Shown piece after piece: positions 1-64,000 of a DNA stretch of 64,000 nucleotides. Both the position numbers and the translations under genes were made by a program. The stretch is from Blasia pusilla. Its lineage: Eukaryota. The notes beneath the pieces were generated by a model, which saw only the letters and a list, made by a program, of their open reading frames with translations, did not search any database and was not told where the DNA came from. The DNA is taken from assembly GCA_050084515.1 (NCBI GenBank), contig CM114271.1, positions 30,938,001-31,002,000 on the forward strand, in the 5' to 3' direction. How positions within the stretch are numbered: position 1 is the first letter of the stretch; every line of letters begins with the position of its first letter.

Positions 1-2505
1 ACATGTCGATAGCGCGCTGATCCAGCTCGAAGTGCAAGGCACATTCAAACCTGAGAAGACCGAAGGTCTGGTGTGCGTTGGCATTCCTGCGACGTTGCTG
101 AAAGTAGGAAAGCCGGAAGAGAAGGCGAGAAAATTCCGCAGCTTGAAGTGGAAATGGGGCCCAAATATTGCGCGTAGCGTCAGCCGAATACTAGTGCATG
201 TCGTTCCTACCCCTCGCACCGAGAACTCACATTTTACACACGAAAGACAAGCACAACAAAGAACAAGAACGAAACACCACTACCTGCGCGAAAAAAAGGT
301 AGGATTCAAAAGGGCGAGGTGGTGCCCAACCTTCATTATTACTCCTTATGACACACTCCTCTCACGGAGCACTCCACGCACGCTCCTACGCCACGGCCCT
401 CCCTATCTCGTAAGTTTATGCCACACCACATCCCTAGATGAAGAGCCAACTGGGGAGTCAATCTAGCGACTCTACTATTTCCACGAGTGCTCGACGATAG
501 TTTCCTTGCCCTGCCCACTCTGTGTCCGATTATGCGATGTGTGGTCACCACGCTTAATTGTGAAGTTTAAGGGCTATAGTAGGGGCCGTGATTAATTAGA
601 AAGGAAATCTAAATTTGAAATATAAAAAATTAAGCACAACCTGTGAGAAATAAGGTACACTTTTTGAGAGCTATATCCTTGATATTTTCTCATCCTATGA
701 AATATTTCTTAATTTAAATTTTTGGATTATAATAAATATTTTGCATAGAGATAAACTGGAGTAGAATTAAATTTTCCAAATAAAAATAATTTCTCTATTT
801 TTTCTGAATAAAAAAAATTCATACCGATGGGAAAAAAGAATTAAACTGAGGGAAGCAAGGAAGAAATGAAAGGATATTGGGGATTTTTTTATATGGAATT
901 AAAATCTATCCCCTATTTTTATTTATTCTCTCTTTCACTTATTAATACTTATACATATAGAAAAATAAGTCTTAATGAAAGGCTTTAGACATGGTATGTA
1001 AAGAGAGCTTTGAGAGAAAAGGGGAAATAAACTTGATAATTTAGACTTGTAATTTTTTGATTGTGCGATGGATTTTGGGTCAAGGATGAGGGAAACCTCT
1101 CTAACCCTTTGGAGAGGTCCATCCATGATTCCATTTTAGTCTCTTTGAAAAGAAGAAGGGATTCCATCCAATTTTGCATTCCCCTATTTATGTCCTTCTT
1201 TGTTGGGATCGAGGGTTGTCTCGTCTTTAGACAAAAGAGGATCCCTCCATTTTCCTTAATGCCCTTCCTTGTCCCATCCACCTTATTTTTATTTTCTAAT
1301 CTCTTCATCCCTTTATTATGTGAAGGATTCTTTGAAAATTTATCCTTTTCTCTCTTCTCCTTACATGTTAAAATTCAAATATTTAAAAAATTAATAAAAT
1401 CTCCTCTCTCTCTCCGTTTGTATTTCCTTCCCATATTAAAAATTAAATGTTCGATTCTTTCTCTACTTTTCTTTTTCAAATTCATCCTTATGTTTTTCTT
1501 CCACTCGTACAATCTATCTTCTATATTATCAAGGGAGTACTCTTTCTTGGCTTGTAAATACCTATGCACTCAACATATGACAACGAGACAATATTTTTTT
1601 TTGAATTTGAAGATATCATGATTATTTGGACTATACACTAGTTCAAGTTATTTTGCATTCCTTAATCTAATGAAAATCCAAAAGTGCTTCAGAATTTCTC
1701 ATAAAATGTCTCATATTCTTGCAAAAATGAAATAGAAGTTTAAAAAGCTAAAAAGTAGCCCCAAGACTTAAGTCCATGGATTTATTTTAATCACTTGAAA
1801 TAAACCATTCCAATTATATGATAATGTATACTGATCTATATTATCCTTGGAGAATGCCTTCCTGAAAGTATGTTTGACAACCCGGGCGAGACAAAATGTC
1901 TCCCACGTAACGGCAGCAAAATATTTTTTGGAACTTGTGTGTAAGTACTTACTCCCTTCACTCAGTGTTGCAGTCTAGTTTAAGGGGACAGCGGACTACT
2001 TAAAGTGGATAGTGGACGGGGTTGCAGACTAGTTTAAAGATAGAGTTTTGTTAAACTTGTACTCTCAAAAATACTTTTTATCACGGTAATTGGGGTTTAG
2101 AGAGATTGGTAAGACCGTGAATGATTAAGTAATTACTAGTGGGTGTAATTTAAGAATCGAGCATGGTTAACGCAAAACCCTAAATTATCCAAGTTTTCGG
2201 ACACAGTCGGAAAGAAGGAGCAGTTTCTGTTATCCGTCGGGTAATCGCTGTTGCCCTAACTACGAAGGAAGGGTAACAGCAGCATCTTGAGCACTCCGCA
2301 ATGCTCAAGAATTACAAGTAGTCGCAGCACAAGAGCGGAGAGGGAGGGGGTGGTTGGAGCGAAGCGGGATCGAACGCGAGGTTGTCTCAATTGATCGCAA
2401 CAGAGAGAGAGAGAGAGAGTTAGTTCTCGACGCGGGGCCGCGATCGGTGTTGGGACGTTGAGAGACAGGATAGAGAGCTGCTGACGCATCTGCAAGCGGG
2501 GCAGG

Positions 2506-3668
2506 ATGCTGTCCGCATTGCGATCATCTGCTTCTGCTGTGCGCACCGCGTTGCTGCAACATTGCCGAGTGAGTGTCGCGGCCACGAGTTACAGGAGATC
2601 CCCTGTCAACGGCCGAATCGGGTTTGCCAGCGACGCCAGTGAGCAGGCTCATGGGACGTACTTGGACAAATCCCTGGTGACAGACCGAGTCCTCAGTTTA
2701 GTGAAGAAAATGGAGAAGGTCGATCCCTCGAAGGTGCGTTTGTTCTCTACTGCTCGTTGCGATTCGTTTGCGTTTGACAAAATTCGAATCAGAGCTCGTG
2801 TTTACACGCCATCTGAATGTGCTGGATTTGCAATGATTTTGAGGTTTAGGGGTTCTCTTCATCTGGAGAAGCTCAATCCTATTGTTATCTTGGGGGCCAC
2901 CAGCTAGAAGTAAGGAAAATTTATCGGCGGCGTCTTTTGTAGCAATTGTAATTTGTAAGGAGACTTATATTTGTCGAGATTCAAGAAACAGATTCAAACC
3001 CTTCAAAAGCAAAAGAATAATGACGAATCCGTCGTGTTTGTTTTGGATGTCATCATCTTCGGGAAGCTTTTATGAAATTGGGATATTGAGGCATAGAAAA
3101 CTGATGGTGCTTTCATCTGTTCCATATCTACTGTGCAATGATATATGATTGCCTGGTGAAATAGAAATCGATGGTGCGTTTCCGAGTTCTGGTTACGAAT
3201 TGGGGCCCGGATTTGTCTTCTCTCTGCGTAGTATACTGAATGCAAATGTTGGTGAAGAGAGGCGTATGACGGATAGTTCTCGAGACAAAGTAGAATCTTA
3301 TCTGCAGGGTTCCTGTGGCAGGAAGTCAATTGAGCTAGTTCTTGTGCTCTCATTGCTGTATTTAAGATTGAAATTCTGAACGGCACGGTGAGATGTGGTG
3401 AGCGGGAATATTTAAGGTCAGACTACTTGTAATGAATATTGTGTGCGGTGAACGAGTGGGGCTAATTGCTGGGACCCGTGGTTGTTAGCAGGTAAACCCA
3501 AAGTCTCACTTTCAAAACGATCTCGGGCTTGACAGTCTAGACACCGTAGAGATTGTGATGGCATTTGAGGAGGAATTCCACATCGAAATACCTGATGCTG
3601 AAGCAGACAAGATTTTTTCATGTCACGATGCAATTGAGTATATTGCTTCGCAGCCAAGAGCTAAGTAG
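2506..3668 (+). CDS. mtACP: Mitochondrial acyl carrier protein; 2 exons (2506-2733, 3492-3668)
   Basis: Exon 1 encodes an Arg/Ser/Ala-rich presequence and ...[24 protein letters not shown] intron spans 2734-3491. Exon 2 reads [41 protein letters not shown]...AK*, containing the DSL phosphopantetheine attachment motif. Confidence 0.95.
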
Positions 3669-5365
3669 ATCCCAGTGTATTTGACAAAAAGATTATGTCA
3701 TCCAACATCAATAATACTTGTGAACATTTCGAATATCCATTCCAGTATTTACTGGCGATATGTTTAGAGATAGTTTTGACACCTTTCACAAAGAATTGTT
3801 CCCTTGAGCAGGGTGTATTGAAGTTTGACGTTTGACTCTAAAATCAATGGCTGAGTGTGTGTAGCTTGTCTTTCCAAGGTATTGGCAGCAGTCACATTTC
3901 ATGGGTCGTGGTCTTTCTGGTTGGTCTCAAAGTTGCAGGCTCCTCAGAGGGTTTTCCAGGTTGGCCAGAACAATCTTGTTCTTCTACCAACGTATCAAAC
4001 CAGACTTTCGATGCTGTTGATTGACAATATGTCTTATGACAAGCCAAGCATTGAGTCCAATTCATGCAAGCTGCTGTCTGTTTGGGCCGACCAACATTTT
4101 GCATTGGAAATTGGAAGGGCATGGTGACAATGAGTAGTACACTTTGTTCCAAATGTTAACTCCAAGTGACTCTCACTTTCATATACGGAAAATATTTTCC
4201 CACAAGAAAAAATTCTACTCCGGGAGTAAATCAGAGCTCTATCCGCAACAGAGCAGTTAACCTGCACATGAGCTGGGTCTCGTGGGCTCCGAAGTGGTCC
4301 CTCATGCTTGTACTTGCTTCACCTGCATCCGAGAGTTCGTCCTCTTGCTATCTTTTCATTCTTTGGTTGATGCTGTTGTTAGGGTGATTGAGTTTTTTCC
4401 TCCACACCTAACTAGATGCAATATACCAGCCATGAAAGCTACTCCCAAAGTCTGATTTTGTTGCTCTGATAGTTACATATGACATTCCTGTACATCGGAG
4501 ATGCTCCAATCTGGGCTGTTTTTATTTAACGATAATGACTAGCCGTTCTTGGATCGGTCTATGTAAAGTCTCATCTACGTTAATGTAAGGTCTCTCTACC
4601 ATTGACTGGTATTCTCATATGCCGTGTCGGACCTTCCTTTTACATGTGGATAATTTATATTGTGATTAAACGCCACACACTGACTTCATCAGTCTCTCGT
4701 CTATGTAAAAGCAAGGTCCCAAACGGCCGGATGCATTGTTTCCTACAAGAGCCACTCTCTCTGCGTCGATCCTGCCTCTGCTGTCTGGTGGCAGCTAAAG
4801 TTCCGTGACAAACTTAGTCTATGGCTATAATCAAAAAAGTCTGAGAACGAGCGCACATCAATTTTACTGGCGACTAGCGCGCTTAGCAGTGACAGTCAAG
4901 TTGGGCGTACGCGATGCCGGGGGTGATGAGCTCGCCAACCAACATCCCTCAAGTCTCGAGGGAGGGCCGCTTGTTAGCAGGGGTGGAGGGAGGCATGACG
5001 ACCACTCGTGACGATGTAGAATCCTTTCGAACTGACATACGCACAGGTCAGTGACTCTTAGTGACCACTTCGTCCTTGAGAAGGTGCAGCTTAGATACAG
5101 TGCAGCAGTCTGAGCTGCGAATAAATGAGTCAAACATCGTCGGCAGGAAACCGGACAAATGTTCCGCACACGATGCGACTCGAATTCGTCAGTTTGAGGC
5201 ATGACGCAATTCCGTATCGGTCGCCGAGAAGCGTGTGAGCTCGGGCGAAGTCTTTGACTGATCCGAAACCACCCCACGCCGTGACCCGGATTATTTCTTG
5301 GCTTATCGTGGAGATCCCACAGTCGATGTCACTATACCATAGGAAAGGCCACCATCACAATCTCG

Positions 5366-8300
5366 TCAAGGAGTAGATTCTACCGACTGTGAGAAGTAAT
5401 GGGACTGGCTATGAAGAAGTTCGAGCTGTCGTAAAATCTTCCCCGCGATTTGTCTGGCCTTTGGGGTCCCTCTTTGGGCAACAGTTATGATGTGCATCTG
5501 CAACATACCTCCGTATTGTTTTTTGTACTCTACCACCCGAAAAATCCTTTCAGTCAGAGTGGCAGCCATTTCTTGAGCAGTCGGAGATCCATCACTGAGG
5601 ACGTTGATGAGGCTTGGAACCCCCTTACATCTGACGAGCAGATGAACCCCGGGCTCGCTGGATGCCAGTTCGTCGTCCACCAAAGTGAGAACAGCTCGAA
5701 TGGCTGCTTCGGCGGCTTTGGGCTCTCCCTGTTTCATCACGGCCAAAAGATTACCCATGGCGTTCGCTTCCTTCAAACAGAAAGTGGTTTCGGTTTCACA
5801 CACACCCTTATGGATGGCGCATGTCTGGACTTGAGGAGAGAGGCAGCTCCAGCAAATGCGAGGAGTCACACGGACGGACAAACGGCAGCTGCTCTGAGAA
5901 AAGTTATCCAGAGCCGTTGCAGCCCTCTCTTGAGTCAAGGTCCGTGGAGACTCTAACAACGAGACGAATCTCTGAATTGCTCCCCGCCCTGCCAGATTCA
6001 GCTGCAGATCCTTGTGACGCGGTAACGTGAACCGCAAAAGGGCACCGGCAGCCTCTTCTTGCATGACGTCTCTTCTGCTACTCAAATGCTTCACTAAAAA
6101 GGGCATACATTCCGCCTGTACTAGTGCAGTTGTGACAAAGGAGTCCTCTATGGGTAGATGCGCTAAGATCGCGACGGCCGCAACCTGATCAGCCTCCGAT
6201 TTACCCTCGTTCCCTAGAAATTCCACGATGCTCGCAAAGTTCTCGCTGTGCTCCTTCAGAGCGGCAAGAGCCTCCTCTCCAGCAATGCTGGACAGACAGG
6301 CAAAGATTTGAACAGCATATCTTCTAACCTCGGCATCCATTCCTGGCTTCAGGTGTGGAAGTAGCAGAGACAATGCATCCCGTTCCTTCATCAATTTTGT
6401 GGCCCTGTTTCCCGTGTCTGAACCCTTGGCTAGGCCGAGAAGTCCACGCATCAGATGCGATTGCACTCCGGGAGGACAGAAGAGCGAAGTAAACGCGCAC
6501 ACTAACGCATCGACTTGTTCATCCTTGTCTTCGGGCGGTTCCCATTCGTCAGCCAAGCAAGTCATGACATTTGCCATTACGCACGCGGCTACGATTCTGA
6601 CTGCCATTGTCGTCTTCGGCGCATTCAACAGTGGAACGAAAGTCTGCACTCAAATACAATATGAGCGAAATTCATCAGAATATGGTCGCCCCGAAAAGGA
6701 CTCGTTGTCTCTTCGTTGAACTTGACGTATCTACGGAGAGAAGCGCTTTGAGAAGTTTGCTGGTAGTGTGAGAGCACTTGCGAGGAAACTCGAAGTGCAT
6801 TCTGTACCTCTAATGGATTCGGTTTGGCCTGTGCCAACATCACGCATACACGGCGAACAGTCGTCAAGTTGTTCAATGCCTCCAACGCAGATAGTTTCTC
6901 ATCCTCGTCACCTGATCGAGCCATGCAAAGTAGAATCGAGATGGATTCCTCCGTTGCAGCCTGTATCTTGCTCGTCTCAGGCATCTGTAACTGTCCCAAG
7001 GTTTTGGCCATATTAATTTTTGAAGTCCGACTTCCTACAGGACCAAACATCGAGAGAGTCATCCATCGAACACTTCAGATTAAAACCACCATTGAGACGA
7101 GATAACTCATAACCCAGTGGGGTGACAAGCTTACAACCAGTAATGGACAATTCCATCGGCCATGACCTACAGCTCGACGTTCAGAAGATTGACGTTTGTC
7201 AATGAAAGTGGGCTTTGCTGATATCGAATAACGAAAAGAGACGAGTGAAAGTGGGAACTCTCGGCCAAAACCATCAAGTCCAGACCGGAGGGGACAACTA
7301 GAACTATGAATGTACTTCTGCGCCATCGCTTTATATTTTGTCCTACCATACAGTTTCCTGTCCTGTAACATGACGACAAGCACCCAAGTAGGGTTCGTAA
7401 GTGAAAGGAGGATAAGCAATTTTCGTACCTTGGGTGAGCCGATTCACCAAAGGGTTCATAAAGTTGGCCTCTGCCATGATTACGATATTTTCGTCACTGC
7501 TCGGAAGGTTTTGTAGAATCTTCTTTACATTGGCTGCCATGTCCCCGTGCTCACTGCCGAGTAGAGTGACCAAAAGAAGCACAGCTCCGTGTGAATGGCT
7601 AATCTTTTCTGCCAAATTTTCCTTTGAAGAAAGCAACAGCAACAGTAGGACAGCCTGTTCTGATTCCCCATAGCTTCGTGCTAGACAGCGTACTAATATC
7701 TCGATTATACCTTCTTTCACCATGATCTCCTGAAAACACAATGACGACAGAGTTGGATGAATTCAATCCTCCACAGAAATCTCACTTCCGTGGACATTGG
7801 CCATAGGGACCTTCTTCTACTGAAAGGAAGTTTCCGCTCGAAAACTACGTCGACCTTGTCCAGGGCAGGAGAGAGGTTCAGCGCTTTTAACGAGCACATC
7901 TGCGGAAGACGTGTGAGGATTTCTCGACACCCAAATTCCACATAGAGTTCCGTGATACGGGTACGCTGTAGATGCCCCACGACTAGGAAATTTTCTCATC
8001 CGGCAGAATCTGAAAGTTCGCACTCTCGACTTCCAGCAATTGACTGTCAAGCGTCGTAGAGTGCTAAGTAGAGATCTCGGAAGTTTCTCCAATCAAGCTG
8101 ATATTCCGATCATATTGCGAAAGTAGGTACAGTTCTATGGACGGCTGCACGACTGCGAAAAAAGAAATTACCTGATTTTCGTCATTATCCTCAGCAAGTA
8201 TGAGTAGCGCTGCCAACGTCTTAGAGCGAAGATGAATACTTTTGATCTCAGCCAAACGGACGAGCGGTATGAGTAGTCCTTTCGAGGCGATGCAATACTT

Positions 8301-9833
8301 GTTCATATTTTCCTCTTCGCAAATTCCCTGCAACTCTTGAACGGCCTTCTCCTGATCATCTATGAGACCGGATTTGAGATTCTCCTCTGCGATCTGTATT
8401 CGTATATCATAGTTCCTCTCTCGCCACTCAGCAATAGACTGTCGGAGGGCAATGTTAGACTTCATCTTGGTGTTCTTGAGCTCCACTCCCATCGGACAGC
8501 GAGTATAACCCTCTACGAACCAACGCTCAATAGCTTCCCTTTCATACGTTTGCCCGGAGGCGATCTGTACGGGGTCTCTCATTACATCTTGAGTGATAGG
8601 ACAGATGAACGACTGAAGAGGAGAGAAAGGGATACTTCTCATGGTCAATTTCCTAACCAGAGGAGCTGGTGATTCACCTAGTTTCATCACAGGCTTGCTT
8701 TTGACCGCAACGCCCTACACAATTACATTCGACACGAGCTAAGATGTTGGAATGAGTAGGAAAATCCAGATATATCACAGCGGTGACAGATGTAGTCAAA
8801 ATGGTACTTGTTCTTCGCTGCATGAGGATGAAAGGATACAGATACAGAATCAGAATTTTTTCTCCAAAAAGATCATGGGAAGAATTACTACCTTTTCCAG
8901 CAGGGTCACAAACTGTTCCAAGTAGAGAGCTTGCGCCTTCTCCTTGGCGTTCTCCACACGCTCTTGATCAGTTTTCAGCCGTTTCAGTTCCTTGACAAAT
9001 TGATCACTGTCTACTGTCAGCTCGAAACTTTCAGCAATCTGCTGCACAAGTTTACTGCTTCTTGCCGAGTCAGCTACCACAGAGTCGAGCATCTCAGGTT
9101 CCAAAGAATCGAGGATAGAGTGCTGCTTTGCGTCCAATTTAGGTCCCACTTTTTCGAATGCTTCCTTCACATGCGTCATGCGCAACTTCATCCCAACGTT
9201 CCCGGAGTTGTGCAGCACTGCATTCAAGGCCTCACTGATGTGTTTGCTGGAAGTCTGCGACAGGCTGAAGAACTTCAGAAACCAACAAGGACAAAATAGT
9301 CGCAGTGTGTGAATGTGCGACTTCCAATCGACGTACCACGATGTGATGATTAGAATTGCAACAAACATCAACTCCGATTTTCTTCAGACAAAAAATCGTC
9401 GAGGTCCTTCAACTGTGGCAGATAATACGTAGGTTGTCAACCTTCTCAAAAGAAGAAAAACTATCGCTCTAGTCATTGAAGAGGCCAGACTTCGTTCGTC
9501 ACGCACCTGGATTTGCTTCGAAATTTGCGGGCAGCTGCCTAACAAGTAGAGGTTGCATTTGTCAGCGTGGCTATCCAGAAAGTTCTCCATGATCGCTACC
9601 TCCTCCTCAAGCTTTCCATTCTCTAGTTTCACGTAGTTGGCAAATCGCACCTCCGCATCTCTCTGCATCTCTTTCAAAAGAAAAGCTAGTGAATCCAACC
9701 GGCTGGCGAAGTGAGTAAGCAGAGTGTGAGCCAAATTCTGCTTTTCGGTGCTCACATTCCTCGTGGTTAGTGCCAACATGGCCACTCGTTGGCTCATAGT
9801 TCCCACCCACCCGACTTCCGGTTTTGCCTCCAT
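5366..9833 (-). CDS. Plant U-box/ARM-repeat E3 ubiquitin ligase (PUB43/PUB44-SAUL1-like), ~1012 aa; exons 9833-9507, 9254-8892, 8714-8172, 7729-7429, 7034-6808, 6643-5366
   Basis: U-box motif FICPITQDVMRDPVQIASGQTYEREAIERWF...CP, followed by ARM repeats and the C-terminal C-x2-H-x-G-x-C...FCL segment typical of this PUB class. All five introns are GT..AG and splice in frame. The start codon choice is inferred. Confidence 0.9.
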
Positions 9834-12800
9834 ACCTGTATCTAAAACCAACTGAACTATCGTTTGAAAACGCTGCCGAGCTTACGAGAAGTCCTTCCTC
9901 CGACAAAGACTTCCTGTTTCTGAACTAATCTGATCTGAAGCAGATGAATTCCAGCCCTCCACCTCCGACGTTGCCAAGCTACTCCAACCAGCGGCTTGTT
10001 CTGTGACATGCATGATCCCTCTAAACGGAAATTGGTAATTTCCTCGTGACAGAGGATATGCCTTCCATTCTTGGAAAATGGCATGACATTGCGTGACAAA
10101 CCGCAAGAAGAAACAAACGTCAGTAGCCGATGGAACGAGTAGCGTGACCGCCACCACCGAGTTGGCCGAATTCGTTGAAGATGTTTCTGCTAAACTCACT
10201 TGCAACGATTCTCGGTTAATACTACGAAGGCCAGTACTGCCTAGTGATATGGGTCATCAAAGATCTGCAATTCTGGGAAGAGTCGCAAGTTTCGGTGAGG
10301 TGAAATGGACTTCTCCACTAGATCTCAGAGCGCAACGCTTAATTCTTCGGCAAATCCTCCGTCACGGCATCAGCCATCAGCAGGCTGATGGCTGGTCGCT
10401 GCCTTTGTCACCAACGACGCGGTCACCAATCCAGTCTCCACACGTGTTTCCATCGATTAGCATACTCCGCACGTTTATAGAGATCAGCCGAAGTTGGCAA
10501 AGCGAAGAACTAAGTTTCCCGATTGAGGCAAAGACGCAGCAGTGCTCTCCGTCGACGACGAATCAAGAAATCGATCGTACAGTTCTCATACAAATGTGGA
10601 GCACCATTCCCAATTATCTATTCTACTACTGTTCAACGAACAAACTACTCAATAGTCTCACTTGACAATGCCGAGCCACGCATTCCGGTATGCCAATCCT
10701 TACGATACAGACATGTCCTCGGAACAAACCTGTGCTTTCATACTTCACCCCTTCAGTAATCATTTGGCGCACCCTCTCTATCTAATCTCTCGCTTCTCCA
10801 GGAAATACAAAGCCGGCGATGTACCAAACATGACAGTAACGAGTCCCCAAAACTGTGCATCTGAGCCCAGAATCCTTTGCCTTTTTAGCTCGAATGTTGA
10901 GAATGTCAGGAAACTCGGGAATTGTCTCATTCTAGTGACGCAAATTTCGAATGTGATCAAATGCATGAGACGTTGGCAGGGCCTGTCTATCCACTCATCC
11001 ACCCTGGAGCTAAGGACCGGCTTTCGTCTCCTGAGGCAGCTCGGCTCCTCTGTCGCAGCAACTTACGATGTAAAGATAGTCCGGACTTATGATCAAACAG
11101 TTGTTCTATCAGGACGCGCGCATCTACCAATCTGCAACTTATCTGGTGCGGAATCTAATCCCTTTTCAGATACCCGCTCGACGTTCCATGATTTAGAAAT
11201 TGTCGCCGTCTGCTCCGTGCAGAAGTAGCGGCGCCTCCGAGGATCGAATCGAAAGAAAAGTCGAGGCCTCCTTCCAAAGACGGAGGTGGCAAGCGAAAAA
11301 CGTGCATCCGGCTGAGCTACGAGCTCCCCACGGCGAATCGGTTGAAGGAGCCCGCGGGCAACAAGGAATGCACAATGAGTAAGTATTCCATCAAGCGCTG
11401 CGGCTACTCCCCATGCGGACGACTCTCTCGTCCGCATGGTCTCACCGGCGCAACTCACCGCCCGAGGAACGCGGACGGACCCCACTCAGCGCCCCGCCGA
11501 CGACCCAGATCCCGCCTGGGAGCGGAGTGGCGCAGCTCTCGGGTTGGCAGCGGGGCGCGACGAGACGAGTCACGGTCCCACGGACGCGAAGGGGAGCCTC
11601 GCCTGCGGACTTCCCGGTCTTTGCGATCTCAGCCGTACATTCTCCATAGTACACATCCCGCCGTCCAGTCCAACGCCGAAAGTTGGGCGGGCGTTGCAAT
11701 TGACTTTAATTCCCAGTTCGTAGGCTCTCTCGGGAATCCGATGGCTGGAGTCTACCCAGTTCCCGTCTGACACAGTGCCACGTAGAAGCGCTAGTTTGAC
11801 TTCGGTACCTAATCGCCGTGAGTTCAGTCGGTGAAACGGGTTCATGGGCCGACGACACCTGGCCAAGTGAAACACATTTTGTGTTTGCAATCGAAAGCCT
11901 CTCCCGGTCCCATGCGAATTACAAGGGACTCGGAAGAGTGGTGAACACCCGGCAAGTGCTAGGGGCAAAGTTCGAAGGGGAGTCCCTTCCGATCACTTCA
12001 CCTACAACATAAAAGAAACTATATCGTTTACACCTAGACTAGAAAACATATCACTATCCATGAGGGTTTCTAGTAGTGATCCAACCTCACAAGATCATGG
12101 TTTACTACTTTTCTTAGCTTCCTCTTGAAGCTTTCTTGACCTTGAGCTTTGCAAGAGGAAGACTTAGTTGGAATCCCAAAGACTCAATGAGTTGTTGATT
12201 CCATAGGTAGTCGAAAAGACGCCAAGCCCTAATTGGGTCGAGTCTTTCCAAGTGTGTAGCGTCTCCCTAGGAAGTTTCTTCCATGAGCCTTGACCAATGT
12301 CCCCAAGTTACTTGCCTAAACCAGAGCGCATCAGTTAATTCCTCAAGCTAAGTCCCTTAGCTCAAACCTGAAACACGACCAAACACGCATCACGGTTAGT
12401 TCCTCCTTCAAGGGCTTGAGCGGGTAGAAAGACAGGGACCCCCCCCTCCTCTAAAGGTACTTCTAGGGTTTTCCAGGGGAACCCCACCTTTCCCATTGTC
12501 CCCCTCACGCCCTTGATTTTGGCCATCAACCCCAACGTGATTTGCGACCTATGGACCAAAGTTTGACTAGTTGTCCATCAAGATGGCATGGTGTAGGTTT
12601 CTTGCAGCTTATGCACCTCTCAACTTCCCAAACGCATCTTGGAGCTCCGACCAGCGTATTAAATGTCTCATGGCTAGTGCCCATGGAGTAGCGACGCCCT
12701 TTTCTCACCTAAGGCTAGTCACAAGACACTTGCACATCTTGCCTAGCGTCAGTCTTGCGGCCGGTTCTGCCGCCCTTCCTAGTCTAGGTTGCAACTTTGG

Positions 12801-12899
12801 TGGGTTACACCAAGGTCTTTCCTTCTTGGACCCGCGATCATGACTGGCTTCCTAGTTCCCTTGCTAGTGTGGACGCCATAGAATTTGCTATTCGCGACG

Positions 12900-15800
12900 A
12901 TGGTCTTTTACACATTGCAAAACTATGGAGACTATGAAGTTGTGTCTCAATAAAAGAGCATAGTAGCTAAAGATAACCCATTTCTTGAGTGGAGATGATG
13001 AGCGCAGTCTGTTAGGATTGAGTCAAGCCTCTCCCCCATAGTCTTGTACATCTAATGGGTGGTGGGATGAATTTATGTCCTAAATGAAGACAAATAGAAA
13101 GTTGGGTCTTCTTCATTGTCTCCGTCGCCACTCCTTATAGCAATACCTCTTATGCCACTATGTGTATCCAAATAGATTCTTGTGTAGAATCTGTAACTAC
13201 GATGTTGGTTACTACTGCCTCAACCTCATATATTGTATAAAAACCATCACGAGAAAGGGAATCCTACATGGAGTAGTGCCAATCACTTTGCAAGTGGAAG
13301 TCGCTCTCGTGAGCAATATAAAGCATGATATGTATCTGTGAGCGGAAATCCTTTCACCCCTAATTGGAAAATATGCTAACTGCATACCAAGAGAATCTAG
13401 ACTCCGACGACATTCCCAATGTGTCAAACCAACCACAGATTGTTGGGGGATGCCTAGGCAGAACTGCATCGCTATGGTGAAAGTAAGTGGTGCAATACAA
13501 AAAGCCAAAATAAGAGGGTGAGCTCCCATCCTTGAACCATATGGCTTTTGACTAGAATTCGTAAGATGCATGCATCACTAACAAATGTCATGATTCCATT
13601 GGGTAGGTGAACATCATTATACCTCAGCCTTCCCTTCCCAAGATCAATAGAGTGTAATGTACAACTCTAGGAAAAAGGTACTCTTTCTATCGCAAAGTAC
13701 TAAGTTCGTTCCCAAGAGACTAGTGTTTCTTGAGTAAAGAGAGGTTTTATAAGGAATAACAAGAATAACTCCTTTTTCACTAACTTTACTAACTTACTAC
13801 AACTACACTGTCTTGACAAGTACAAAAGAATAAAAGGATTTTCTTCCCTCTTGGAAAAGACTCTTCTCAAGTGCAGACAAAGACTCTTTCGAATCTGGAA
13901 TAATAAAGCTCCACGAAGACCTCAAAGAGATCTCAAGAATGACGGCTCATCCTACTTTCAGAACTGAATCTATCATGGCAGGTCACTTACTGTTTACTGT
14001 TATTGTGTAACAGCTTTCCTACGCTCTACCTGATTATCTTCTGGAAATCGGAAATCTCAAGTCTCAACTCTCATCTCTAGTGCATCCCAATAGTATCTGC
14101 ATTCAGTTCCGCACATCAGAAAGCATGAGAGAAGACTCTTCTTTTGCATCAAAGAGTGGAAAGACTAGAAAGTGTTACAAGCTTCAGAGCGCAGAAGACT
14201 CTTTGGCTCAGATCATCCCCAACAAACTCCTTATCCAATTCACCAAGACTACTGAGAAAACTTCCCACATAAAAGAATGACTCTAACCAATAGTACCGGA
14301 GAATTCGTGACATAAGGGAATGATCCCTTCTTCTTCTCATTCATTCTTTAAATAGTATTTTACAACTCTGATTGATCTTCCTATTCTAATCTAGATTTCT
14401 AACTGCTAATCCTACTTCCTCTATTCAGATTTTGCCAACTCTTCATCTTCCTAAGACTGTTCCTTGCCTTGGCTATTTATTTCGGCTCTCTTTTAACCGC
14501 CGTGACGGTTCAATCTTCATGGTCTTCACGCTCTTTGCAGTCTTCGCAGTCCTATCTTCTCAAAGACTGTTTGATCTTCGTTCTTTATTCACAGTCTCTG
14601 CTCTTTGGTTTTTGTTTATAGTCTTTGCATGAAGACTCCTTTGGGACTTTGGCTGCAAAGAAGTTCTTTACAGGTCTGCATTTAACTGTCTTTAGAGCCG
14701 TTTTCACTCCTCCAAGACACTTCCCTGATCTTCCAATCTCCTTGCCTTCTCAATGGAGTTTTACTTACTAGCCTTATCAAGTACTCTTCCAACTATTTCT
14801 CTTCCTCTATTCATATTTACAGTCTTCTACGAAATCTTGAATCTTCAGTCTTCCTTCCTAAAGACTTTTACCTATTTTTGTACAAAAACCATCCAAAATA
14901 CAAAATTCTCACAAGAGTGGGTTATTACATGGAGACACCAACATGGAAGGAAAAGTAGTAGATAGGGTCAAATGTAATCCTAGATAAAGGGAGAGGGAAA
15001 CCATGGCAAAGTTCATCTTGAATAGTATGGGGAATAACCTCTGGTAACCTCTCGCAAAAAAAATAAGTCTCAAATAAATCTATGATGCTGCCAAGCTGAC
15101 ATCTCAACCACTCCTATGACTCAAGAGGGGATGATACTATGAGAAGCACCAAAGAGCATCCATATTCTTCTCGAGGGATCATCCATCTAAGTCTATCAAA
15201 GTCAAGATGTTTGGTCGGGAAGTGGTTCCAAATTCCTATGCAAGTGAGAATTTAGAATGAGAATTTAGAACAAATAGCAGGGTACCTGTGTAGGTTGAGG
15301 CATGAATGCAACTTACCAAAAGGGGACATGAACCATTCCATCATCCTCGAGAGAGAATCCCCACAAAAATCATGCATATCTACATTATCTTTGGACTAGC
15401 AATCATGGCACTAGACTCTCTTCCCATCCATGGTAATGGTCCACTAAGTTTTTTTCTCTCAACTACCCTCTCAAAATTTGCTTTCATGTAATGCCTAAAT
15501 CTCCCCCTCAAGCTCACAAAGAGAAACGATGGAAAGGTAGATAGGCATGATGGAAAAATTGAGGATGTAGGGAGTGAATGGGGGAAACAAGGATCTAAAT
15601 GAATGGTAACAAAAGTCTATGTGAGAAGGAAGATATGGAGAAAATAATGCATTGGGATACTTCTATGGAATAGAAAGCAACTTGAAAATTTACGAGAACA
15701 AAATAAGACCCAACCTATATTCTTGCAATGGGGATTAGAAGGGATGGATGATAACATGAGGTGGATGGGAGGAGAGGAAAGCCACATGGAAATCATTCTC

Positions 15801-16070
15801 ATTGTGAATGGGACTCTACTAAGAATTTGAACTTTAAAATGCAATAAAAATATAGAATTCACTAGAGGAGTTGAGGTACAAAGCTGTGCGAAGAGCATGC
15901 TAAGCACTCATTTTAACATATAACATTCTCTATACAATGCCCCACAAAATCTGCTCTCCCCTCTTGAGGCCCATTAGGATCAAAAACCACCACATCACCT
16001 AATAGACAAAAGCCACCTCAGGACATAACAAGATCAACTCTTCAAGAAGAGTTGGCTTGTGTAGTAGAAG
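12900..16070 (-). mobile_element. Highly degenerate non-LTR retrotransposon remnant (CRE/RLE-type C-terminus), interrupted by a solo LTR
   Basis: ORF 13212-13571 (FTIAMQFCLGIP...THWECRRSLDSLGMQLAYFPIRGERISAH) resembles the RLGLP...CxCG..xD..GxH...C..GGxRxxxHD Zn-knuckle region of RLE-type non-LTR elements. Boundaries are approximate. Confidence 0.45.
13653..14929. mobile_element. Solo LTR (~1.28 kb)
   Basis: Termini TGTAAT...ATTACA form a perfect 6-bp inverted repeat. Flanks TAGAG / TGGAG give a 4/5 match to a 5-bp TSD. No internal coding region. Confidence 0.7.
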
Positions 16071-16677
16071 ATAGGATATGTAGCTAGTCTTGCTCAATGG
16101 TGTACCCTTATTTCAATTTTTTTCTAGCTTATTTCAATTTGTGGCTTTGTCCTAAAGCCATAAATTTCTTATCTCGACGATAAGGGATATCACAATAATC
16201 CACAACATTTGGGCTTGCAAACCTGGAGAAAATATTGTATGTTGAGTTTATTTGAAGATTCATATTTTTATGTATTTTTTCATATAATTACCAACCATTA
16301 TTATAGTGAAAAATACAAACTCTTCTCTTGGAGCATAGTGGCTCCAAGAGCAGGGTTTACAAAACTCTAAAAAACTCTAAAAAATGGTTAAGTTTAGGGT
16401 TGTAAAATGTATTTCTATTTTGCACGCCTAAAATTTTCAGGCGCAAAAACTCTCATAACCCTCTTGGCCATCAATACCAGGTGTCAATAGGGAGTCCCTT
16501 TACTAGAGTGCAAATTTATGATGAATTTCAAGTACCGTTATAAAATACAATTCAAATATGGTCCAATAGGACAAGGTCCTTAAGAAAAAATATGTGTATT
16601 ATTAGGGAGAATCTAATCAGTCTTTGCAAAAATTTCCACAATAGGAGGAAAAAGTAACATACGGTCACATACCATAC

Positions 16678-17159
16678 CAAGGTTGCACACGAAAAAATTC
16701 CGTGTCCGTCCTTTCGACGGACGTGCGGGCCTGAGTACCCCCGAGCCCAACTCGCCTATAACATAAACCCATGCTCGGCAACCTGTACTCATTTTTGTAG
16801 CCAACACCAGCGCCCCCTAAGCTCGTAGGGCTGGCTGGGCCCGCACTGGGCGGGCTCAAGGATCGAGGGCTTAGGGTAAACCCTAAACCTTGGTTGCGGG
16901 CTTGAGTCTACCCTATGGGCCCTAGGTAGGCCCAACTTAAACTTCAGCAAGCCAGTTTGGGCTAGTGCGGACCGTACGGGGGCTAGGCAAGGGCTCATAG
17001 CTTGTACACCCGTTCGATCATTGCCTTGACAAGCCTACATCCGTTCTCGCGTCCCAAGCCTATGCGGGTCACTGTGGTATGTGCCAAGAAACCCGAGAGG
17101 GGGACCTGTCAGACATGTCCGTAGACATGTGCAGACTTATCCTATTCAGTGCAATCTTA
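16678..17159. mobile_element. hAT-type MITE, copy 1
   Basis: TIRs CAAGGTTGCAC / GTGCAATCTTA; 8-bp TSD TACCATAC / TACCAAAC; GC-rich interior with GGCCC/GGGCT repeats. Homologous to copies 2 and 3, in opposite orientation. Confidence 0.75.
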
Positions 17160-18044
17160 TACCAAACACATGTGTCATATTTATTTGTATTTTTAATTTA
17201 AAAATTTGATTATAATCACTAAATATTATGAATATCAATAATTTTTGTGATGTCTCCCTTTAGGTACCCCATTGTGTCTTATGATGGATGGAAATAACTC
17301 AAATGATGGTGCATTTTAAAAATCCCACTGCTCCAAATTGCTGTGAAAAGAATTGGAAAGGAAATTTTGATAAGGGAAATTCAAATTAGTAATTAAGGAA
17401 GGGGATATTATTATGTAAGGAAAATCTCTTCTAAAAGAAGTCAATTATTTTTTCAAAAGGGAAATAAGAGATATCATATAATCTCTTATGCCTTGAGTCC
17501 ATCTTTATCTCTACACAACATACGTCATTGTAATTATCTCCATAACTTATTAAGTTGGAAACCACAAAATTGATGTCATTGATTACATATCAAAGATCTC
17601 CATTAAATTTAGAAATCAAATCTCATATACTCTTTGGATCTTTCTCATATCAAACCAAACCCACTCTCATGAGGAGAGGCTTGGATTACTCACAACGAAA
17701 GGAGGACAATAGCTTTGCCGCCTCATAGAAGGATGTCCAATAGAAAATGAACTCTTTAAGCTTCCTCCCCTTGATGTATATATGCCCTCTCCCTATCCCC
17801 CAGGCTCTCTCCTTAATAACATGTGCACACATATCATTCTTCCATCCCTGATTCTCAATGGCAAGTTAAGGGGCGCGCACCTTCAAAATGGGAACTCAAT
17901 TATACCCAACATAGAGAACTTACCTAAGATACTAAGTTTCTATAAATTTCCCCAAATTTTCCATAAATAGAAATTGAATTATGGATTAGTTGGATTGCTC
18001 AAACGACCACATTCCCCAACTTCCTAACAAGTGATCCTCGATCT

Positions 18045-18850
18045 ACAAGTGTCAATGCATGTGCCCTCTAACTAGATATGCTGCATAGATACTATCTATT
18101 CCATTGCTGATTGACATGACCATTGTTGTGTGTGTACACATTACTAAACAACATACATTATTATCATAAATAGGTGATACTTGACCGACAAGTGTCGATG
18201 CTCGCTCCCTCTGGGTATCTTGTATAGATTTTATCTACTCCACTACAAATTGATGTGACAATTGTTGTACGCATACACATCTGCACAACATGGATTTTTA
18301 ATTACCATCCACACAACTCATTAAGTTAGAAACCATATTCAATTGTTCCATGGAGACTAGACACATAGATGATCTTGTACCAAAAGGTCTCCAATTTCCC
18401 TTCTAGTTGGTTGGTAGGTCTCTCTACCTCATGACAACTATCTATTCCTACCTATAATAACAAACATTTACGTGGTGCTAAGTGCAAAAAGGCCAAATGC
18501 TCAAGTGGCCACACTTTTAATTTCCTCTTGATAATCCATATAACTCTCTCAAGTCTAGATCCATAGTTACTTGTCCTATGTACATCTAGGATACCTTCAT
18601 TGTCCTTGAGAAACCCTAGTGACTCAGTAGCGAGGGGTGGAGCCAAACATGATGTATACCACCCTCCTGAACATCCATCATGTACTCGCATGATGGCCGT
18701 ACCTCATGATGATCCACACAACATGTAATATAACTTTATATAAGCTTGTAGGTATCATTGCTAGGCTTGGGTACACAGTCCCATCAATATTCGCAATGTA
18801 ATATGGCATGTTGTTATGCACATGATCGATCCTTCCGATGATGGAATAAT
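18045..18850 (-). mobile_element. Degenerate 3' remnant (element D) of the DNMT/PHD Gypsy-like family
   Basis: ORF 18452-18691 (HDGCSGGWYTSCLAPPL) aligns by eye with the PHD of elements A and B. DNA at 18700-18850 matches the integrase tail (~24040-24170). It retains the PPT-flank (TTCTAGTTGGTTGGTAGG) and the TGACA-AT-TGTTGT junction. Confidence 0.7.
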
Positions 18851-21339
18851 TTGTCATGTCATATAGATAATGAGGATCAACTAGAGCTTTGAGCTAAGTG
18901 CAAAGTAGGATAAGTTTTGTTGTTGGAAGCCAAAACGGACCAAAAATGAGACCTAGGAAGTTTGGAAAGAGCCAAGAAAAGTTACAAAAACAAGTTACAA
19001 AAACAAGTTACAAAAAAGAAAAACTTGGAAAACCTGCCATGGTAGTGTCATCGGAAAAGCAATTTTGGAAATGTGCTTCTAGAAAGTTAACATTTGAAAA
19101 AGTATGAACAAAATTTATTGCCAGAAATATATCACCGCAATCCCCAAACATGTGTCTTCCTCTCAAGACACCACATTGCCCTCTCTCAAGACGCTATATA
19201 GACCCCACATGCCTTCTTGATAACACCAAAAAATCTTCCATTTTACCCAATTTACCGAATGAAAAGATTTTTATTCTATCTCTACCAATTTTCACTCATT
19301 TTGCACTATTGTTTGAATGATCTTCTTGCCTTTCTGGTGCCTTTGCACATGACACTAGAATATCTCAAGCACTCTAACACTACCTCCACATCAATCCACC
19401 ACCAATAAATTGTATGGAAAAATGGGCAACACTTCCATGCACAACCATCTAAATGAAAAAGTAAAACATCCTACAACAATTACTCCAACCACGTACCACT
19501 GGAATTGGTTTACTATCTCCCACCCTTTACCACCCCTCAATGTGGATCTATATACGTGGGGTAGTATCCCTACACCCTTTCAAGCCTAGTATTTTTCTCT
19601 TCTTACTATCCCTTTATCCCTCCACAACAAGGGTAATTTGCAACCCCACAACCATGGTAGTTTTTTAACCCCCCCCTCCCCATCCTCCTCTCCCATTTCC
19701 CTTATATAAATCATAAAAGTATTGCGCCATCATATTTTAATCAAGCTAACAATTTGAAAATAGAGGATAGAAAAAACCCAACCTTTTTTGATGCTCTCAA
19801 GCAGTGTAAAAAGCCCAATATTTATGTATTTTATGACGGAAAATCCAAAAAATATCCACGACCCCCTAATGTCATAATCCAAATTTATGATGTGTGGCAG
19901 GTTATAAATTTATCATAACTATTATGCCACCATAGAAGTCATAAAACCTTTTTTTCATATGCACAACCAGATGTTATAATCAAGTCATTAGATTATGATG
20001 TATTGGACTTTGCAAATGAGGGTTTAATTTAAAGTGAAAGAGGTCTTAAATTAGGGTTCAATAGGCACCCTCTTAACATTAGAGTATGACTTCTTAGACA
20101 TTGTAAGTGGAGGAATCTTCTACCCCAAGCTTTTTGGGAGAGGAGAGAAAAGATTAACTCTTTTTTTGAGTCTATGTTTTATCCAAAGAAATGATACAGT
20201 GAAATGTTTTTGTAAAGGGAAATGCTTAGAAGGTTTCTAGGTGTGAAAATGGAAGTGTGGAGTGTAGCTTTATTAGAGATGACATTTGAGGGACATTCAA
20301 TGAATGAAATTTAATTCACCATGTATTTGAAATGGTAATGAGTCTTGTAAGCTAAGGTAGTGGTTGGTTCATGAAAATGATAAGCATGTCACATTGTCAA
20401 AAGCTTTTACCACTAGAATATATGCTTTTAGGGTGGTAAAAAAAGTTTTGCTCTTTTTGTGATGGGTTAATGGTTTGTTGATGTTAGAACTCACCAATTC
20501 TACGGAGTGGTACTTTAGGATAGAACCATGCGAAGAGGTGGTAATTTAGCTTCCACAAGTTCTTTTAATGGAACACGATAGTTTGAAGAAAAGCACTTTT
20601 TAAGAGAACAAGTTTTTTGTAGGATGCTTTCTAAATTTGAAATCGTTCCCTGTGAAGGGAATCGCTAAAAGAGGGCTGAAAGAATACTTATTTTGTAACA
20701 TTCCATCCTAAGCTATAAGGCCTTAATTTTTTATATATCAAAAATTTATTCATGTTAGTTGATATGTTGGATAATATTTAGGGTATAATTCTTACACTAA
20801 AGTAGACCTTGAGAACATCTAGTCCTTCAATGGATATTTCTTTTTTCTAAAATATTGAGGTTAAAATTGGTCATATCATGATGACATGTGAATGGTCGTT
20901 TCAAAATTAAAAACATAAAAATATCCCCGTGACATTCTTAAGGCAAAAGTACTCATAAATTTGAAAAAAATATTATGTTTAAAAATTTGGAATTGAGGTG
21001 GTCCAAATTGTAGGAGGAGGAATGGAAGAAAGCTTCCTTCATTCTTCTTATATTCTTATAAAATCATTTGGGCATTTCTCTCTAAGAAGAAAGGAAAGAG
21101 AAAGCCTGCATAAAAGGGTAATGGGAGAAAACATCAATAAGACTTTGGGAAAGGAATCTTGATATAATGATAAAGGTTTTAGGATTGGAAATTAGCTAAC
21201 ACCGGTCATAATGGTTTTCCCTTTCCTCTCCAATTTTTTTTGGATTTTTTGGGTTTAAGTGTGGGAGCCCGGGGCCAAATCTGCTCTCATGCCCTGATAA
21301 GATGGCTGGTAGGATGTGAGATAGGGCACGTGATATGTG

Positions 21340-22105
21340 GCATGGAACAAGATGGGCTATGGGATATGGTGTTTAATTAATGACTTATCTAAAAATAAAT
21401 GGATCTATTTTCTCAAAGAAAAATTTAAATTATTTCAAATACTTGATAAGTTTAAGAATCTAGTTGAGAGATTATTTGAATATTTCATTCTTAAATTCAA
21501 TTTGAAATCTAATGGAGTATATGAGTTTGATGTTGTCATGGATCCATATTTAAGAATGAAATATTCAAATAATCTCTCAACTATAGAATGACATGAACTA
21601 CCATTCTATATCTTTTATCTCTAAAGATATAGAATGGTCCATCAATTGAACATTTCATGAGGAAATAGAGTAGGGCTAGAGAATTCAAGTCCTCATTCAA
21701 TGCCCATCCTTAGAGCATTAAATAAGGTGAAGACATAATATGCAAAGATTCAAGCATAGTGACTTCCTGGATATTTACCATACGTACATGGTGATGAGTC
21801 TTCAAGAATAGGAGTTGAGTACTCTTAAAGAGGAAATACAAAAATTAACTTGGAGTAAACCTACACATGAAGAGCTTATGTCCTTGGAGAATCAACCAAC
21901 TTGGAAATGGGTTGATCTTCCATAAGGCATGAAGGCGATTGAATGAAGATGGCTTTAAATTCTAGATGATTATGTTAGCAGATACAAGGCTAGGTTAGTA
22001 GCCAAGAGATATGCACAAAAATATGGCTTAGACTATAATGAGACATTAAATCATTATAGCCAAGATAAAGGAAAGATAATCATTGTTGTAGCATGTGCAG
22101 CTAGC
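21340..22105 (+). mobile_element. Degenerate Ty1/Copia remnant (integrase and RT fragments)
   Basis: LINDLSKNKWIYFLKEK...FKNLVE resembles Copia integrase. The RT N-terminus reads TWKWVDLP...RYKARLVAKRYAQKYGLDYNET, with stops. Confidence 0.8.
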
Positions 22106-22107
22106 AA

Positions 22108-22110
<3 letters not shown>

Positions 22111-22175
<65 letters not shown>
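22111..22175 (+). repeat. (AG)n microsatellite, ~32 units
   Basis: Direct observation. Confidence 0.98.
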
Positions 22176-22178
<3 letters not shown>

Positions 22179-22707
22179 GCGGTTCACATGGAGTTGCCCT
22201 CTTCGTCTTGGATTAAAACCGGAGCCATTCTGGTTGAGGCAATAGAACCTTGCAAACGGCTCTATCCCAACCTCTTATCTCCTATTTTTAGAAGATTTTT
22301 TTTCCGTGGATGGAGGCACAGAGGGAAGGGATTTAGGGTAGACACACAGAGCAACGAGCACTTTACACACATACTTGAGAGCATTTTCCATTGTTATATC
22401 ATACTTAAGGAGTTATGATGTCTAATTTTTTTCCTTTACTTGAAAAATTTGGACATACATATTCTAGTAGGTGAAGAATAAGGAGGTTTTCATTGATAAT
22501 ACGTTAGCTATCATTATGGATCTTTTTGGGTTATTTTAAGCATTATTTCTTGAAGGAGGAATGTTTAGTGAAACTGAGCTTGTTACTTTTATGATGGGGA
22601 TTACTTAAGACGACGAAGTTGATTTTCAAAGTTTATTCATGTTATATAATTTCATGATCCAAAAGTGGCATCAAAGTCAATTAAGTGGAGGAAGAGAGTT
22701 TTAGGTA

Positions 22708-22966
22708 ATGCCAAGACAATTCACTTGGTGGGAGGTCATTCATAAGAAGGTTTTGACTTATAATGACAACTTTCTTTACATTTACATGAGAAGCCGATAT
22801 AGAATGTCTTTTGAAAATTTCCAGAAACTAATAGATGTAATCGAACCATTCACGGCGAGTAATCTGGATTACTCGCCTAGATGTAATCGAAACTAGGCCA
22901 GCGTTGTAGAGAGCAAAAAAAATATTTGAGATGATAAAGTGTGTTGCGGTAGTTATCTATCGATTT
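22708..22966 (+). pseudogene. PIF/Harbinger-like transposase fragment, 5' part
   Basis: WWE...RSRYRMSFENFQKLIDVIEP...KCVAVVIYRF resembles the Harbinger transposase N-terminal region. The reading continues after the nested insertions at 37929. Confidence 0.55.
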
Positions 22967-23924
22967 CAACGTTGTGTCGTACGCATCCACATCGCTACAC
23001 AACATACATCGTTGTCAACGAACACACACAAACACGCACAATCCCATCCTAACTCATGGCATCCAAACAACGAGACAAGAAATACCAAAATATCTCCAGT
23101 AAATCAAGATCCAATCTCTCTCACAACACAATAGTTCTCACATGTGTGCACTCTCACATATCTCTCTCAATGTCAAACTAAACCCACTCTACTAATGAGA
23201 GGCTTGGGTTACACACACAAGGTAAGCAAGACCATAGCTCCTCCGCCTCATGCCAAGAGGTTCAACAAAGAGAGAATGAGCTCTCAAGCTCTCTCTCCTT
23301 GAGGTATACCCCTCCCCTCTCCCAAGCTCTCTCCATGGTAACCTATGCTCCCAAGTCACCTCCTTGGCTCTTGACCTGATGTAGGAGGTCAAGCGCCACT
23401 TACCAAAAATATAAATTCGATCATATATTCAAAATGGTACTTACCTAAAATAGCAAGTTCCTCAATATGGCTCCAAATGAGCCGAAACGAAGGGGAAACA
23501 TGCTCTCTCAGATTTCCCGGGGCCTTAGCAGGTCATCCTTGACCTATTAAGCCTGTCCTCCACTACTCACGAAGGCGCTCTACTAGATCTCACTGATCTA
23601 TTAGATGTGACAGCCATCGTGCGTATCCACATCGCTACACAACATACATCGCTATCACCGAACACACACACAAACACACACGATCCCATGCTAACTCATG
23701 GCATCCAAACAACGAGACAAAAAGTACCAAAATATTTCCAATCGCCCCCCTAGTTGGTGGTTAGGTCCCTCTAACTCCAGATAGCCATCTATCCCTACCT
23801 ACCATGATATACATCTCTCGGACGCTAAGAGCAAGAAGGTCGGGTCCTCATGTGGCCCCATCGTTAGTCACCTTCTTGTCATCCATGTCATAGACACAAG
23901 TTGAAATATAGAACTACCTACTCT

Positions 23925-26900
23925 ATGTACATCTGGGACACATCCATCATCCTTGAGGAAGCCTAGTGAGAGATGGCGTGAAACATGCCATATGCCATCC
24001 TCTCAAACACCCATCATAGACTAGCATAGTGGCTGCACAACGGGCGGAACCACACAACATACACCGCAAGCCTGTAGAAACTATTGCTAAGCTCAGATCA
24101 AATGTACCATCAATGTTCAGAAGATGACATGGCGTACCGTTACGCACATGGTCCTTCCAAACCATACCATCGCGTCCCTCCAATAAGAGAACACTGGATG
24201 GCAAAACCTCACGCACTCTCAAGATGGTGCACCGTTCAGTCACATCCAACGTCGTGGATGCCGTTTGTTGCAAGTAGACATAGTCTCCCTGATGAAACTT
24301 GTGGATAGTAGATTGAGAACTACCTCTCCGAATAGTCGCATACCTCAACGTATCCTGATGTTGCGCAATCGCCAAGTTCTCAAACGCCATGGGCATCACT
24401 CTCCGAAACAACTCAGCCCTCTGAGAACATGCTTGCATCCATATATCAAGATTATCAAGGTTCAACACCTCACCCACATCTCGACAAATGGCCATAGGTA
24501 AATATGGCTCTTGGCCATAATGCAACAAGTACGGTGAGAAAGATGCTAAGGATGCCTGCCTGCTGAATCTGTATCCCATCGCCAACCACGGCAACTAAAG
24601 GTCCCAATCTCCTAGGTGACCTCTCTACAAGCCGTACTTGCATGGTCCTCTCTTCATTGTCTGCACAACCCGCTCCGCTAGTCCATCCGCCTTAGGATGA
24701 TCTTACGAAGTAGTGCGGTTGATCAGTGTCTGATCACACAAGGCCTGAAACTCCCCACGGAACTCTATACCCTGGTCTGTCAACACCTCAGCTGGTGCAC
24801 TGTAATGACTCAACACTTGATCTAGGAAGGCATACGCTACTCCCTCACTCAATTTGTCAGGAAATGCAACCAACTCTATCCACTTCGAGAAGTGCTTGAC
24901 CATCACCAACACATAACGACTATGGCGCTCCGTCAAAGGCAAAGGTCTTGCAAAATCTAAACTCCATCTATAACCTAAATCCATGATCGGAATTGGATGC
25001 AACTGTGGAGTCAGAACATTAAACGATGCTCAGACTTGATCACACACCATGCATCTGGCAACAAACTGTTGAACGTGAGTCTGCATGCCTCGCCACCAAT
25101 ACTGAATGTGGAGCAAGTTGTACTTCCGCTTCTCTCCAAAATGACCCAACTCCTCGTGGGCATGACACACCAAACGTGCTATCTACAAAGGATGAGGCAC
25201 TACACGCACTCTACCATCCTCCCACACTCGCAACACATGTGTGTCCTTCCACCAAAACCGTCTGGCTCACTGTAGGATCCGATCCCGCTCTCTAGCACCC
25301 ATTGTGCTTGCAATGCTGCCAGTACATAAGTACTCCAAGACCACTCCATCATCGTGAATGTCTCGGCCACTTGTCATCTCCTCACGAGCCTCTGGATCTT
25401 AGGACTCTCCATCAGACCTCGCCATCAAAGTATCAGCAATCCGGCTCTCCATAGCCAAGAAGCCCAAATAGGCTGACGTATGCCATCCTGGCACCAACTC
25501 CTCATCACTCTCACCATGGCAACGAGCTCCAGTCGCATCTTGCTGTCTCGGGCATGGGTTACGGCTCAAACCATCTACATTCTGTTTGAGCATCCTAGGT
25601 CTATGCACCACTTGGAAGTCATACTCCTGCAACAAAAGAGCCCACCTTGCAAGCTTCCCTGTAAGCTTTTCAAACTCCATCAACCACTTAAGTTACTGAG
25701 GATCAGTAATGATGATAAAGGGATTGCCAAATAGATAACATCTAAAATCTGCGACAACACATACTGCAACCAAGCACTCACCCTCATACGAGCTATACTT
25801 CGCCTCTACAGCGTTGTTTGAGCAACTAGCGTAAGCCACCACAAACTCTCTACCATCATCGTCATGTTGGGTGAGCACGGCTCCAAGCCCCAACATGCTT
25901 CAATTTGTATGCAACTGGAAAGGACGTCCCCTCATCGGTCTCTTCAATATGGGCGCGAACTTCAATATGTCCTTGAGCATCTGAAATGCTCTCTCTTGCT
26001 CATCCCCCTAGAGCCACTCCTAATCCACCTTGGTCATCAAGGTTAGCGGCTTTGCAATCAAACTGAAACCCTTGACGTACCGTCGATAGAAGTTCGCCAA
26101 TCCCATGAATGCACAAACTCGACTCACATCTGTAGGGCGTGGAATGTTTGAAATAGCCTCTACCTTCGTCTATTGCATATCTTGGCTCCCTGGGTATATC
26201 GTATGACCCAAGTACTCAATCAGGTCGTACAAGAATTTGCACTTTCATGAATGTAGCTTCAACCCATGTAATTGCAATCGTTGAAACACCTCCTCTAGAT
26301 GTCGCTCATGCTCCTCAACCGTGGCGCTAGAGACTACGATGTCATCAATATAACACCTAGCAAAATCCAGACCTGCCAAGATCCTATCCATGATCCTCTC
26401 AAACTCATCCGGGGCGTTCTTTAACCCGAATGGTAAGAACCGCCACTAGTACAAACAATCTTTCCCGTGAGGATCGATGCCCCAAAATGCTATCTTCTGC
26501 CTATCCTCCAATCTGATAGGCAGCTGATGGTATCCGGTTCGCAAATCCAATGAAGTGAAGACCTTTGCATGCCCAATCGTATCAAAGATCTCCTCAAGGA
26601 TGGGCATGGCATACCTATCGGACTTCGTCTGCCAATTGATAGGTCGATAATCTCCACACATCCGCCTATTCGTCCAGTTGCCATGCACATCCTTCTTGGC
26701 GGGCATGACAGTGGTAGATGCATACTCTTCATGCGACATCTCCACTAGTCCTGCTCCAACCAAGTCCTAGCTCCTACTCTGAATCAGAGCCCTCTTCACG
26801 TCACTGTACATGTAGGGTTTTCAGAAGATTGGCGTGTCACTCGACAACTCAATGCGGATCCCTGAACCCTTCAACGTACCTAAATCATGCATACTAAATG

Positions 26901-26945
26901 CAAAACAGCTCCTATAACTCCCAAGAAACTGGTGTTTTTGACACC
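23925..26945 (-). pseudogene. Element A pol 3' part: RT - RNase H - integrase - PHD finger
   Basis: RT: RRMCGDYRPIN...DLRTGYHQ...CYIDD. RNaseH: LGLGAVLTQ...VAYAS...YSSYEGECL...ARWALLLQEYDF. Integrase: HHCC finger, RWSLDF...FSKWIEL...TDQGIEF. PHD: CMLC..(Y)DGC..WHMAC...WMCPRC. Several stops and frameshifts. Confidence 0.92.
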
Positions 26946-26950
26946 GCTCT

Positions 26951-29900
26951 TGTCGCGACCCTCATAACCAAACAACACCAAATACGCGCCAAGCGAAACA
27001 TCAGAACTCAAAGGAACTCACGCCGCGAGGTTTGCGCTTTGGAGAGGCGTTTGGAAGAGTCTCTTGGAAAAGTCTAAGAGACGAAACGTGGAACAGAGTT
27101 GTGCGTTTCATGCGTTAGTGGTCGCGACCAGGAAACCTAGACCAAACGCGAGCCGAGACTTGAGATGAGTTGAGTCTCGGAGGTTGGTTGCCAAGGAGGT
27201 GAGAACCAGTTTGGAACACGGCTAGCGTTTGGGAGAATCTGACTGTGTTTAGGACCATAACGTTGAGCTCCGAGATGCGTTGGGGACAAGTAAGGGCGCG
27301 TTGGAAAGCTGATCTTGAGACGCTTCCAACGCACCAAAGATCTCAGCAAACGCATAAGTACAGGCTGAGATATTGGCCGAAAACGATTCAGAGAGCAATC
27401 GGGTTGAGGGCCAATTGGAGGGGCCCGGGTGTCTTTCCCTAAATGTAGGGGGCCCCCGGAGATCCCCAGAAGTACTAGTAAGGGGAGTACCTTCTCTGAG
27501 ATGTCTCGGGAAACGAAACCCCACTTTGGGCGCCAAACGGGCGTTTGAGGCACGGGATGAAACGGGAGTTTGCGCGGAAACCCCAAACCCAAACCTGATC
27601 CAAGGGAGTGGACTTTTACGCCACACTTGGATTCCAACCGAGATTCACCGTGCGAGTCTTGGTGAGGAACTCATTGGATGTTCATCGGACATTGGAACCG
27701 CTTAGGCGCTAAACGCCGTTTCAGGTTCCTGAACCGACCAGAAAGTCTGTCCCAAGTCTTTCGAGACTTGCCCGTGTTGGAAACCGCGAAACTAGGAAGG
27801 TTGAGCTTGAAGAGAGAGTCCGAGACGAGAACTCGGAAAGTAATCCCGCTGATTGATCCAAGACCCGACTAACCGAAGTGCGTGTTTGGATGCAGATCAG
27901 CGTTGAGAGCGTGACCATCGAACGCGACGCTTCCGCAACAAACAAGATTAACGTTCAAGGAGAGTAGGCGCACGACACGTGATATATCGAGCAATTCCTT
28001 GATGAGCGTGAACTTGGGGTTGTTGAAGATCTGGACGTTTGGGGAGAACTCAAGGTAGCCGGAAGACCGCGACGCCGAGGAGGAACGCAAGAGGCGAGGA
28101 GGAGATCTGAGAAAAGGCGACGACTCGCAAATGGCGACCAAGGACGAAGAACCGAGGAAACCGCGAGTCAAAGCAAAGAAGCCAAGAGACGAATCAATGA
28201 CGGACCGAGAGCCGAGAGGTGGAATTTGCGACTCGAAGTGCGAGTCCCGGACATGAGGATGTTCCAACCGAAAATCTTTCAGCGGGACCTTCGGGTCCAA
28301 ACTTAAACGATCCGGCCTTTTATACCCAAATGATGGGATTGATGAAGGTGGTGGCGGACCAGATGGCTGAACAGAGCAAGGTGATCTCGGAATTCAAGTC
28401 AAATGGAGCCTCTAGCTCGGCAAGAAGCTTTGTAAGACTAATTTGCCAACGCCATTCAGAATGGGGCGTTTCGAAAGTGAGCGAAGTTTCTAACGGAACT
28501 CGAACTCTATTTCAGCGCAAAAGCGATGAACAAGACAAGGTGATCAGAGCGGTCACGTTTCAAGGATCACGCTCTCCATTGGTGGACGGCTCACCGGAAA
28601 GAACATCTAGGTCGTGGGAAAACGTTGAGTTGGGAAGATTTCAAGGAGTTGATTGGGAACCGATTCACTCCGAATATCGGAGTACCGCGATGGCATGGAG
28701 GTGGTGAGGTTGCGCCGAGTGGATCACTTGGTGCTTATGTGCGAGAGTTTAGTGCGCTCATGAGTGCACTTTCCACGGACGAACATACTAAAAGGTGATC
28801 TTCCTAAGTGGGCTCAAACCGAGTGCCAAGAAGGCTCTCTTTCGTATGCCTCACATCCCGCAGACGCGCGGACCTCTTGAGACTAGCCGAGCGGATTGGG
28901 GACGATGAAGTCCAACACCCAAACCCTTTGAGACAAAAAGTTTTTCTAAGTTCTGAAGAATAAAGGGACATCCAAGAGGGTTTGGAATGGGGGTGAGAGC
29001 GACCACGAGGGTCTCTCCGGCCGCTAAACGAAAGTGGAACTCAACGCGAAGCGAAGGGCCGCCGTTCACGAAGTCAACGAATGCCAAAGTGATTTGTTAT
29101 AATTGTGGCGAACCCGGGCATATGGCTAAGGAATGTGTGAGGCCCAAGGTTAGTAAACCGAGTATGATTGCGTTTGCCGCTAAGCATTTATCGGAGGGAG
29201 ATCTAGATACATCTCTACAAGTCACCAAGAGAACGCCCAATTTGGTTTACCTAGGATCCAAGATCGCTAATCGCGATGTGATGTTGCTCGTTGATACAGG
29301 TGCTTCACACTCATTCTTGAGTTCGAGAATCCTAAAAACGTTGGGATTGCCAACCACCAAAGCGGATGAACCCATTAGGGTAGGATTCGCGGGAGGAAAA
29401 TCCCACCAGACATAAGATCTGGTTTTAGGGCTAGTTGTGAGATGCGGAGTATTTGAGTTGAAGGAGAATTTTACAGTTTGCGAGATGGACGGTATCGACG
29501 GAGTCTTGGGGAACACGTTCTTGGATGCGTATGAGGTGGAACTGAGGCGGAGACCTTTGAGGTTAAGCGTCTTGGTTAACGGCAAACGGACGGACGTCGA
29601 TTGGTTCGTGAGGTGCCTAGAAAGACGGAGTTGGTGAACGCCATCACGAGGACGAGTTTGGCCGAGTTAGAGGAAGGATTCCTTTGCTTGATGAGACGAG
29701 TAGAGGATGATGCAAGCGCAAGATGCAGAGATCAGAACTCAGCTTCAAGGGAGATCCCTGAAACACTCAAGAGAGTTGTGAAAGAATTTGAAGATGTGTT
29801 GACTAAGGAGCTTCCGACGAGTTGCCACCACATAGGCGGTTGATCATAAGATTGAGGTGATACCAGGATCTCAACCACCTTCAAAGGCACCATATAGGTT

Positions 29901-32900
29901 GAATCAAGAGGAACTTGCTGAGTTGAAGAAACAGTTGGGTGAACTCCTAGAGAGGGGTTACATCCGAACGAGCAAGTCACCTTATGGGGCGCCCGTCCTC
30001 TTTGTCAAGAAGAAGGATGGGAAGTTGAGACTCTGTGTTGATTATCGGGCGCTGAATAAAGTGACGGTAAGGAATAACTATCCTCTACCGAGGATGGATG
30101 ACCTCTTTGATCGATTGTCGGGTGCCAAGTATTTCAGCCGGATTGACCTGAAATCAGGATATTATCAGATTCGGATTGCCGAAGCGGATGTAGAGAAGAC
30201 TGCCTGTAGGACGAGAAACGGTTCGTTCGAGTTTGTAGTAATGCCTTTCGGTCTTTGTAATGCGCCTCCAACGTTTACCACTTTGATGAACTCCATCTTT
30301 CACAAGGAGACGGATGAGTTTGTGATCATCTATATAGATGACATACTCATCTATTCGAAAACACTAGAGGAGCACGCTTGACATTTGAAGACGGTGTTTG
30401 AGAAACTTAGGGCGAACAAGCTGTATGCGAATGTGGATAAGAGTGAGTTCGGTTTGACGAAGATCAAGTTCTTGGGACATGTGGTCAGTGCGGATGGAGT
30501 GAGTCCAGACATGGAAAAGGTGAGCGCGATTGCCGAATGGGAACCGCCTTCCACCGTGAAGGGGATGCGAAGGTTCATCGGAGCTGTCCAGTTTTACCGG
30601 ACATACGTGAAGAATTTTTCGGGCATAGTGAAACCTCTCACGGATTGGACCGCAAAGTTTGCCAATACTACATGGACCAAGGAAGTGGATAAAGCGTTCA
30701 ATCGAGTCAAAGAGATCCTCTCGCAGAACCGATTCAAAGCGCGGAGTTTGAACAACGCGTTCGAGGTGCACACGGATGCTAGTGATTTCGCGATTGCAGG
30801 AATGTTGGTGCAAAAGGAGACCAGAGCATACGAAAGCAAAAGCTGACCGACACCGAAAGGAGATGGCCTACTCATGAGAAAGAGTTGTTTGCGGTGGTTC
30901 ATTGCTTGAGGAAGTGGGCGTCACTATTTGGGACTTCACAGGACTCGAGTATTCACCGATAACATATCGCTCAAGTATTTTGAGACCAGGATCGCGTGGC
31001 GCCAAAACAACCGGTGGCATGATACCTTGGCGTTGATGAATGTGGAGCTAATCCACAAGCCGGGAAGGACAATGTCATTCCAGATCGTTAAGTCGCAGGA
31101 TGAACACATGCCATCGGCGACACAAGTGTTGAGAGCAATGTTCCCTAATGAAACAGATCTGGAAAGAAGGATTCGTGAAGGATACATGAAGGATGAGCAA
31201 GCGAGGGAGTACCTTGGGAAGTTAAAGCGGGGCGAGAAGGTGGCCAATCTGAGTTTGAGACACGGCTTGCTAAGGTTTAAGCAGAGCAGGATCTATGTAG
31301 GCCAAGGCAAGCTACGAACCAAGGTGTTTGTGGAATGTCATGATGGACCTTTGGCGGGACACAAAGGGAGAAATCCACTCTTCTGTTTTGTCTAAGAGGT
31401 TCTTCCGGCCCAACATGAAGGAAGATGTTGCTCAATATGTGAAAACATGCGTGACCTGCCAGGAGAACCGCGTGTCTTAGAGGAAGAAACAAGGTTTACT
31501 TCATCCTTTGCCAATCCCGGAGGGACCCTTGCAAAGCATTAGCATGGATTTCATTACGAGTCTTCCAGAATCTGAGGGATACAACGCTATACTTGTGATA
31601 GTTGATCGGTTTAGCAAGTTGGGGAGGTTTGTGCCGACGAGAGAGTCTGCGACGCCTCACGCGACTTCCGACTATTCCTGGATGGTTGGTGGCGTGCGCA
31701 CGGATTGCCTAGGAGCATTGTGTCCGATCGGGATCGAGGTTTACAAAGTGCCTTTTGGAAACATCTATTCAGGAGGTTCCGGACCAAACTCGGCTTTAGT
31801 ACGGCCTTCCATCCTCAAACGGATGGGCAAACGGAAAAAGTAAACTCGGTCGTAAAACCAATACTTACGGAATTACGTGAGTGCGGACCAAAGAGATTGG
31901 GCCAAGTGGTTTAAGTATGGCTGAGTATTGTTACAACTCGACTAAGCATTTCGCAACGGAGAATCTCCGTTTCTTCTGGCGTATCAAAGAGAACCAGAAG
32001 GGCCTCTTGACTTAGCTCTTTCGAAGGGCAATACATCGACACACACTCGTCAAGCAACGGCGGAATGTTTGTTAGTGGAAATGCAGGAACGACAAGAGCG
32101 AGCGAGAGAAAGTCTCGCCAAGGCTCAACTAAGGTACGTAAAGCATGCTAACAAAAGTCGGCGCCATGTGAGTTTCCAAGTTGGGGAACAAGTGTGGTTG
32201 AGTGTTAAGAATCTCACTCTTCCGAAAGAATTGTTCGAAATTGTCACCAAGTATCTTTGGACAGTATGTGATCAAGGCAAGGCCGTTTGAGGATGTGTAC
32301 ACGTTGAGCCGCCAAACGAAGTTCAAGATTCACCCGACTTTCCATGTGTCATTATTGAAGAAGTATCTTCAAGACAATGTGCGTCCGGAGCGAAGGAGGA
32401 TGTTGAGACCACAACCGGTCATCAGAAATGAGGAACCAGAGTTCGAGGTTGAGACTATTCTGCGTTCCAGACGTAGGGCCACCAAGTACGAGTACTTGGT
32501 CAAGTGGAAAGGCTATCATGTGAAAGAGGCGACTTGGATTGCGGAGGCGGATCTAGAACATGCGCAAGAAGCATTGCGTGACTTCAGATGGATGCAAGAG
32601 AGGCACACGCGTTAGTACATGGTGAAGCAATGGACATAACTTGTGACCGGAAAGCTTGGGCCGATAACCCGTTGTAACTAGAAAGGTTTAGTTGTTGCAA
32701 TAAAGAAGACATGGATTTGGAGATTCGATGCTTGTATTGTAATTTTGAGTTTGGTTTGTGCAAGGCAATGAGTAGTTCTTCATATGCTTAGGATGTAAGT
32801 CAAGGAGACCAAACAATGAGTATTTGAGGTGAGAGCTTGTATTCAGATAAGGCATCTAGATCAGGACCAAATGTTGAAGTACTAGCATTTGGGCTCGCCC

Positions 32901-34329
32901 TAACGTCGGCGAGGCAGATGAGTCTCTTGGGGTTTGTGGTGATCTCATTCATGTTTCATGACTGAACTTAGTGACGCGCCTAGGTGGAATACAGGTGACC
33001 CAAAAGTAGTATGAGTTGGCTAGGTAGACAAAGGTTGTTTACAAATAGTGAGTGAAGTGTTAGGTTGCAGACTTAGTGAGCTTATTTTGATAGTTAGATT
33101 AGTTTTGGAGAACTAGTCTAGGCTCATCGAAAAAGCGAAGCTAATAAGTCTAAGTCTTTGCAAGCGACAAACCTAAGACTTAAGCCAAAAGAGGAATTGC
33201 GGGTTAGCTACGTAACGCGATTATGTGTTAAGGGTCGGCTTCCCGAACTTAACATCAATAAGGTTTGCGTTGATGAGGACATCAACCTTCTAAGGAGGGG
33301 TGAGTGTCGCGACACTCATAACCAAACAACACCAAATACGCGCAAGCGAAACATCGAACTCAAAGGAACTCACGCCGCGAGGTTTGCGCTTTGAGAGGCG
33401 TTTGGAAGAGTCTCTTGAAAAGTCTAAGAGACTAAACGTGGAACAGAGTTGTGCGTTTCATGCGTTAGTGGTCGCGACCAGGAAACCTAGACCAAACGCG
33501 AGCGAGACTTGAGATGAGTTGAGTCTCGGAGGTTGGTTGCCAAGGAGGTGAGAACCGATTTGGAACACGGCTAGCGTTTGGGAGAATCTGACTGTGTTTA
33601 GGACCATAACGTTGAGCTCCGAGATGCGTTGGGGACAAGTAAGGGCGCGTTGGAAAGCTGATCTGGAGACGCTTCCAACGCACCAAAGATCTCAGCAAAC
33701 GCATAAGTACAGGCTGAGATATTGGCCGAAAACGATTCAGAGAGCAATCGGGTTGAGGGCCAATTGAGGGGCCCAGGTGTCTTTCCTAAATGTAGGGGGC
33801 CCCGGAGATCCCCAGAATTACTAGTAAGGGGAGTACCTTCTCTGAGATGTCTCGGGAAATGAAACCCCACTTTGGGCGCCAAACGGCGTTTCAGAGGCAC
33901 GGGATGAAACGGGAGTTTGGCGCGGAAACCCGAAACCCAAACCTGATCCAAGGGAGTGGACTTTGTACGCCACACTTGGATTCCAACCCGAGATTCACTT
34001 CGTGCGAGTCTTGGTGAGGAACTCATTGGATGTTCATCGGACAGTTGGAACCGCTAAGCGCGAAACGCCGTTTCAGGTTCCTGAACCGACCAGAAAGTCT
34101 GTCCCAAGTCTTTCGAGACTTGCCCGTGTTGGAAACCGCGAAACTAGGAAGGTTGAGCTTGAAGAGAGAGTCCGAGACGAGAACTCGGAAAGTAATCCCG
34201 CTGATTGATCCAAGACCCGACTAACCGAAGTGCGTGTTTGGATGCAGATCAGCGTTGAGAGCGTGACCTACTGAACGCACGCTTCCGCAACAAACAAGAT
34301 TAACGTTCAAGGAGAGTAGGCGCACGACA
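26951..34329 (+). mobile_element. Element C: full-length Ty3/Gypsy chromovirus (Galadriel/Tcn1-like) nested in element A
   Basis: LTRs 26951-27977 and 33305-34329 (TGTCGCG...CACGACA); perfect 5-bp TSD GCTCT; PPT AAGGAGGGG before the 3' LTR; a degenerate tRNA-Met-like PBS after the 5' LTR. Confidence 0.97.
28100..32615 (+). pseudogene. Element C gag-pol (frameshifted): Gag CCHC - protease - RT - RNaseH - integrase - chromodomain
   Basis: [36 protein letters not shown]...[30 protein letters not shown]...[32 protein letters not shown]...YLVKWKGY...ATW. Confidence 0.93.
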
Positions 34330-34699
34330 GCTCTCCTCTTGTCAACTTAGGGCCCATATGTGGCTCCCAAGTCTCCATAATGACTATGGTAGGACTCTCC
34401 GGCGTGGATGTCGGCGGTTGCTATGGTGCAACCCCGTCTCGGACAATAGAACTCTCATCTCCACGTGCAGTACCCGGAACTACGCTCGATGCTGTGGCTA
34501 TCATCTCCTGGCATACGTGCAAAACATCCCAAGAAGTCCAAGGGTATCTCTCCCAATCACCTCTGGTGTGTCGATCTCCTTGGGTCTTGCCCCTAGCCAC
34601 TACCTCAACCGTCTCGATAGGCATGGGGCTCACCAACACAACTTTTGTGATATGTTGCATCCCCAAATGACGTTGCTCAGCTACTCCTAAGCTCAAAAT

Positions 34700-35580
34700 C
34701 CATGTCAAACAGTTCAGGTCCATCGCTTGACCCAAGACATGACGTCGTGATGCCTCTGATAGTGACGGTACTGTCGTCACTCCTGTGGGGAATCCCATCA
34801 CTTGCTCTCGCTCATCGACGTTGGGCTCCACCAACCTCTGTATCTGGTCATCCCAAACCAAGCCAGGTCCGACCTCCTTGAATGCATAGGAAGCAGGAAA
34901 ACTCACCAATGTGGGAAAGGCTTCTCGTGGCATGCCAATCTTGTTGACCACAGTCAATGGCAATCGATCATCATGCCTCACTGCCTGTGATCGATGGCCC
35001 GGATCCAATATAGAATCCACCAACAAATTGGAGGGACGCTCCACTCTCACATAAGCCCTCCTCAACACCTCATGTGGTACCAAGTTGGTCCATCAAAGAC
35101 GCACACCTGATGTGCACTCATCACCACGCGGGACCTTGAATCACCCAAAATTGGTATATTCTCCAAAATGTATGCTAGAGAATGAGGATGATGCTCATGT
35201 AAATGTCATAAGATCCGCATCATCTCCCAAAAAACCTGGACCGAGTGTCAGCTAACCCGCAACCTCATCCAACACTCGATTGGCCCTCACACGGCCAACC
35301 AGCAATGACCAAGTCTATGGTCCCTACCCCCTCCAAGTCCCTTGCGCCCCCAAAAATGAAATGTCCCTTGGTAGGGAACTCTGGTAACTCTGAATGGCGG
35401 ACGCAGACAACAAGTCAGGAAAACGGAGGCGTAACAGCGCCACATGGTGAAGTGAAGCACGCCTTGCAACATCATCAATCTCCACATTTAGGTACTGTTG
35501 CACGCGCACTCTAGCGTGCAAAACAACAACTAAACCAATGCTGATCCCTCCAAAGAGTTCCAACACCCAAATACCCTCCT
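34700..35580 (-). pseudogene. Element A C5 cytosine DNA methyltransferase domain (degenerate)
   Basis: Motif I VLELFGGIS, II VEID, IV DLVIAGWPC, VI YILENIP, IX/X EREQVMGFP...RRHVLGQAMD. The motif VIII region is deleted relative to element B. Confidence 0.88.
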
Positions 35581-35729
35581 CTGGGATGCACCACACAATC
35601 AGGATGATGTCTAAATGGGTCATAGCAGCACTCCTACCTATCTGGGGTTCCTCTGACCCGTCACACTCTAGTGCAAACATCTTGCTCCACGCGGTCTTCA
35701 CATGCTCAGTGGCTAAGCGTCGAAGCTCC

Positions 35730-36565
35730 TCAGTCGAGCCCCAAAGCGGCTACCATGCCACTCCTCTCCATAGAAATATCAAGAAAGGGAGTATCCTTTG
35801 CATGGACATGTCCCTCAATCAAATCACTAGGCCAAGTGATGGCACTGCTAGATGCTGTTAAGGTCACTGTCTCTCCTGGCCGTTGCTCGATCATTGCACT
35901 TGTGAATCGAACGGGTAATGAGCTAAGGCGCCCATCAGCTGAGTGCCATCTTGGTCTGTAGGACGCTGACTCCTCCAAGTAATCGAGGGAAAACCCCATC
36001 GAGTATAACATTGCTCCACCAACCAGGAGGTTGTAGGACTCTGCATCAATCACTGTCGCCTTGGCTCGTACCACAGACTCATCTATAGGATGTCCCGGGA
36101 GAATTCTCACCACGACCTCCTATCGGGTGATATATTGTGTGGTACACGCTCCACCCAAGGATGTCTGTATCCAGAATGGAAAACGCTCCACATCGGCTCT
36201 CGTCAAGCCCAATCCTCTAAATGACGCTTTCCCCAACATCACGGGTTTTGCTCTTGAATCCAACAAGACGCGCTGCGGACTAAAAGCTCTACCTCATGGA
36301 CTCACCAACTGGAAGACCTCTCCCCGATTATCCAGGGAAAAAAACACGAGGAAAAGCCATGGCACGCTCTATCACGGGTCTAGCGGGCATCTCCGCCATC
36401 CTAGCAGCCTACACGCTCCCCCTCGTGTGAAGATGACACAAAAGGAGATTGAGGTGGTCTCTCACGTGGAGACCCTCGAAACCTCGAGCCACTCCGGGTA
36501 AACCCTCCAGAGCTACTCTTAGGTCCACTACCTCGCCTCTCAAAATCCCGAAAGGACGCCATGAT
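35730..36565 (-). pseudogene. Element A gag N-terminal stub and aspartic protease
   Basis: The GGFTRSG stub matches the element B gag start (GGFTQSG). Protease reads RVLLDS(R)AKPVMLGK...YNLLVGG. Confidence 0.8.
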
Positions 36566-37928
36566 GGCCCTCGTGCCCCTCCCACATGATCAATCCCAAT
36601 CTCGCGAGTAATCCCTCACACATGCGGCACTCAATCTACACTCTCTCATTGAGATGTGTGTTGTGCGGCAACAAGCAATATGGTGCGGAAAATCAACTGA
36701 TCTATCATCTCATCGACAAACCATCCTCAACTCTGGACATCCCACACAGGTCTATCTCCCCTAAACCCATACATCATCGATGCTCATAGCATCAGCACGA
36801 AACCCAATATCCCAAATAACTTCCCAATACTCGAAAATCCCTCACAAGTGTAGGATAAGAGACCAGAATGGGTAACCTAAAAATAATGTCGATGTCGCTC
36901 CTCGGCAACTATAAATCTCAACCCCAACTTGGTCGTGAAGACAACTCCTCCAATCAGCAAGTCGTACTCCTCTCGTACTGACGCTGCTGAAACCTCCACA
37001 ATGTGCGGTGCAGGTCTAGCAGTCCGGTGCGGCAGTGGCGGCACGGAACGACTACAAACGACATGGCACTCGGGAATGGGATGCGGCACTCGACGGCATA
37101 CCCTCCTCAATCAGAAATTCACATGCTCTGCTTCTTAGTGAAGGAGCGGCTCCGTGATTAAGATTATCCCTCCCCTCTCCCAAGCTTTCTCCATGGTAAC
37201 CTATGCTCCCAAGTCACCTCCTTGGCTCTTAATCTGATGTAGGAGGCCAAGGGCCACTTACCAAAAATAGAAAATTGCCCATATATATTCAAAATGGTAC
37301 TAACCTAAAATAGTAAGTTACTCAATGTGGCTCTAAATGAGCCGAAACGAAGGGGGAACCTGCTCTCTCAGGTTTTCTAGGGCCTCAGTAGGTCATCCTC
37401 GACCTTCTCAGCCTGTCCTCCACTACTCGCGAAGGTGCTCTATTAGATCTCATCGATCTATCCTAAAAGACGTGAGTTGTATGGAAATGGACATGCGCAA
37501 CGGATCCTCTGCCCAAGTTTATTTGGTAACCCAATGGCTCGCGCAAGCTTGGGATACAAGAACGGGTGTGGGCTTAGATTAAGGGAGGCAAGCAGGCAGG
37601 AATTGGCCCGCCTTAAGCCCGCATCGGCTCAAGGCCCGCGGCTTGGGGTGGGTGCCAACCCAATGCGCCCTTGCGGACCTTGAGCTTGCCATATGGTCCA
37701 GATCGCAAACATGTGTGGGCTTGCCATAAGCTTAGGGAGGGCCAATACGGGCTACAAAACGGGTTACGGGAATGGGCTCGGAAACACGTTCCTTGATTGG
37801 GTATGAGCTAGTCGAGGTCTACATTGCAGGCATGGCGGACTCGGGTGTGGGTTGCGGCCCGCGAGTACCCAAGCCCGCACGGACATGGACATATCCGCGG
37901 ACACAGACTTTGTTTGTGTGCAACCTTG

Positions 37929-38080
37929 ATCGATTTCCCCACAATCCACCACTCCGAATCTTGAGTGACTTATATGGGATTGGATAATCACATATACAAT
38001 TTCGGCTGAATTAGTGCGAGCAACATTGTTTAAGGAGTTTTGTGACACACATGAATACTTGAGGGATGATCAAACCTGAG
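37929..38080 (+). pseudogene. PIF/Harbinger-like transposase fragment, continuation
   Basis: RF.HNPPLRILSDLYGIG continues the AVVIYRF helix-turn-helix once the MITE and element A are removed. Confidence 0.5.
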
Positions 38081-40527
38081 GTAGATCATACATACTTATT
38101 TTTCAGAAGTAGATGCTGTTGATGATTTTCCACCTTGCTTTTCTCTCTCCAATTGAACCTCCATATTGCGAAGTTCAAACATTTGAGACATTAGCTCCAG
38201 TTTTTTATCTACTTGTTGGGCTTTCTTTTTACTTTTCTCCTTCAAAGCTTGAATAAAGGCATTCATTGATTGTCTAATATTATCACTAGTATCTCTCGAC
38301 TTTATTTTTTTGTTTGGTTGTTCTGCAACTCCTGGTCGAGAACATGCTTTGCTTCTCGGACTTTGTTCGGTACGTGGAGCTTCACTTCAACTCATATTCG
38401 ATGTGTGGGTTTGAGGTATGCCTATTGGTTCATGTAATGGTCATGATACAAGTGTCAATAAATGCCAACTGATGTAAGAACTCAAAAATGGAAGGGCAAG
38501 TGTGAAGAAGGTAGGAAGTGTGTCAAAATATATAGTGGGAACTCATGCGCAACTCAAGATCCCCTTTCTCCCTAAGCATCTCCTAATTAAAGTTCTTCTT
38601 TGTCTCTCCAATTGAAATTTAAATCTTACTTCAAAATAAAAATAAAAATAAAAAATATTTATTTGGCTCTAAATTGAATTCCACCTCTTCTTTTATTCAA
38701 TCATATAATAAAATGAAACCAATTAAAAGCATAAAATTGAATAAGAAAAATCTGACGTGACGCGTGAAGCCTCGGAAGCCATCCACGTTCACATGTGTCA
38801 ACAAATGAAGACTTGACCGTAAAAAGGTAAGCACTATTAATAGATGGCGGTAGCGGTAGATAATGATCACCCTCTGAGCTTATCAGCGAAACGACAAGAC
38901 ACTAGTCTCGCTGTCAGTCGCAGTTTTGTCTACTAGCGCACGATCTCTTAGTTTCTTCTTGGCAGTACGCCATTGGTGCGCTGGAAGTCACTCAGTCCAC
39001 CTTTTTGCTTTGACCACCACAGTGACTGAATTCACGACCCATGACTTCTGGGTCTTCGGTATAGCTTCGTTTTCTTCCTAGGGTATAGCTTGACCTGACC
39101 TCTCGGGTTAAAGTTAAAATACCCGCACTCAAACTGCCCTCACCCTCTTCCTGTTGTGGCCTTCAGGTTTTGACTCTTTGAGTCCCCCCCTCTTTTGTAC
39201 TTCCGATGGGTTTTCCATCACTCGTTTTTATCGAAGTGTATCTTCGCCTTTTCTCAAACTGTGGGGCAGGTCCCCGATACTTTTCCGGATCACGGGTCCC
39301 TCCGGGATCCGGATGGAGTGCCGGTCTTGTTATCGGCTGGATGACGGGTGGAGGAGTTGGGAGGTGGTACCGAATATCGAGATCTACTAGTTGTTGGCTC
39401 TTTTGGGGCCAGAAAATAAAACAAAATAAAAGAAATTGGCAGTGGGAAATGAAATGAATATGTGAAGGAATAGGAACGACGTGAATGGAGATGTGAGCTC
39501 TTAATCAAGATAAAAATTATTCTATGTTATTTATCTTTTTTTTTTTTCTATTATCCGCACTCTACTAGTACTTTTTATGTTCAAGTCATTTCAGTGTTTT
39601 TTTTATTGTCTACTTCGTTATCTTCTTTCTAGTTTTATATCGAATTTAATTTCCTCCCCATCAAATTAAAAAAAACCCAAAAGCAAGGTTGCATATTGAT
39701 TTTGTTTACTCGGTACATAGATGATTGCTTGGAGTTTCTCCAAGAAAATAAAAAGTCTCCCATTTTCTCCCGCAATATTTTCATCGTCATTGCATTTTCC
39801 TCAATTTTCTTTGGGTGCCCGGTTTTTTTATTCCTTTCATGCCATAGGTCTTCTAATTATAGGTTAAGGTCTCGGAACTCGTACCCTACTACCCAGATGA
39901 ATCCGGATTTTATAAAGAATGCTCACATGGTATTTCATCACGTTGTTCACCTTGAGTGTCACTCTTAGGTGGAACCATTCTCCTAATTGGAAAATAATTT
40001 CATTCCTCACAGATGTATTTATCTTGAAAAAAAAAAAATATTTTCAGTTCTCCTAATATCACTCTCTGCTCCAACTTCAAAAGAAAAGAGGAAAGTGAGT
40101 ATTGTCACAATGCAATGTCCGAGGAGAATCGGGATTACGTGTTTAGCTTGTCGGAAGAAATTTAAAATTATGGATTCAAATTCTCAATCACACACCAAAA
40201 ACCAATGGAGTACATGAGTTCTCCTTTGTATTTGTATCTAAATATCTAGTTCGATTCAGGAAAATTTTAAGATGTACCGCTAGAGTGGAAGACAATATTC
40301 TAATATTTATTGTTATTTGAACTTTAGAATTGCAAGTATTTTCAAATGTGTAAACTGGTTTCCGCAAAAAAATTGTAGGAATTATTATGCAAATTTCTCC
40401 TTGATCTCCATCCCACTACATCTAACCCATCCTATCCCAATTACAACATAAGGCACTTAGCCATTTCCTCACGCTTTCCTTCATGGTTTAGAAATACTTT
40501 CAATTCAATTTATTGACTAACCTCCCA

Positions 40528-41110
40528 TATCGTGCGAATCCACATTGTCATACAACGTACATCGCTGACATACCATACTCACATACATACATAACATAGA
40601 CGAGAGCATCCACAAACACAAGTGTACCACAACTGAAATCCGTGAAAGACCTACTGTCATAAAACACGTATAGAATCACATACAATTGAGCCAAACCCAC
40701 TCCACGATGGGAGAATCCACGTTGAAGCTTGCGGGAACCACCATAGCCAAGAGCTCTACTCACTACCAAGGCTAACTCCCAACGCAACAGGCTCAACTCA
40801 AAGAACTAACTGTTCTTTGAGTGCACTCCACACTATATCCTCCAACCTAAGAGCGGGCCCTACTGGAAAAGTCACCCTCAACTAAGTAAACCCCAACCCT
40901 ATGTATGAAACCGCATCTCTACCTAGATACTACGGACCTACATAAGGTATGGCCTCTACTAGCACACTATACTCTACGACATAATCCGTATGGTCATGAC
41001 AACTGTCGTGCGAATCCACATCATCATACAACATACATCGCTCACATACCATACTCACAAACATACATAACATAGATGAGAGCATCCACAAACACAAGTG
41101 TACCACAACT
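40528..41110 (-). repeat. Element B 3' split repeat block B1-A2-B2
   Basis: A 107-bp unit occurs at both 40528 and 41004, flanking a 368-bp unit that recurs alone at 47653-48020. Confidence 0.93.
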
Positions 41111-41120
41111 CGCCCCCCTA
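41111..41120 (-). promoter_or_regulatory. Polypurine-tract-like G-run immediately upstream of repeat B1
   Basis: Sense-strand TAGGGGGGCG abuts B1. The same motif occurs in element A at 23743-23752. Confidence 0.65.
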
Positions 41121-41282
41121 ACTGGCGGTTAGGTCCCTCTAACTCCCAGAAAGCCCTATACATCTACTACATGCTATACACCTTCTTGGGTACACGAATC
41201 AGAAGGCCGGGTGCTAGGTTGCCCCATCGTTAGTCGCCCATCTATAATCCTTATCATGCAAAGATCAAGTCATCTACCTCTC

Positions 41283-42389
41283 CTAAGTACATCAAGGACA
41301 AACCCACCTTCCAGTAGGAACAACATCCATACGTGGAGTCAAACACATCATGTGCCAACCTCTAGAACACCGATCACACACCAACATACGAGCTGCGTTA
41401 CCAACAGACCCACACAACATGCACCTTAAGGTAGCACGTATCATGGCTAAGCTTGGGTCAACAATACCATCCATATTTGGAAGATGACATGGCGCACAAT
41501 TACGCACATGGTCCTTCCAAACAACTCCATCACGACCCTCCAACATGAGAACTCCAGAAGATAACACCTCGCGCACTTGTAAAATAGTGCGGCTTGCCGT
41601 CACATCCAACGTTGTCGATGCAATCTGCTGCAAATAGACATAGTTCCCCATATGGAACCTATGACTCGATGGTCGATAACCTCCACCCCGAATGGTTGCA
41701 TACCGCAACGTATCCCTATGTTGAGCAATGGCAAGATTCTCAAAGGCTATTGGCATAACTCTCCGAAAGAGCTCTGCCCGCTGAGAACACACTCTCATCC
41801 ACATCTCTGGGTCATCAAGGTTCACCACCTCACTAGACTCTCGACGAATTGATGCAAGAAAGTCTGGATCTCGGCCGTATAACAAAAAATAAGATGAGAA
41901 GGAAGCCAAGGATGTTTGGCGACTGAACCTATACCCCATGGCTAACCATGGCAACTGAATATCCCAGTCTCCAAGATGCCCCTTCTGTAGGCCATACTTG
42001 CACAATGCCCTCTTCACCGTCTGAACCACACGCTCAGCCAAACCATCCGCCTCTGGATGATCTCGAGATGTGGTTTGATGATCAATCAACGCCTTGTCAC
42101 ACAAGACCTGAAACTCACCCTGAAACTATGTACCCTGGTCGGTCAGCACTTCAGCTAGTGCACCAAAATGACTAAGCACACTATCAGAAACGCATACGCC
42201 GTTCCCTCACTTGCCTTGTCAGGTAATGCCACCAATTCAATCCACTTGGAGAAGTGCTCCACCATCACCAACATATATCAATGATGTCGTACAGTCAACG
42301 GTAACAGTTCTGCAAAGTCCACACTCCAACGGTAACCCAACCCCATAATAGGCAAGGGGTGTAACTGTGGTGTAGGGGCATTGAATGAT
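41283..42389 (-). pseudogene. Element B integrase core + PHD finger
   Basis: PQLHPLPIMGLGYRWSVDF...; DHPEADGLAERVVQTVK; C4HC3 PHD CMLC...CDRC...WHMMC...WVCP*C (TGA likely from CGA). Confidence 0.9.
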
Positions 42390-42390
42390 G

Positions 42391-43325
42391 GTCAAAAAAT
42401 TCAGGTCCATGGCCTGACCCAACACATGACGTCGTGAAGCCTCAGAAATGGAAGCAACCGCTGTCACACCAGTAGCAAATCCCATCGCAAGCTCTCTCTC
42501 ATCAGCGTTAGGCTCCACCAACTATCGCACATGAGAATCCCATACAAGCTCGGGACCACCTTCCCTGTAGGCATGTGACGAGGGAAAACTCACAAATGTG
42601 GGTAGTGCCATCCTAGGCTGGCCCACACGGTTCACCACTGCCATGGATGACCGATCAATAACCCTCACCACTTTAGAAAGTTGCCCAGTATTCAAGATAC
42701 TATCCACTGTAAGGCAAGGATCCCGTTGCACTGCATCATATGCTCGACGTAGAACCTCCCTAGGCAACAATTTTTTCCACCACAAGCGTGGACGATGTGC
42801 ACGCGAGCCAACTCGCGCTGCATCCAACAATACCGCTGGTCCAATCCAAGACCGCACCTCATGAACACTCGCCATCATCCGGGTCCGAGTGTCACCCAAC
42901 AATGGAACATTCTCCAGAATGTAAGCACATGCCTGATGAACCTGAAGATGTCGTAACACCCGTAACATCTCCCAAAATAATCGAGACCTAGGGTCGTGGA
43001 ATCCCTCACCATGACCAGCACGTGTATGACCGTGACATGGCCATCCAGCAATCACCAAATCCACAGGACCAACCCTTTCAAGGTTCTGCGCCCCCAACAA
43101 TGCAATGTGTGACGGTAAAGCACGCTGGTACCCACGAATAGTTGATGGCGGCAACAACTCAAGATATCTCCACATCAAGTGACCAATATGTCGGGATGAG
43201 ACTCTCTGGGCCGTCTCATCTGGCTCCACATACACGTATCTCTGCGCAGGAATACCGGTCTGCAACACTGCAGCAAAACCAGTGCTAATCCCACCAAAGA
43301 GATCTAACACACAAATGCCCTCCGG
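42391..43325 (-). pseudogene. Element B C5 cytosine DNA methyltransferase domain (all catalytic motifs present; one internal TAG)
   Basis: I LDLFGGISTG; II YVYVEPD; IV DLVIAGWPC; V LFWEMLRVL; VI YILENV; VIII DAA...AHRPRLWW; IX-X ERELAMGF...RRHVLGQAMD. Motif order and wording are DNMT3-like. Confidence 0.93.
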
Positions 43326-46180
43326 CGGATACTACCATACAATGGATGTAGTATCCAAAGGGGATAACCCAACTGGACCAGAAGTAGGGGTCCGCCGTGG
43401 GGCCTCCTCTTCCTCGTGAGTTATAACAGCCTCACACCAAGCCTCATGCACTAGGCAATGAGCCTCTTTCCGTAGTGCACCGCCTGAACTCCCAAGTGGC
43501 ACATCCAACGACAAGGATGCCACTGCTGCAATACTAGGGACCTCCTCTACCTCCTCATGCACAAGAGAATCCATAGCAGAAAGATTACCCTCCAAAAAGT
43601 CTCCTGGCCAAGTGACTACTCCACTAAAACCAGCCATAGATGCTAACACCATTGGGCAAGACCCTCCTTGTCGAGCCCCATAAATAAATCTCACAGGAAC
43701 GTGGCTCATACATCCATCCCCGGACTGCCAACCAGGTCTATAAGACGCTGTCTCAGTCCAATAGTCCATCTGAAAACCCATCGGGTACAATAGTGCTCCT
43801 CCAACTAGTACATCATACGACTTGGCTGATGTGACCACTGTAGGTACTCCCAACCGGGAGCTATCAGTCGCATGATCTGGTCTCAACTGTACAGAGAACT
43901 TCTCCCGTGTCATGAATTGAGACCTATCATTGGCTCCTCCAAGTGATGTTTGAATCTGGAATGGGCAAGGCTCAAGCTCTGACCTCCGAATACCCAAACC
44001 AATACATGCCGCCTTTCCCAACATCAAAGGTTGGGCACCAGAGTCTAACAAGACTCTATTTGGTCTATACACCTGTCTTGTAGGACTCACCAATCGGAAT
44101 ATCCCACTCCGGTTGTCCAACATACATATACCAAGTGTAAGCCTCTCACGATCAATGGCTGGCCGGGCTAGTAATGCATCCATCTTTGCCGTTGCTGCTT
44201 GCCAAGTAGCACTGGTACTCAATGCTACACTTGACATAGAGGGTTGCTCCACCACAACACCCTCATCCACCTCAGCACGTGTAGCAATAACACCCCCATG
44301 TTCATACAACGTGGCTGCTAGCTGAAATACAGGAGCTAAGTCAACTCCTAAAGCCATCAGCTCCGTGGCCGAAAATAATGAGGATCCCAACATTGAAGTT
44401 GCCATCCGCAATATTGCACTAGATGATGCATCCGTGTCTACTACACGTGATGTAGATGCCTCAGTCCCCAATGTAGGCTCAATAGGCTGCGTAGGAACCA
44501 TGGATGAAGTCCTAAGCACCTCAAACAACAAGAATGACTGGGGAAGCCTAACCTGCCTCCGAGCCTCACCCCTCTATGGGTCCAACTCCATAGTAGCACC
44601 ACGTGGCTCTGACGCTTGAGTGGCTCCTCTCGTAACTCCATCTGATGCCTCAACCTATGCTGCACTCGCCATATAAGAGAGATCATCCCCTCCATAAGAG
44701 GTGGAAGCCCCTGCTCCCGAACCTGCTCTATGTTGGATACGAGCCATAGTAGCCAACTTCTGCTCCAACAACTCAATCGTGGCAGCCATAGCTGACTCTG
44801 TCGTAGTGGTAGGGGTAGCCACCGTAGGCTCTCCAAACACTGGTCCACCTCTACCACCTCGGCCTCTTGGAGCTACTCCACCATGGCCGCGGCCTGATCT
44901 CAACTCTAGATGAAGATCAAAGCAACGCTCTCGAGGATGACCTGGTCTCCCGCAATGATCACACTAAGTTGGGGCCGACTGAGGCCCATCCTCTTGGGGA
45001 CAAAACCTCCTAACATGATCACCTCCACATGTCCAACATGACTGTCCTTGCTCCGGGGCAGCAAATGAAGGCAATGGTCTCTCTGCAAGTGTCCCTCTAC
45101 GACCTGACTGAGGTCGTGTGTACCCCCCACGACTCTCACTACTACTACCACCACCACTACTGCGAGACTGTGAGGTGGACTGCTGAACACGAGAAGTAGT
45201 AGGTGTATCCCTACTGAATGTGGATGTCACCACTCTCTCCTCCACCATGTTAAGCTCAATCTTCTCAGATAGAGCAAACACATGGGTCAATGTGGGTGAA
45301 TCATCACTCATAAGAGTAGCATCACGTACCCTGCGGTGCAACTCTCTGTCCAAGATCCCATACCAAAACTGGACTTCCTGAGCCTCAGTCACACCTTGGG
45401 TAACTGAAATCAAGTGTCGCATACGAGTGTATGCCTCACAAAGACTCTTACCAGTCTTTCGCTCAAATTCTTGGAGACTCCTCAACTTCTCTGTCTTCAC
45501 TCCCTGATAGTTCTTCTTCAACCTCTTGAAGAACTCTGCAACCAGGCTGAATGATGGTGGGGCACTAGTACCTCCACTAGTACCCCCACTGGTATCTCCA
45601 TGGGTACGTCCACTGGTACTCCCACTTCGGCTCATACTTGTACCACTCAACCTCGGGCTGGCTTGCATAGTAGGAGCACTACTACAAATACCACCATGGG
45701 TGATAGACACATAACCTGGAGACCAATATTGTCTCCACACCTCAATCTGAGCAACATGGTCCTTCCTAAACTCATGGTTATCATCCATGGGTGGTCCCTC
45801 CAAGTGCTGAAACAACCCCTTCCAAGCCAAGAAGGGTGTAAACAACGTGGCGTTCCGCAACATCTGTATATCACACCACGTATCAAACTCTTGCATAAAG
45901 TCCTCCAACTCAATGGTGCCCACTGCACTCGAGTATCGTGTGGGCCCTTCATGGCCCCATATATCCTGTCCATGTCCCAAATCAATGGAGCTACAACACT
46001 CGATAACAACATAGAAGACTCGGTTTTTGGAACACCCTCATCCTCCTCTTCATCAACCGTCGGAAGTGGAAAAGGTAGCCGATACCTCAATCCACTTTGT
46101 GTAAAACCACCACTATCCACACCACGGTCCCCAACTACACCACTAGACAACTCCGTGATGACCAATGCCAATGCCGCACC
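43326..46180 (-). pseudogene. Element B gag (two zinc knuckles) and aspartic protease, in frame with the DNMT
   Basis: CWTCGGDHVRRFC and CDHCGRPGHPRERC knuckles; RVLLDSGAQPLMLG...YDVLVGG protease. ORFs 44964, 44655, 43332, 42522 and 42237 share one frame. Confidence 0.88.
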
Positions 46181-47652
46181 ACCACCAAATTACCACCACT
46201 AAGTAACCAAGTGACGTCGATGTCACTGTACTATTCTAGCTCTACTAGCTATGGGTATAGGCAACCTAACATGTCATCACCACAAGAAGCCTCCCACGGT
46301 CTACTGGTCATCACGCCAGCCTAACTACCGGTAGCACACAGGAGTAACACTACTCTGGAAATCAGCGTCAACCCTAACAATGGCGCGCAAGCAAGAAGCA
46401 ACGATGGAAGGGATCCAAACACAGGGAGTCCAACGACAAGCCTCCAATCGCAAATGGAAATCAAGGTAACACAATCCACCAAACATGGCGCCCCCTGAAT
46501 CCACAGAACCCACCACACAATTCTAACGCAATAGCTACTCTGCCGCGGGTTGATGATGTGCTAGTCGGACTCGCAGCACTTGAAAATATCACCTACATGG
46601 AGAGGCTACACTGTACTATGCGCTAGAGGTCCATCAACCAAAAACCTGAGATGCATAAAGCGCCTAACACATCTCCGAATAACACCAAATGAGCTACACG
46701 AGTGTGTACACTGGCATAGTTAAGAACTCAGCAGTTAAGCGTCTTCTAGGAAGAATAGCCCAAAGATGGGTGACCAGTTATGCAACACTCAAATCACAAA
46801 TCCTGCAAAAACTGCCTCACGCCCAAGCAAGCAAGCTTGCTCCTTACTCCGCCTCTCACGCCCACTCGCCCCGAGCTACCACGAGTTGCCTTGAAGCTTC
46901 GAAATGCTCAAGACATGCCCCGTTCGCCATGCTTCGCTATGGAGAGAGGCCCAACCAGGCTGCCCCCAACGGGATAGGCGTCTCCAACAACAGACGAATC
47001 ACCAACCAACCAGCCCCTCCGATCTGCTGTCCACCATAACCAGACCTTGAGCTAGTCCGCAAAATTTTGATCAAAAATTACTCCACAAATCCTCAACAAA
47101 AATTGAATCTATTTCAACCAGAATTCAATTGGCTACCATAGTTATCTCTCCACAAAAAATCAACTACAACAGAGCTCTGTACTCTGAGCTAAAAATCAGA
47201 CAAACTTGCTGTCCATACACCTCAAGAATCGCAAATCCGACAGCACTTCCGCCTAGATTCATGCACACAGAAATCCACAACGCTCCACACACTCAAGTAG
47301 ATAGCTTCACATGAGATCACAATACAAGTAGCAAGAGGAACCTCTCACCCAATCTGGATGAACTTCAACAGAGCTTCCGCACTCCAAGCTCTCCATATCA
47401 GAAAACCGTCGAACACGAAACAAAATCTTCAATCCTTGATAACTTCCAACTCCCTTGACAAAATCCGGCGATCTAAAGCGCGTTGGAAAGCTCTCAGCAA
47501 GACGCTTCTTTCCCAATCAACCACGCACTAGATTCCTACCTCCAGCATAGGCCACAAGCCACGAACATCCACGGCTGAGTACACAATCAGCCCTAACTAG
47601 ATCCTATTGATCCACAATCAAAGCTACCATCGATCTACTCTAGTTCTTTGAG

Positions 47653-48020
47653 TGAAATCCGTGAAAGACCTATTGTCATAAAACATGTATAGAATCACAT
47701 ACAATCGAGCCAAACCCACTCCACGAAGGGAGAATTCAGGTCAAAGCTTGCGGGAACCACCATAGCCAAGAGCTCTACTCACTACCAAGGCTAACTCCCA
47801 ACGCAACAGGCTCAACTCAAAGAACTTACTGTTCTTTGAGTGCACTCCACACTATATCCTCCAACCTAAGAGCGGGCCCTACTGAAAAAGTCACCCTCAA
47901 CTAAGTAACCCCCAATCCTATGTATGAAACCGCATCTCTACCTAGATACTACAGCCCTACATAAGGTATGGCCTCTACTAGCACACTATACTCTACGACA
48001 TAATCCTTATGGTCATGACA
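47653..48020 (-). repeat. Element B 5' repeat A1
   Basis: Near-identical direct copy of 40634-41001. It is not accompanied by a B unit. Confidence 0.93.
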
Positions 48021-48197
48021 CCCCCTTCCAACCCATCCCTTCATGTGTACATGATATTTATTTTGTATAGACAATAATTTAACACTTTCGGTGTTAAACA
48101 AGTGATATACCAAGAAATGACAACATTCATTATTATTTACACACAATCAATAATGTCCCCACATGATGGTTGAAATCCAAGTTGAGAGGGATTGGAG

Positions 48198-48528
48198 CAA
48201 GGTTGCACGGAAATGAGCAAGTCCAGACATGTTGACGGACATGCTTGGCCTGTATCTGAGCCCGCATCCAAGCCCGGTCAGAGCCCACCGCGTAGACGTG
48301 GGCTAATAGAGCCCGCACCCGTTGCGTGGCCCGCAACAAGTCTGCAGGGCGGGCTTGGCCCCCATTGGACGGGCTCAGGCCCGCACATGGCCCGCAAGGC
48401 GGGTTGGGGACAGGTTTCCAGCGGGCTTGGGTGCGGGCCGCGGGTCCCTGAGCACGGACATACATGTCCGTCCATTGGACGGACATGGACATGTTCGCAG
48501 ACACGGACTTTTTTTGTGTGCAACTCTC
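48198..48528. mobile_element. hAT-type MITE, copy 3
   Basis: TIRs CAAGGTTGCAC / GTGCAACTCTC; degenerate 8-bp TSD GATTGGAG / AATCGGAA; shares the GGACATGGACAT..CGC.GACAC.GACTT subterminal block with copy 2. Confidence 0.7.
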
Positions 48529-51500
48529 AATCGGAAGAAGAGTTTAGTAAATAAATTAAATTGAAACTGATTCTAAAATGAAGTGAAGATTGTAGAAAAA
48601 TGGTTAGTTGTGCGGGTCACAATCAAGCCGTCATGAGATCATAGTTTTTTTGCAAAAATATTTCCGCAAATTTCAAAACATCAACATTTCCCAAGAAAAT
48701 ACAAGTATTCTCAGCATCATTAAATCCCCAAAAAATGCCATTATCCCAAACAACAATAAATATTGTTGGTTTTCCTATTTCGACCTCCATTTTAGGCTTA
48801 TCTCTGAGCCTAAATAGACTTAGAACTCAGACCATTTATTAGGAGCTCCGACCCAACCACCGAAAATCAAAGTGAAAAATATCAAGAAATCAAAGTGGAA
48901 AATTGTAGTCCCACCAACCTAGGCCTCACTTGGTCATTTGTAGGGAAATGATCATTTACCGAGCAACGCTTGTCTCTAAGAGCCAGGTCTCATGGATGGC
49001 CGTAGAGGTTGCATTGACCTCATTTTTGCACCCAATTTTTTTTTCCGACGGAAAATCCAAGAAAACACACAAATTATTTGTAATAACCACCCGATATGTA
49101 TTACTCATGGTTTCCATGACGTCGCGCAGTGTCTATGCCCAAAAGTTCTGGGCGCAGAAAAAGTGGTGACCTCCCATTGTTGCTACGACCTCCCACCCAT
49201 GGGACCTTGCTCTAAAGAGGCATAGATGTTTCCTAGACAACGTCAATCATGACTATTGTGTCGACCAACTCTCTATGTCAAAAAATAGCAAACTTTACCA
49301 TATGTAGTGAATACCCAAAATGATGTCTACTTGTGCTCTTCCTACTAAGTTGTGCTCTTCCTTTCTGATAGTAAACCTTGAGAAGTTTAGGTCTCCACTA
49401 GGAACCCATATCAAGGCGTCTCATACAACATGAGGTAAGCGTAGGGACCTCTTTTGTGTCCTTGTTTGGAAAATGAGGATGACTTGTTACGGCCTTTACA
49501 AGTACAAGAAAAATTAAATCCCTTGTAGGGAGGGCGCCACATCCCAAATATTTTTCCTCAACAGCGAGACTAGCCACGACATTGTGCTTATGTGGTAAGC
49601 TAAGATACGTGATACTAGACTCCATTCACTCCGAGGTTCTCCCCTGATTAGGGTGGTTTTTTGTGCACGGCTTTGAAATGTCAGAGAGCTACCACCAGTT
49701 TCCCTCCTCTGTGATCGTGGTGTCGTGCGTGAAACTCTGCTGATTGATCAAACGTGCTTCTGTTTGAATTTTTTTCCCCACACCTTCCAAATGTCATAGT
49801 ACTACCGCGAGCTTCCCTTCTCTCTGATCTTCATTTCATTCGTGAAACTCTCCTGATTGATGGAACGTTTGATCCAATCTGCTTCTGTTTGATTGAATAT
49901 GTTTCCATCTGATTTTCAATCATTCGTTTGTTCGTGCAATGGCAAGGCCATGTGTTCGAGGCTACCATCACCATAGGCCGCAACTTCCTAGGCGCCATCT
50001 TCGCAATTTCCATACACAGAAGGCACCGCCATTTCTTTTCCATCTCCATTCGCAACTCAAAGCATTTACCTACGGTTTCCTTACATTCACTCTACAACAT
50101 ATTTCGTTGCGTGAGTTTTGTTGCGTGTTTCTACTTGTCCACTTGCTGCTCTTTACTCGAGTCTGACTCGTGGATAAGACTGCGACTTACTTTCTTACAT
50201 AGCCTGATATTGCTGATTATTCTCCGTCCGCTTGCACTCGTACTAGCACTCACTGTTGGCTAATTCTTCGTCTAGTAGTTGGATTCATAGTGTTTTATTT
50301 CCTCACCACTGCCTTTGCACTTCTTACTTGCCCTTGCAATTCGTCCGCTCGGTGGATGCCTCTGTTGGGAGTGATTCTAGGTAACACATCTGTAACTTCC
50401 CGCGTCCTTGCAACGTTTTCTATTTCGTTCTTAGCTTATGCTACAGGGACAATTTTTGTATCGTGGTCACGTTCTCTGTTACGAGTGCTCTTGACGGGTT
50501 CATCCCTTCCTTGAAACCTTGGATATTTTTCTTAGGGTTTAGTTTGGATGTTTTGGGATATGACGTTACTAACTCGTATGGTTTCTTGCCATTTTTCATG
50601 GACTCTTGCTCTTGAGTCTCCTCACCCGTGGTAGCACTGCATTTGCATCAAGATTCTTGCTTGGTAGCCAAAGGTTCTGCATGTGGCGTCGGGATTTCTC
50701 TCATGGAGAAAATCCTTTGCAACTGGATGATGTGAGCCGATCAGGGCACTGTTGGAGGAAAAATTGCACAAGTTGGGGAGTCGGTGCCCAAAATCTCTCT
50801 TTCGAATCTCTTCATTGGAACTCACCAAAATCGTTGACAAACAGCAAGAGTTTCTTGGGGTTCTTGGCATCCTAGATGCAATCTGCTTATGCCGGATTGA
50901 TCCTCCTTTTTTCTTGAGACCCTACCTGTCGTTGTTCTCGTTGTTTTTGTTGCTGTTGCTGCTGTTTCTCCTACTACAGACTCTCTCGATAGGAATTCTA
51001 AGTGGAAGTAGCCCATTAGCCATGGCATTCGCATCCATTGTGTCCTCCGCAGTGGGACAAGCTTTGCTTGAGAGAGGAATGCTTGTGCTTCTCTTCACTG
51101 CTCGTGTGTTCTTCCACAATTTCTATTTTGTTGCGGGACTACTTCACAAGCAGCCGTGACTAGAGACTTCCGGCACACCACTATTATGTTGGAACGAACA
51201 TACTCGTTTCAGTTGGTCCAGGCAGACATCTTCCTTGATCTTAGCCTTCATGTTGACGGTTGTGTTTGATACAATGCATGTCTCATTGTGATTCTGGTGC
51301 GACAACGAACCCTCCTGATCGTGCAACTAGCCTTTGGAGACGTTCACGTACTCAAGCTGCTTCTACTCTTCCTCGTTGATGGAGTTTGGGTAGCTCTACA
51401 CTATTGGTGGTGGCGATCCATGGTAGTGGGTTTCTTCGAGCTCTACATCTTGGTTCGCAGCACGGATACTCGCATTTTTGTAGTCTTCTACTTCTTGTTG

Positions 51501-52399
51501 TCTGAGCTTGCTTGAGGACCGAAAAGAAATAGTCGAATGCAGCGCTCGTCAAAATTTGAGAGCCTGCACTCTCATATATGCCTCTCAATTACTTCCATTT
51601 ATTTTTGAAAGTAGTATTTAGCCAACAATGATGCAGAATGCCGACATGTTATTCAAGCTATCACGCAACAATTTCCTGTTCATATCTCTCTACATACTAC
51701 ATTCGAACCCTTAAAAATTTCACTCATTTTTTCTTCATTTGTACTTACACTCTTATGTGGATGCTTCGACTTCCAACTGAGGATCATCTATTCGTAGTTC
51801 AAATCCTACATTTTTGTTTATATTTATGAAATCCGGCATTGCAGGTTGTTAGTTTTCTGTACTAACATCTATGTGATTCACATTTTACAGGTCAAAACTA
51901 TAGAATCAGTCTCTTATGCTCTTGAGATATGTCATACATCCACTATCTTTGAAAAAGAAATCTCATTTATTCCCTGTTCATAGCTTCGGTTCCGGATGTG
52001 TCCTATCTTAATGTATTGTATATCTGTACTTTCATGGGGATTTGTTTAGCTTTAGGTCACTAATGTATCTTCTTGATCTTTCCATAGTCAACTTGGAAAA
52101 AACAATATTGATCCTAGCTACGGGTAGTAAACATATAGTATGCCAACCTACATATTATGCTTACCTATATTCGTGTACAACAAAGGATGAGTACTCTGCA
52201 CCATTGAAATAGGAACCCCATTAAAATTAACCTCTACAAAATTATTCACCCATTTCCATTACATTTGAAACTCTTGAAACTCTTAAGAGAGCCTTATTTT
52301 GTACTTTCAGTAGGAAGCTTATGCATGTATAAGAGGCACTGAAAGCTTACAATTTCAGAATATTCTCTTTCTTCAGTGATAACTAACTCACTTTTCTTA

Positions 52400-55300
52400 A
52401 AGCTGAAGAAAATGGTCAGAAGTAAAACTGCAAATAAGTCAGGTCTAGGCCAAAAGCCAACTAGGATTAAACTAGTAACATACAGCAAATCACAGATAAA
52501 GTTGACAAGAAAATCCTACATATTTGATAAAGATCAATAAGCCATACAAAGACAACTGAGCCAAAGAAAATTTGCAGATCGTAGAAAAAAATATTACCAA
52601 CCATATTGTAATGGATGGTCATTCGCACATAGCTACCTAGGTAAATAGAAGAAAATATGCTCCTCTACATTTAGAGATATGCAATGTTGTGGGTATTGTG
52701 GGAATGTTCTTTATGGTAATCAGCGAACAAAGATATGTCTAGTACACTCATCAACATATCCACCCTATGCACTATGTAATGGATTCCTTGAAGATTACAT
52801 CATAGCAAAACCAGAGCACTTCGACGTTTGTGATCTATGTACTGCAAACCAACCACACACTACCTTTAATGTATACATGACATTGTCTTACATTAGAAAC
52901 ATCCTTACTGTTGATCCGCTTGAGCTCCAACTTTTATCTATAGTAGACTCCAGGATAGGCATTGAGAACAAGTTCAATGGGTTTCATAAAGGTTTCTTCA
53001 CAATGACATCTCTTCTAGACTCTCCTCTTGTGGCCTTCAATTTTAGCAATTCTCTATCTATAGGTGGAATTTCAGTTTCAATAAATGTAAAAGATATCTT
53101 CAAAATCAATCTTCGGATAAATAGGTTATACAAAGACTTCAAAGCCTTAATAGAATTACCTAGTCCTTCCACTCGCCTTGCCATACTTCCATCTACGTCG
53201 GTCAATAGCATAATAAAACAATTTCAAGAAAAGGGTCAAGTAACTTTTAGTATGAGTTATGATCCTTACTAGCCTGACCTAAATATTTTGCAAGATGTAG
53301 CCTATACATTACTAGTTAGAAGGTGTGCATCTACTGATATCTATTACAACGGTAGTATAACACTACATGCATATGCATCCAGCTGAGATAGTTTGCTTAT
53401 TGATAACATAGGTAAATCTCTAGGCCCACTTCTTACTATAGAAACTGAACTCTTCCCATTTTTGTTTCCATACCTTGGGGGTTATTTTACTAGACAGTCT
53501 ACATTCCCGGAGTATCTACGCAACCGTTCTAAACAAGTATTTAGTCCTTTCTCCTTGTACAAACCTTATGGCTTGTTAATGCACCAGCTTCGCCAATCCA
53601 TTTCTCTATGTTCAAATAGTAGGACCTTTATATTGAATAGAGAATTAGACAACCTTAGAAAACAGAAATCCCATCTACATGAAGCAGAATTATATACTCA
53701 TCTCTCTAAATATTCTATAAGTCCCCAAATACAAAGGAGTCCATCTTGGCATAGAAGGCATTTAAAGGACTTAAAAAAGATGGTCCACAAATGGGGAATG
53801 CTCCATTTTTTCCTCACTTTAACATCTGATGAAATTTCAGAAACACGCTCACCTGAGTTTACAACTATGAAAACCTTGCTGAAAAACTTTAATCCCATTT
53901 TCAACTGGAAAAATTCTCCTACTGAGTGTGCGCAATTGTTTCATATAAGGTTGCATTCTTTTCTCAGTTGCTTTATTTTTAATGGCCCATGCTAACTTGG
54001 GAAAGTGGTTAATTATTTGCTACAATATGAGTTGCAAGGAAGAGGTAGTCTTCATTGTCATATGATTTTGTGGTTAGAACCCTCGAACGTAGACCAGGTA
54101 ACCTCTGAGATATGTACATACATACCAACAAAAACTAATGATATTCCAAAACCAAGTCTATCAGGTTCCTAGAGGGAGCCATTTGATACTTTACTATCAT
54201 TTGTGTTGAAGAAAAAATTACATAAATGCAAAGATGGTGTTTGTGTTGTGCGAAAAAACCAGAAAAAACCATATTGTCGTCTTGGTTTTCCATTACCTGT
54301 GAACCTTGAACTCAATCCCTTCATTGATCTAATGACAAAGAAATGGAATTACTATAGACCATCTCCTGAGCATCGTAATGTGGTTGCATACCATTTAGTC
54401 TGGAAGTATTGGTCATACTGATTTTACTTCTCTTGGGGGCTTATATGAATATTTAGTGTGTGACCAATACCGACTGGAGCTTTTATTTACTCAAGTATGC
54501 CCCTAAGTCCGAACCCACTGGCTCCTTGGACATTGACATATAAGAAGTTTCTTATATAAGAATGCCTCCATTCAATGTATTCATCCAGTAGTGCTCTATT
54601 CCAATAGACCCAAGTTTTGGAAGATCTAACCTTCATTGACTATTGGTCAAATTATCAATTGCTAAAAAATTATCCAAACCAACTTGCACCTTACATAGCT
54701 TTAGACAACCTAGGTAATATAGTCTCAAAGACTATCCGAGTAGCTAGATTTATTGAATTTCACCCGCTACATCAAACCAATGAATTTTTCAATGCAGTTC
54801 TTCTTTCGAATGTTTGCTTCCGTTCTGAAAGTACTCTATTATCCTCGAATGCAGTCAAGTGGACTTATATCCATGAATGCATTTTCAAGCAGATAGTGAA
54901 ATCAATTGATGATGTTTATAGTTTAGTTAAAGCACATGCCTTCAAGAACCTTTGGAGTCAGGTACATGTAGCAGAGATTCTTGCTAAAGTTCATGACCTT
55001 TTGCAACCTGAATATCATTGTCAGGTTTCATTGATATTAGAGATCTGATGTCGGTCCAATCTGCTCCACAATCACAACAATGTAAATTAGATATATCACA
55101 TCATAATGAACCTGACATAAGTGATCTGAACCCTGAACAATCTGAACTTTTTCATCTCTTCAAAAGCATGAAATCTCGTCTAGTACTACTCAAAGGTCCT
55201 CTTGGATGTGGGAAAACAGTTTTCATCACATTCATGATAACTATTGGAAATAAAAAAAGATGTCTCCAATTTTAACTGTAACAACAAGTATTGCAACTGT

Positions 55301-56400
55301 GAGACTTCGCAGTGATGCTACTAGTGTCCATTTGGCGTTTGCAATACCAATAAAAGGTGATCTTCCTTGTATGAATGTTGCATCTAATACCTATTTGAGA
55401 CTTAAGATATCTCAAGTTATAGTTATAGATGGGTGTTCCATGCTCACGCCTAAGTTACTTCAAATCATAGCCATGCGTTTAAATGAGGTATCATATTCAA
55501 CATCCCCTACTCCTTTTGGTGGCAAATTGGTAGTCTTGGTTGGAGACTTATGCCAATTACCACCAGTTTGTTTTCACAGATGTTTTGAATTCTGCAGAAA
55601 TTGTCACATCAACTCCTCTACATTCTTCGATGATATCTTTACTCTTGAACTTACCACTCCAATGAGACATGCTACACATCCATCGTATCTCTTGTTTCTA
55701 AACTCTATCAGGCTTTGCATTTCCACTCAGGATCAGATAAATGATTGTCTATCTTCTTGTTTTGTCCTCGAGTCTGATGCCATTGATTTTATTAACAATG
55801 ATAGAGTAATAGTTTGTACTCATTGCAAAGAAGTATAAATTTTCAATGTCTTAGCACTTAGAAGGCACTTTGGCGATGTGTCAATTATAGAAGTATATAT
55901 TATATCAGATGCCCCTCCAACACCTGAATTTATTTTCTGGTTACAAGATGAAGCATTTTACCAGTTGCCTTTTGTGGCCCTCCATTGCACAGTCATGTTA
56001 ACATCCATAATTAACTTGAGTATACAAGCTGCTAATAGATCCTTAGCAGAAGTTTCTGACCTTATTTACAAAGACACTGACATAGTATAGATTCAGGTTA
56101 GGATTCTGTCAAGTGGCAAGTTTGTTACCATACCTAAGAGAAAATTCGCAACATTGAGGTATGATTCGGATCGCAAATATGTTAAGAAAACTTTTCCTCT
56201 TATTCTTGGGTATGCCATGACTGCTCACAAAATTCAAGGCTTGATCAAATATAAGTGGACATTGTCTTCTCGTAATCAAATCTATTTTTGCACTTGGACT
56301 TACTTATGTTATGTTATCTAGGATTAAGAGTAGAAACCGGCTAAAAATGTTTGGCAAGTTGCAACTTGATGATTTTAAAGTGTTTGATACTGTCTAACAA
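52400..56400 (+). mobile_element. Helitron Rep-helicase pseudogene
   Basis: Rep motifs SPSW...FFLTLT, YELQGRGSLHCHMILW (HUH) and YLLKYAPK. PIF1-like helicase motifs GPLGCGKT, VIVIDG(E)CSM, PFGGKLVVLVGDLCQLPPV, FPLILGYAMTAHKIQG and YVMLSR. Many stops. Element termini not determined. Confidence 0.9.
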
Positions 56401-56437
56401 TACTCACAAACGCTGATTTTTTTCTACAAGAGTTATT

Positions 56438-57550
56438 ATGGCTTCTCGCAAAAATTCTCCAAGGACACACTCAAGTAGATTATCAAATCAGACTCACAAT
56501 CTTGTTGAGCAATCTCAAATTGGCAGAGAAGCATCTCTGCATCTACATGATGGAAATCCAAGAAACATCAACGCTTGTCCTCATCTACATCAATAAATCA
56601 GCAAAACCAAGCACCATCTGAGGTTTGTTATTTCTTTTCTTCTATTCTTCTTTCAATCCTTGCACTCCCTCACATTCTTTCTAACCTTGTGTTATCAGGT
56701 CCCTGTCAATTACCAAGACTTTGCACATATGAACTTAAACGACATAAACACTCTTCAAGAGGAAATCAGGCCAAGATACACAAGCTTGACAGAGAACCAG
56801 GATAATCTTGGTGTCATGCCAGCTTTTTGGGAACACGGCATCACTAGGAAAACAATTCAGACTTTCATTACAAAAGGGCAAGCATGGGATTCCAAATTCC
56901 AAAGAATTCACAAAGATGGATCCTCCTCACGTACAAATCAAAATTTCTTTCATGTAGTCTTCATTGGATATCTGAAAGAGCACTCAAGTTCTATAGATAT
57001 CCACTTGTATGGGAGTACTTCAACACTTTTGCGTGACTCTTATTTCTTATGTGTTTCAGGAATACAAAAAGAAGCTTTGAGATTCAGAAATTTTGATTTC
57101 AAAGAGTCATTACTAACAAGGAAGGATGCAACCCGCCTATTCAACCTGATCTCTAGGGCCATACGCATGGAGCAACTACGTATGCTTAGGCATGAAACGC
57201 ATTTGCCTATTGGCATGTTCCTAGATCTAACATTTGTGAAAGCAAGCCACTTGCTTGAGCGCATGAAAACGGCACGAGACAATGGCCAGTTACCCGAGTT
57301 TGTACCTCTTCCAATAGATTTAGATAACTCCCACAACTTTCCCTTGTTTCCTAACTTTAATGATGTAATCATTATATCTTCAACACCTGGAACAAGCAAC
57401 AAGCATACCGCAACATCTATTTTGCAAACTTGTTTGCAAGTCGTGTTAAAAATGAAACCTTCTCCACTCCATCAAGTGACAATTACGACACTGCTCCTAC
57501 TCTTGCATCGCCCAACAAGCGCAAATGCTCTTAACTTCCATCATTCGTAG
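56438..57550 (+). other. Unknown spliced ORF directly downstream of the Helitron helicase
   Basis: ATG at 56438, candidate GT..AG intron ~56623-56698, then a long open frame (ORF 56660-57550). No recognisable motif. Confidence 0.4.
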
Positions 57551-58969
57551 GTATTTACCCACACACTTCTTCACAGTATTTTTTCTTTGTGTAATTGATG
57601 CTACTTTATGTTCTGATATCCATTTCTTCTTTAGCTTAAACTCATATTTTCGCTGCCCTTTTTGTGCAGGCCTTTGTTGCTGCTTTAGATCAGATACCTA
57701 CTTCAGCATTAGCTATATATTTTAGCAGTTTTTTTGAACATATTCTACTTTATTTTTTGCATTCACCTATATCTATATCCAACACTTCCTACCATTTCTT
57801 CACATGGTTTTTACAATGCTGGAAAAACTAAAGGCATTTACATGTTTTTACTTCAAACTATGCACCAACACTTGGATTGATGGTTTTTTTAGTTATTGGA
57901 ATTCGGCTTTACCGAATTATTATTGTGTTTTTTCTTCTATGTAACAATGTGTTTTCTAATTTACTATGTGTTTTTTCATTCTTGTTCTTTGTCTTCTGAT
58001 TGTATACATGGGCAATTAAATATGCACCCCGATAATATAGTTTCTTTAACATTTCCATCTCATGTTCTTCATTTCTTTTTTTCCTTATTTCTCTTTTGCA
58101 TTTTGTTACTCTTCAATTTATCATGATTCTACTGTTTCTTAGGACTTACTTAAGTGTTTCTTTCCGTAACTCCAGAGAAGAAATTTACGTACGCGCCAAC
58201 CTGCATGACGTGGACCATTTCACCAAGTTGAGTCCACCACATCTCATCAGCGCTTCTATCACCATAGTAATGTTCATCTGTCATTGCAAGATCATGTGGA
58301 ACATTCATTAACGGATTTACCAGATGCCTACAAAGATTTTGTTCCTGCTGCACATACGGCTCAAAAGCAGATTTCAGCCTTATCAACTCTAGTTGATCTT
58401 CTCACTAATTTGCTCCAGAATGCACTACAAGATAATGAGAAAAATACTACTCATATAGCAGATTTGAAGACACAACTCAAGGAATGCAGAGCACAATTTT
58501 CTGATTTCTCCAAACAGTTTTAGCTTACAGTAGAATATTTTGGAACTCTATTGACTCTACATCTATGAGTCTACTTTACATGTAGGGTTGAACATTATCA
58601 AATCACTGCTGTATTTGCTTCAGGCTCACCATTGAAGATTCACTCTAGACGTTAGATTTGTAATCTCCAATCACCTCTGCCTTACAGTAGAGTAAGTTAG
58701 AGCTCTATTGAATCTTCATCTATGACTCTACTTTCCATTACGGATTTTACATCATGTTATGGTTACTGTATTTGCTTCATTACTACCATTGCAATTTCAC
58801 TCTTCAAGTTTGAATTCTATACTTCAAACAATTTTTCAATACAGAAAACTATTTTGGAACTTTACTACATGTCATCTTTGAGTCCAGAGATCTGGGATTT
58901 TCTTGAATGTTACTAATTCACGCTGCAACTTTACACGGCGAGTTTCCTACCATTCTTAAGCCACTATTT

Positions 58970-59245
58970 TCTTTTGCTGTTCAATCTTACTTACTTCACA
59001 GTATGTTCAGTTGTCAATCATCTTCAAACACACTCATTCACGTCTACATTAATCAATGATAAAACATTCCAAAGTTCTTATTCATTTATGCTCACTTTGA
59101 CATTTTTTCTTCTGCTGTTCAATCTTTCTTCACAGTGTTTTCTGTTGACAATCACCTTCAAACACACTCACTCATGTTTATTATAATCGATGATAAAACA
59201 ATCCAAAGTTCTTATTCATTTCAACTCACTTTGACATTTTTCTTA
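58970..59245. repeat. Imperfect tandem duplication, ~135-bp unit x2
   Basis: CTTCAAACACACTCA...GATAAAACA.TCCAAAGTTCTTATTCATTT...CTCACTTTGACATTTTT occurs twice in tandem. Confidence 0.8.
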
Positions 59246-60713
59246 CTTTTAGGTTCTCCCGCAGGTTTTTTGTGTGATTAATTGTAAGCAATTCATCCTA
59301 TTAAACGTATTGCATACATGTAATCAGCCAAAATATTCACCAACCCTTCATAAGAGACACTTCCTTCTTTATCTCTTTAGAAGGCACGATAGAACAAAAC
59401 TTCGAATTTACCATTCAACTTCCACATAACCGTACATGTACCTGTTCTTTTTCAAAATAACTACATAGACCCTACATCCAAAATAAATTACTGCATAAAT
59501 TTCTGAAATCCACCTCCACTACCATAAGAACATTACTATCTAATACCCTCATGATGACCTGTTTTCTAGCCTGCACCTATCTCCACTTTTTTTTGTCTTT
59601 TCCACATATTCAACTAGCTGCTTAGGCCCCATACTTGTTAGGAAATTTCATTTTACGAGGTGATCTGCTCATTTTACGTAACCGTACGAACTAAGTAGTC
59701 CGGAGTGAAGCTGGACGTTCAAGACGAAACCGGAAGTAAGGAGGTGCGTGTCTCCTCTGACACGCTGCACTCATAACTGTATAAAACCAAAAAAAGTATG
59801 GACTTGACGTGAATATTGTTTTGTATTGTTGTGTGCCTTTGAGTGTAACCTGAGACGCACTATTGCCCTACTATCACAGAACCCTAAAGCCTAGAGAGGA
59901 AGTGACTCGCGTAGGCCGTGAGTGAAATCTGGCCTTCGTATTCGACTCTGATGGTCAACTTTAAACTATGAACTTCCGTCGTCAACTTGCTGTAAGCAAT
60001 TCCAAGCAACAACAGAATCGCGACAAAACTCAAGAAAATGAAAACCTCCCCTTCTACGATCCTGATGGATGGCCACACAGCAAAAGAACTTCAAGTATCC
60101 AATTGAAGGTCACTGACATGAACAATGCAACTTCGCCCGTTATGATTCCCAGTTTCTCATGACAAACACATCCGTTTCATATAGTGCCAAGGAGCGTTGG
60201 CCATCATCCATTTGTTGATAACGTAGTCCCTGGGTAGACAAACTCATGTCACTGACAGAGGAAGGTCCTCTCATACTCTCCTTTCCTCGTTTTCCCAATT
60301 ATGTTTACACATTGACACTCAAATATCACCATTGATGAGATTGTAACGGTGATAGGCTGGCCGATTCATTTTGACATTCAGTCCTATTCGCAGTGCGGTT
60401 CCAGATTTCTTAGGATGCTCCACATAGAATGGAAGCCAACACTGCTCAAAAGTGGCATGGGCCTTCCTGCCCTCAGTACAGCTCAAAATTGACCTTGTGG
60501 TGGATGGTAGAGTTCAGTCTGATGGAAGAGCTTAAGGGTGTATCCCACTACTTTTTTCTGTGGCCCGAGCTTGATAACTTGGTGTAAAGTAAGCAAACTT
60601 CAGAAAGCGGAGAGACTACTTTCAGCTGTTTCACTGAGTGGTGTAGCTCTTTCCCAGTGACAATATGAACCATTCTTAGCTTGCTTGCCTCCGAACACTG
60701 TCAAATTAATGCA

Positions 60714-63103
60714 TCAGCTCTTGGCAGCCATGAGTCTGAGCCCTTTCTCCAAAGATTTTAAGTCCAAGCCTTCGACAACTTGAACTCCATGAACACCCAT
60801 TTTTGAAGCCTGTAAGCAAATTCAAATGCAGTGGGTAAGCACCCAATGAAATTCAGATCATGGTTAGGTAGAAGTGATAATCAGACACTCATAGTCACAA
60901 GAATTCTATAGAAAATTGTTTGCAGTTAAGTAACTGTTCTTTCACCCGGTAAGTCGCATGATGGAGGATGGAGTGGATGGATTTTGCTCCATTCAAAGAG
61001 GTCATTGCAGAGAAGTTGAAGACATATTGATAGCAAGTATCATTTATAATGCAACACAGTACTGAATTAACTACAGATCATTCTGACCACTCTGATGAAG
61101 ATGTGATAGCCATCTTAACATATGCAAACAAAGGCAGAAGTATTTGAGACTCACAGAATCAATGTTCTTCTGCTCATCATCAAAAAAGAGCATGGAGCTA
61201 TAAGGGATTCCTGATTTTTCCCTCAATGCTGTGAAGTGCTTGGTCTTGGAATAGAGGGTGAAGTAAATCTCCTGCAGAGTTCTCAGATACATGCGCAATC
61301 ATCCGTTTTTGGCCCTTGTGAATCATTTCAGAAGTACAAAACTCAGACCTCAACTGACAGAAAATGGAGATTCAAGATGGCGTAAACCCAATTAATAATG
61401 TGGCAAAGACAAGTGACAAAAGTTGGTCTCAAAAGGTAAATTGGGCTCTCTAGTGAGGTAGAGGGTAATTCAGCATTAGTCAGTCCAAGACGGAAGCTTT
61501 CAGGCATCAATGACTAACGAACTATACGAAAAAACCACTGATCTGCCTGATAGGCTGACTTCTCAACGTCTTGCATTTGCAATCAACTACTTTAAGAACA
61601 TAATGGTCTGAAAAATATATTAATTTCCGACCTACTAGAGTGTCTCAAATCTCACCAGATACGAAAAGTATTCCATAATCGAGAGCTTTTCCAAGAAGTT
61701 CAATGCCACTGCTATAGATGGTGTGCGAGACGCTACAGCCAAGGCAACCCTGCTGGCTGCCAAGGCTCTGATGATGTCAACGGATTGTGGATAGGCAGTT
61801 GGAGCAGAAAGCAGCGTCCTATATTGACTGCAGCATATGCGAATTGACTATTGTTGGTCAGAATAGATTGAAGGAGAGTAGCTCCTGAAACCATATAATG
61901 CAGGGCAAGTCTGTACTTTGCTTCATGAAACATGTGGAAAGTATTCAGCAACAGATGTGACTACGCATCCAAATATCATAATCCCCAGCTTGAATTTTGA
62001 TCTAACTGGGTAAGTACCCATGAAAGAGGACTACCAACCGTAATTTGAAAAGGTTCTATACGAGCTGATGACTTTGGTTTTAATGTTCTATCACCGGGTC
62101 TATTTGCACCCGTATTTTGGTCTTCAAAGTGCAGGCACAGGACGCATACGGGTCCGCTAGACTAGAATGGTGAGAACATTCCTTTCAATGTTAACAGTAT
62201 TTTCCGTCCCTTCTCCATTCAAGTCATCATAGATGAGGACCGATGTACAGACAGGTGGGGAGAATAAAAAACCTGTGGTAACTGTGCACCAACGTACAGC
62301 TCCCGTGCAGCATTGTTTAGCTTCCCAGTGAGTTATCGCACAACACCAACCATAATGTGAGCAATTTTCTCTGTGCTTATCCTCAAGAGTTCATCAGTCA
62401 GTCGACTTGTAGATATGGAACATTACGATAAGGAGAAAGAACTGGAGCATATGGGTGGGGCTAACACCAATAGCTAACAGAGTTGAAAACTTGGAACTTA
62501 ATTCTACCATGAAACCGCCCAAATATCTCAGGTATCCAATTTGCCTAACTCATGACACAACACCAGATTTGGTTTCTATTATCACTGGTTTTCTCATCTA
62601 CTTCAACATTACTAGGCTTTCACCCTAATTGCAGCCAAGAAAAGCTAGGGGAGACAAGCGTCACGAACTTGCACCGAGGGCCGTACGAAAGGAAGCAGGC
62701 ACGAATCGATAAAGATCGCGAATTTGAAGTTGACCTACTCCTGCGGAAGAGAATTGGCAACTATAGAGGAATAAGAGATGTCAGAGAGATGAAGAAGGTA
62801 CCAGTATAAGGGCCACATGGTGTAGTCCAAATCCACCGCTACCATCTTGGGCAAAACTGGAGCCCTTGCAAGCAACGCCACCGCGTCATCAAAACATCCG
62901 CGATTGCCATCCTCTCCATTTCCTTCCGAGCAATCCCGAGGCGCATTGACGGACAGTTGAGCCGAGAAAAGAATCGCTAGCCCGCCGCTGATCCTTGCAG
63001 CAGCCGGCAATTCCCACAGCAATCTTCGTCTACTCAGAAACTTTACGGACGAAAGCGACAGGAGCCCACGTCTCTGGAACCGGGCAGCTGCTTCTAGTGC
63101 CAT
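60714..63103 (-). CDS. MDP1: Magnesium-dependent phosphatase 1-like HAD phosphatase, ~228 aa; exons 63103-62802, 61827-61656, 61271-61155, 60809-60714
   Basis: HAD motif I LPKMVAVDLDYTMWP, motif II AVASRT, KTKHF...SGIPYSSMLFFDDE..NI, C-terminal MGV...V..GL...GL. All introns are GT..AG and in frame. Confidence 0.92.
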
Positions 63104-64000
63104 CCTCTCTCCACAGAAATCACAGTTCAATAACTTGACCCCTATCTCTTTCGACCCGTGCCCCTCATTATCCTCAGCCCGATCTCCTTCTGTTCTCCAA
63201 CGTTCACATCCCAATTCCCTCGCTGCAACTGCGGATTCTCCGCTTTCTCTTCTCTCCTGTTTCCACCCGCGCAATGCATCTTCCGCACACGCCAATTCAC
63301 CCTCCCTGCGACCAACCCCAGGGCCGCTCTATTTCTATTTCCTGCGTGCCACTGTAGAGGAACGACATGCATTCACAGGGTACGTGATCTGCAGCGATAA
63401 CGCCAGTAAGAAACGAGAACATTATTTTCCTACATCGAAGGTTTACAAAGTGGATTTCATGAAAGGTGATGAGCAAAATCTCGTTAGGAGAGGAATAAAG
63501 GGTGTGATTCAAAGAAATGAGATAATCTAGTGTGGCACCATTTTCTTATCATTATTATTATTGGAAATTTCTTTTTTATTTCCAAACACCTGTTTTTTTC
63601 ATGAGGCAACGGGGCCGCAAGAAAATATTTCACCCTCTACGAGCAGAAAGAAACAGATTTTGTGATTAGTTCCTTCACTCCCACTAGTAATATCATGAGA
63701 GGGGATTTTAATTTACTTTAGAAACTTTTACTCTTAAGAAAGGACACTCATTGAGGGGGTTAATATTTGTGATGTGTCTTATGGCATATTTAGGTATCTT
63801 GATGGTTGATGATGCCACTCGTGCAAGTTAGGCCAAGTGAGGTAACATTGTGTCACTAGTGAAAGTATCCTCTTTTGTTAGGCCTTTCTTTCATATAGTC
63901 ATACTTGGTTCGTATGGAGGAGGCTCTATATCATAGCTTATGAATTCGAGCTTACAATGTACTCTAGGTCCTTTATGACTAACTATAACCGGTTCGATAA

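What the first reader, a model, noticed from the sequence alone, without database searches (positions are those of the whole stretch)
40528..48020. DDE-integrase retrotransposon with split direct repeats (A...B-A-B) instead of two LTRs: a permuted-LTR, circle-integrating element?
Seen: in sense orientation element B is A1(368 bp)-ORFs-PPT-B1(107 bp)-A2-B2. Element A, whose A repeat has a different sequence, has the same B1-A2-B2 block (23740-22975) and only an A copy at its 5' end. The outer ends of element A are independently fixed by the split hAT MITE and a GTTG duplication, so B2 really is part of the element. Established: A1...B1-A2-B2 split repeats are the hallmark of tyrosine-recombinase retroelements (PAT/TOC1/Ngaro types), whereas this family encodes a Gypsy-type HHCC/DDE integrase. 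I see no tyrosine recombinase. Inference: B starts right after the PPT and A ends right before the primer site, so normal reverse transcription would give a linear cDNA with LTR = B-A. Circularising it (..B-A-B-A..) and cutting at the att junction inside one LTR yields exactly A...B-A-B. I do not know of a described Gypsy lineage with this layout, but cannot search.
Basis: partly seen in the sequence, partly recalled or inferred. Interest (0 to 1): 0.92.

Follow-up and report, generated by a model that had tools for sequence, protein, structure and literature searches.

The report
Gypsy retrotransposon with split terminal repeats
Two decayed copies of a plant Gypsy-type retrotransposon that carries its own DNA methyltransferase show an odd A...B-A-B repeat layout; that layout was already noted in 2018 for a green alga, but how it arises has not been explained.

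Summary
Element B (40528-48020, minus strand) reads A1-internal-PPT-B1-NN-A2-B2. Element A (22975-37475) has the same 3' block and only an A copy at its 5' end. Both encode gag-PR-C5 DNMT-RT-RNaseH-H2C2/DDE integrase-PHD, and no tyrosine recombinase was found.

The layout is a family trait. Nine distinct metagenome relatives carry B-A-B after pol, and 0 of 10 readable 5' ends has B before A1.

- Termini are inverted (TGTCATG...CA[C/T]GACA).
- The B1-A2 joint is CA-NN-TG, palindromic in consensus.
- 4-bp target duplications flank the ends (21 of 28 positions match, P=4e-8).
- A G-run PPT abuts B1.
- The sequence just after A1 complements a segment about 31 nt past a TATA box in A, which suggests Tf1-like self-priming.

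Reverse transcription should therefore give LTR = B-A, and the integrated copy is a permutation of that product. The circle or end-joined-cDNA route stays an inference.

The layout is not new. de Mendoza et al. 2018 (PMC5890265, Fig. 4c legend) describe KnitGypsy-Dnmt3 of Klebsormidium with DIRS-like repeats and Gypsy domains. This is a new member of a known kind, with an open mechanism.

The parts
40528..48020 (-). Element B, whole: A1-internal-PPT-B1-GT-A2-B2. A degenerate copy lacking RT/RNase H.
   Evidence: The frames are broken. RT/RH are missing at 42390/42391 relative to element A and to expressed copies (loose ends).
48021..48024 (.). Target-site duplication, 5' copy of element B (sense GGGG). 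The 3' copy is 40524-40527 (sense TGGG).
   Evidence: 3 of 4 positions match.
47653..48020 (-). A1 of element B (368 nt). It starts TGTCATG.
47852..47857 (-). TATA-like motif in A1 (A position 164).
   Evidence: That it acts as a promoter is an inference.
47815..47826 (-). 12-nt segment in A1 (A position 195-206), 31 nt after the TATA-like motif. It is the exact reverse complement of 47642-47653 and is the candidate 5' end of the RNA, acting as self-primer.
   Evidence: 12-nt exact match, reached by 0 of 1000 shuffles.
47642..47653 (-). Primer-binding position at and just after the end of A1.
44946..45038 (-). gag zinc knuckles (two CCHC).
   Evidence: Translation; positions.
44031..44051 (-). 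Protease active-site motif (LLDSGAQ).
42522..43331 (-). C5 DNA methyltransferase domain, with motifs DLFGG, GWPC and ENV.
   Evidence: Pfam PF00145, E=8.7e-10. Motifs.
42033..42331 (-). Integrase core remnant.
   Evidence: rve hit with E=0.0066, below the Pfam cut-off. It is homologous to element A's rve region.
41288..41423 (-). PHD finger at the C-terminus of pol.
   Evidence: PF00628, E=5.4e-9.
41111..41124 (-). G-run polypurine tract directly before B1.
   Evidence: The same arrangement is seen in element A and in 9 of 9 relatives examined.
41004..41110 (-). B1 of element B. It ends ...CACGACA.
41002..41003 (-). 2-nt spacer (GT) of the CA-NN-TG joint between B1 and A2.
40635..41001 (-). 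A2 of element B.
40528..40634 (-). B2 of element B. Its end reads CACGATA.
22975..37475 (-). Element A, whole. It carries RT, RNase H, integrase and PHD, and is split by a nested chromovirus.
37165..37475 (-). A1 of element A. It is partial: its start lacks TG, and the 3' ~208 nt of A are absent.
37476..37479 (.). Target-site duplication CAAC, 5' copy. The 3' copy is 22971-22974. It lies at the end of a MITE-like repeat.
34712..36266 (-). Protease and DNMT region of element A, in broken frames.
   Evidence: Motifs. blastn to element B. No Pfam hit reached threshold.
23928..26670 (-). RVT_1, RT_RNaseH, Integrase_H2C2, rve and PHD of element A.
   Evidence: E=2e-26, 1.2e-28, 4.3e-11, 1.7e-9 and 4.5e-6 respectively.
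23741..23753 (-). G-run PPT of element A.
22975..23740 (-). B1 (23615-23740) - GC - A2 (23099-23612) - B2 (22975-23098) block of element A.
17500..18830 (-). Third, fragmentary copy: the 3' internal part plus an A2-like piece, with weak B-like hits at 18128-18166 and 17500-17531.

Best explanation
WHAT IT IS (shown). Two old, broken copies, plus one fragment, of a high-copy Ty3/Gypsy-type retrotransposon of the streptophyte 'Gypsy-DNMT3' kind. A single gag-pol reading frame encodes CCHC gag, aspartic protease, a C5 DNA methyltransferase, RT, RNase H, H2C2 + DD35E integrase and a C-terminal PHD finger. The integrated element is A1-leader-ORF-PPT-B1-NN-A2-B2. Its outer ends are short inverted repeats (TGTCATG...CA[C/T]GACA), flanked by a 4-bp target duplication. 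This is the signature of a DDE integrase, not of a tyrosine recombinase.

HOW IT WORKS (inferred).
1. Transcription starts about 30 nt after a TATA box inside A1.
2. The first 12-15 nt of the RNA pair with the sequence that directly follows A1 and prime minus-strand synthesis, as in Tf1.
3. The G-run directly before B1 primes the plus strand.
4. Ordinary strand transfers then give a linear cDNA [B-NN-A]-internal-[B-NN-A]. The real reverse-transcription LTR is therefore B-A, and each LTR holds an internal CA-NN-TG joint.
5. That joint is two integrase-type ends fused back to back with the usual 2-nt overhang in between.
6. The integrase does not use the cDNA tips. It opens the joint of the upstream LTR.
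7. The natural cDNA tips (A end and B start) are joined to each other, either as a two-LTR circle or by end-joining. That joining creates the A2|B2 junction.
8. The result is A1-internal-B1-NN-A2|B2.

B2, which is GT/T-rich, may also serve as a built-in downstream terminator for the RNA that ends in or after A2. This last point is speculative.
For: Coding and identity
- Pfam domains in the window.
- Intact relatives have one ORF of 1928-2703 aa (four scanned) with PR, DNMT, RT, RH, H2C2 and rve in all four. A zf-CCHC hit appears in two and a PHD hit in two. None has a Phage_integrase hit.
- None of the 120 listed homologues carries PF00589.
- D2001, D2062 and E2097 are invariant in the 12 aligned polyproteins, with D-35-E spacing.
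- The best solved relatives are Ty3 Gag-Pol 7q5b (E=3.5e-101) and Ty3 RT 4ol8.

Family trait
- B-A-B follows directly after pol in 9 distinct metagenome loci: L002, L003, L013 (=L012), L014, L016, L018, L020, L064 and L005.
- A1 was also found in L013, L018 and L005.
- 0 of 10 readable 5' ends (8 loci plus 2 in the window) has B before A1 or B right after A1.

Termini and target duplication
- A starts TGTCATG and B ends CA[C/T]GACA. The B1-A2 spacing is always 2 nt, in 9 of 9 loci plus 2 of 2 window copies.
- 4-bp duplication: 21 of 28 positions match in the 7 elements with both ends, against a background rate of 0.25. Binomial P=4e-8.

Reverse-transcription landmarks
- A G-run sits directly before B1 in all elements examined.
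- The complement of the post-A1 sequence lies about 31 nt after the TATA motif. Exact matches of 15, 15, 13 and 12 nt occur in L005, L013, L015 and element B, reached by 0-1 of 1000 shuffles.
- The two subfamilies use different sequences but keep the pairing.

Repeat ages
- A1/A2 and B1/B2 have decayed equally within each element: 96/94%, 88/89.5%, 89.6/88.3% and 84/88%.
- B1 and B2 copies do not form position-specific clades. All four repeats were therefore alike at insertion.

RNA
- Two stranded RNA runs cover the element in sense orientation. Depth is 4-7 over 47776-48042, 120-200 across PPT-B1 and the A2 5' part, 42-64 over the A2 3' part and the B2 start, and 0.3-0.6 at the B2 end and flank.

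Precedent for the chemistry
- Retroviral integrases cleave the palindromic LTR-LTR junction of two-LTR circles (PMC1180852, PMC1905944, PMC4372172). I saw only the search listings and abstract starts.
Against: - No circle or end-joined cDNA was observed.
- A two-LTR circle has two identical CA-NN-TG joints, so A-B-A-internal-B products are expected. None was seen at 10 5' ends. The model needs an added asymmetry, for example that the upstream LTR becomes double-stranded first. That is pure inference.
- Ten distinct relatives have only A-internal-B or a single B after pol: L001, L022, L023, L019, L009 (=L007), L010, L024, L017, L055 and L034. These could be B1 x B2 deletion products. They could equally be primary products of cutting both joints, which would change the model.
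- The exact-match self-primer test fails in 5 of 9 elements, with best matches of 7-8 nt reached by 138-500 of 1000 shuffles. Pairing there is seen only by eye, with 1-2 substitutions.
- One of 7 target duplications fails (L001, 1 of 4 positions). Element A needs a missing TG at its 5' end.
- The transcription start and poly(A) site are not mapped. A cluster of 29 fragment ends at 40840 in one RNA run (X22 only) lies upstream of the predicted start position within A. If it were the poly(A) site, no R region would remain.
- The length variation at the A2|B2 joint lies in low-complexity sequence and may be ordinary indel decay.
Confidence: 0.45

Rival explanations
1. DIRS/PAT-like route with the recombinase swapped for a DDE integrase. 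The RNA runs from inside A1 into B2. The internal B1-A2 block serves as template to rebuild the missing outer parts of A1 and B2 by template switching. This gives a linear (or circular) cDNA that already carries A...B-A-B. The integrase then uses the outermost TG...CA ends. The A2|B2 joint is simply inherited.
For: - The layout is identical to PAT/Ngaro split direct repeats, which the authors of PMC5890265 also note.
- It explains without extra assumptions why only A...B-A-B and never A-B-A...B is seen (0 of 10).
- RNA depth of 42-64 continues through the A2 3' part toward B2.
Against: - A primer-binding position exactly at the A1 end and a G-run exactly at the B1 start are what an ordinary LTR (= B-A) needs. 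This route does not require them.
- After the first strand transfer from A1 to A2, nothing would copy the B2 tail of the RNA.
- RNA depth is near zero at the distal B2.
Confidence: 0.25
2. The primary integrated product is the repeat-less unit A-internal-B, made when integrase cuts the joints in both LTRs of the linear cDNA. A...B-A-B copies arise secondarily, by co-integration or ligation of the small A|B fragment or by recombination between copies.
For: - A-internal-B or single-B 3' ends are as common as B-A-B among relatives (10 versus 9 distinct loci).
- One of them (L022) has a 3-of-4 target duplication.
- A solo A-B unit exists (L034 430-797).
Against: - An A-internal-B copy has no terminal redundancy, so its RNA could not regenerate full ends and the lineage would die out.
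- All 3 copies in the window, and KnitGypsy-Dnmt3 as drawn by its authors (legend), carry B-A-B.
- Deletion between the 105-180-nt B repeats only 300-500 nt apart is an easy way to make A-internal-B from A...B-A-B. It parallels solo-LTR formation.
Confidence: 0.1
3. The layout is an accident: tandem insertion, local deletion or mis-assembly of ordinary two-LTR elements.
For: Both window copies are old and broken.
Against: - The same block occurs in 3 copies here and in 9 distinct contigs from other assemblies, and it is published for Klebsormidium.
- Target duplications flank the A1 start and the B2 end.
- An ordinary chromovirus nested in element A has two plain 1036-nt LTRs in the same assembly.
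Confidence: 0.02

Closest known systems
KnitGypsy-Dnmt3 / streptophyte 'Gypsy-DNMT3' (Klebsormidium nitens; de Mendoza et al. 2018, PMC5890265)
   Same: - A Dnmt3-type C5 methyltransferase sits inside the pol ORF of a Gypsy element.
- The Fig. 4c legend says the repeat structure is that of a DIRS element (A-coding-B-A-B) while the domains are Gypsy (section 9 read).
- A 2026 preprint (10.64898/2026.05.21.726589; passages read) lists 'streptophytes (Gypsy-DNMT3)' as previously described.
   Different: - The host differs. The flanking U-box/ARM gene is closest to Marchantia proteins at 55-56% identity, and the window's non-repeat DNA is 35-45% GC.
- No K. nitens sequence was at hand, so relatedness is untested.
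- In the text I could read, the paper gives no termini, target duplication, priming sites or mechanism. Its figures and supplements were not visible to me.
PAT-like / Ngaro / DIRS tyrosine-recombinase retroelements
   Same: Split direct repeats A1...B1-A2-B2. My account of their proposed replication is from memory, not from a call.
   Different: - They encode a tyrosine recombinase and make no target duplication (recalled).
- Here there is H2C2 + DD35E integrase, no PF00589 hit and a 4-bp duplication.
Tf1/sushi-type self-priming Ty3/Gypsy elements, including the plant Tcn1 clade (Neumann et al. 2019, PMC6317226; passages read)
   Same: There is no tRNA-type PBS. The sequence next to the 5' repeat is complementary to a segment that should be the 5' end of the RNA.
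   Different: - Tf1-type elements have two ordinary LTRs and a chromodomain.
- Here the repeats are permuted, a PHD finger replaces the chromodomain, and a DNMT is inserted.
- Phylogenetic relation to Tcn1/Tf1 was not tested.
Integrase cleavage of the palindromic LTR-LTR junction of retroviral two-LTR circles (PFV, HIV-1; PMC1180852, PMC1905944, PMC4372172; listing and abstract starts only)
   Same: A DDE integrase cuts an internal palindrome made of two viral ends placed back to back.
   Different: - In retroviruses the junction forms only on circularisation and is a side route.
- Here a CA-NN-TG joint sits inside every LTR, is copied by reverse transcription, and seems to be the regular attachment site.
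- The spacer is 2 nt here, against 4 nt in retroviral junctions (the retroviral value is recalled).

Membership tests
Ty3/Gypsy (Metaviridae) LTR retrotransposon | pol order PR-RT-RNase H-integrase | tested here: met
   Element A: RVT_1, RT_RNaseH, Integrase_H2C2 and rve, in that order. The same order holds in 4 intact relatives. The best solved match is Ty3 Gag-Pol, E=3.5e-101.
Ty3/Gypsy (Metaviridae) LTR retrotransposon | H2C2 zinc domain plus DD35E integrase core | tested here: met
   PF17921 and PF00665 hits. D2001, D2062 and E2097 are invariant in 12 aligned polyproteins.
Ty3/Gypsy (Metaviridae) LTR retrotransposon | Two identical long terminal repeats at the two ends | tested here: not met
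   The 5' end carries A only and the 3' end carries B-A-B. The LTR inferred from the priming sites (B-A) is present intact only once.
Ty3/Gypsy (Metaviridae) LTR retrotransposon | TG...CA ends and a 4-6-bp target duplication | tested here: met
   TGTCATG...CA[C/T]GACA ends. 21 of 28 duplication positions match in 7 elements.
Ty3/Gypsy (Metaviridae) LTR retrotransposon | PBS next to the 5' repeat and PPT next to the 3' repeat | tested here: met
   A G-run precedes B1 in all elements examined. A self-primer-type complement lies at the A1 end in 4 of 9 elements by exact match. No tRNA-type PBS was seen.
Gypsy-DNMT3 (KnitGypsy-Dnmt3) | C5 DNMT domain inside the pol ORF | tested here: met
   PF00145 lies between PR and RT. 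Motifs DLFGG, GWPC and ENV are present.
Gypsy-DNMT3 (KnitGypsy-Dnmt3) | DIRS-like A-coding-B-A-B repeats | tested here: met
   The defining statement is in PMC5890265.
Gypsy-DNMT3 (KnitGypsy-Dnmt3) | Sequence relatedness to the Klebsormidium copies; DNMT of the Dnmt3 clade | not testable with these tools
DIRS order (PAT-like / Ngaro) | Tyrosine recombinase ORF | tested here: not met
   No PF00589 hit in three sense frames of element B or in the sense frames of element A outside the nested insertion. None in 4 intact polyproteins or in the domain lists of 120 homologues.
DIRS order (PAT-like / Ngaro) | Split direct repeats A1...B1-A2-B2 | tested here: met
DIRS order (PAT-like / Ngaro) | Insertion without target-site duplication (recalled feature) | tested here: not met
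   A 4-bp duplication is present, P=4e-8.
Tf1/sushi self-priming group | 5' end of the RNA complementary to the PBS | tested here: inconclusive
   The complementarity is strong in 4 of 9 elements and lies about 31 nt after a TATA motif. The RNA 5' end itself was not mapped.

The most novel reading that the evidence does not exclude
A Ty3/Gypsy lineage whose DDE integrase regularly uses an attachment site buried inside the LTR. That site is a CA-NN-TG joint of two fused ends, copied by reverse transcription. Every insertion is therefore an inside-out permutation of the cDNA, made through an end-joined or circular intermediate. The extra B2 would double as a built-in terminator. If so, the DIRS-type repeat layout evolved convergently without a tyrosine recombinase, and the old circle-junction model of retroviral integration would be the normal route in a natural element.
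Probability: 0.35. Interest if true: 0.8.

Novelty: new member of a known kind. Interest (0 to 1): 0.55.

Why it matters
Split A...B-A-B repeats are treated as a diagnostic of tyrosine-recombinase retroelements. Here they occur with a DDE integrase, inverted TG...CA ends and 4-bp target duplications. Classifiers and LTR finders that expect two equal LTRs will therefore miss or misfile this abundant family.

The 2018 report noted the layout in a figure legend and gave no mechanism. The priming sites, the CA-NN-TG joint and the target duplications found here turn the puzzle into a testable question. Does this integrase work on an internal joint of a circular or end-joined cDNA?

The family is transcribed in the host. 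It also occurs in a land-plant-like genome and in Closterium (named hit P0038). This widens the range of retrotransposons that carry their own cytosine methyltransferase.

Tried and rejected
- Whole genome of the window: not held. A census of all genomic copies was therefore impossible, and metagenome loci and laid reads were used instead.
- Earlier notes of this scan: nothing found by place, words or sequence.
- Split hAT MITE claim: flank-to-flank blast found no inverted repeats joining the two flanks of element A. A MITE-like repeat abuts the 5' end only. Its superfamily was not established.
- tRNA-type PBS: none seen by eye after A1 in the window or in relatives. No systematic tRNA scan was run.
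- DNA contigs of the host (X1, X5) gave no usable evidence on alternative layouts. The A1/A2 and B1/B2 'joints' listed are cross-mapping between the repeat copies. The five B|A joints at 40629-40634 / 47661-47686 have sides of only 20-28 letters.
- No listed holder of the stretch was on record as RNA. RNA evidence comes only from the laid raw-read runs X22 and X23.
- L034 was examined as a possible A-B-A-internal-B product. It is a solo A-B unit followed by unrelated DNA and a 5'-truncated copy.
- The B-copy tree is star-like and resolves little (23 inner branches, 2 well supported).
- Literature: searches 'KnitGypsy', 'split direct repeats/gypsy/DDE/moss' and 'retrotransposon-encoded/DNMT3/Gypsy/bryophytes/Klebsormidium' found no paper beyond PMC5890265 that describes this layout. 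None gives a mechanism for it. Subscription journals are not covered.
- Supplements and figures of PMC5890265 could not be seen and may hold more on the repeats.

Full report
OBSERVATION

Self-comparison confirms the layout of element B.
- A2 40634-41001 matches A1 47653-48020 (368 nt, 95.9%).
- B2 40530-40634 matches B1 41006-41110 (105 nt, 94.3%).
- Read on the minus strand, the element is A1 - leader/ORFs - G-run - B1 - GT - A2 - B2.

Element A has the same 3' block.
- B1 23617-23740 matches B2 22977-23098 (89.5%).
- Only 297 of about 514 nt of A2 find a partner in A1 (37165-37461, 88.2%).
- No B lies before either A1.
- A third fragment (17500-18830) has weak B-like hits 635 nt apart.

The 26 nt placed inside its 5' end are the terminus of a MITE-like repeat that also occurs at 48202-48533. 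The element is therefore 22975-37475, flanked by CAAC/CAAC.

CODING CAPACITY

- Element A gives RVT_1, RT_RNaseH, Integrase_H2C2, rve and PHD, in that order.
- Element B gives C5 DNA_methylase and PHD above threshold, and an rve remnant below it.
- Its translation also shows two CCHC knuckles, the protease motif and DNMT motifs I, IV and VI.
- Element B has lost about 2.3 kb holding RT/RNase H at 42390/42391.
- Intact relatives are single ORFs of 1928-2703 aa (four scanned). All four carry PR, DNMT, RT, RH, H2C2 and rve. A zf-CCHC hit appears in two and a PHD hit in two.
- No Phage_integrase hit appeared in any frame scanned or in the 4 intact proteins. None appears in the domain lists of the 120 listed homologues.
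- D, D and E are invariant, with 35-residue D-E spacing, in 12 aligned polyproteins.
- The best solved relative is Ty3 Gag-Pol (E=3.5e-101).

THE LAYOUT IS A FAMILY TRAIT

A scan of metagenome contigs with the 12-protein alignment matched 575 stretches, of which 561 were confirmed as relatives. The best 80 were kept as loci. I analysed 34 of them for 3' repeats. I then analysed 27 of them (26 targets plus the L013 reference) with A and B probes from L013.

3' ends:
- Nine distinct loci carry B-A-B directly after pol: L002, L003, L013 (same locus as L012), L014, L016 (B2 cut by the contig end), L018, L020, L064 and L005 (B2 internally deleted).
- L011 is cut inside A2.
- Ten distinct loci have a single B followed by unrelated DNA: L001, L022, L023, L019, L009 (=L007), L010, L024, L017, L055 and L034.
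- Three loci had no A or B hit: L004, L006 and L045.

5' ends:
- Eight loci show a readable 5' end: L001, L005, L013, L015, L018, L021, L022 and L023.
- With the two window copies, that makes 10 ends. In 0 of 10 does B precede A1 or directly follow it.

That test is not met.

TERMINI AND TARGET DUPLICATION

- A begins TGTCATG and B ends CA[C/T]GACA, so the outer ends are 7-nt inverted repeats.
- The B1-A2 joint is always CA-NN-TG, with NN = GC, GC, AC, AC, AT, GT, GC, GT, AC in relatives and GT, GC in the window.
- In its consensus form, CATGACA-GC-TGTCATG, the joint is a 16-nt palindrome.
- In the 7 elements with both ends, the 4 nt before A1 and after the last B match at 21 of 28 positions. 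The values are 4, 4, 3, 3, 3, 3 and 1 of 4, against a background rate of 0.25 (binomial P=4e-8).
- L023 was left out because its first ~6 nt are missing.
- Inverted TG...CA ends with a 4-bp duplication are what a DDE integrase makes, not a tyrosine recombinase.

REVERSE-TRANSCRIPTION LANDMARKS

- A G-run lies directly before B1 in both window copies and in all 9 relatives examined.
- No tRNA-type PBS follows A1.
- Instead, the 12-15 nt at and after the A1 end are the exact reverse complement of a segment inside A. That segment lies about 31 nt after a TATA motif.
- The exact matches are 15 nt in L005 and L013, 13 nt in L015 and 12 nt in element B, reached by 0-1 of 1000 shuffles.
- In the other 5 of 9 elements the exact-match test is not significant. 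The homologous segments pair only with 1-2 substitutions, judged by eye.
- The two subfamilies use different sequences but keep the pairing (AGTTTTTCTAGAATT versus AGTTCTTTGAGT).
- This is the arrangement known for Tf1/sushi self-priming elements and the plant Tcn1 clade (PMC6317226; passages read).

By the usual rules the LTR made by reverse transcription runs from the B start to the A end.

AGE OF THE REPEATS

Within each element, the A pair and the B pair have decayed alike.
- Element B: 96% and 94%.
- Element A: 88% and 89.5%.
- L013: 89.6% and 88.3%.
- L018: 84% and 88%.

B1 and B2 copies do not form position-specific clades, although the tree is poorly resolved. All four repeats were therefore alike at insertion.

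READS

- The family is very abundant in DNA contigs of the host species (157,436 pieces laid from run X1).
- Two stranded RNA runs cover it in sense orientation.
- Depth is 3.8-6.7 over 47776-48042 and 12-26 over 47509-47775.
- Depth is 120-200 from 41634 through B1 into the A2 5' part, and 42-64 over 40567-40833.
- Depth is 0.3-0.6 over 40300-40566.
- This fits a start inside A1 and an end in the A2 3' part or early B2, but neither end is mapped.
- A cluster of 29 fragment ends at 40840 in X22 alone would conflict with the predicted start if it were a poly(A) site.
- Loose ends show that the expressed copies keep RT/RNase H.
- The DNA joints listed are cross-mapping between repeat copies and say nothing on alternative layouts.

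MECHANISM

Shown:
- DDE-type ends and target duplications.
- Priming sites that define LTR = B-A.
- Integrated copies that are a circular permutation of [B-A]-internal-[B-A].

Inferred:
- The integrase opens the CA-NN-TG joint of the upstream LTR.
- Cutting after both CA dinucleotides would leave two ends, each with the usual 2-nt 5' overhang.
- The natural cDNA tips are joined to form A2|B2, in a two-LTR circle or by end-joining.
- The A2|B2 joint consists of the A end plus 0-3 nt of the primer site, followed by the B start. It varies in length between copies, while the B1-A2 spacing never does.
- That variation lies in low-complexity sequence, so it is weak evidence.
- Retroviral integrases can cut palindromic LTR-LTR junctions (PMC1180852, PMC1905944, PMC4372172; listings and abstract starts only).

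The weak points are the missing A-B-A-internal-B product (0 of 10), the many A-internal-B copies, and the lack of any direct view of circles.

The main rival is a DIRS-like route, in which the RNA reaches B2 and the ends are rebuilt by template switching. It explains the missing product. It makes the exact placement of the two priming sites a coincidence.

WHAT IS KNOWN

de Mendoza et al. 2018 (PMC5890265; section 9 and the Fig. 4 legend read) describe KnitGypsy-Dnmt3 of Klebsormidium nitens. It carries a Dnmt3-type DNMT in the pol ORF of a Gypsy element. [quoted passage not shown]

A 2026 preprint cites 'streptophytes (Gypsy-DNMT3)' as known. Three further searches found no paper that explains the layout. 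The figures and supplements of the 2018 paper were not visible to me.

The host here is a different streptophyte.
- A flanking U-box/ARM gene is nearest to Marchantia proteins at 55-56% identity.
- The closest polyproteins in the protein collection are only 45% identical.
- One named relative comes from Closterium (P0038).

VERDICT

The claim that no such Gypsy lineage is described is wrong. The finding is a new member of a known kind.

Its value lies in the open mechanism. The termini, target duplications, CA-NN-TG joint and self-priming site found here give a concrete, testable model of inside-out integration by a DDE integrase. I put that model at about 0.35-0.45.

Noticed in passing
window 26951-34329 (+): An ordinary chromovirus is nested inside element A. 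It has Ty3/Gypsy domains (CCHC gag, PR, RT, RNase H, H2C2) plus a chromodomain, and two plain 1036-nt LTRs that are 96.8% alike. It serves as an internal control showing that normal two-LTR elements assemble correctly here.
   Followed up: partly
window 48202-48533; 37476-37932; 16678-16751: A MITE-like repeat with GTTGCAC-type ends and a GC-rich core. Element A is inserted at its last 4 bp. The superfamily was not determined.
   Followed up: partly
window 52649-57550 (+): Helitron-like ORFs: Helitron_like_N (E=2.3e-7) and PIF1 helicase (E=7.3e-15).
   Followed up: no
window 5366-8714 (-): A host gene for a plant U-box / ARM-repeat E3 ligase. The nearest named proteins are from Marchantia, at 55-56% identity.
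   Followed up: partly
window 40680/40968: RNA reads in two runs (5 and 6 reads, 4-5 start places) join A position ~322 to A position ~34 ('goes back 289', with 4-nt overlap). This could be an A-A tandem or duplicated A in expressed copies, or another junction form. It remains unexplained.
   Followed up: no
window 41674/45894: RNA reads in two runs skip 4219 nt, from gag to just before the PHD finger, without GT-AG ends. This probably reflects transcripts of internally deleted copies.
   Followed up: no
window 42390/42391, 41110, 41146: Loose ends of RNA reads show that the expressed copies keep the RT/RNase H region that element B has lost. They also carry an element-A-type B start.
   Followed up: partly
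P0085-P0092, P0106: Some Gypsy polyproteins among the homologues carry PF05869 (Dam-type adenine methylase) together with a PHD finger. They match the DAM-LTR class of the 2026 preprint read.
   Followed up: no
L034 430-797: A solo A-B unit, the analogue of a solo LTR. It lies next to a 5'-truncated copy that ends in a single B.
   Followed up: partly
L001-L023 leaders, about 120-300 nt after A1: A variable run of GTTGYTR-type short tandem repeats in the 5' leader of the metagenome relatives.
   Followed up: no

Follow-up and report, generated by a model that had tools for sequence, protein, structure and literature searches.

A split-repeat Gypsy-type retrotransposon from Blasia with a candidate integrase site inside its LTR

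The DNA described here carries members of a high-copy plant Gypsy-type LTR retrotransposon with the layout A1-ORFs-B1-j-A2-B2, in which A1, B1, A2 and B2 are repeat segments, j is the spacer site at the inner B1|A2 boundary and A|B denotes the A2|B2 joint. We consider it fairly probable that the attachment (att) site of the integrase lies inside the LTR, and that new copies are inserted from an end-joined two-repeat circle which is reopened at j. An earlier note on the whole stretch of 64,000 nucleotides (the window) had read three short strings in it as the two ends of an element abutted with a 2-bp spacer, and we followed these strings through a genome of 390 Mb in 26 contigs.

All three strings stand in the sequence as that note wrote them, at 40995..41010 in element B, 23606..23621 in element A and 18254..18269 in remnant D, and the motif TGACA-NN-TGTCG is exact in B only, the copies in A and D being decayed as had been said. 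Self-BLAST of the window places them at homologous positions of three related minus-strand elements. Element B has the order A1, coding region, B1, 2-bp spacer, A2, B2, and the same 3' block is present in element A and remnant D. Following element B along the minus strand, A1 (47654..48020) is the left terminus with the starting TG and the left flank GGGG. It holds the TATA-like word GATATAG (47858-47852) and a predicted self-primer (47815..47827), at which the transcript is predicted to start and which is complementary to the primer binding site (PBS), with 1 mismatch in the window copy. The self-priming PBS itself, 13 nt long, lies directly 3' of A1 (47641..47653). The coding part begins with a decayed gag, whose CCHC knuckles are visible in translation, a protease-like motif and a C5 DNA methyltransferase (42391..46037, with several stops and frameshifts; the methyltransferase domain inside Pol at 42522-43331). 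This copy has lost its RT, RNase H and integrase zinc finger through a deletion of ~2.3 kb at 42390, and what is left is the rest of the integrase core and the PHD finger that follows it (41292..42390).

The 3' block of element B starts with a polypurine tract (PPT, 41111..41119) adjoining B1 (41004..41110, 107 bp), which is the predicted left end of a reverse-transcribed repeat B-j-A. The junction j (40995..41010, with CA at 41005-41004, the spacer at 41003-41002 and TG at 41001-41000) is the proposed att site inside U3. It is followed by A2 (40635..41001, 367 bp, 95.9% identity to A1), which contains an exact copy of the self-primer at 40808-40796, by the A2|B2 joint (40630..40640, with the break between 40635 and 40634), which is the proposed place of cDNA end joining, and by B2 (40528..40634), the right terminus, where CA has decayed to TA. 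The right flank TGGG matches the left flank GGGG at 3/4 positions. Element A, also on the minus strand and a member of a second family (family A), has a junction with a decayed B1 end and the spacer GC in a 3' block at 22975..23750 (PPT 23750-23743, B1 23742-23615, A2 23612-23101, B2 23100-22975). Its body (23760..37475) holds RT, RNase H, integrase, PHD and, by similarity to element B, a methyltransferase-like region, and its A1 (37475-37165) is truncated, with the first TG missing. A CAAC/CAAC duplication flanks this element although its left end has no first TG (37475, 22975). The junction of remnant D, with spacer AT, sits in a decayed minus-strand PPT-B1-j-A2-B2 block at ~18410-17490.

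Full copies of the element are ~9.8 kb long. RT, RH, H2C2 and rve are found above the Pfam cut-offs, in this order, in copies L075 and L093, with the C5 methyltransferase upstream of RT and the PHD finger after the integrase; gag and protease were assigned by motifs in the translation only. The best solved-structure relatives of the integrase are the Ty3 and foamy-virus integrases, and no Pfam family of tyrosine recombinases was found in the sense frames of L075 and L093 or the antisense frames of L090 and L093. The 4-bp target site duplication (TSD) of 15 complete family-B copies is exact in 9 and has one mismatch in 6, once three candidates with truncated 5' ends and one solo A|B inside a duplication had been set aside from the 19 listed. 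In family A the TSD is exact in 4/5 copies, and one TSD encloses a whole A-B-A-B unit. The TG...CA ends and the 4-bp TSDs therefore indicate integrase-type insertion despite the DIRS-like layout.

The marks by which a Gypsy element is usually recognized are displaced in this one. The insertion is bounded by A1-ORFs-B1-j-A2-B2 instead of two full direct LTRs, the PPT lies 109 nt before the TG, adjoining B1, and the PBS follows A1, whose end is not a CA terminus. Of the properties of DIRS elements the split direct repeats are found, the tyrosine recombinase is not and TSDs are present. LTR finders are predicted to mis-annotate these high-copy elements because they do not have two full LTRs. Tandem B-j-A|B blocks ~1 kb apart also occur in family B (L017), and three genomic family-A joints stand at a spacing of 1036 bases (G000:C1:7357761-7359856).

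The case for j as a real feature is carried by genome-wide counts, the short motif alone being modestly above chance: TGACA-NN-TGT matches the window 8 times, where 100 shuffles gave 2.4 on average and 7 at most. Across the genome we found 571 exact family-B junctions with a 22-base pattern and 464 exact family-A junctions with a 19-base pattern, and the reversed-pattern control gave 0 for each. Similarity among family-B copies stops at the last base of B2 in 31/31 blocks from 30 loci (CA in 29, TA in 2) and begins at the TG position of A1 in 30/30 5' ends. Both halves of the junction are therefore true termini of the element, which bears out the reading of two termini abutted with a 2-bp spacer.

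Whether the spacer is always 2 bp had been left as a question, and the answer is that it nearly always is. It has this length in all 31 family-B blocks chosen by similarity, and, counted by eye in the first 100 matches listed for each family, in 95/100 for family B (GC 42, AC 21, GT 20, AT 6, other 6) and 99/100 for family A (AC 41, GT 23, GC 14, AT 11, other 10). The five family-B exceptions among the matches listed have lengths of 1, 3, 3, 3 and 4, and for both families together 6/200 spacers among the matches listed speak against a strictly fixed length. The C, A, T and G that flank the spacer are kept in 54, 55, 55 and 53 of 55 aligned blocks, and with a GC spacer j is a 10-bp palindrome. 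Relatives in metagenomes have a 2-bp spacer in 17/21 motif matches, the remaining 4 being loose matches. Two metagenome contigs (L224 and L227), with 60-61% integrase identity, carry CACGACA-GT or -GC-TGTCAC after a G-rich tract, and conservation of the junction at this distance favors the att-site role. A fixed length with free letters is what would be expected if the two bases become 5' overhangs that are discarded.

A PPT lies upstream of j in 20/20 junction loci checked, 11 of which were picked for their odd spacers, so the odd-spacer loci do not represent one element inserted beside another. Since the real TSDs are 4 bp, j is also not a target duplication. Most of the odd lengths sit in one subclade. 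A subclade of family B (L131, L132, L134, L135, L137, L140 and L143) has spacers made of A and T only, 2-4 nt long and differing among close relatives, which may reflect imprecise rejoining or slippage at j; another member of this clade carries GC. Decay from a single GC spacer is compatible with the spacer letters of family B (Fisher p 0.45) and fails for family A (p 1.4e-4), and the rate of spacer change, ~0.3 per base, is higher than the mean CHG decay of 0.10. Several master copies are therefore likelier than decay from a single GC. The family-A spacers AC and GT are reverse complements of each other, and their excess over GC and AT is larger than independent decay would give.

The reverse-transcription signals determine where the ends of the cDNA should be. 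A purine tract adjoins B1 in 30/30 copies, and the 13-nt PBS directly after A1 has an exact complement inside A in 22/30 copies, the remaining 8 showing 1-2 mismatches, compared with complementarity of at most 9 nt at 5000 random internal sites. The PBS of family A has a different sequence and still pairs (13 nt exact in 2/3 copies), and in both families the self-primer lies ~30 bases below a TATA-like word. This looks like a putative self-priming arrangement of the Tf1 kind. A predicted RNA fold does pair the PBS with the self-primer, the stability of the region being no better than that of shuffles (z -1.0). With the PPT before B and the PBS after A, standard reverse transcription should yield B-j-A repeats with j inside U3, and j lies 107 bases from the predicted left end of the cDNA. 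The earlier note had taken j to be the junction of the element's own circle. This part does not hold, as by these signals the cDNA begins with B and finishes with A, and the new joint would be A2|B2. Its idea of a pre-encoded att site fares better: j is encoded in the element, transcribed and nearly fixed in length, and is a good candidate for such a site.

Some further features of the primer region deserve mention. In a hairpin at 47815-47841 and 40796-40822 the self-primer makes up the 3' arm, and the PBS sequence recurs in the 5' arm. Such pairing would mask the primer in RNAs with a start farther upstream, the 3' repeat included, and family A shows a hairpin of the same sort. At one locus (L247:3244-3878, the same locus as L249) PPT-B-j-A is joined at its end to an inverted A running from 180 to 1, and this inverted copy starts precisely at the self-primer and runs as far as CA. 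It resembles what folding back would produce if a longer RNA had acted as primer, a genomic template switch being the alternative, and it is one event.

Transcription was followed in three stranded RNA runs with the same species label, of which 6-12% each was sampled; two weaker joints lie outside the tabulated ones. Sense transcription extends across all 30 bins from A1 to B1. Reads crossing j number 100, 125 and 88 in the three runs and those crossing A|B number 1, 0 and 3. The RNA therefore contains j and mostly lacks B2. One run has a pile of RNA 3' ends at 47859, just upstream of the TATA-like word and predicted start, and RNAs ending there would be without an R repeat, a point against the route proposed below. 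An RNA joint that jumps back 289 bases inside A occurs in all three runs.

The A|B joint itself keeps traces of priming. The family-A joint has a length variant in 29/100 among the matches listed, and 28 of these 29 spell the start of the family's own PBS (23 with +A, 3 with +AC, 1 with +ACAA and one with +A plus the last PPT base). None of the 100 family-A joints among the matches listed is shortened. In family B the joint has its standard length in 95/100 among the matches listed, and the 5 variants comprise 3 with +A, 1 with +ACTC, which is the start of the family-B PBS, and 1 minus one base. A +G from the PPT side is found at A|B in 3 further copies. A third family (L209) is without a shared base at this joint, which fits blunt joining. 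Some caution is needed in reading these counts, as indels at A|B in family B (5/55) are equalled by one other site with 5, and the trees of family-A and family-B copies are star-like, so that the +A joints could partly be inherited subfamilies. One strongly supported family-A pair has the spacer in common and a different A|B joint. Taken together, the PBS remnants at A|B and the RNA coverage argue that cDNA ends are joined at A2|B2, leaving j as the best candidate for the integrase site. Remnants of PBS and PPT have also been described at the ends of HIV proviruses (PMC2797772); these are not circle joints, and the support from the reported cases is loose.

These observations can be assembled into a route of insertion from an end-joined circle. 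The RNA would start inside A1 and end inside A2, the observed transcription covering the ORFs and j. The first ~13 nt of the RNA would pair with the PBS that follows A1 and serve, in the manner of Tf1, as the minus-strand primer, and the PPT before B1 would prime the plus strand, both signals being present in the copies. Ordinary reverse transcription would then give [B-j-A]-PBS-ORFs-PPT-[B-j-A], and such a cDNA product is a consequence of established retroviral chemistry. The blunt A end would be joined to the start of B to make a two-repeat circle, with primer remnants sometimes trapped in the joint, as the joint variants suggest. In the 5' repeat the integrase would nick each strand of j behind its CA, so that either end keeps the common 2-bp spacer as a 2-nt 5' overhang; two such cuts would produce just the processed ends required by an integrase of the retroviral type. 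Strand transfer would produce A1-ORFs-B1-j-A2|B2 with a 4-bp TSD, which is the form seen in the genome. The uncut j of the 3' block would finally be transcribed and supply both repeats of the next cDNA.

This route makes predictions about other products. A one-repeat circle cut at j would give a dead-end A-ORFs-B form, and in a sample of 39 PPT-B1 ends, picked regardless of what follows, 35 lead into j-A and 4 into flank. Two of these 4 one-repeat copies have a readable 5' end, and they start at A1 with TSDs of 4/4 and 3/4. The one-repeat form is not decisive because a B1-B2 deletion gives the same form. We relied on this sample from the element's own genome and left one-repeat forms in metagenome contigs uncounted, because short-read assembly can collapse B-A-B. 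A more significant problem is that the permuted product A|B-j-A-ORFs-B was seen at 0/30 5' ends and 0/20 junction loci (0/50 in all, upper 95% bound 7%), and in 0/2 complete one-repeat copies. Since a two-repeat circle would contain two identical j sites, a bias toward the 5' site must be assumed. It could come from the left j being double-stranded well before the right j during plus-strand synthesis.

A competing explanation, which we think unlikely but far from negligible, keeps the internal att site and has no closed circle. In this case the j of the left repeat is cut in linear or incomplete cDNA, both halves are inserted, and the free cDNA ends are joined in the chromosome by host repair to give A2|B2. 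Displacement synthesis would make the left j double-stranded long before the right one, and it lies only 107 bp from the DNA end, so that the missing permuted forms have a natural reason; the same product, primer remnants and TSD are predicted. Repair of a chromosomal break should, however, leave more deletions than the joints show, family B having its standard length in 95 of 100 and family A no shortened joint in 100 among the matches listed, although patterns that demand exact flanks are blind to large deletions. Closure before or after insertion alike would make j an internal integrase site.

It is less probable still that the template itself is of the DIRS/PAT kind, with RNA running into B2 and A|B inherited, so that j only restores the termini, with 2 nt added, by template jumps and the integrase acts on ordinary linear ends. 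The A-B-A-B order is the split-direct-repeat layout of DIRS (PMC8969392), a choice between two j sites becomes unnecessary, most A|B joints are identical, and one run has 3 sense reads across A|B. Against this stand the 0-3 reads across A|B compared with 88-125 across j, the absence of a priming signal at j (where the nearest ones are the PPT, 107 nt upstream, and the PBS at the A end), and the graded, family-specific PBS remnants at A|B, which are hard to inherit. Last, that the junction came about when one element landed beside another, or that its halves abut by chance, with target DNA as the spacer, would suit the modest excess of the short motif in the window and the few spacers of 3-4 nt, but can hardly be believed given more than 1000 exact junctions in two families, the PPT-B-j-A context at every locus checked, the PPT-B1 ends that nearly all lead into j-A, and a single TSD of 4 bp, not 2, around a whole A-B-A-B unit.

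Circles cut at j, the route we prefer, have precedents of several kinds. In the circles of IS3, IS30 and IS21 a DDE enzyme acts on abutted ends with a short spacer, and every round draws this spacer anew from the flanking DNA. The earlier note had drawn this comparison, and it stands as far as a DDE enzyme on abutted ends is concerned, but these elements use a DNA-only pathway, whereas here the spacer is inherited in a transcribed part of the LTR, and the LTR-LTR junction of foamy virus is a closer precedent. The 2-LTR junction of prototype foamy virus is likewise a CA-NN-TG palindrome with a 2-nt spacer, and in vitro its integrase cleaves both strands of such a junction, the spacer there being AT, giving processed ends with 2-nt 5' overhangs (PMC1180852). 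An HIV-1 counterpart of 2-LTR junction cleavage was reported by Thierry et al. 2015 (PMC4372172). The foamy palindrome is created by circle closure, while the Blasia j is pre-encoded in U3 with the closure point elsewhere, and the foamy circle route is optional and debated, while here every inserted copy shows the permuted layout.

For the priming, Gypsy elements of the Tf1/sushi type likewise have a PBS after the 5' repeat that is complementary to a site within the repeat, and no tRNA-type PBS (PMC4600332, PMC6317226). As these sources describe them, they have two full LTRs with outer att sites and mostly a chromodomain, in contrast to the split repeats, PHD finger and methyltransferase found here; the PHD is unmentioned in the main text of PMC6317226. 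The split direct repeats of PAT- and Ngaro-type DIRS elements share the A1-internal-B1-A2-B2 layout (PMC8969392), but DIRS elements are described there with a tyrosine recombinase and without TSD, where ours have a DDE integrase, TG...CA ends and a 4-bp TSD.

The closest published element is KnitGypsy-Dnmt3 of the alga Klebsormidium nitens, which likewise combines a Gypsy Pol and a C5 methyltransferase with DIRS-like repeats; a figure legend of de Mendoza et al. 2018 describes it as DIRS-like repeats with Gypsy domains (PMC5890265). Junction, TSD, priming site and mechanism are all absent from the available text of that paper, and we compared the algal element by protein only. A K. nitens protein (P0122) with the same DNMT-RT-RH-INT order has pairwise identities of 45% over RT-RH and 49% over the integrase. 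The available part of 10.64898/2026.05.21.726589 names Gypsy-DNMT3 only. Protein relatives with integrase and PHD are found in Haematococcus, Pleodorina and many other assemblies (167 matches, E <=1e-30). The Chlamydomonas element Gypsy-7a_cRei is described as active in the laboratory, with a PHD finger, LTR 'subparts' and a left LTR without its last 8 bp (PMC9940879), and it is possibly a relative of the Blasia elements. No description of the junction, of its priming sites or of how the element inserts came up in our search, which left subscription journals, theses and Repbase reports outside. The layout has been noted once, in Klebsormidium, and the anatomy of the priming sites, att site and joint appears undescribed in the literature so covered.

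We give about even odds to the broader statement that these elements form a green-lineage Gypsy clade, from algae to land plants, with the att site in U3 and obligate integration from end-joined two-LTR circles. Retrovirology has long debated whether 2-LTR circles lead nowhere or serve as integration precursors, mostly on the basis of drug-block experiments. We know of no dependence on end joining and reopening at an inner site in ordinary retrotransposons and retroviruses. If the circle route is correct, this family would be a natural case of required end joining, with thousands of genomic copies and transcribed members, and every inserted copy would keep a record of its own circle-closing joint. 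Split direct repeats, perhaps those of DIRS elements as well, would then correspond to a 2-LTR circle that has been circularly permuted, and the A-B-A-B layout could be derived simply from ordinary reverse transcription.

The remainder of the window holds a mixture of other sequences. No tRNA gene was found in its 64 kb. An ordinary, unrelated chromovirus Gypsy with two 1-kb LTRs (96.8% identical) lies inside element A on the opposite strand (26951-34329), a host U-box/ARM-repeat gene occupies the minus strand at 5366-8714, and Helitron helicase remnants are followed by 157-bp and 134-bp tandem repeats (52649-57550; 58507-59241).

Follow-up and report, generated by a model that had tools for sequence, protein, structure and literature searches.

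Two dead Ty3/gypsy-like retrotransposons carrying a Dnmt3-like methyltransferase domain in a bryophyte genome

Two decayed elements and a nested chromovirus

Element B occupies positions 40530-48020 of the window, the whole 64-kb stretch of DNA that was analysed, and lies with all of its features on the minus strand. Its boundaries were set by self-blastn, by the repeat junctions, and by a 4-bp flank (GGGG/TGGG), and the unit has the layout A1-coding-B1-A2-B2. The 5' LTR-like repeat A1 (47653-48020, 368 bp) starts with TGTCATG, ends with CA, and is 95.9% identical in self-blastn to repeat A2 (40634-41001), with 15 differences in 368 positions. A purine run resembling a polypurine tract precedes repeat B1 (41006-41110), which shares 94.3% identity with B2 (40530-40634). 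B2 closes the integrated unit on the right and ends in CACGA(T)A. The TGG-containing word that starts B1 is perhaps a primer-binding-site-like sequence, although this is a guess; no tRNA genes for a primer-binding-site comparison were found within the 64-kb window.

The coding part begins with gag (44655-46037), which was recognized by tblastn to the Marchantia protein P0002. Two CCHC-type knuckles were spotted by eye, and the region has no Pfam match. The protease core (43671-44150) carries a D-S-G-A motif and likewise has neither a Pfam nor a PDB sequence match, each at E up to 1. However, AlphaFold2 models the first 160 or so residues of 44150-43335 as a confident core (pLDDT about 90), for which the best PDB folds in Foldseek are the DDI1 RVP domain and the RSV and HIV-1 proteases (E 7e-5, TMt 0.55-0.68). 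The modelled fold thus assigns the region to the retropepsin-like proteases. Next comes a Dnmt3-like C5 cytosine methyltransferase (DNMT) domain with motifs I-X (42391-43331), identified by Pfam, PDB sequence and profile searches, an AlphaFold2 model, and Foldseek. An internal deletion at 42390|42391, evident from tblastn and RNA reads, has removed the last helix of this domain together with the reverse transcriptase (RT), RNase H, and integrase zinc finger. The position 42391, at which the earlier note placed the start of the methyltransferase, coincides with this deletion junction. Beyond it lie the integrase core and a C-terminal PHD finger (41292-42390; tblastn to protein P0030, residues 1181-1545). 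The PHD finger matches Pfam PF00628 at E 5.4e-9, and a stop truncates it before the last zinc pair.

A single tblastn segment in frame -3, from 45950 to 42384, aligns element B at 65% identity with residues 9-1193 of P0002, a gag-protease-DNMT protein. The methyltransferase had been described as lying in frame with gag and protease. The shared frame is indeed present, but it is interrupted by five TAG stops at 44964, 44655 (both in gag), 44574, 43332, and 42522, of which one falls between protease and DNMT and one (42522-42524) separates motifs VIII and IX of the DNMT. Although every stop in this frame is TAG, we rejected recoding or read-through of this codon: the residues opposite the five stops in the aligned Marchantia proteins are, in order, V or T, Q or H, Q, E, and Q; element A is also frameshifted; and the stops of related loci are mixed (28 TGA, 25 TAG, and 14 TAA). 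Element B is a non-autonomous, decayed copy.

Element A (22977 to about 37476, minus strand) is an older copy of a different subfamily. Its repeats, located by self-blastn, are A1 (about 37165-37476), B1 (23617-23740), A2 (23099-23616), and B2 (22977-23098), with A copies 88.6% and B copies 89.5% identical. The protease region (35742-36408) was found by tblastn to P0002 residues 589-813, and the DNMT domain (34523-35749) survives as four frame pieces with stops, 44-58% identical to P0002. The RT and RNase H (25228-26950) were found by tblastn to P0004 and P0030 and match Pfam RVT_1 and RT_RNaseH weakly, on fragments. The integrase and PHD finger (23929-25365), also found by tblastn, match Pfam rve at E 6.4e-11 and PHD at E 0.0015. 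Both copies in the window are dead.

The gap between DNMT and RT in element A exists because element C, a chromovirus (Ty3/gypsy with a chromodomain; 26951-34329, plus strand), is nested there. Element C has LTRs 96.8% identical over 1036 bp, a 5-bp target duplication (GCTCT), Pfam matches to RVT_1 and Chromo, and also CCHC and protease regions. Two statements of the earlier note are borne out by this arrangement: a diverged methyltransferase copy sits at the equivalent position in element A, and RT follows once element C is removed, resuming at about 26950, where it adjoins C.

The A-coding-B-A-B layout is shared by both window copies and the related loci L046, L041, and L069/L070, and is partly visible in L054. 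Thus, the family has split repeats instead of two plain LTRs around the coding part. The termini read TGTCATG...CACGACA (TG...CA), and the internal B1-A2 junction is identical to the two termini joined with 2-4 extra bases. Target duplications of 4 bp flank L041, L046, and L070 and, with one mismatch, element B. We attempted to derive a reverse-transcription scheme that would give A-coding-B-A-B with integrase ends, and none fitted. The Ty3/gypsy Pol order of protease, RT, RNase H, and DDE integrase is found in element A and in 28 of the 38 long related loci, and the relatives listed carry RVT_1, RT_RNaseH, Integrase_H2C2, and rve. A tyrosine-recombinase element of the DIRS/Ngaro/PAT type was ruled out by the rve integrase and the 4-bp duplications; PF00589 (tyrosine recombinase) occurs in none of the 32 and 120 homologue rows listed. 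Assignment of A and B to the chromoviruses was ruled out as well, as the PHD finger replaces the chromodomain.

Identity of the methyltransferase domain

The segment 43331-42522 of element B matches Pfam PF00145 at E 8.7e-10, with 39 bits against a gathering cut-off of 22, so the profile check proposed in the earlier note came out positive; the match spans profile positions 62-120 only. A PDB sequence search with the B domain returned the catalytic domains of DNMT3B and DNMT3A, with an alignment that spans query residues 6-225 (E about 4e-11). A profile of the family recovered DNMT3A at 5.8e-28 and DNMT3B at about 1e-24, followed by tobacco DRM (3e-14), Arabidopsis DRM2 (1.7e-10), and M.HhaI (9e-9). 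DNMT2-type tRNA enzymes reached merely E about 0.0036, and no DNMT1 or chromomethylase was found at E up to 0.01. Ranked by E-value only, the domain therefore appears nearer to DNMT3 than to DRM, DNMT1/MET1, CMT, DNMT2, or the bacterial enzymes. The ESM Atlas label, "C5 methylase" in phage-rich clusters, is uninformative on kinship.

The predicted structure gives a similar picture. The AlphaFold2 model of the B domain (pLDDT 94.4, pTM 0.92) aligns collinearly with DNMT3A/B along about 315 columns, and all top Foldseek matches listed are DNMT3A/B/C (TMq 0.71-0.74). Motifs I (FxGxG), IV (PC), VI (ENV), VIII (RxR), and IX-X are all present in non-permuted order, represented in B by F12-G13-G14, G96-W97-P-C99, E140-N141-V142, H179-R180-x-R182, and a motif IX-X block. 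The catalytic columns, including the Cys, ENV, and RxR positions, are at least 90% conserved across sets of 26 and 70 sequences and are nearly invariant among relatives. The domain of element B had been called a complete catalytic domain. Every motif named for it is in place, but the domain is severed just after motif X and contains an internal TAG.

Distribution, selection and transcription of the family

The order gag-protease-DNMT-RT-RNase H-integrase-PHD is found in 28 of the 38 related loci that are at least 7 kb long. Three of the remaining long loci have the order RT-RNase H-DNMT-integrase, and seven are cut or deleted. A sequence search with the domain gave 2587 matches, the best 150 of which are all stronger than E 1e-26, and at E up to 1e-10 the DNMT family comprises 525 clusters (50% identity), with members in liverworts, mosses, Closterium, and chlorophytes. 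Among named sequences, those nearest to the element are from Marchantia, Calypogeia, and Sphagnum, and Closterium also holds named relatives; Marchantia polymorpha supplies 17 of the 32 relatives among the matches listed. Klebsormidium sequences are not named among the homologues listed in the protein searches. In the methyltransferase tree, the domain of element A forms a separate branch inside the bryophyte clade. The sole host gene compared, a U-box/ARM gene at 5369-6649, has two matches, one at 56% in Marchantia paleacea and the other at 55% in M. polymorpha. The host gene and the nearest named relatives of the element both point to a bryophyte, probably a liverwort, in agreement with the suggestion that this kind of element extends to a non-seed land plant.

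Selection was assessed by NG86 estimates of dN/dS between element B and related loci, dropping comparisons below 58% identity or with alignments shorter than 70% of the query. The median is 0.23 for the DNMT (42 loci, range 0.12-0.35), 0.23 for gag (18 loci), and 0.22 for integrase-PHD (14 loci); dS in these comparisons is 0.5-0.8, close to saturation, and each of the two lineages compared has a phase of neutral decay that followed insertion. When the related loci are compared with one another, the median is 0.51 (314 pairs, range 0.14-1.12), and the DNMT domains of A and B give 0.22 with dS saturated at 1.5. The DNMT is under purifying selection on par with gag and integrase. A stop-free full domain is present in 7 of 80 related loci and an open stretch of at least 700 amino acids in 5 of 80, three of which have the RT-RNase H-DNMT-integrase architecture.

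In three RNA-seq runs labelled with the same species, each of the 30 bins of 40400-48200 has coverage, and the signal is strongly biased to one strand. In the bin 41183-41443, first-mate depth on the plus strand is 134, 157, and 143, compared with 5, 0.2, and 7.7 on the minus strand, and we take the RNA to be sense, assuming the usual library design in which the first mate is opposite to the RNA. Depth climbs within A1 (47653-48020), and coverage stops near the 3' end of A2, with a depth of 63-92 in 40661-40921 versus 2-5 in 40400-40660. Only 19 of 2374, 11 of 2321, and 12 of 2574 reads per run are at least 99% alike to element B, indicating that the RNA stems from sister copies and not from B. 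Sister-copy reads that cross either edge of the deletion junction continue with sequence unlike the window, in numbers of 43-54 (at 42390) and 24-55 (at 42391) in each run. Translated, these overhangs encode the DNMT C-terminus and a C-x2-C integrase motif. Transcription of sister copies of the element continues.

The CpG observed/expected ratio is 0.57 in B, 0.64 and 0.68 in A, and 0.55-0.60 in three relatives, whereas it is 0.99 in the nested chromovirus C, which has a similar LTR age and offers a single comparison. However, the depletion is not specific to the elements, because the flank at 48100-64000 is also at 0.57.

Possible roles and comparison with known systems

We conclude that A and B are almost certainly two dead copies of a Ty3/gypsy-like family with the order gag-retropepsin-Dnmt3-like DNMT-RT-RNase H-DDE integrase-PHD, of the same kind as KnitGypsy-Dnmt3 of Klebsormidium nitens. 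What the methyltransferase does for such an element can be proposed with less confidence. The protease would release the methyltransferase from Pol, and the freed enzyme, a predicted de novo CG methylase, might then act, inside the particle or during integration, on the new DNA of the element itself. The integrase's PHD finger might direct insertion to a particular chromatin state. Self-methylation taken by itself is a tentative proposal, to which we would give a little less than an even chance. Nevertheless, the overall explanation, joining family identity, methylation of the element's own DNA, and PHD-steered integration, is the one toward which we lean.

An alternative is that the domain is kept for a role other than DNA methylation, either as a methyltransferase of RNA (the genomic RNA or primer tRNA) or as a module of Pol that serves in structure or DNA binding without catalysis. 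The KnitGypsy-Dnmt3 domain produced no methylation in yeast, a result from which its authors drew no firm conclusion, and the same authors suggested RNA methylation for a LINE-borne DNMT (PMC5890265). However, a purely structural role would not require that the Cys, ENV, and RxR columns be at least 90% conserved in 70 sequences, and the nearest solved relatives are the DNA enzymes DNMT3A/B, whereas DNMT2-type tRNA enzymes match merely at E about 0.003. We consider this reading rather unlikely.

Somewhat less probable again is that the enzyme acts in trans on host chromatin, near the insertion or away from it, and so dampens its own family or reshapes the host methylome instead of marking cDNA. 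In its favour, the nearest solved relatives of the PHD finger are chromatin readers (KMT2C/D, DPF2/3, CHD4, ATXR5, KDM5, BAZ2, UHRF1, and AIRE), which bind mostly the unmodified H3 tail. Self-limitation and effects on the host methylome have also been discussed (de Mendoza 2018, PMC5890265). However, the DNMT and PHD finger are far apart in Pol, and protease cleavage would part them. The present data do not discriminate between action in cis and in trans.

The earlier note had named neutral evolution and sporadic presence as marks of a captured host fragment, and the idea that a few copies captured a piece of a host DNMT3 that now drifts can be dismissed on the counts: although no stop-free full domain survives in 73 of 80 loci, the domain is Dnmt3-like, holds the same position in 28 of 38 long loci, evolves at the dN/dS of gag and integrase, and spans 525 clusters from liverworts, mosses, Closterium, and chlorophytes.

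If the preferred explanation of a self-methylating element is extended across the green plants, the elements might represent an old lineage of integrase-bearing retrotransposons, spanning chlorophytes, Closterium, liverworts, and mosses, that carries a Dnmt3 and histone-reading PHD kit and DIRS-like split repeats, is transcribed, and methylates itself before entering the genome. This broad view is doubtful at present. If it holds, acquisition of the DNMT, placed "in the K. nitens lineage" by PMC5890265, would not be a Klebsormidium event, and the function of a transposon-borne DNMT could be tested in Marchantia, a tractable model with many copies. Cytosine methylation is the main weapon of the host against transposons, which makes a transposon equipped with a de novo methyltransferase a paradox. 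The relatives described here broaden the phenomenon from a one-alga curiosity to a long-lived family of the green lineage and move the question to organisms with routine knock-outs and methylomes. Furthermore, counts of bryophyte "DNMT3" genes and de novo methylation phenotypes may include transposon-encoded enzymes. In the literature searched, Gypsy-DNMT3 elements are ascribed to a single charophyte alga or, in loose terms, to "streptophytes", although bryophyte or other streptophyte copies may be listed in the supplements of PMC5890265 and PMC12344493. The descriptions found in print concern algae alone, and the occurrence of this kind in a bryophyte appears to be new.

Chromoviruses such as element C resemble the A/B family in their protease-RT-RNase H-integrase order, in a chromatin-reader module C-terminal to the integrase, and in similar terminal words (TGTC...CACGACA). 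The A/B family differs in having a PHD finger in place of a chromodomain, an added DNMT, split repeats versus two plain LTRs, and a 4-bp versus a 5-bp duplication. The catalytic domain of animal DNMT3A/3B is the best sequence and fold match, with collinear motif order at about 20% identity. Unlike these enzymes, the element polyprotein has no PWWP or ADD domain and carries a PHD finger at its far end instead.

The precedent named in the earlier note, retrotransposon-borne DNMTs in dinoflagellates and a charophyte alga, is as published (de Mendoza 2018, PMC5890265). In Symbiodinium, SymbioDIRS-Dnmt3 and SymbioLINE-Dnmt carry a DNMT within the retrotransposon polyprotein, and SymbioDIRS combines A-coding-B-A-B repeats with a domain of Dnmt3 type, for which CG methylation in yeast is reported (PMC5890265). 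As described there, these elements use a tyrosine recombinase or an endonuclease, whereas the A/B family has a DDE integrase (rve), TG...CA termini, and 4-bp duplications.

Relatives in the chlorophytes Scenedesmus, Haematococcus, Chromochloris, and Monoraphidium, annotated merely as "pol" or hypothetical proteins, have the order RT-RNase H-DNMT-integrase-PHD. They share the integrase-PHD end with the A/B family, their DNMT is 31-37% identical over the whole domain, and their RT is nearer to that of element A (35%, 256 bits) than to that of chromovirus C (25%, 132 bits). They differ in that the DNMT follows RNase H instead of preceding RT, and they form their own clade in the DNMT tree (36 rows, SH-aLRT 99). 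The A-B-A-B layout was seen in none of three loci with the RT-RNase H-DNMT-integrase order.

KnitGypsy-Dnmt3 has Gypsy domains and carries a Dnmt3-type domain within its Pol ORF, its repeats are arranged A-coding-B-A-B (Fig. 4c legend), and its DNMT is under purifying selection with Ka/Ks under 0.2 (PMC5890265). The term "PHD" occurs nowhere in the text of that article. The A/B family belongs with this kind as far as the published description, rather than sequence, allows them to be likened: both have a non-rearranged Dnmt3-type DNMT in a Gypsy Pol, the A-coding-B-A-B arrangement, and purifying selection on the DNMT (here about 0.23). Unlike KnitGypsy-Dnmt3, however, the family described here resides in a land plant, a bryophyte, and not in a charophyte alga.

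Retroelements and the methyltransferase frame

Self-comparison of the window sequence reveals three retroelements. Element B (40530-48020, minus strand) has two kinds of repeats: the 368-bp repeat A (47653-48020 and 40634-41001), whose copies A1 and A2 are 95.9% identical, and the 105-bp repeat B (41006-41110 and 40530-40634), whose copies B1 and B2 are 94.3% identical and flank the second repeat A copy. Element A (22977 to approximately 37476, minus strand) shares this layout, with repeat A copies 88.6% and repeat B copies 89.5% identical. Element C, on the plus strand (26951-34329), is a chromovirus of the ordinary type, with RVT_1, Chromo, CCHC and aspartic protease domains. It has LTRs of 96.8% identity across 1036 bp and a target duplication of 5 bp, and it is inserted inside element A, between the cytosine methyltransferase (DNMT) and the reverse transcriptase (RT). 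Elsewhere, the window carries a host gene of several exons for a U-box/armadillo-repeat E3 ligase (5366-9881, minus strand; U-box E 4.9e-15, Arm E 1e-16), whose segment 5369-6649 has only two matches, both in Marchantia: M. paleacea at 56% identity and M. polymorpha at 55%. The source of the window is probably a liverwort from another genus. In Helitron-like remains (52649-57550, plus strand), one open frame matches Helitron_like_N (E 2.3e-7) and another the PIF1 helicase (E 7.3e-15), and short tandem repeats (58507-58820 and 58967-59244) have units of ~140-157 bp that are 72-85% alike.

The open frames read as DNMT in the earlier note lie on the minus strand. Its claim that the domain is in frame with gag and protease in element B is borne out by a single tblastn segment in one frame (45950-42384) with 65% identity to residues 9-1193 of P0002, a Marchantia gag-PR-DNMT protein, though the frame includes five TAG stops where relatives have sense residues. 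The region 43331-42522 scores above the threshold of Pfam PF00145 (39 bits, cut-off 22), the profile that the earlier note had proposed for a check, and matches the DNMT3B and DNMT3A catalytic domains among PDB sequences (E ~4e-11). A stop interrupts the domain once, and its final helix is missing. At 42390|42391 the domain is fused straight to the integrase core, with no RT, RNase H or integrase zinc finger. Like element B, the related metagenome locus L022 (10076-11551) has undergone a deletion that spared the DNMT, which there runs straight into the PHD region (gag-PR-DNMT-PHD); it is the second such derivative. Pfam and PDB searches found no sequence-level match for the element B protease, but its structural model has a confident core of ~160 residues whose best PDB folds are retropepsin-like proteases. 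In element A, the diverged DNMT copy that had been noticed occupies four frame pieces (35749-34523), and RT restarts at 26952 on the far side of element C, again as proposed. Elements A and B are both dead copies.

A profile from 70 family members, searched against the PDB, retrieves DNMT3A (E 5.8e-28), DNMT3B (about 1e-24), tobacco DRM (3e-14), Arabidopsis DRM2 (1.7e-10), M.HhaI (9e-9) and DNMT2 (0.0036), and neither DNMT1 nor a chromomethylase at E <=0.01. For the element B domain, with X in place of the stop and a 70-row alignment as input, AF2 predicts a model of pLDDT 94.4 and pTM 0.92, and the top Foldseek matches listed for this model are all DNMT3A, 3B or 3C catalytic domains (TMq 0.71-0.74, ~315 columns). 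Conservation is at least 90% at the SAM-binding glycines, catalytic Cys, ENV and RxR block.

Conservation and distribution of the family

The DNMT is a fixed, selected part of a large family. A metagenome scan gave 369 pattern matches and 104 confirmed relatives, the best 80 of which were kept as related loci. Among the 38 loci of at least 7 kb, the DNMT is followed by RT in 28, within the order gag-PR-DNMT-RT-RH-IN-PHD where enough is present, while three have the order RT-RH-DNMT-IN-PHD and seven are cut or deleted. Most family copies are decayed, since only 7 of these best 80 loci have a stop-free full DNMT domain and 5 an open stretch of at least 700 amino acids. The decayed loci include stops of all three kinds.

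The earlier note had proposed comparing dN/dS across copies. By the Nei-Gojobori method, with alignments below 58% identity or 70% of query length dropped, comparisons of element B with the related loci have a median of 0.23 for the DNMT (42 loci, range 0.12-0.35), near the values for gag (0.23; 18 loci, 0.15-0.31) and integrase-PHD (0.22; 14 loci, 0.16-0.36), at dS values of 0.5-0.8 that are near saturation. Zero protease alignments passed the filters. Elements A and B compared with each other give 0.22, but at a saturated dS of 1.5. When the related loci are compared with one another, the median is 0.51 (314 pairs; dS 0.05-2), as it should be if post-insertion decay accounts for much of the divergence.

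An exhaustive search yielded 2587 clusters (50% identity) at E <=1e-3, 525 at <=1e-10 and 75 at <=1e-30. Among the 32 related proteins listed, 17 are from Marchantia polymorpha, two from Calypogeia fissa and two from Sphagnum, and the other 11 are from metagenomes. No vascular plants are among the named relatives, few rows carrying names. Representatives with the DNMT before RT include Closterium species, and the RT-RH-DNMT-IN-PHD form occurs in Scenedesmus, Haematococcus, Chromochloris and Monoraphidium. In a quick, unrooted DNMT tree (75 rows picked from 217 proteins and 80 loci; LG+G4, SH-aLRT), elements A and B are separate branches of an 18-row clade with Marchantia, Calypogeia and metagenome loci (support 100), and the named chlorophyte forms all fall in one 36-row clade (support 99).

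Transcription and possible self-methylation

Raw reads from three RNA-seq runs carrying the window's species label cover all 30 bins of 40400-48200. In the DNMT bins (42488-43270), depth is 35-80 with the first mate on the plus strand and at most 3.6 on the minus strand. If the usual library design is assumed, the RNA corresponds to the minus strand, the sense strand of element B. Coverage climbs inside A1 and drops near the end of A2, a shape like that of LTR-driven transcripts. It hardly reaches B2. Reads at least 99% alike to element B are few (19 of 2374, 11 of 2321 and 12 of 2574), so the RNA derives from sister copies and not from element B. In each run, 24-55 reads at 42390 and 42391 run on with other letters, and in translation these overhangs give the DNMT C-terminus that element B lacks and an integrase C-x2-C motif. 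Thus, the expressed sisters have at least the DNMT C-terminus and integrase zinc-finger motif lost from element B. Of the 949 differences, the 40 listed with the best support include 30 with T or A in the window and C or G in the reads and none of the reverse kind, which fits C-to-T decay of the element B copy; over all differences, the kinds are roughly balanced.

Two RNA joints recur in all three runs. One (40680/40968; 5, 5 and 8 reads) leads 289 bases back inside repeat A, and the other (41674/45894; 4 reads each) jumps 4219 bases, from gag into the integrase end, and its boundaries are non-canonical (sense-strand CA..TC). Both probably represent other rearranged or deleted sister copies.

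The transcribed family carries a conserved, selected, Dnmt3-like domain between protease and RT. The DNMT might be cut out of Pol and, once freed, could methylate the element's own new DNA. De Mendoza et al. (2018; PMC5890265) propose such methylation for DIRS-borne DNMTs. Their yeast test of the Klebsormidium domain speaks against an active enzyme, as it gave no methylation, although they called the result inconclusive. CpG observed/expected is 0.57 in element B, 0.64 and 0.68 in the two parts of element A, 0.55-0.60 in the related loci L007, L046 and L041, and 0.41 in a more distant relative, against 0.99 in element C, whose LTR divergence (3.2%) is similar to that of element B (4.1%), and 0.86 in the host gene. 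This depletion points weakly to self-methylation. However, it is not specific, because the transposon-rich flank (48100-64000) also has 0.57.

Integrase end, repeats and known elements

A PHD finger (41292-41423 in element B, 23947-24060 in element A, both minus strand) closes the integrase in both elements and in nearly all relatives of either architecture. Its nearest solved relatives are the chromatin readers KMT2C/D, DPF2/3, CHD4, ATXR5, KDM5, BAZ2, UHRF1 and AIRE, most of which bind the unmodified H3 tail. Such binding would suggest that the PHD finger steers integration, a role played in chromoviruses by the chromodomain that they carry at this position instead.

The A-coding-B-A-B layout recurs in the metagenome loci L046, L041 and L069/L070, and partially in L054. 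Repeat A starts with TGTCATG, and repeat B ends with its near-inverse, CACGACA. Duplications of 4 bp flank the whole unit in L041, L046, L070 and, with one mismatch, element B. A purine run lies 5' of B1, a TGG-containing word opens repeat B immediately after A2, and the internal B1-A2 junction corresponds to both termini joined with 2-4 extra bases. None of the standard reverse-transcription schemes tried yields this layout with these ends.

Searches of openly accessible main texts turned up no account of such elements in either bryophytes or chlorophytes. The searchable text of PMC5890265 lacks the word 'Marchantia' and places acquisition by KnitGypsy-Dnmt3, a Gypsy-type element of Klebsormidium nitens, 'in the K. 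nitens lineage'. The available parts of PMC12344493 and of preprint 10.64898/2026.05.21.726589 name 'streptophytes' only. One openly accessible paper citing the 2018 work names Marchantia, in its available text for 4mC, and the accessible part of a Marchantia methylation preprint treating MpDNMT3b mentions no retrotransposon.

The overall reading of the earlier note, a retrotransposon-borne DNMT in a land plant, held, with the domain fixed between protease and RT and relatives in Marchantia, Calypogeia and Sphagnum. The value of these elements lies in a host range that takes in land plants, including a model liverwort, in how large and old the family is, and in the pairing of its split repeats with a DDE integrase (Pfam rve), here together with target duplications. 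They are of an already known kind, not a new one: the Fig. 4c legend of PMC5890265 gives KnitGypsy-Dnmt3 the same DIRS-like repeat layout as the family in the window.
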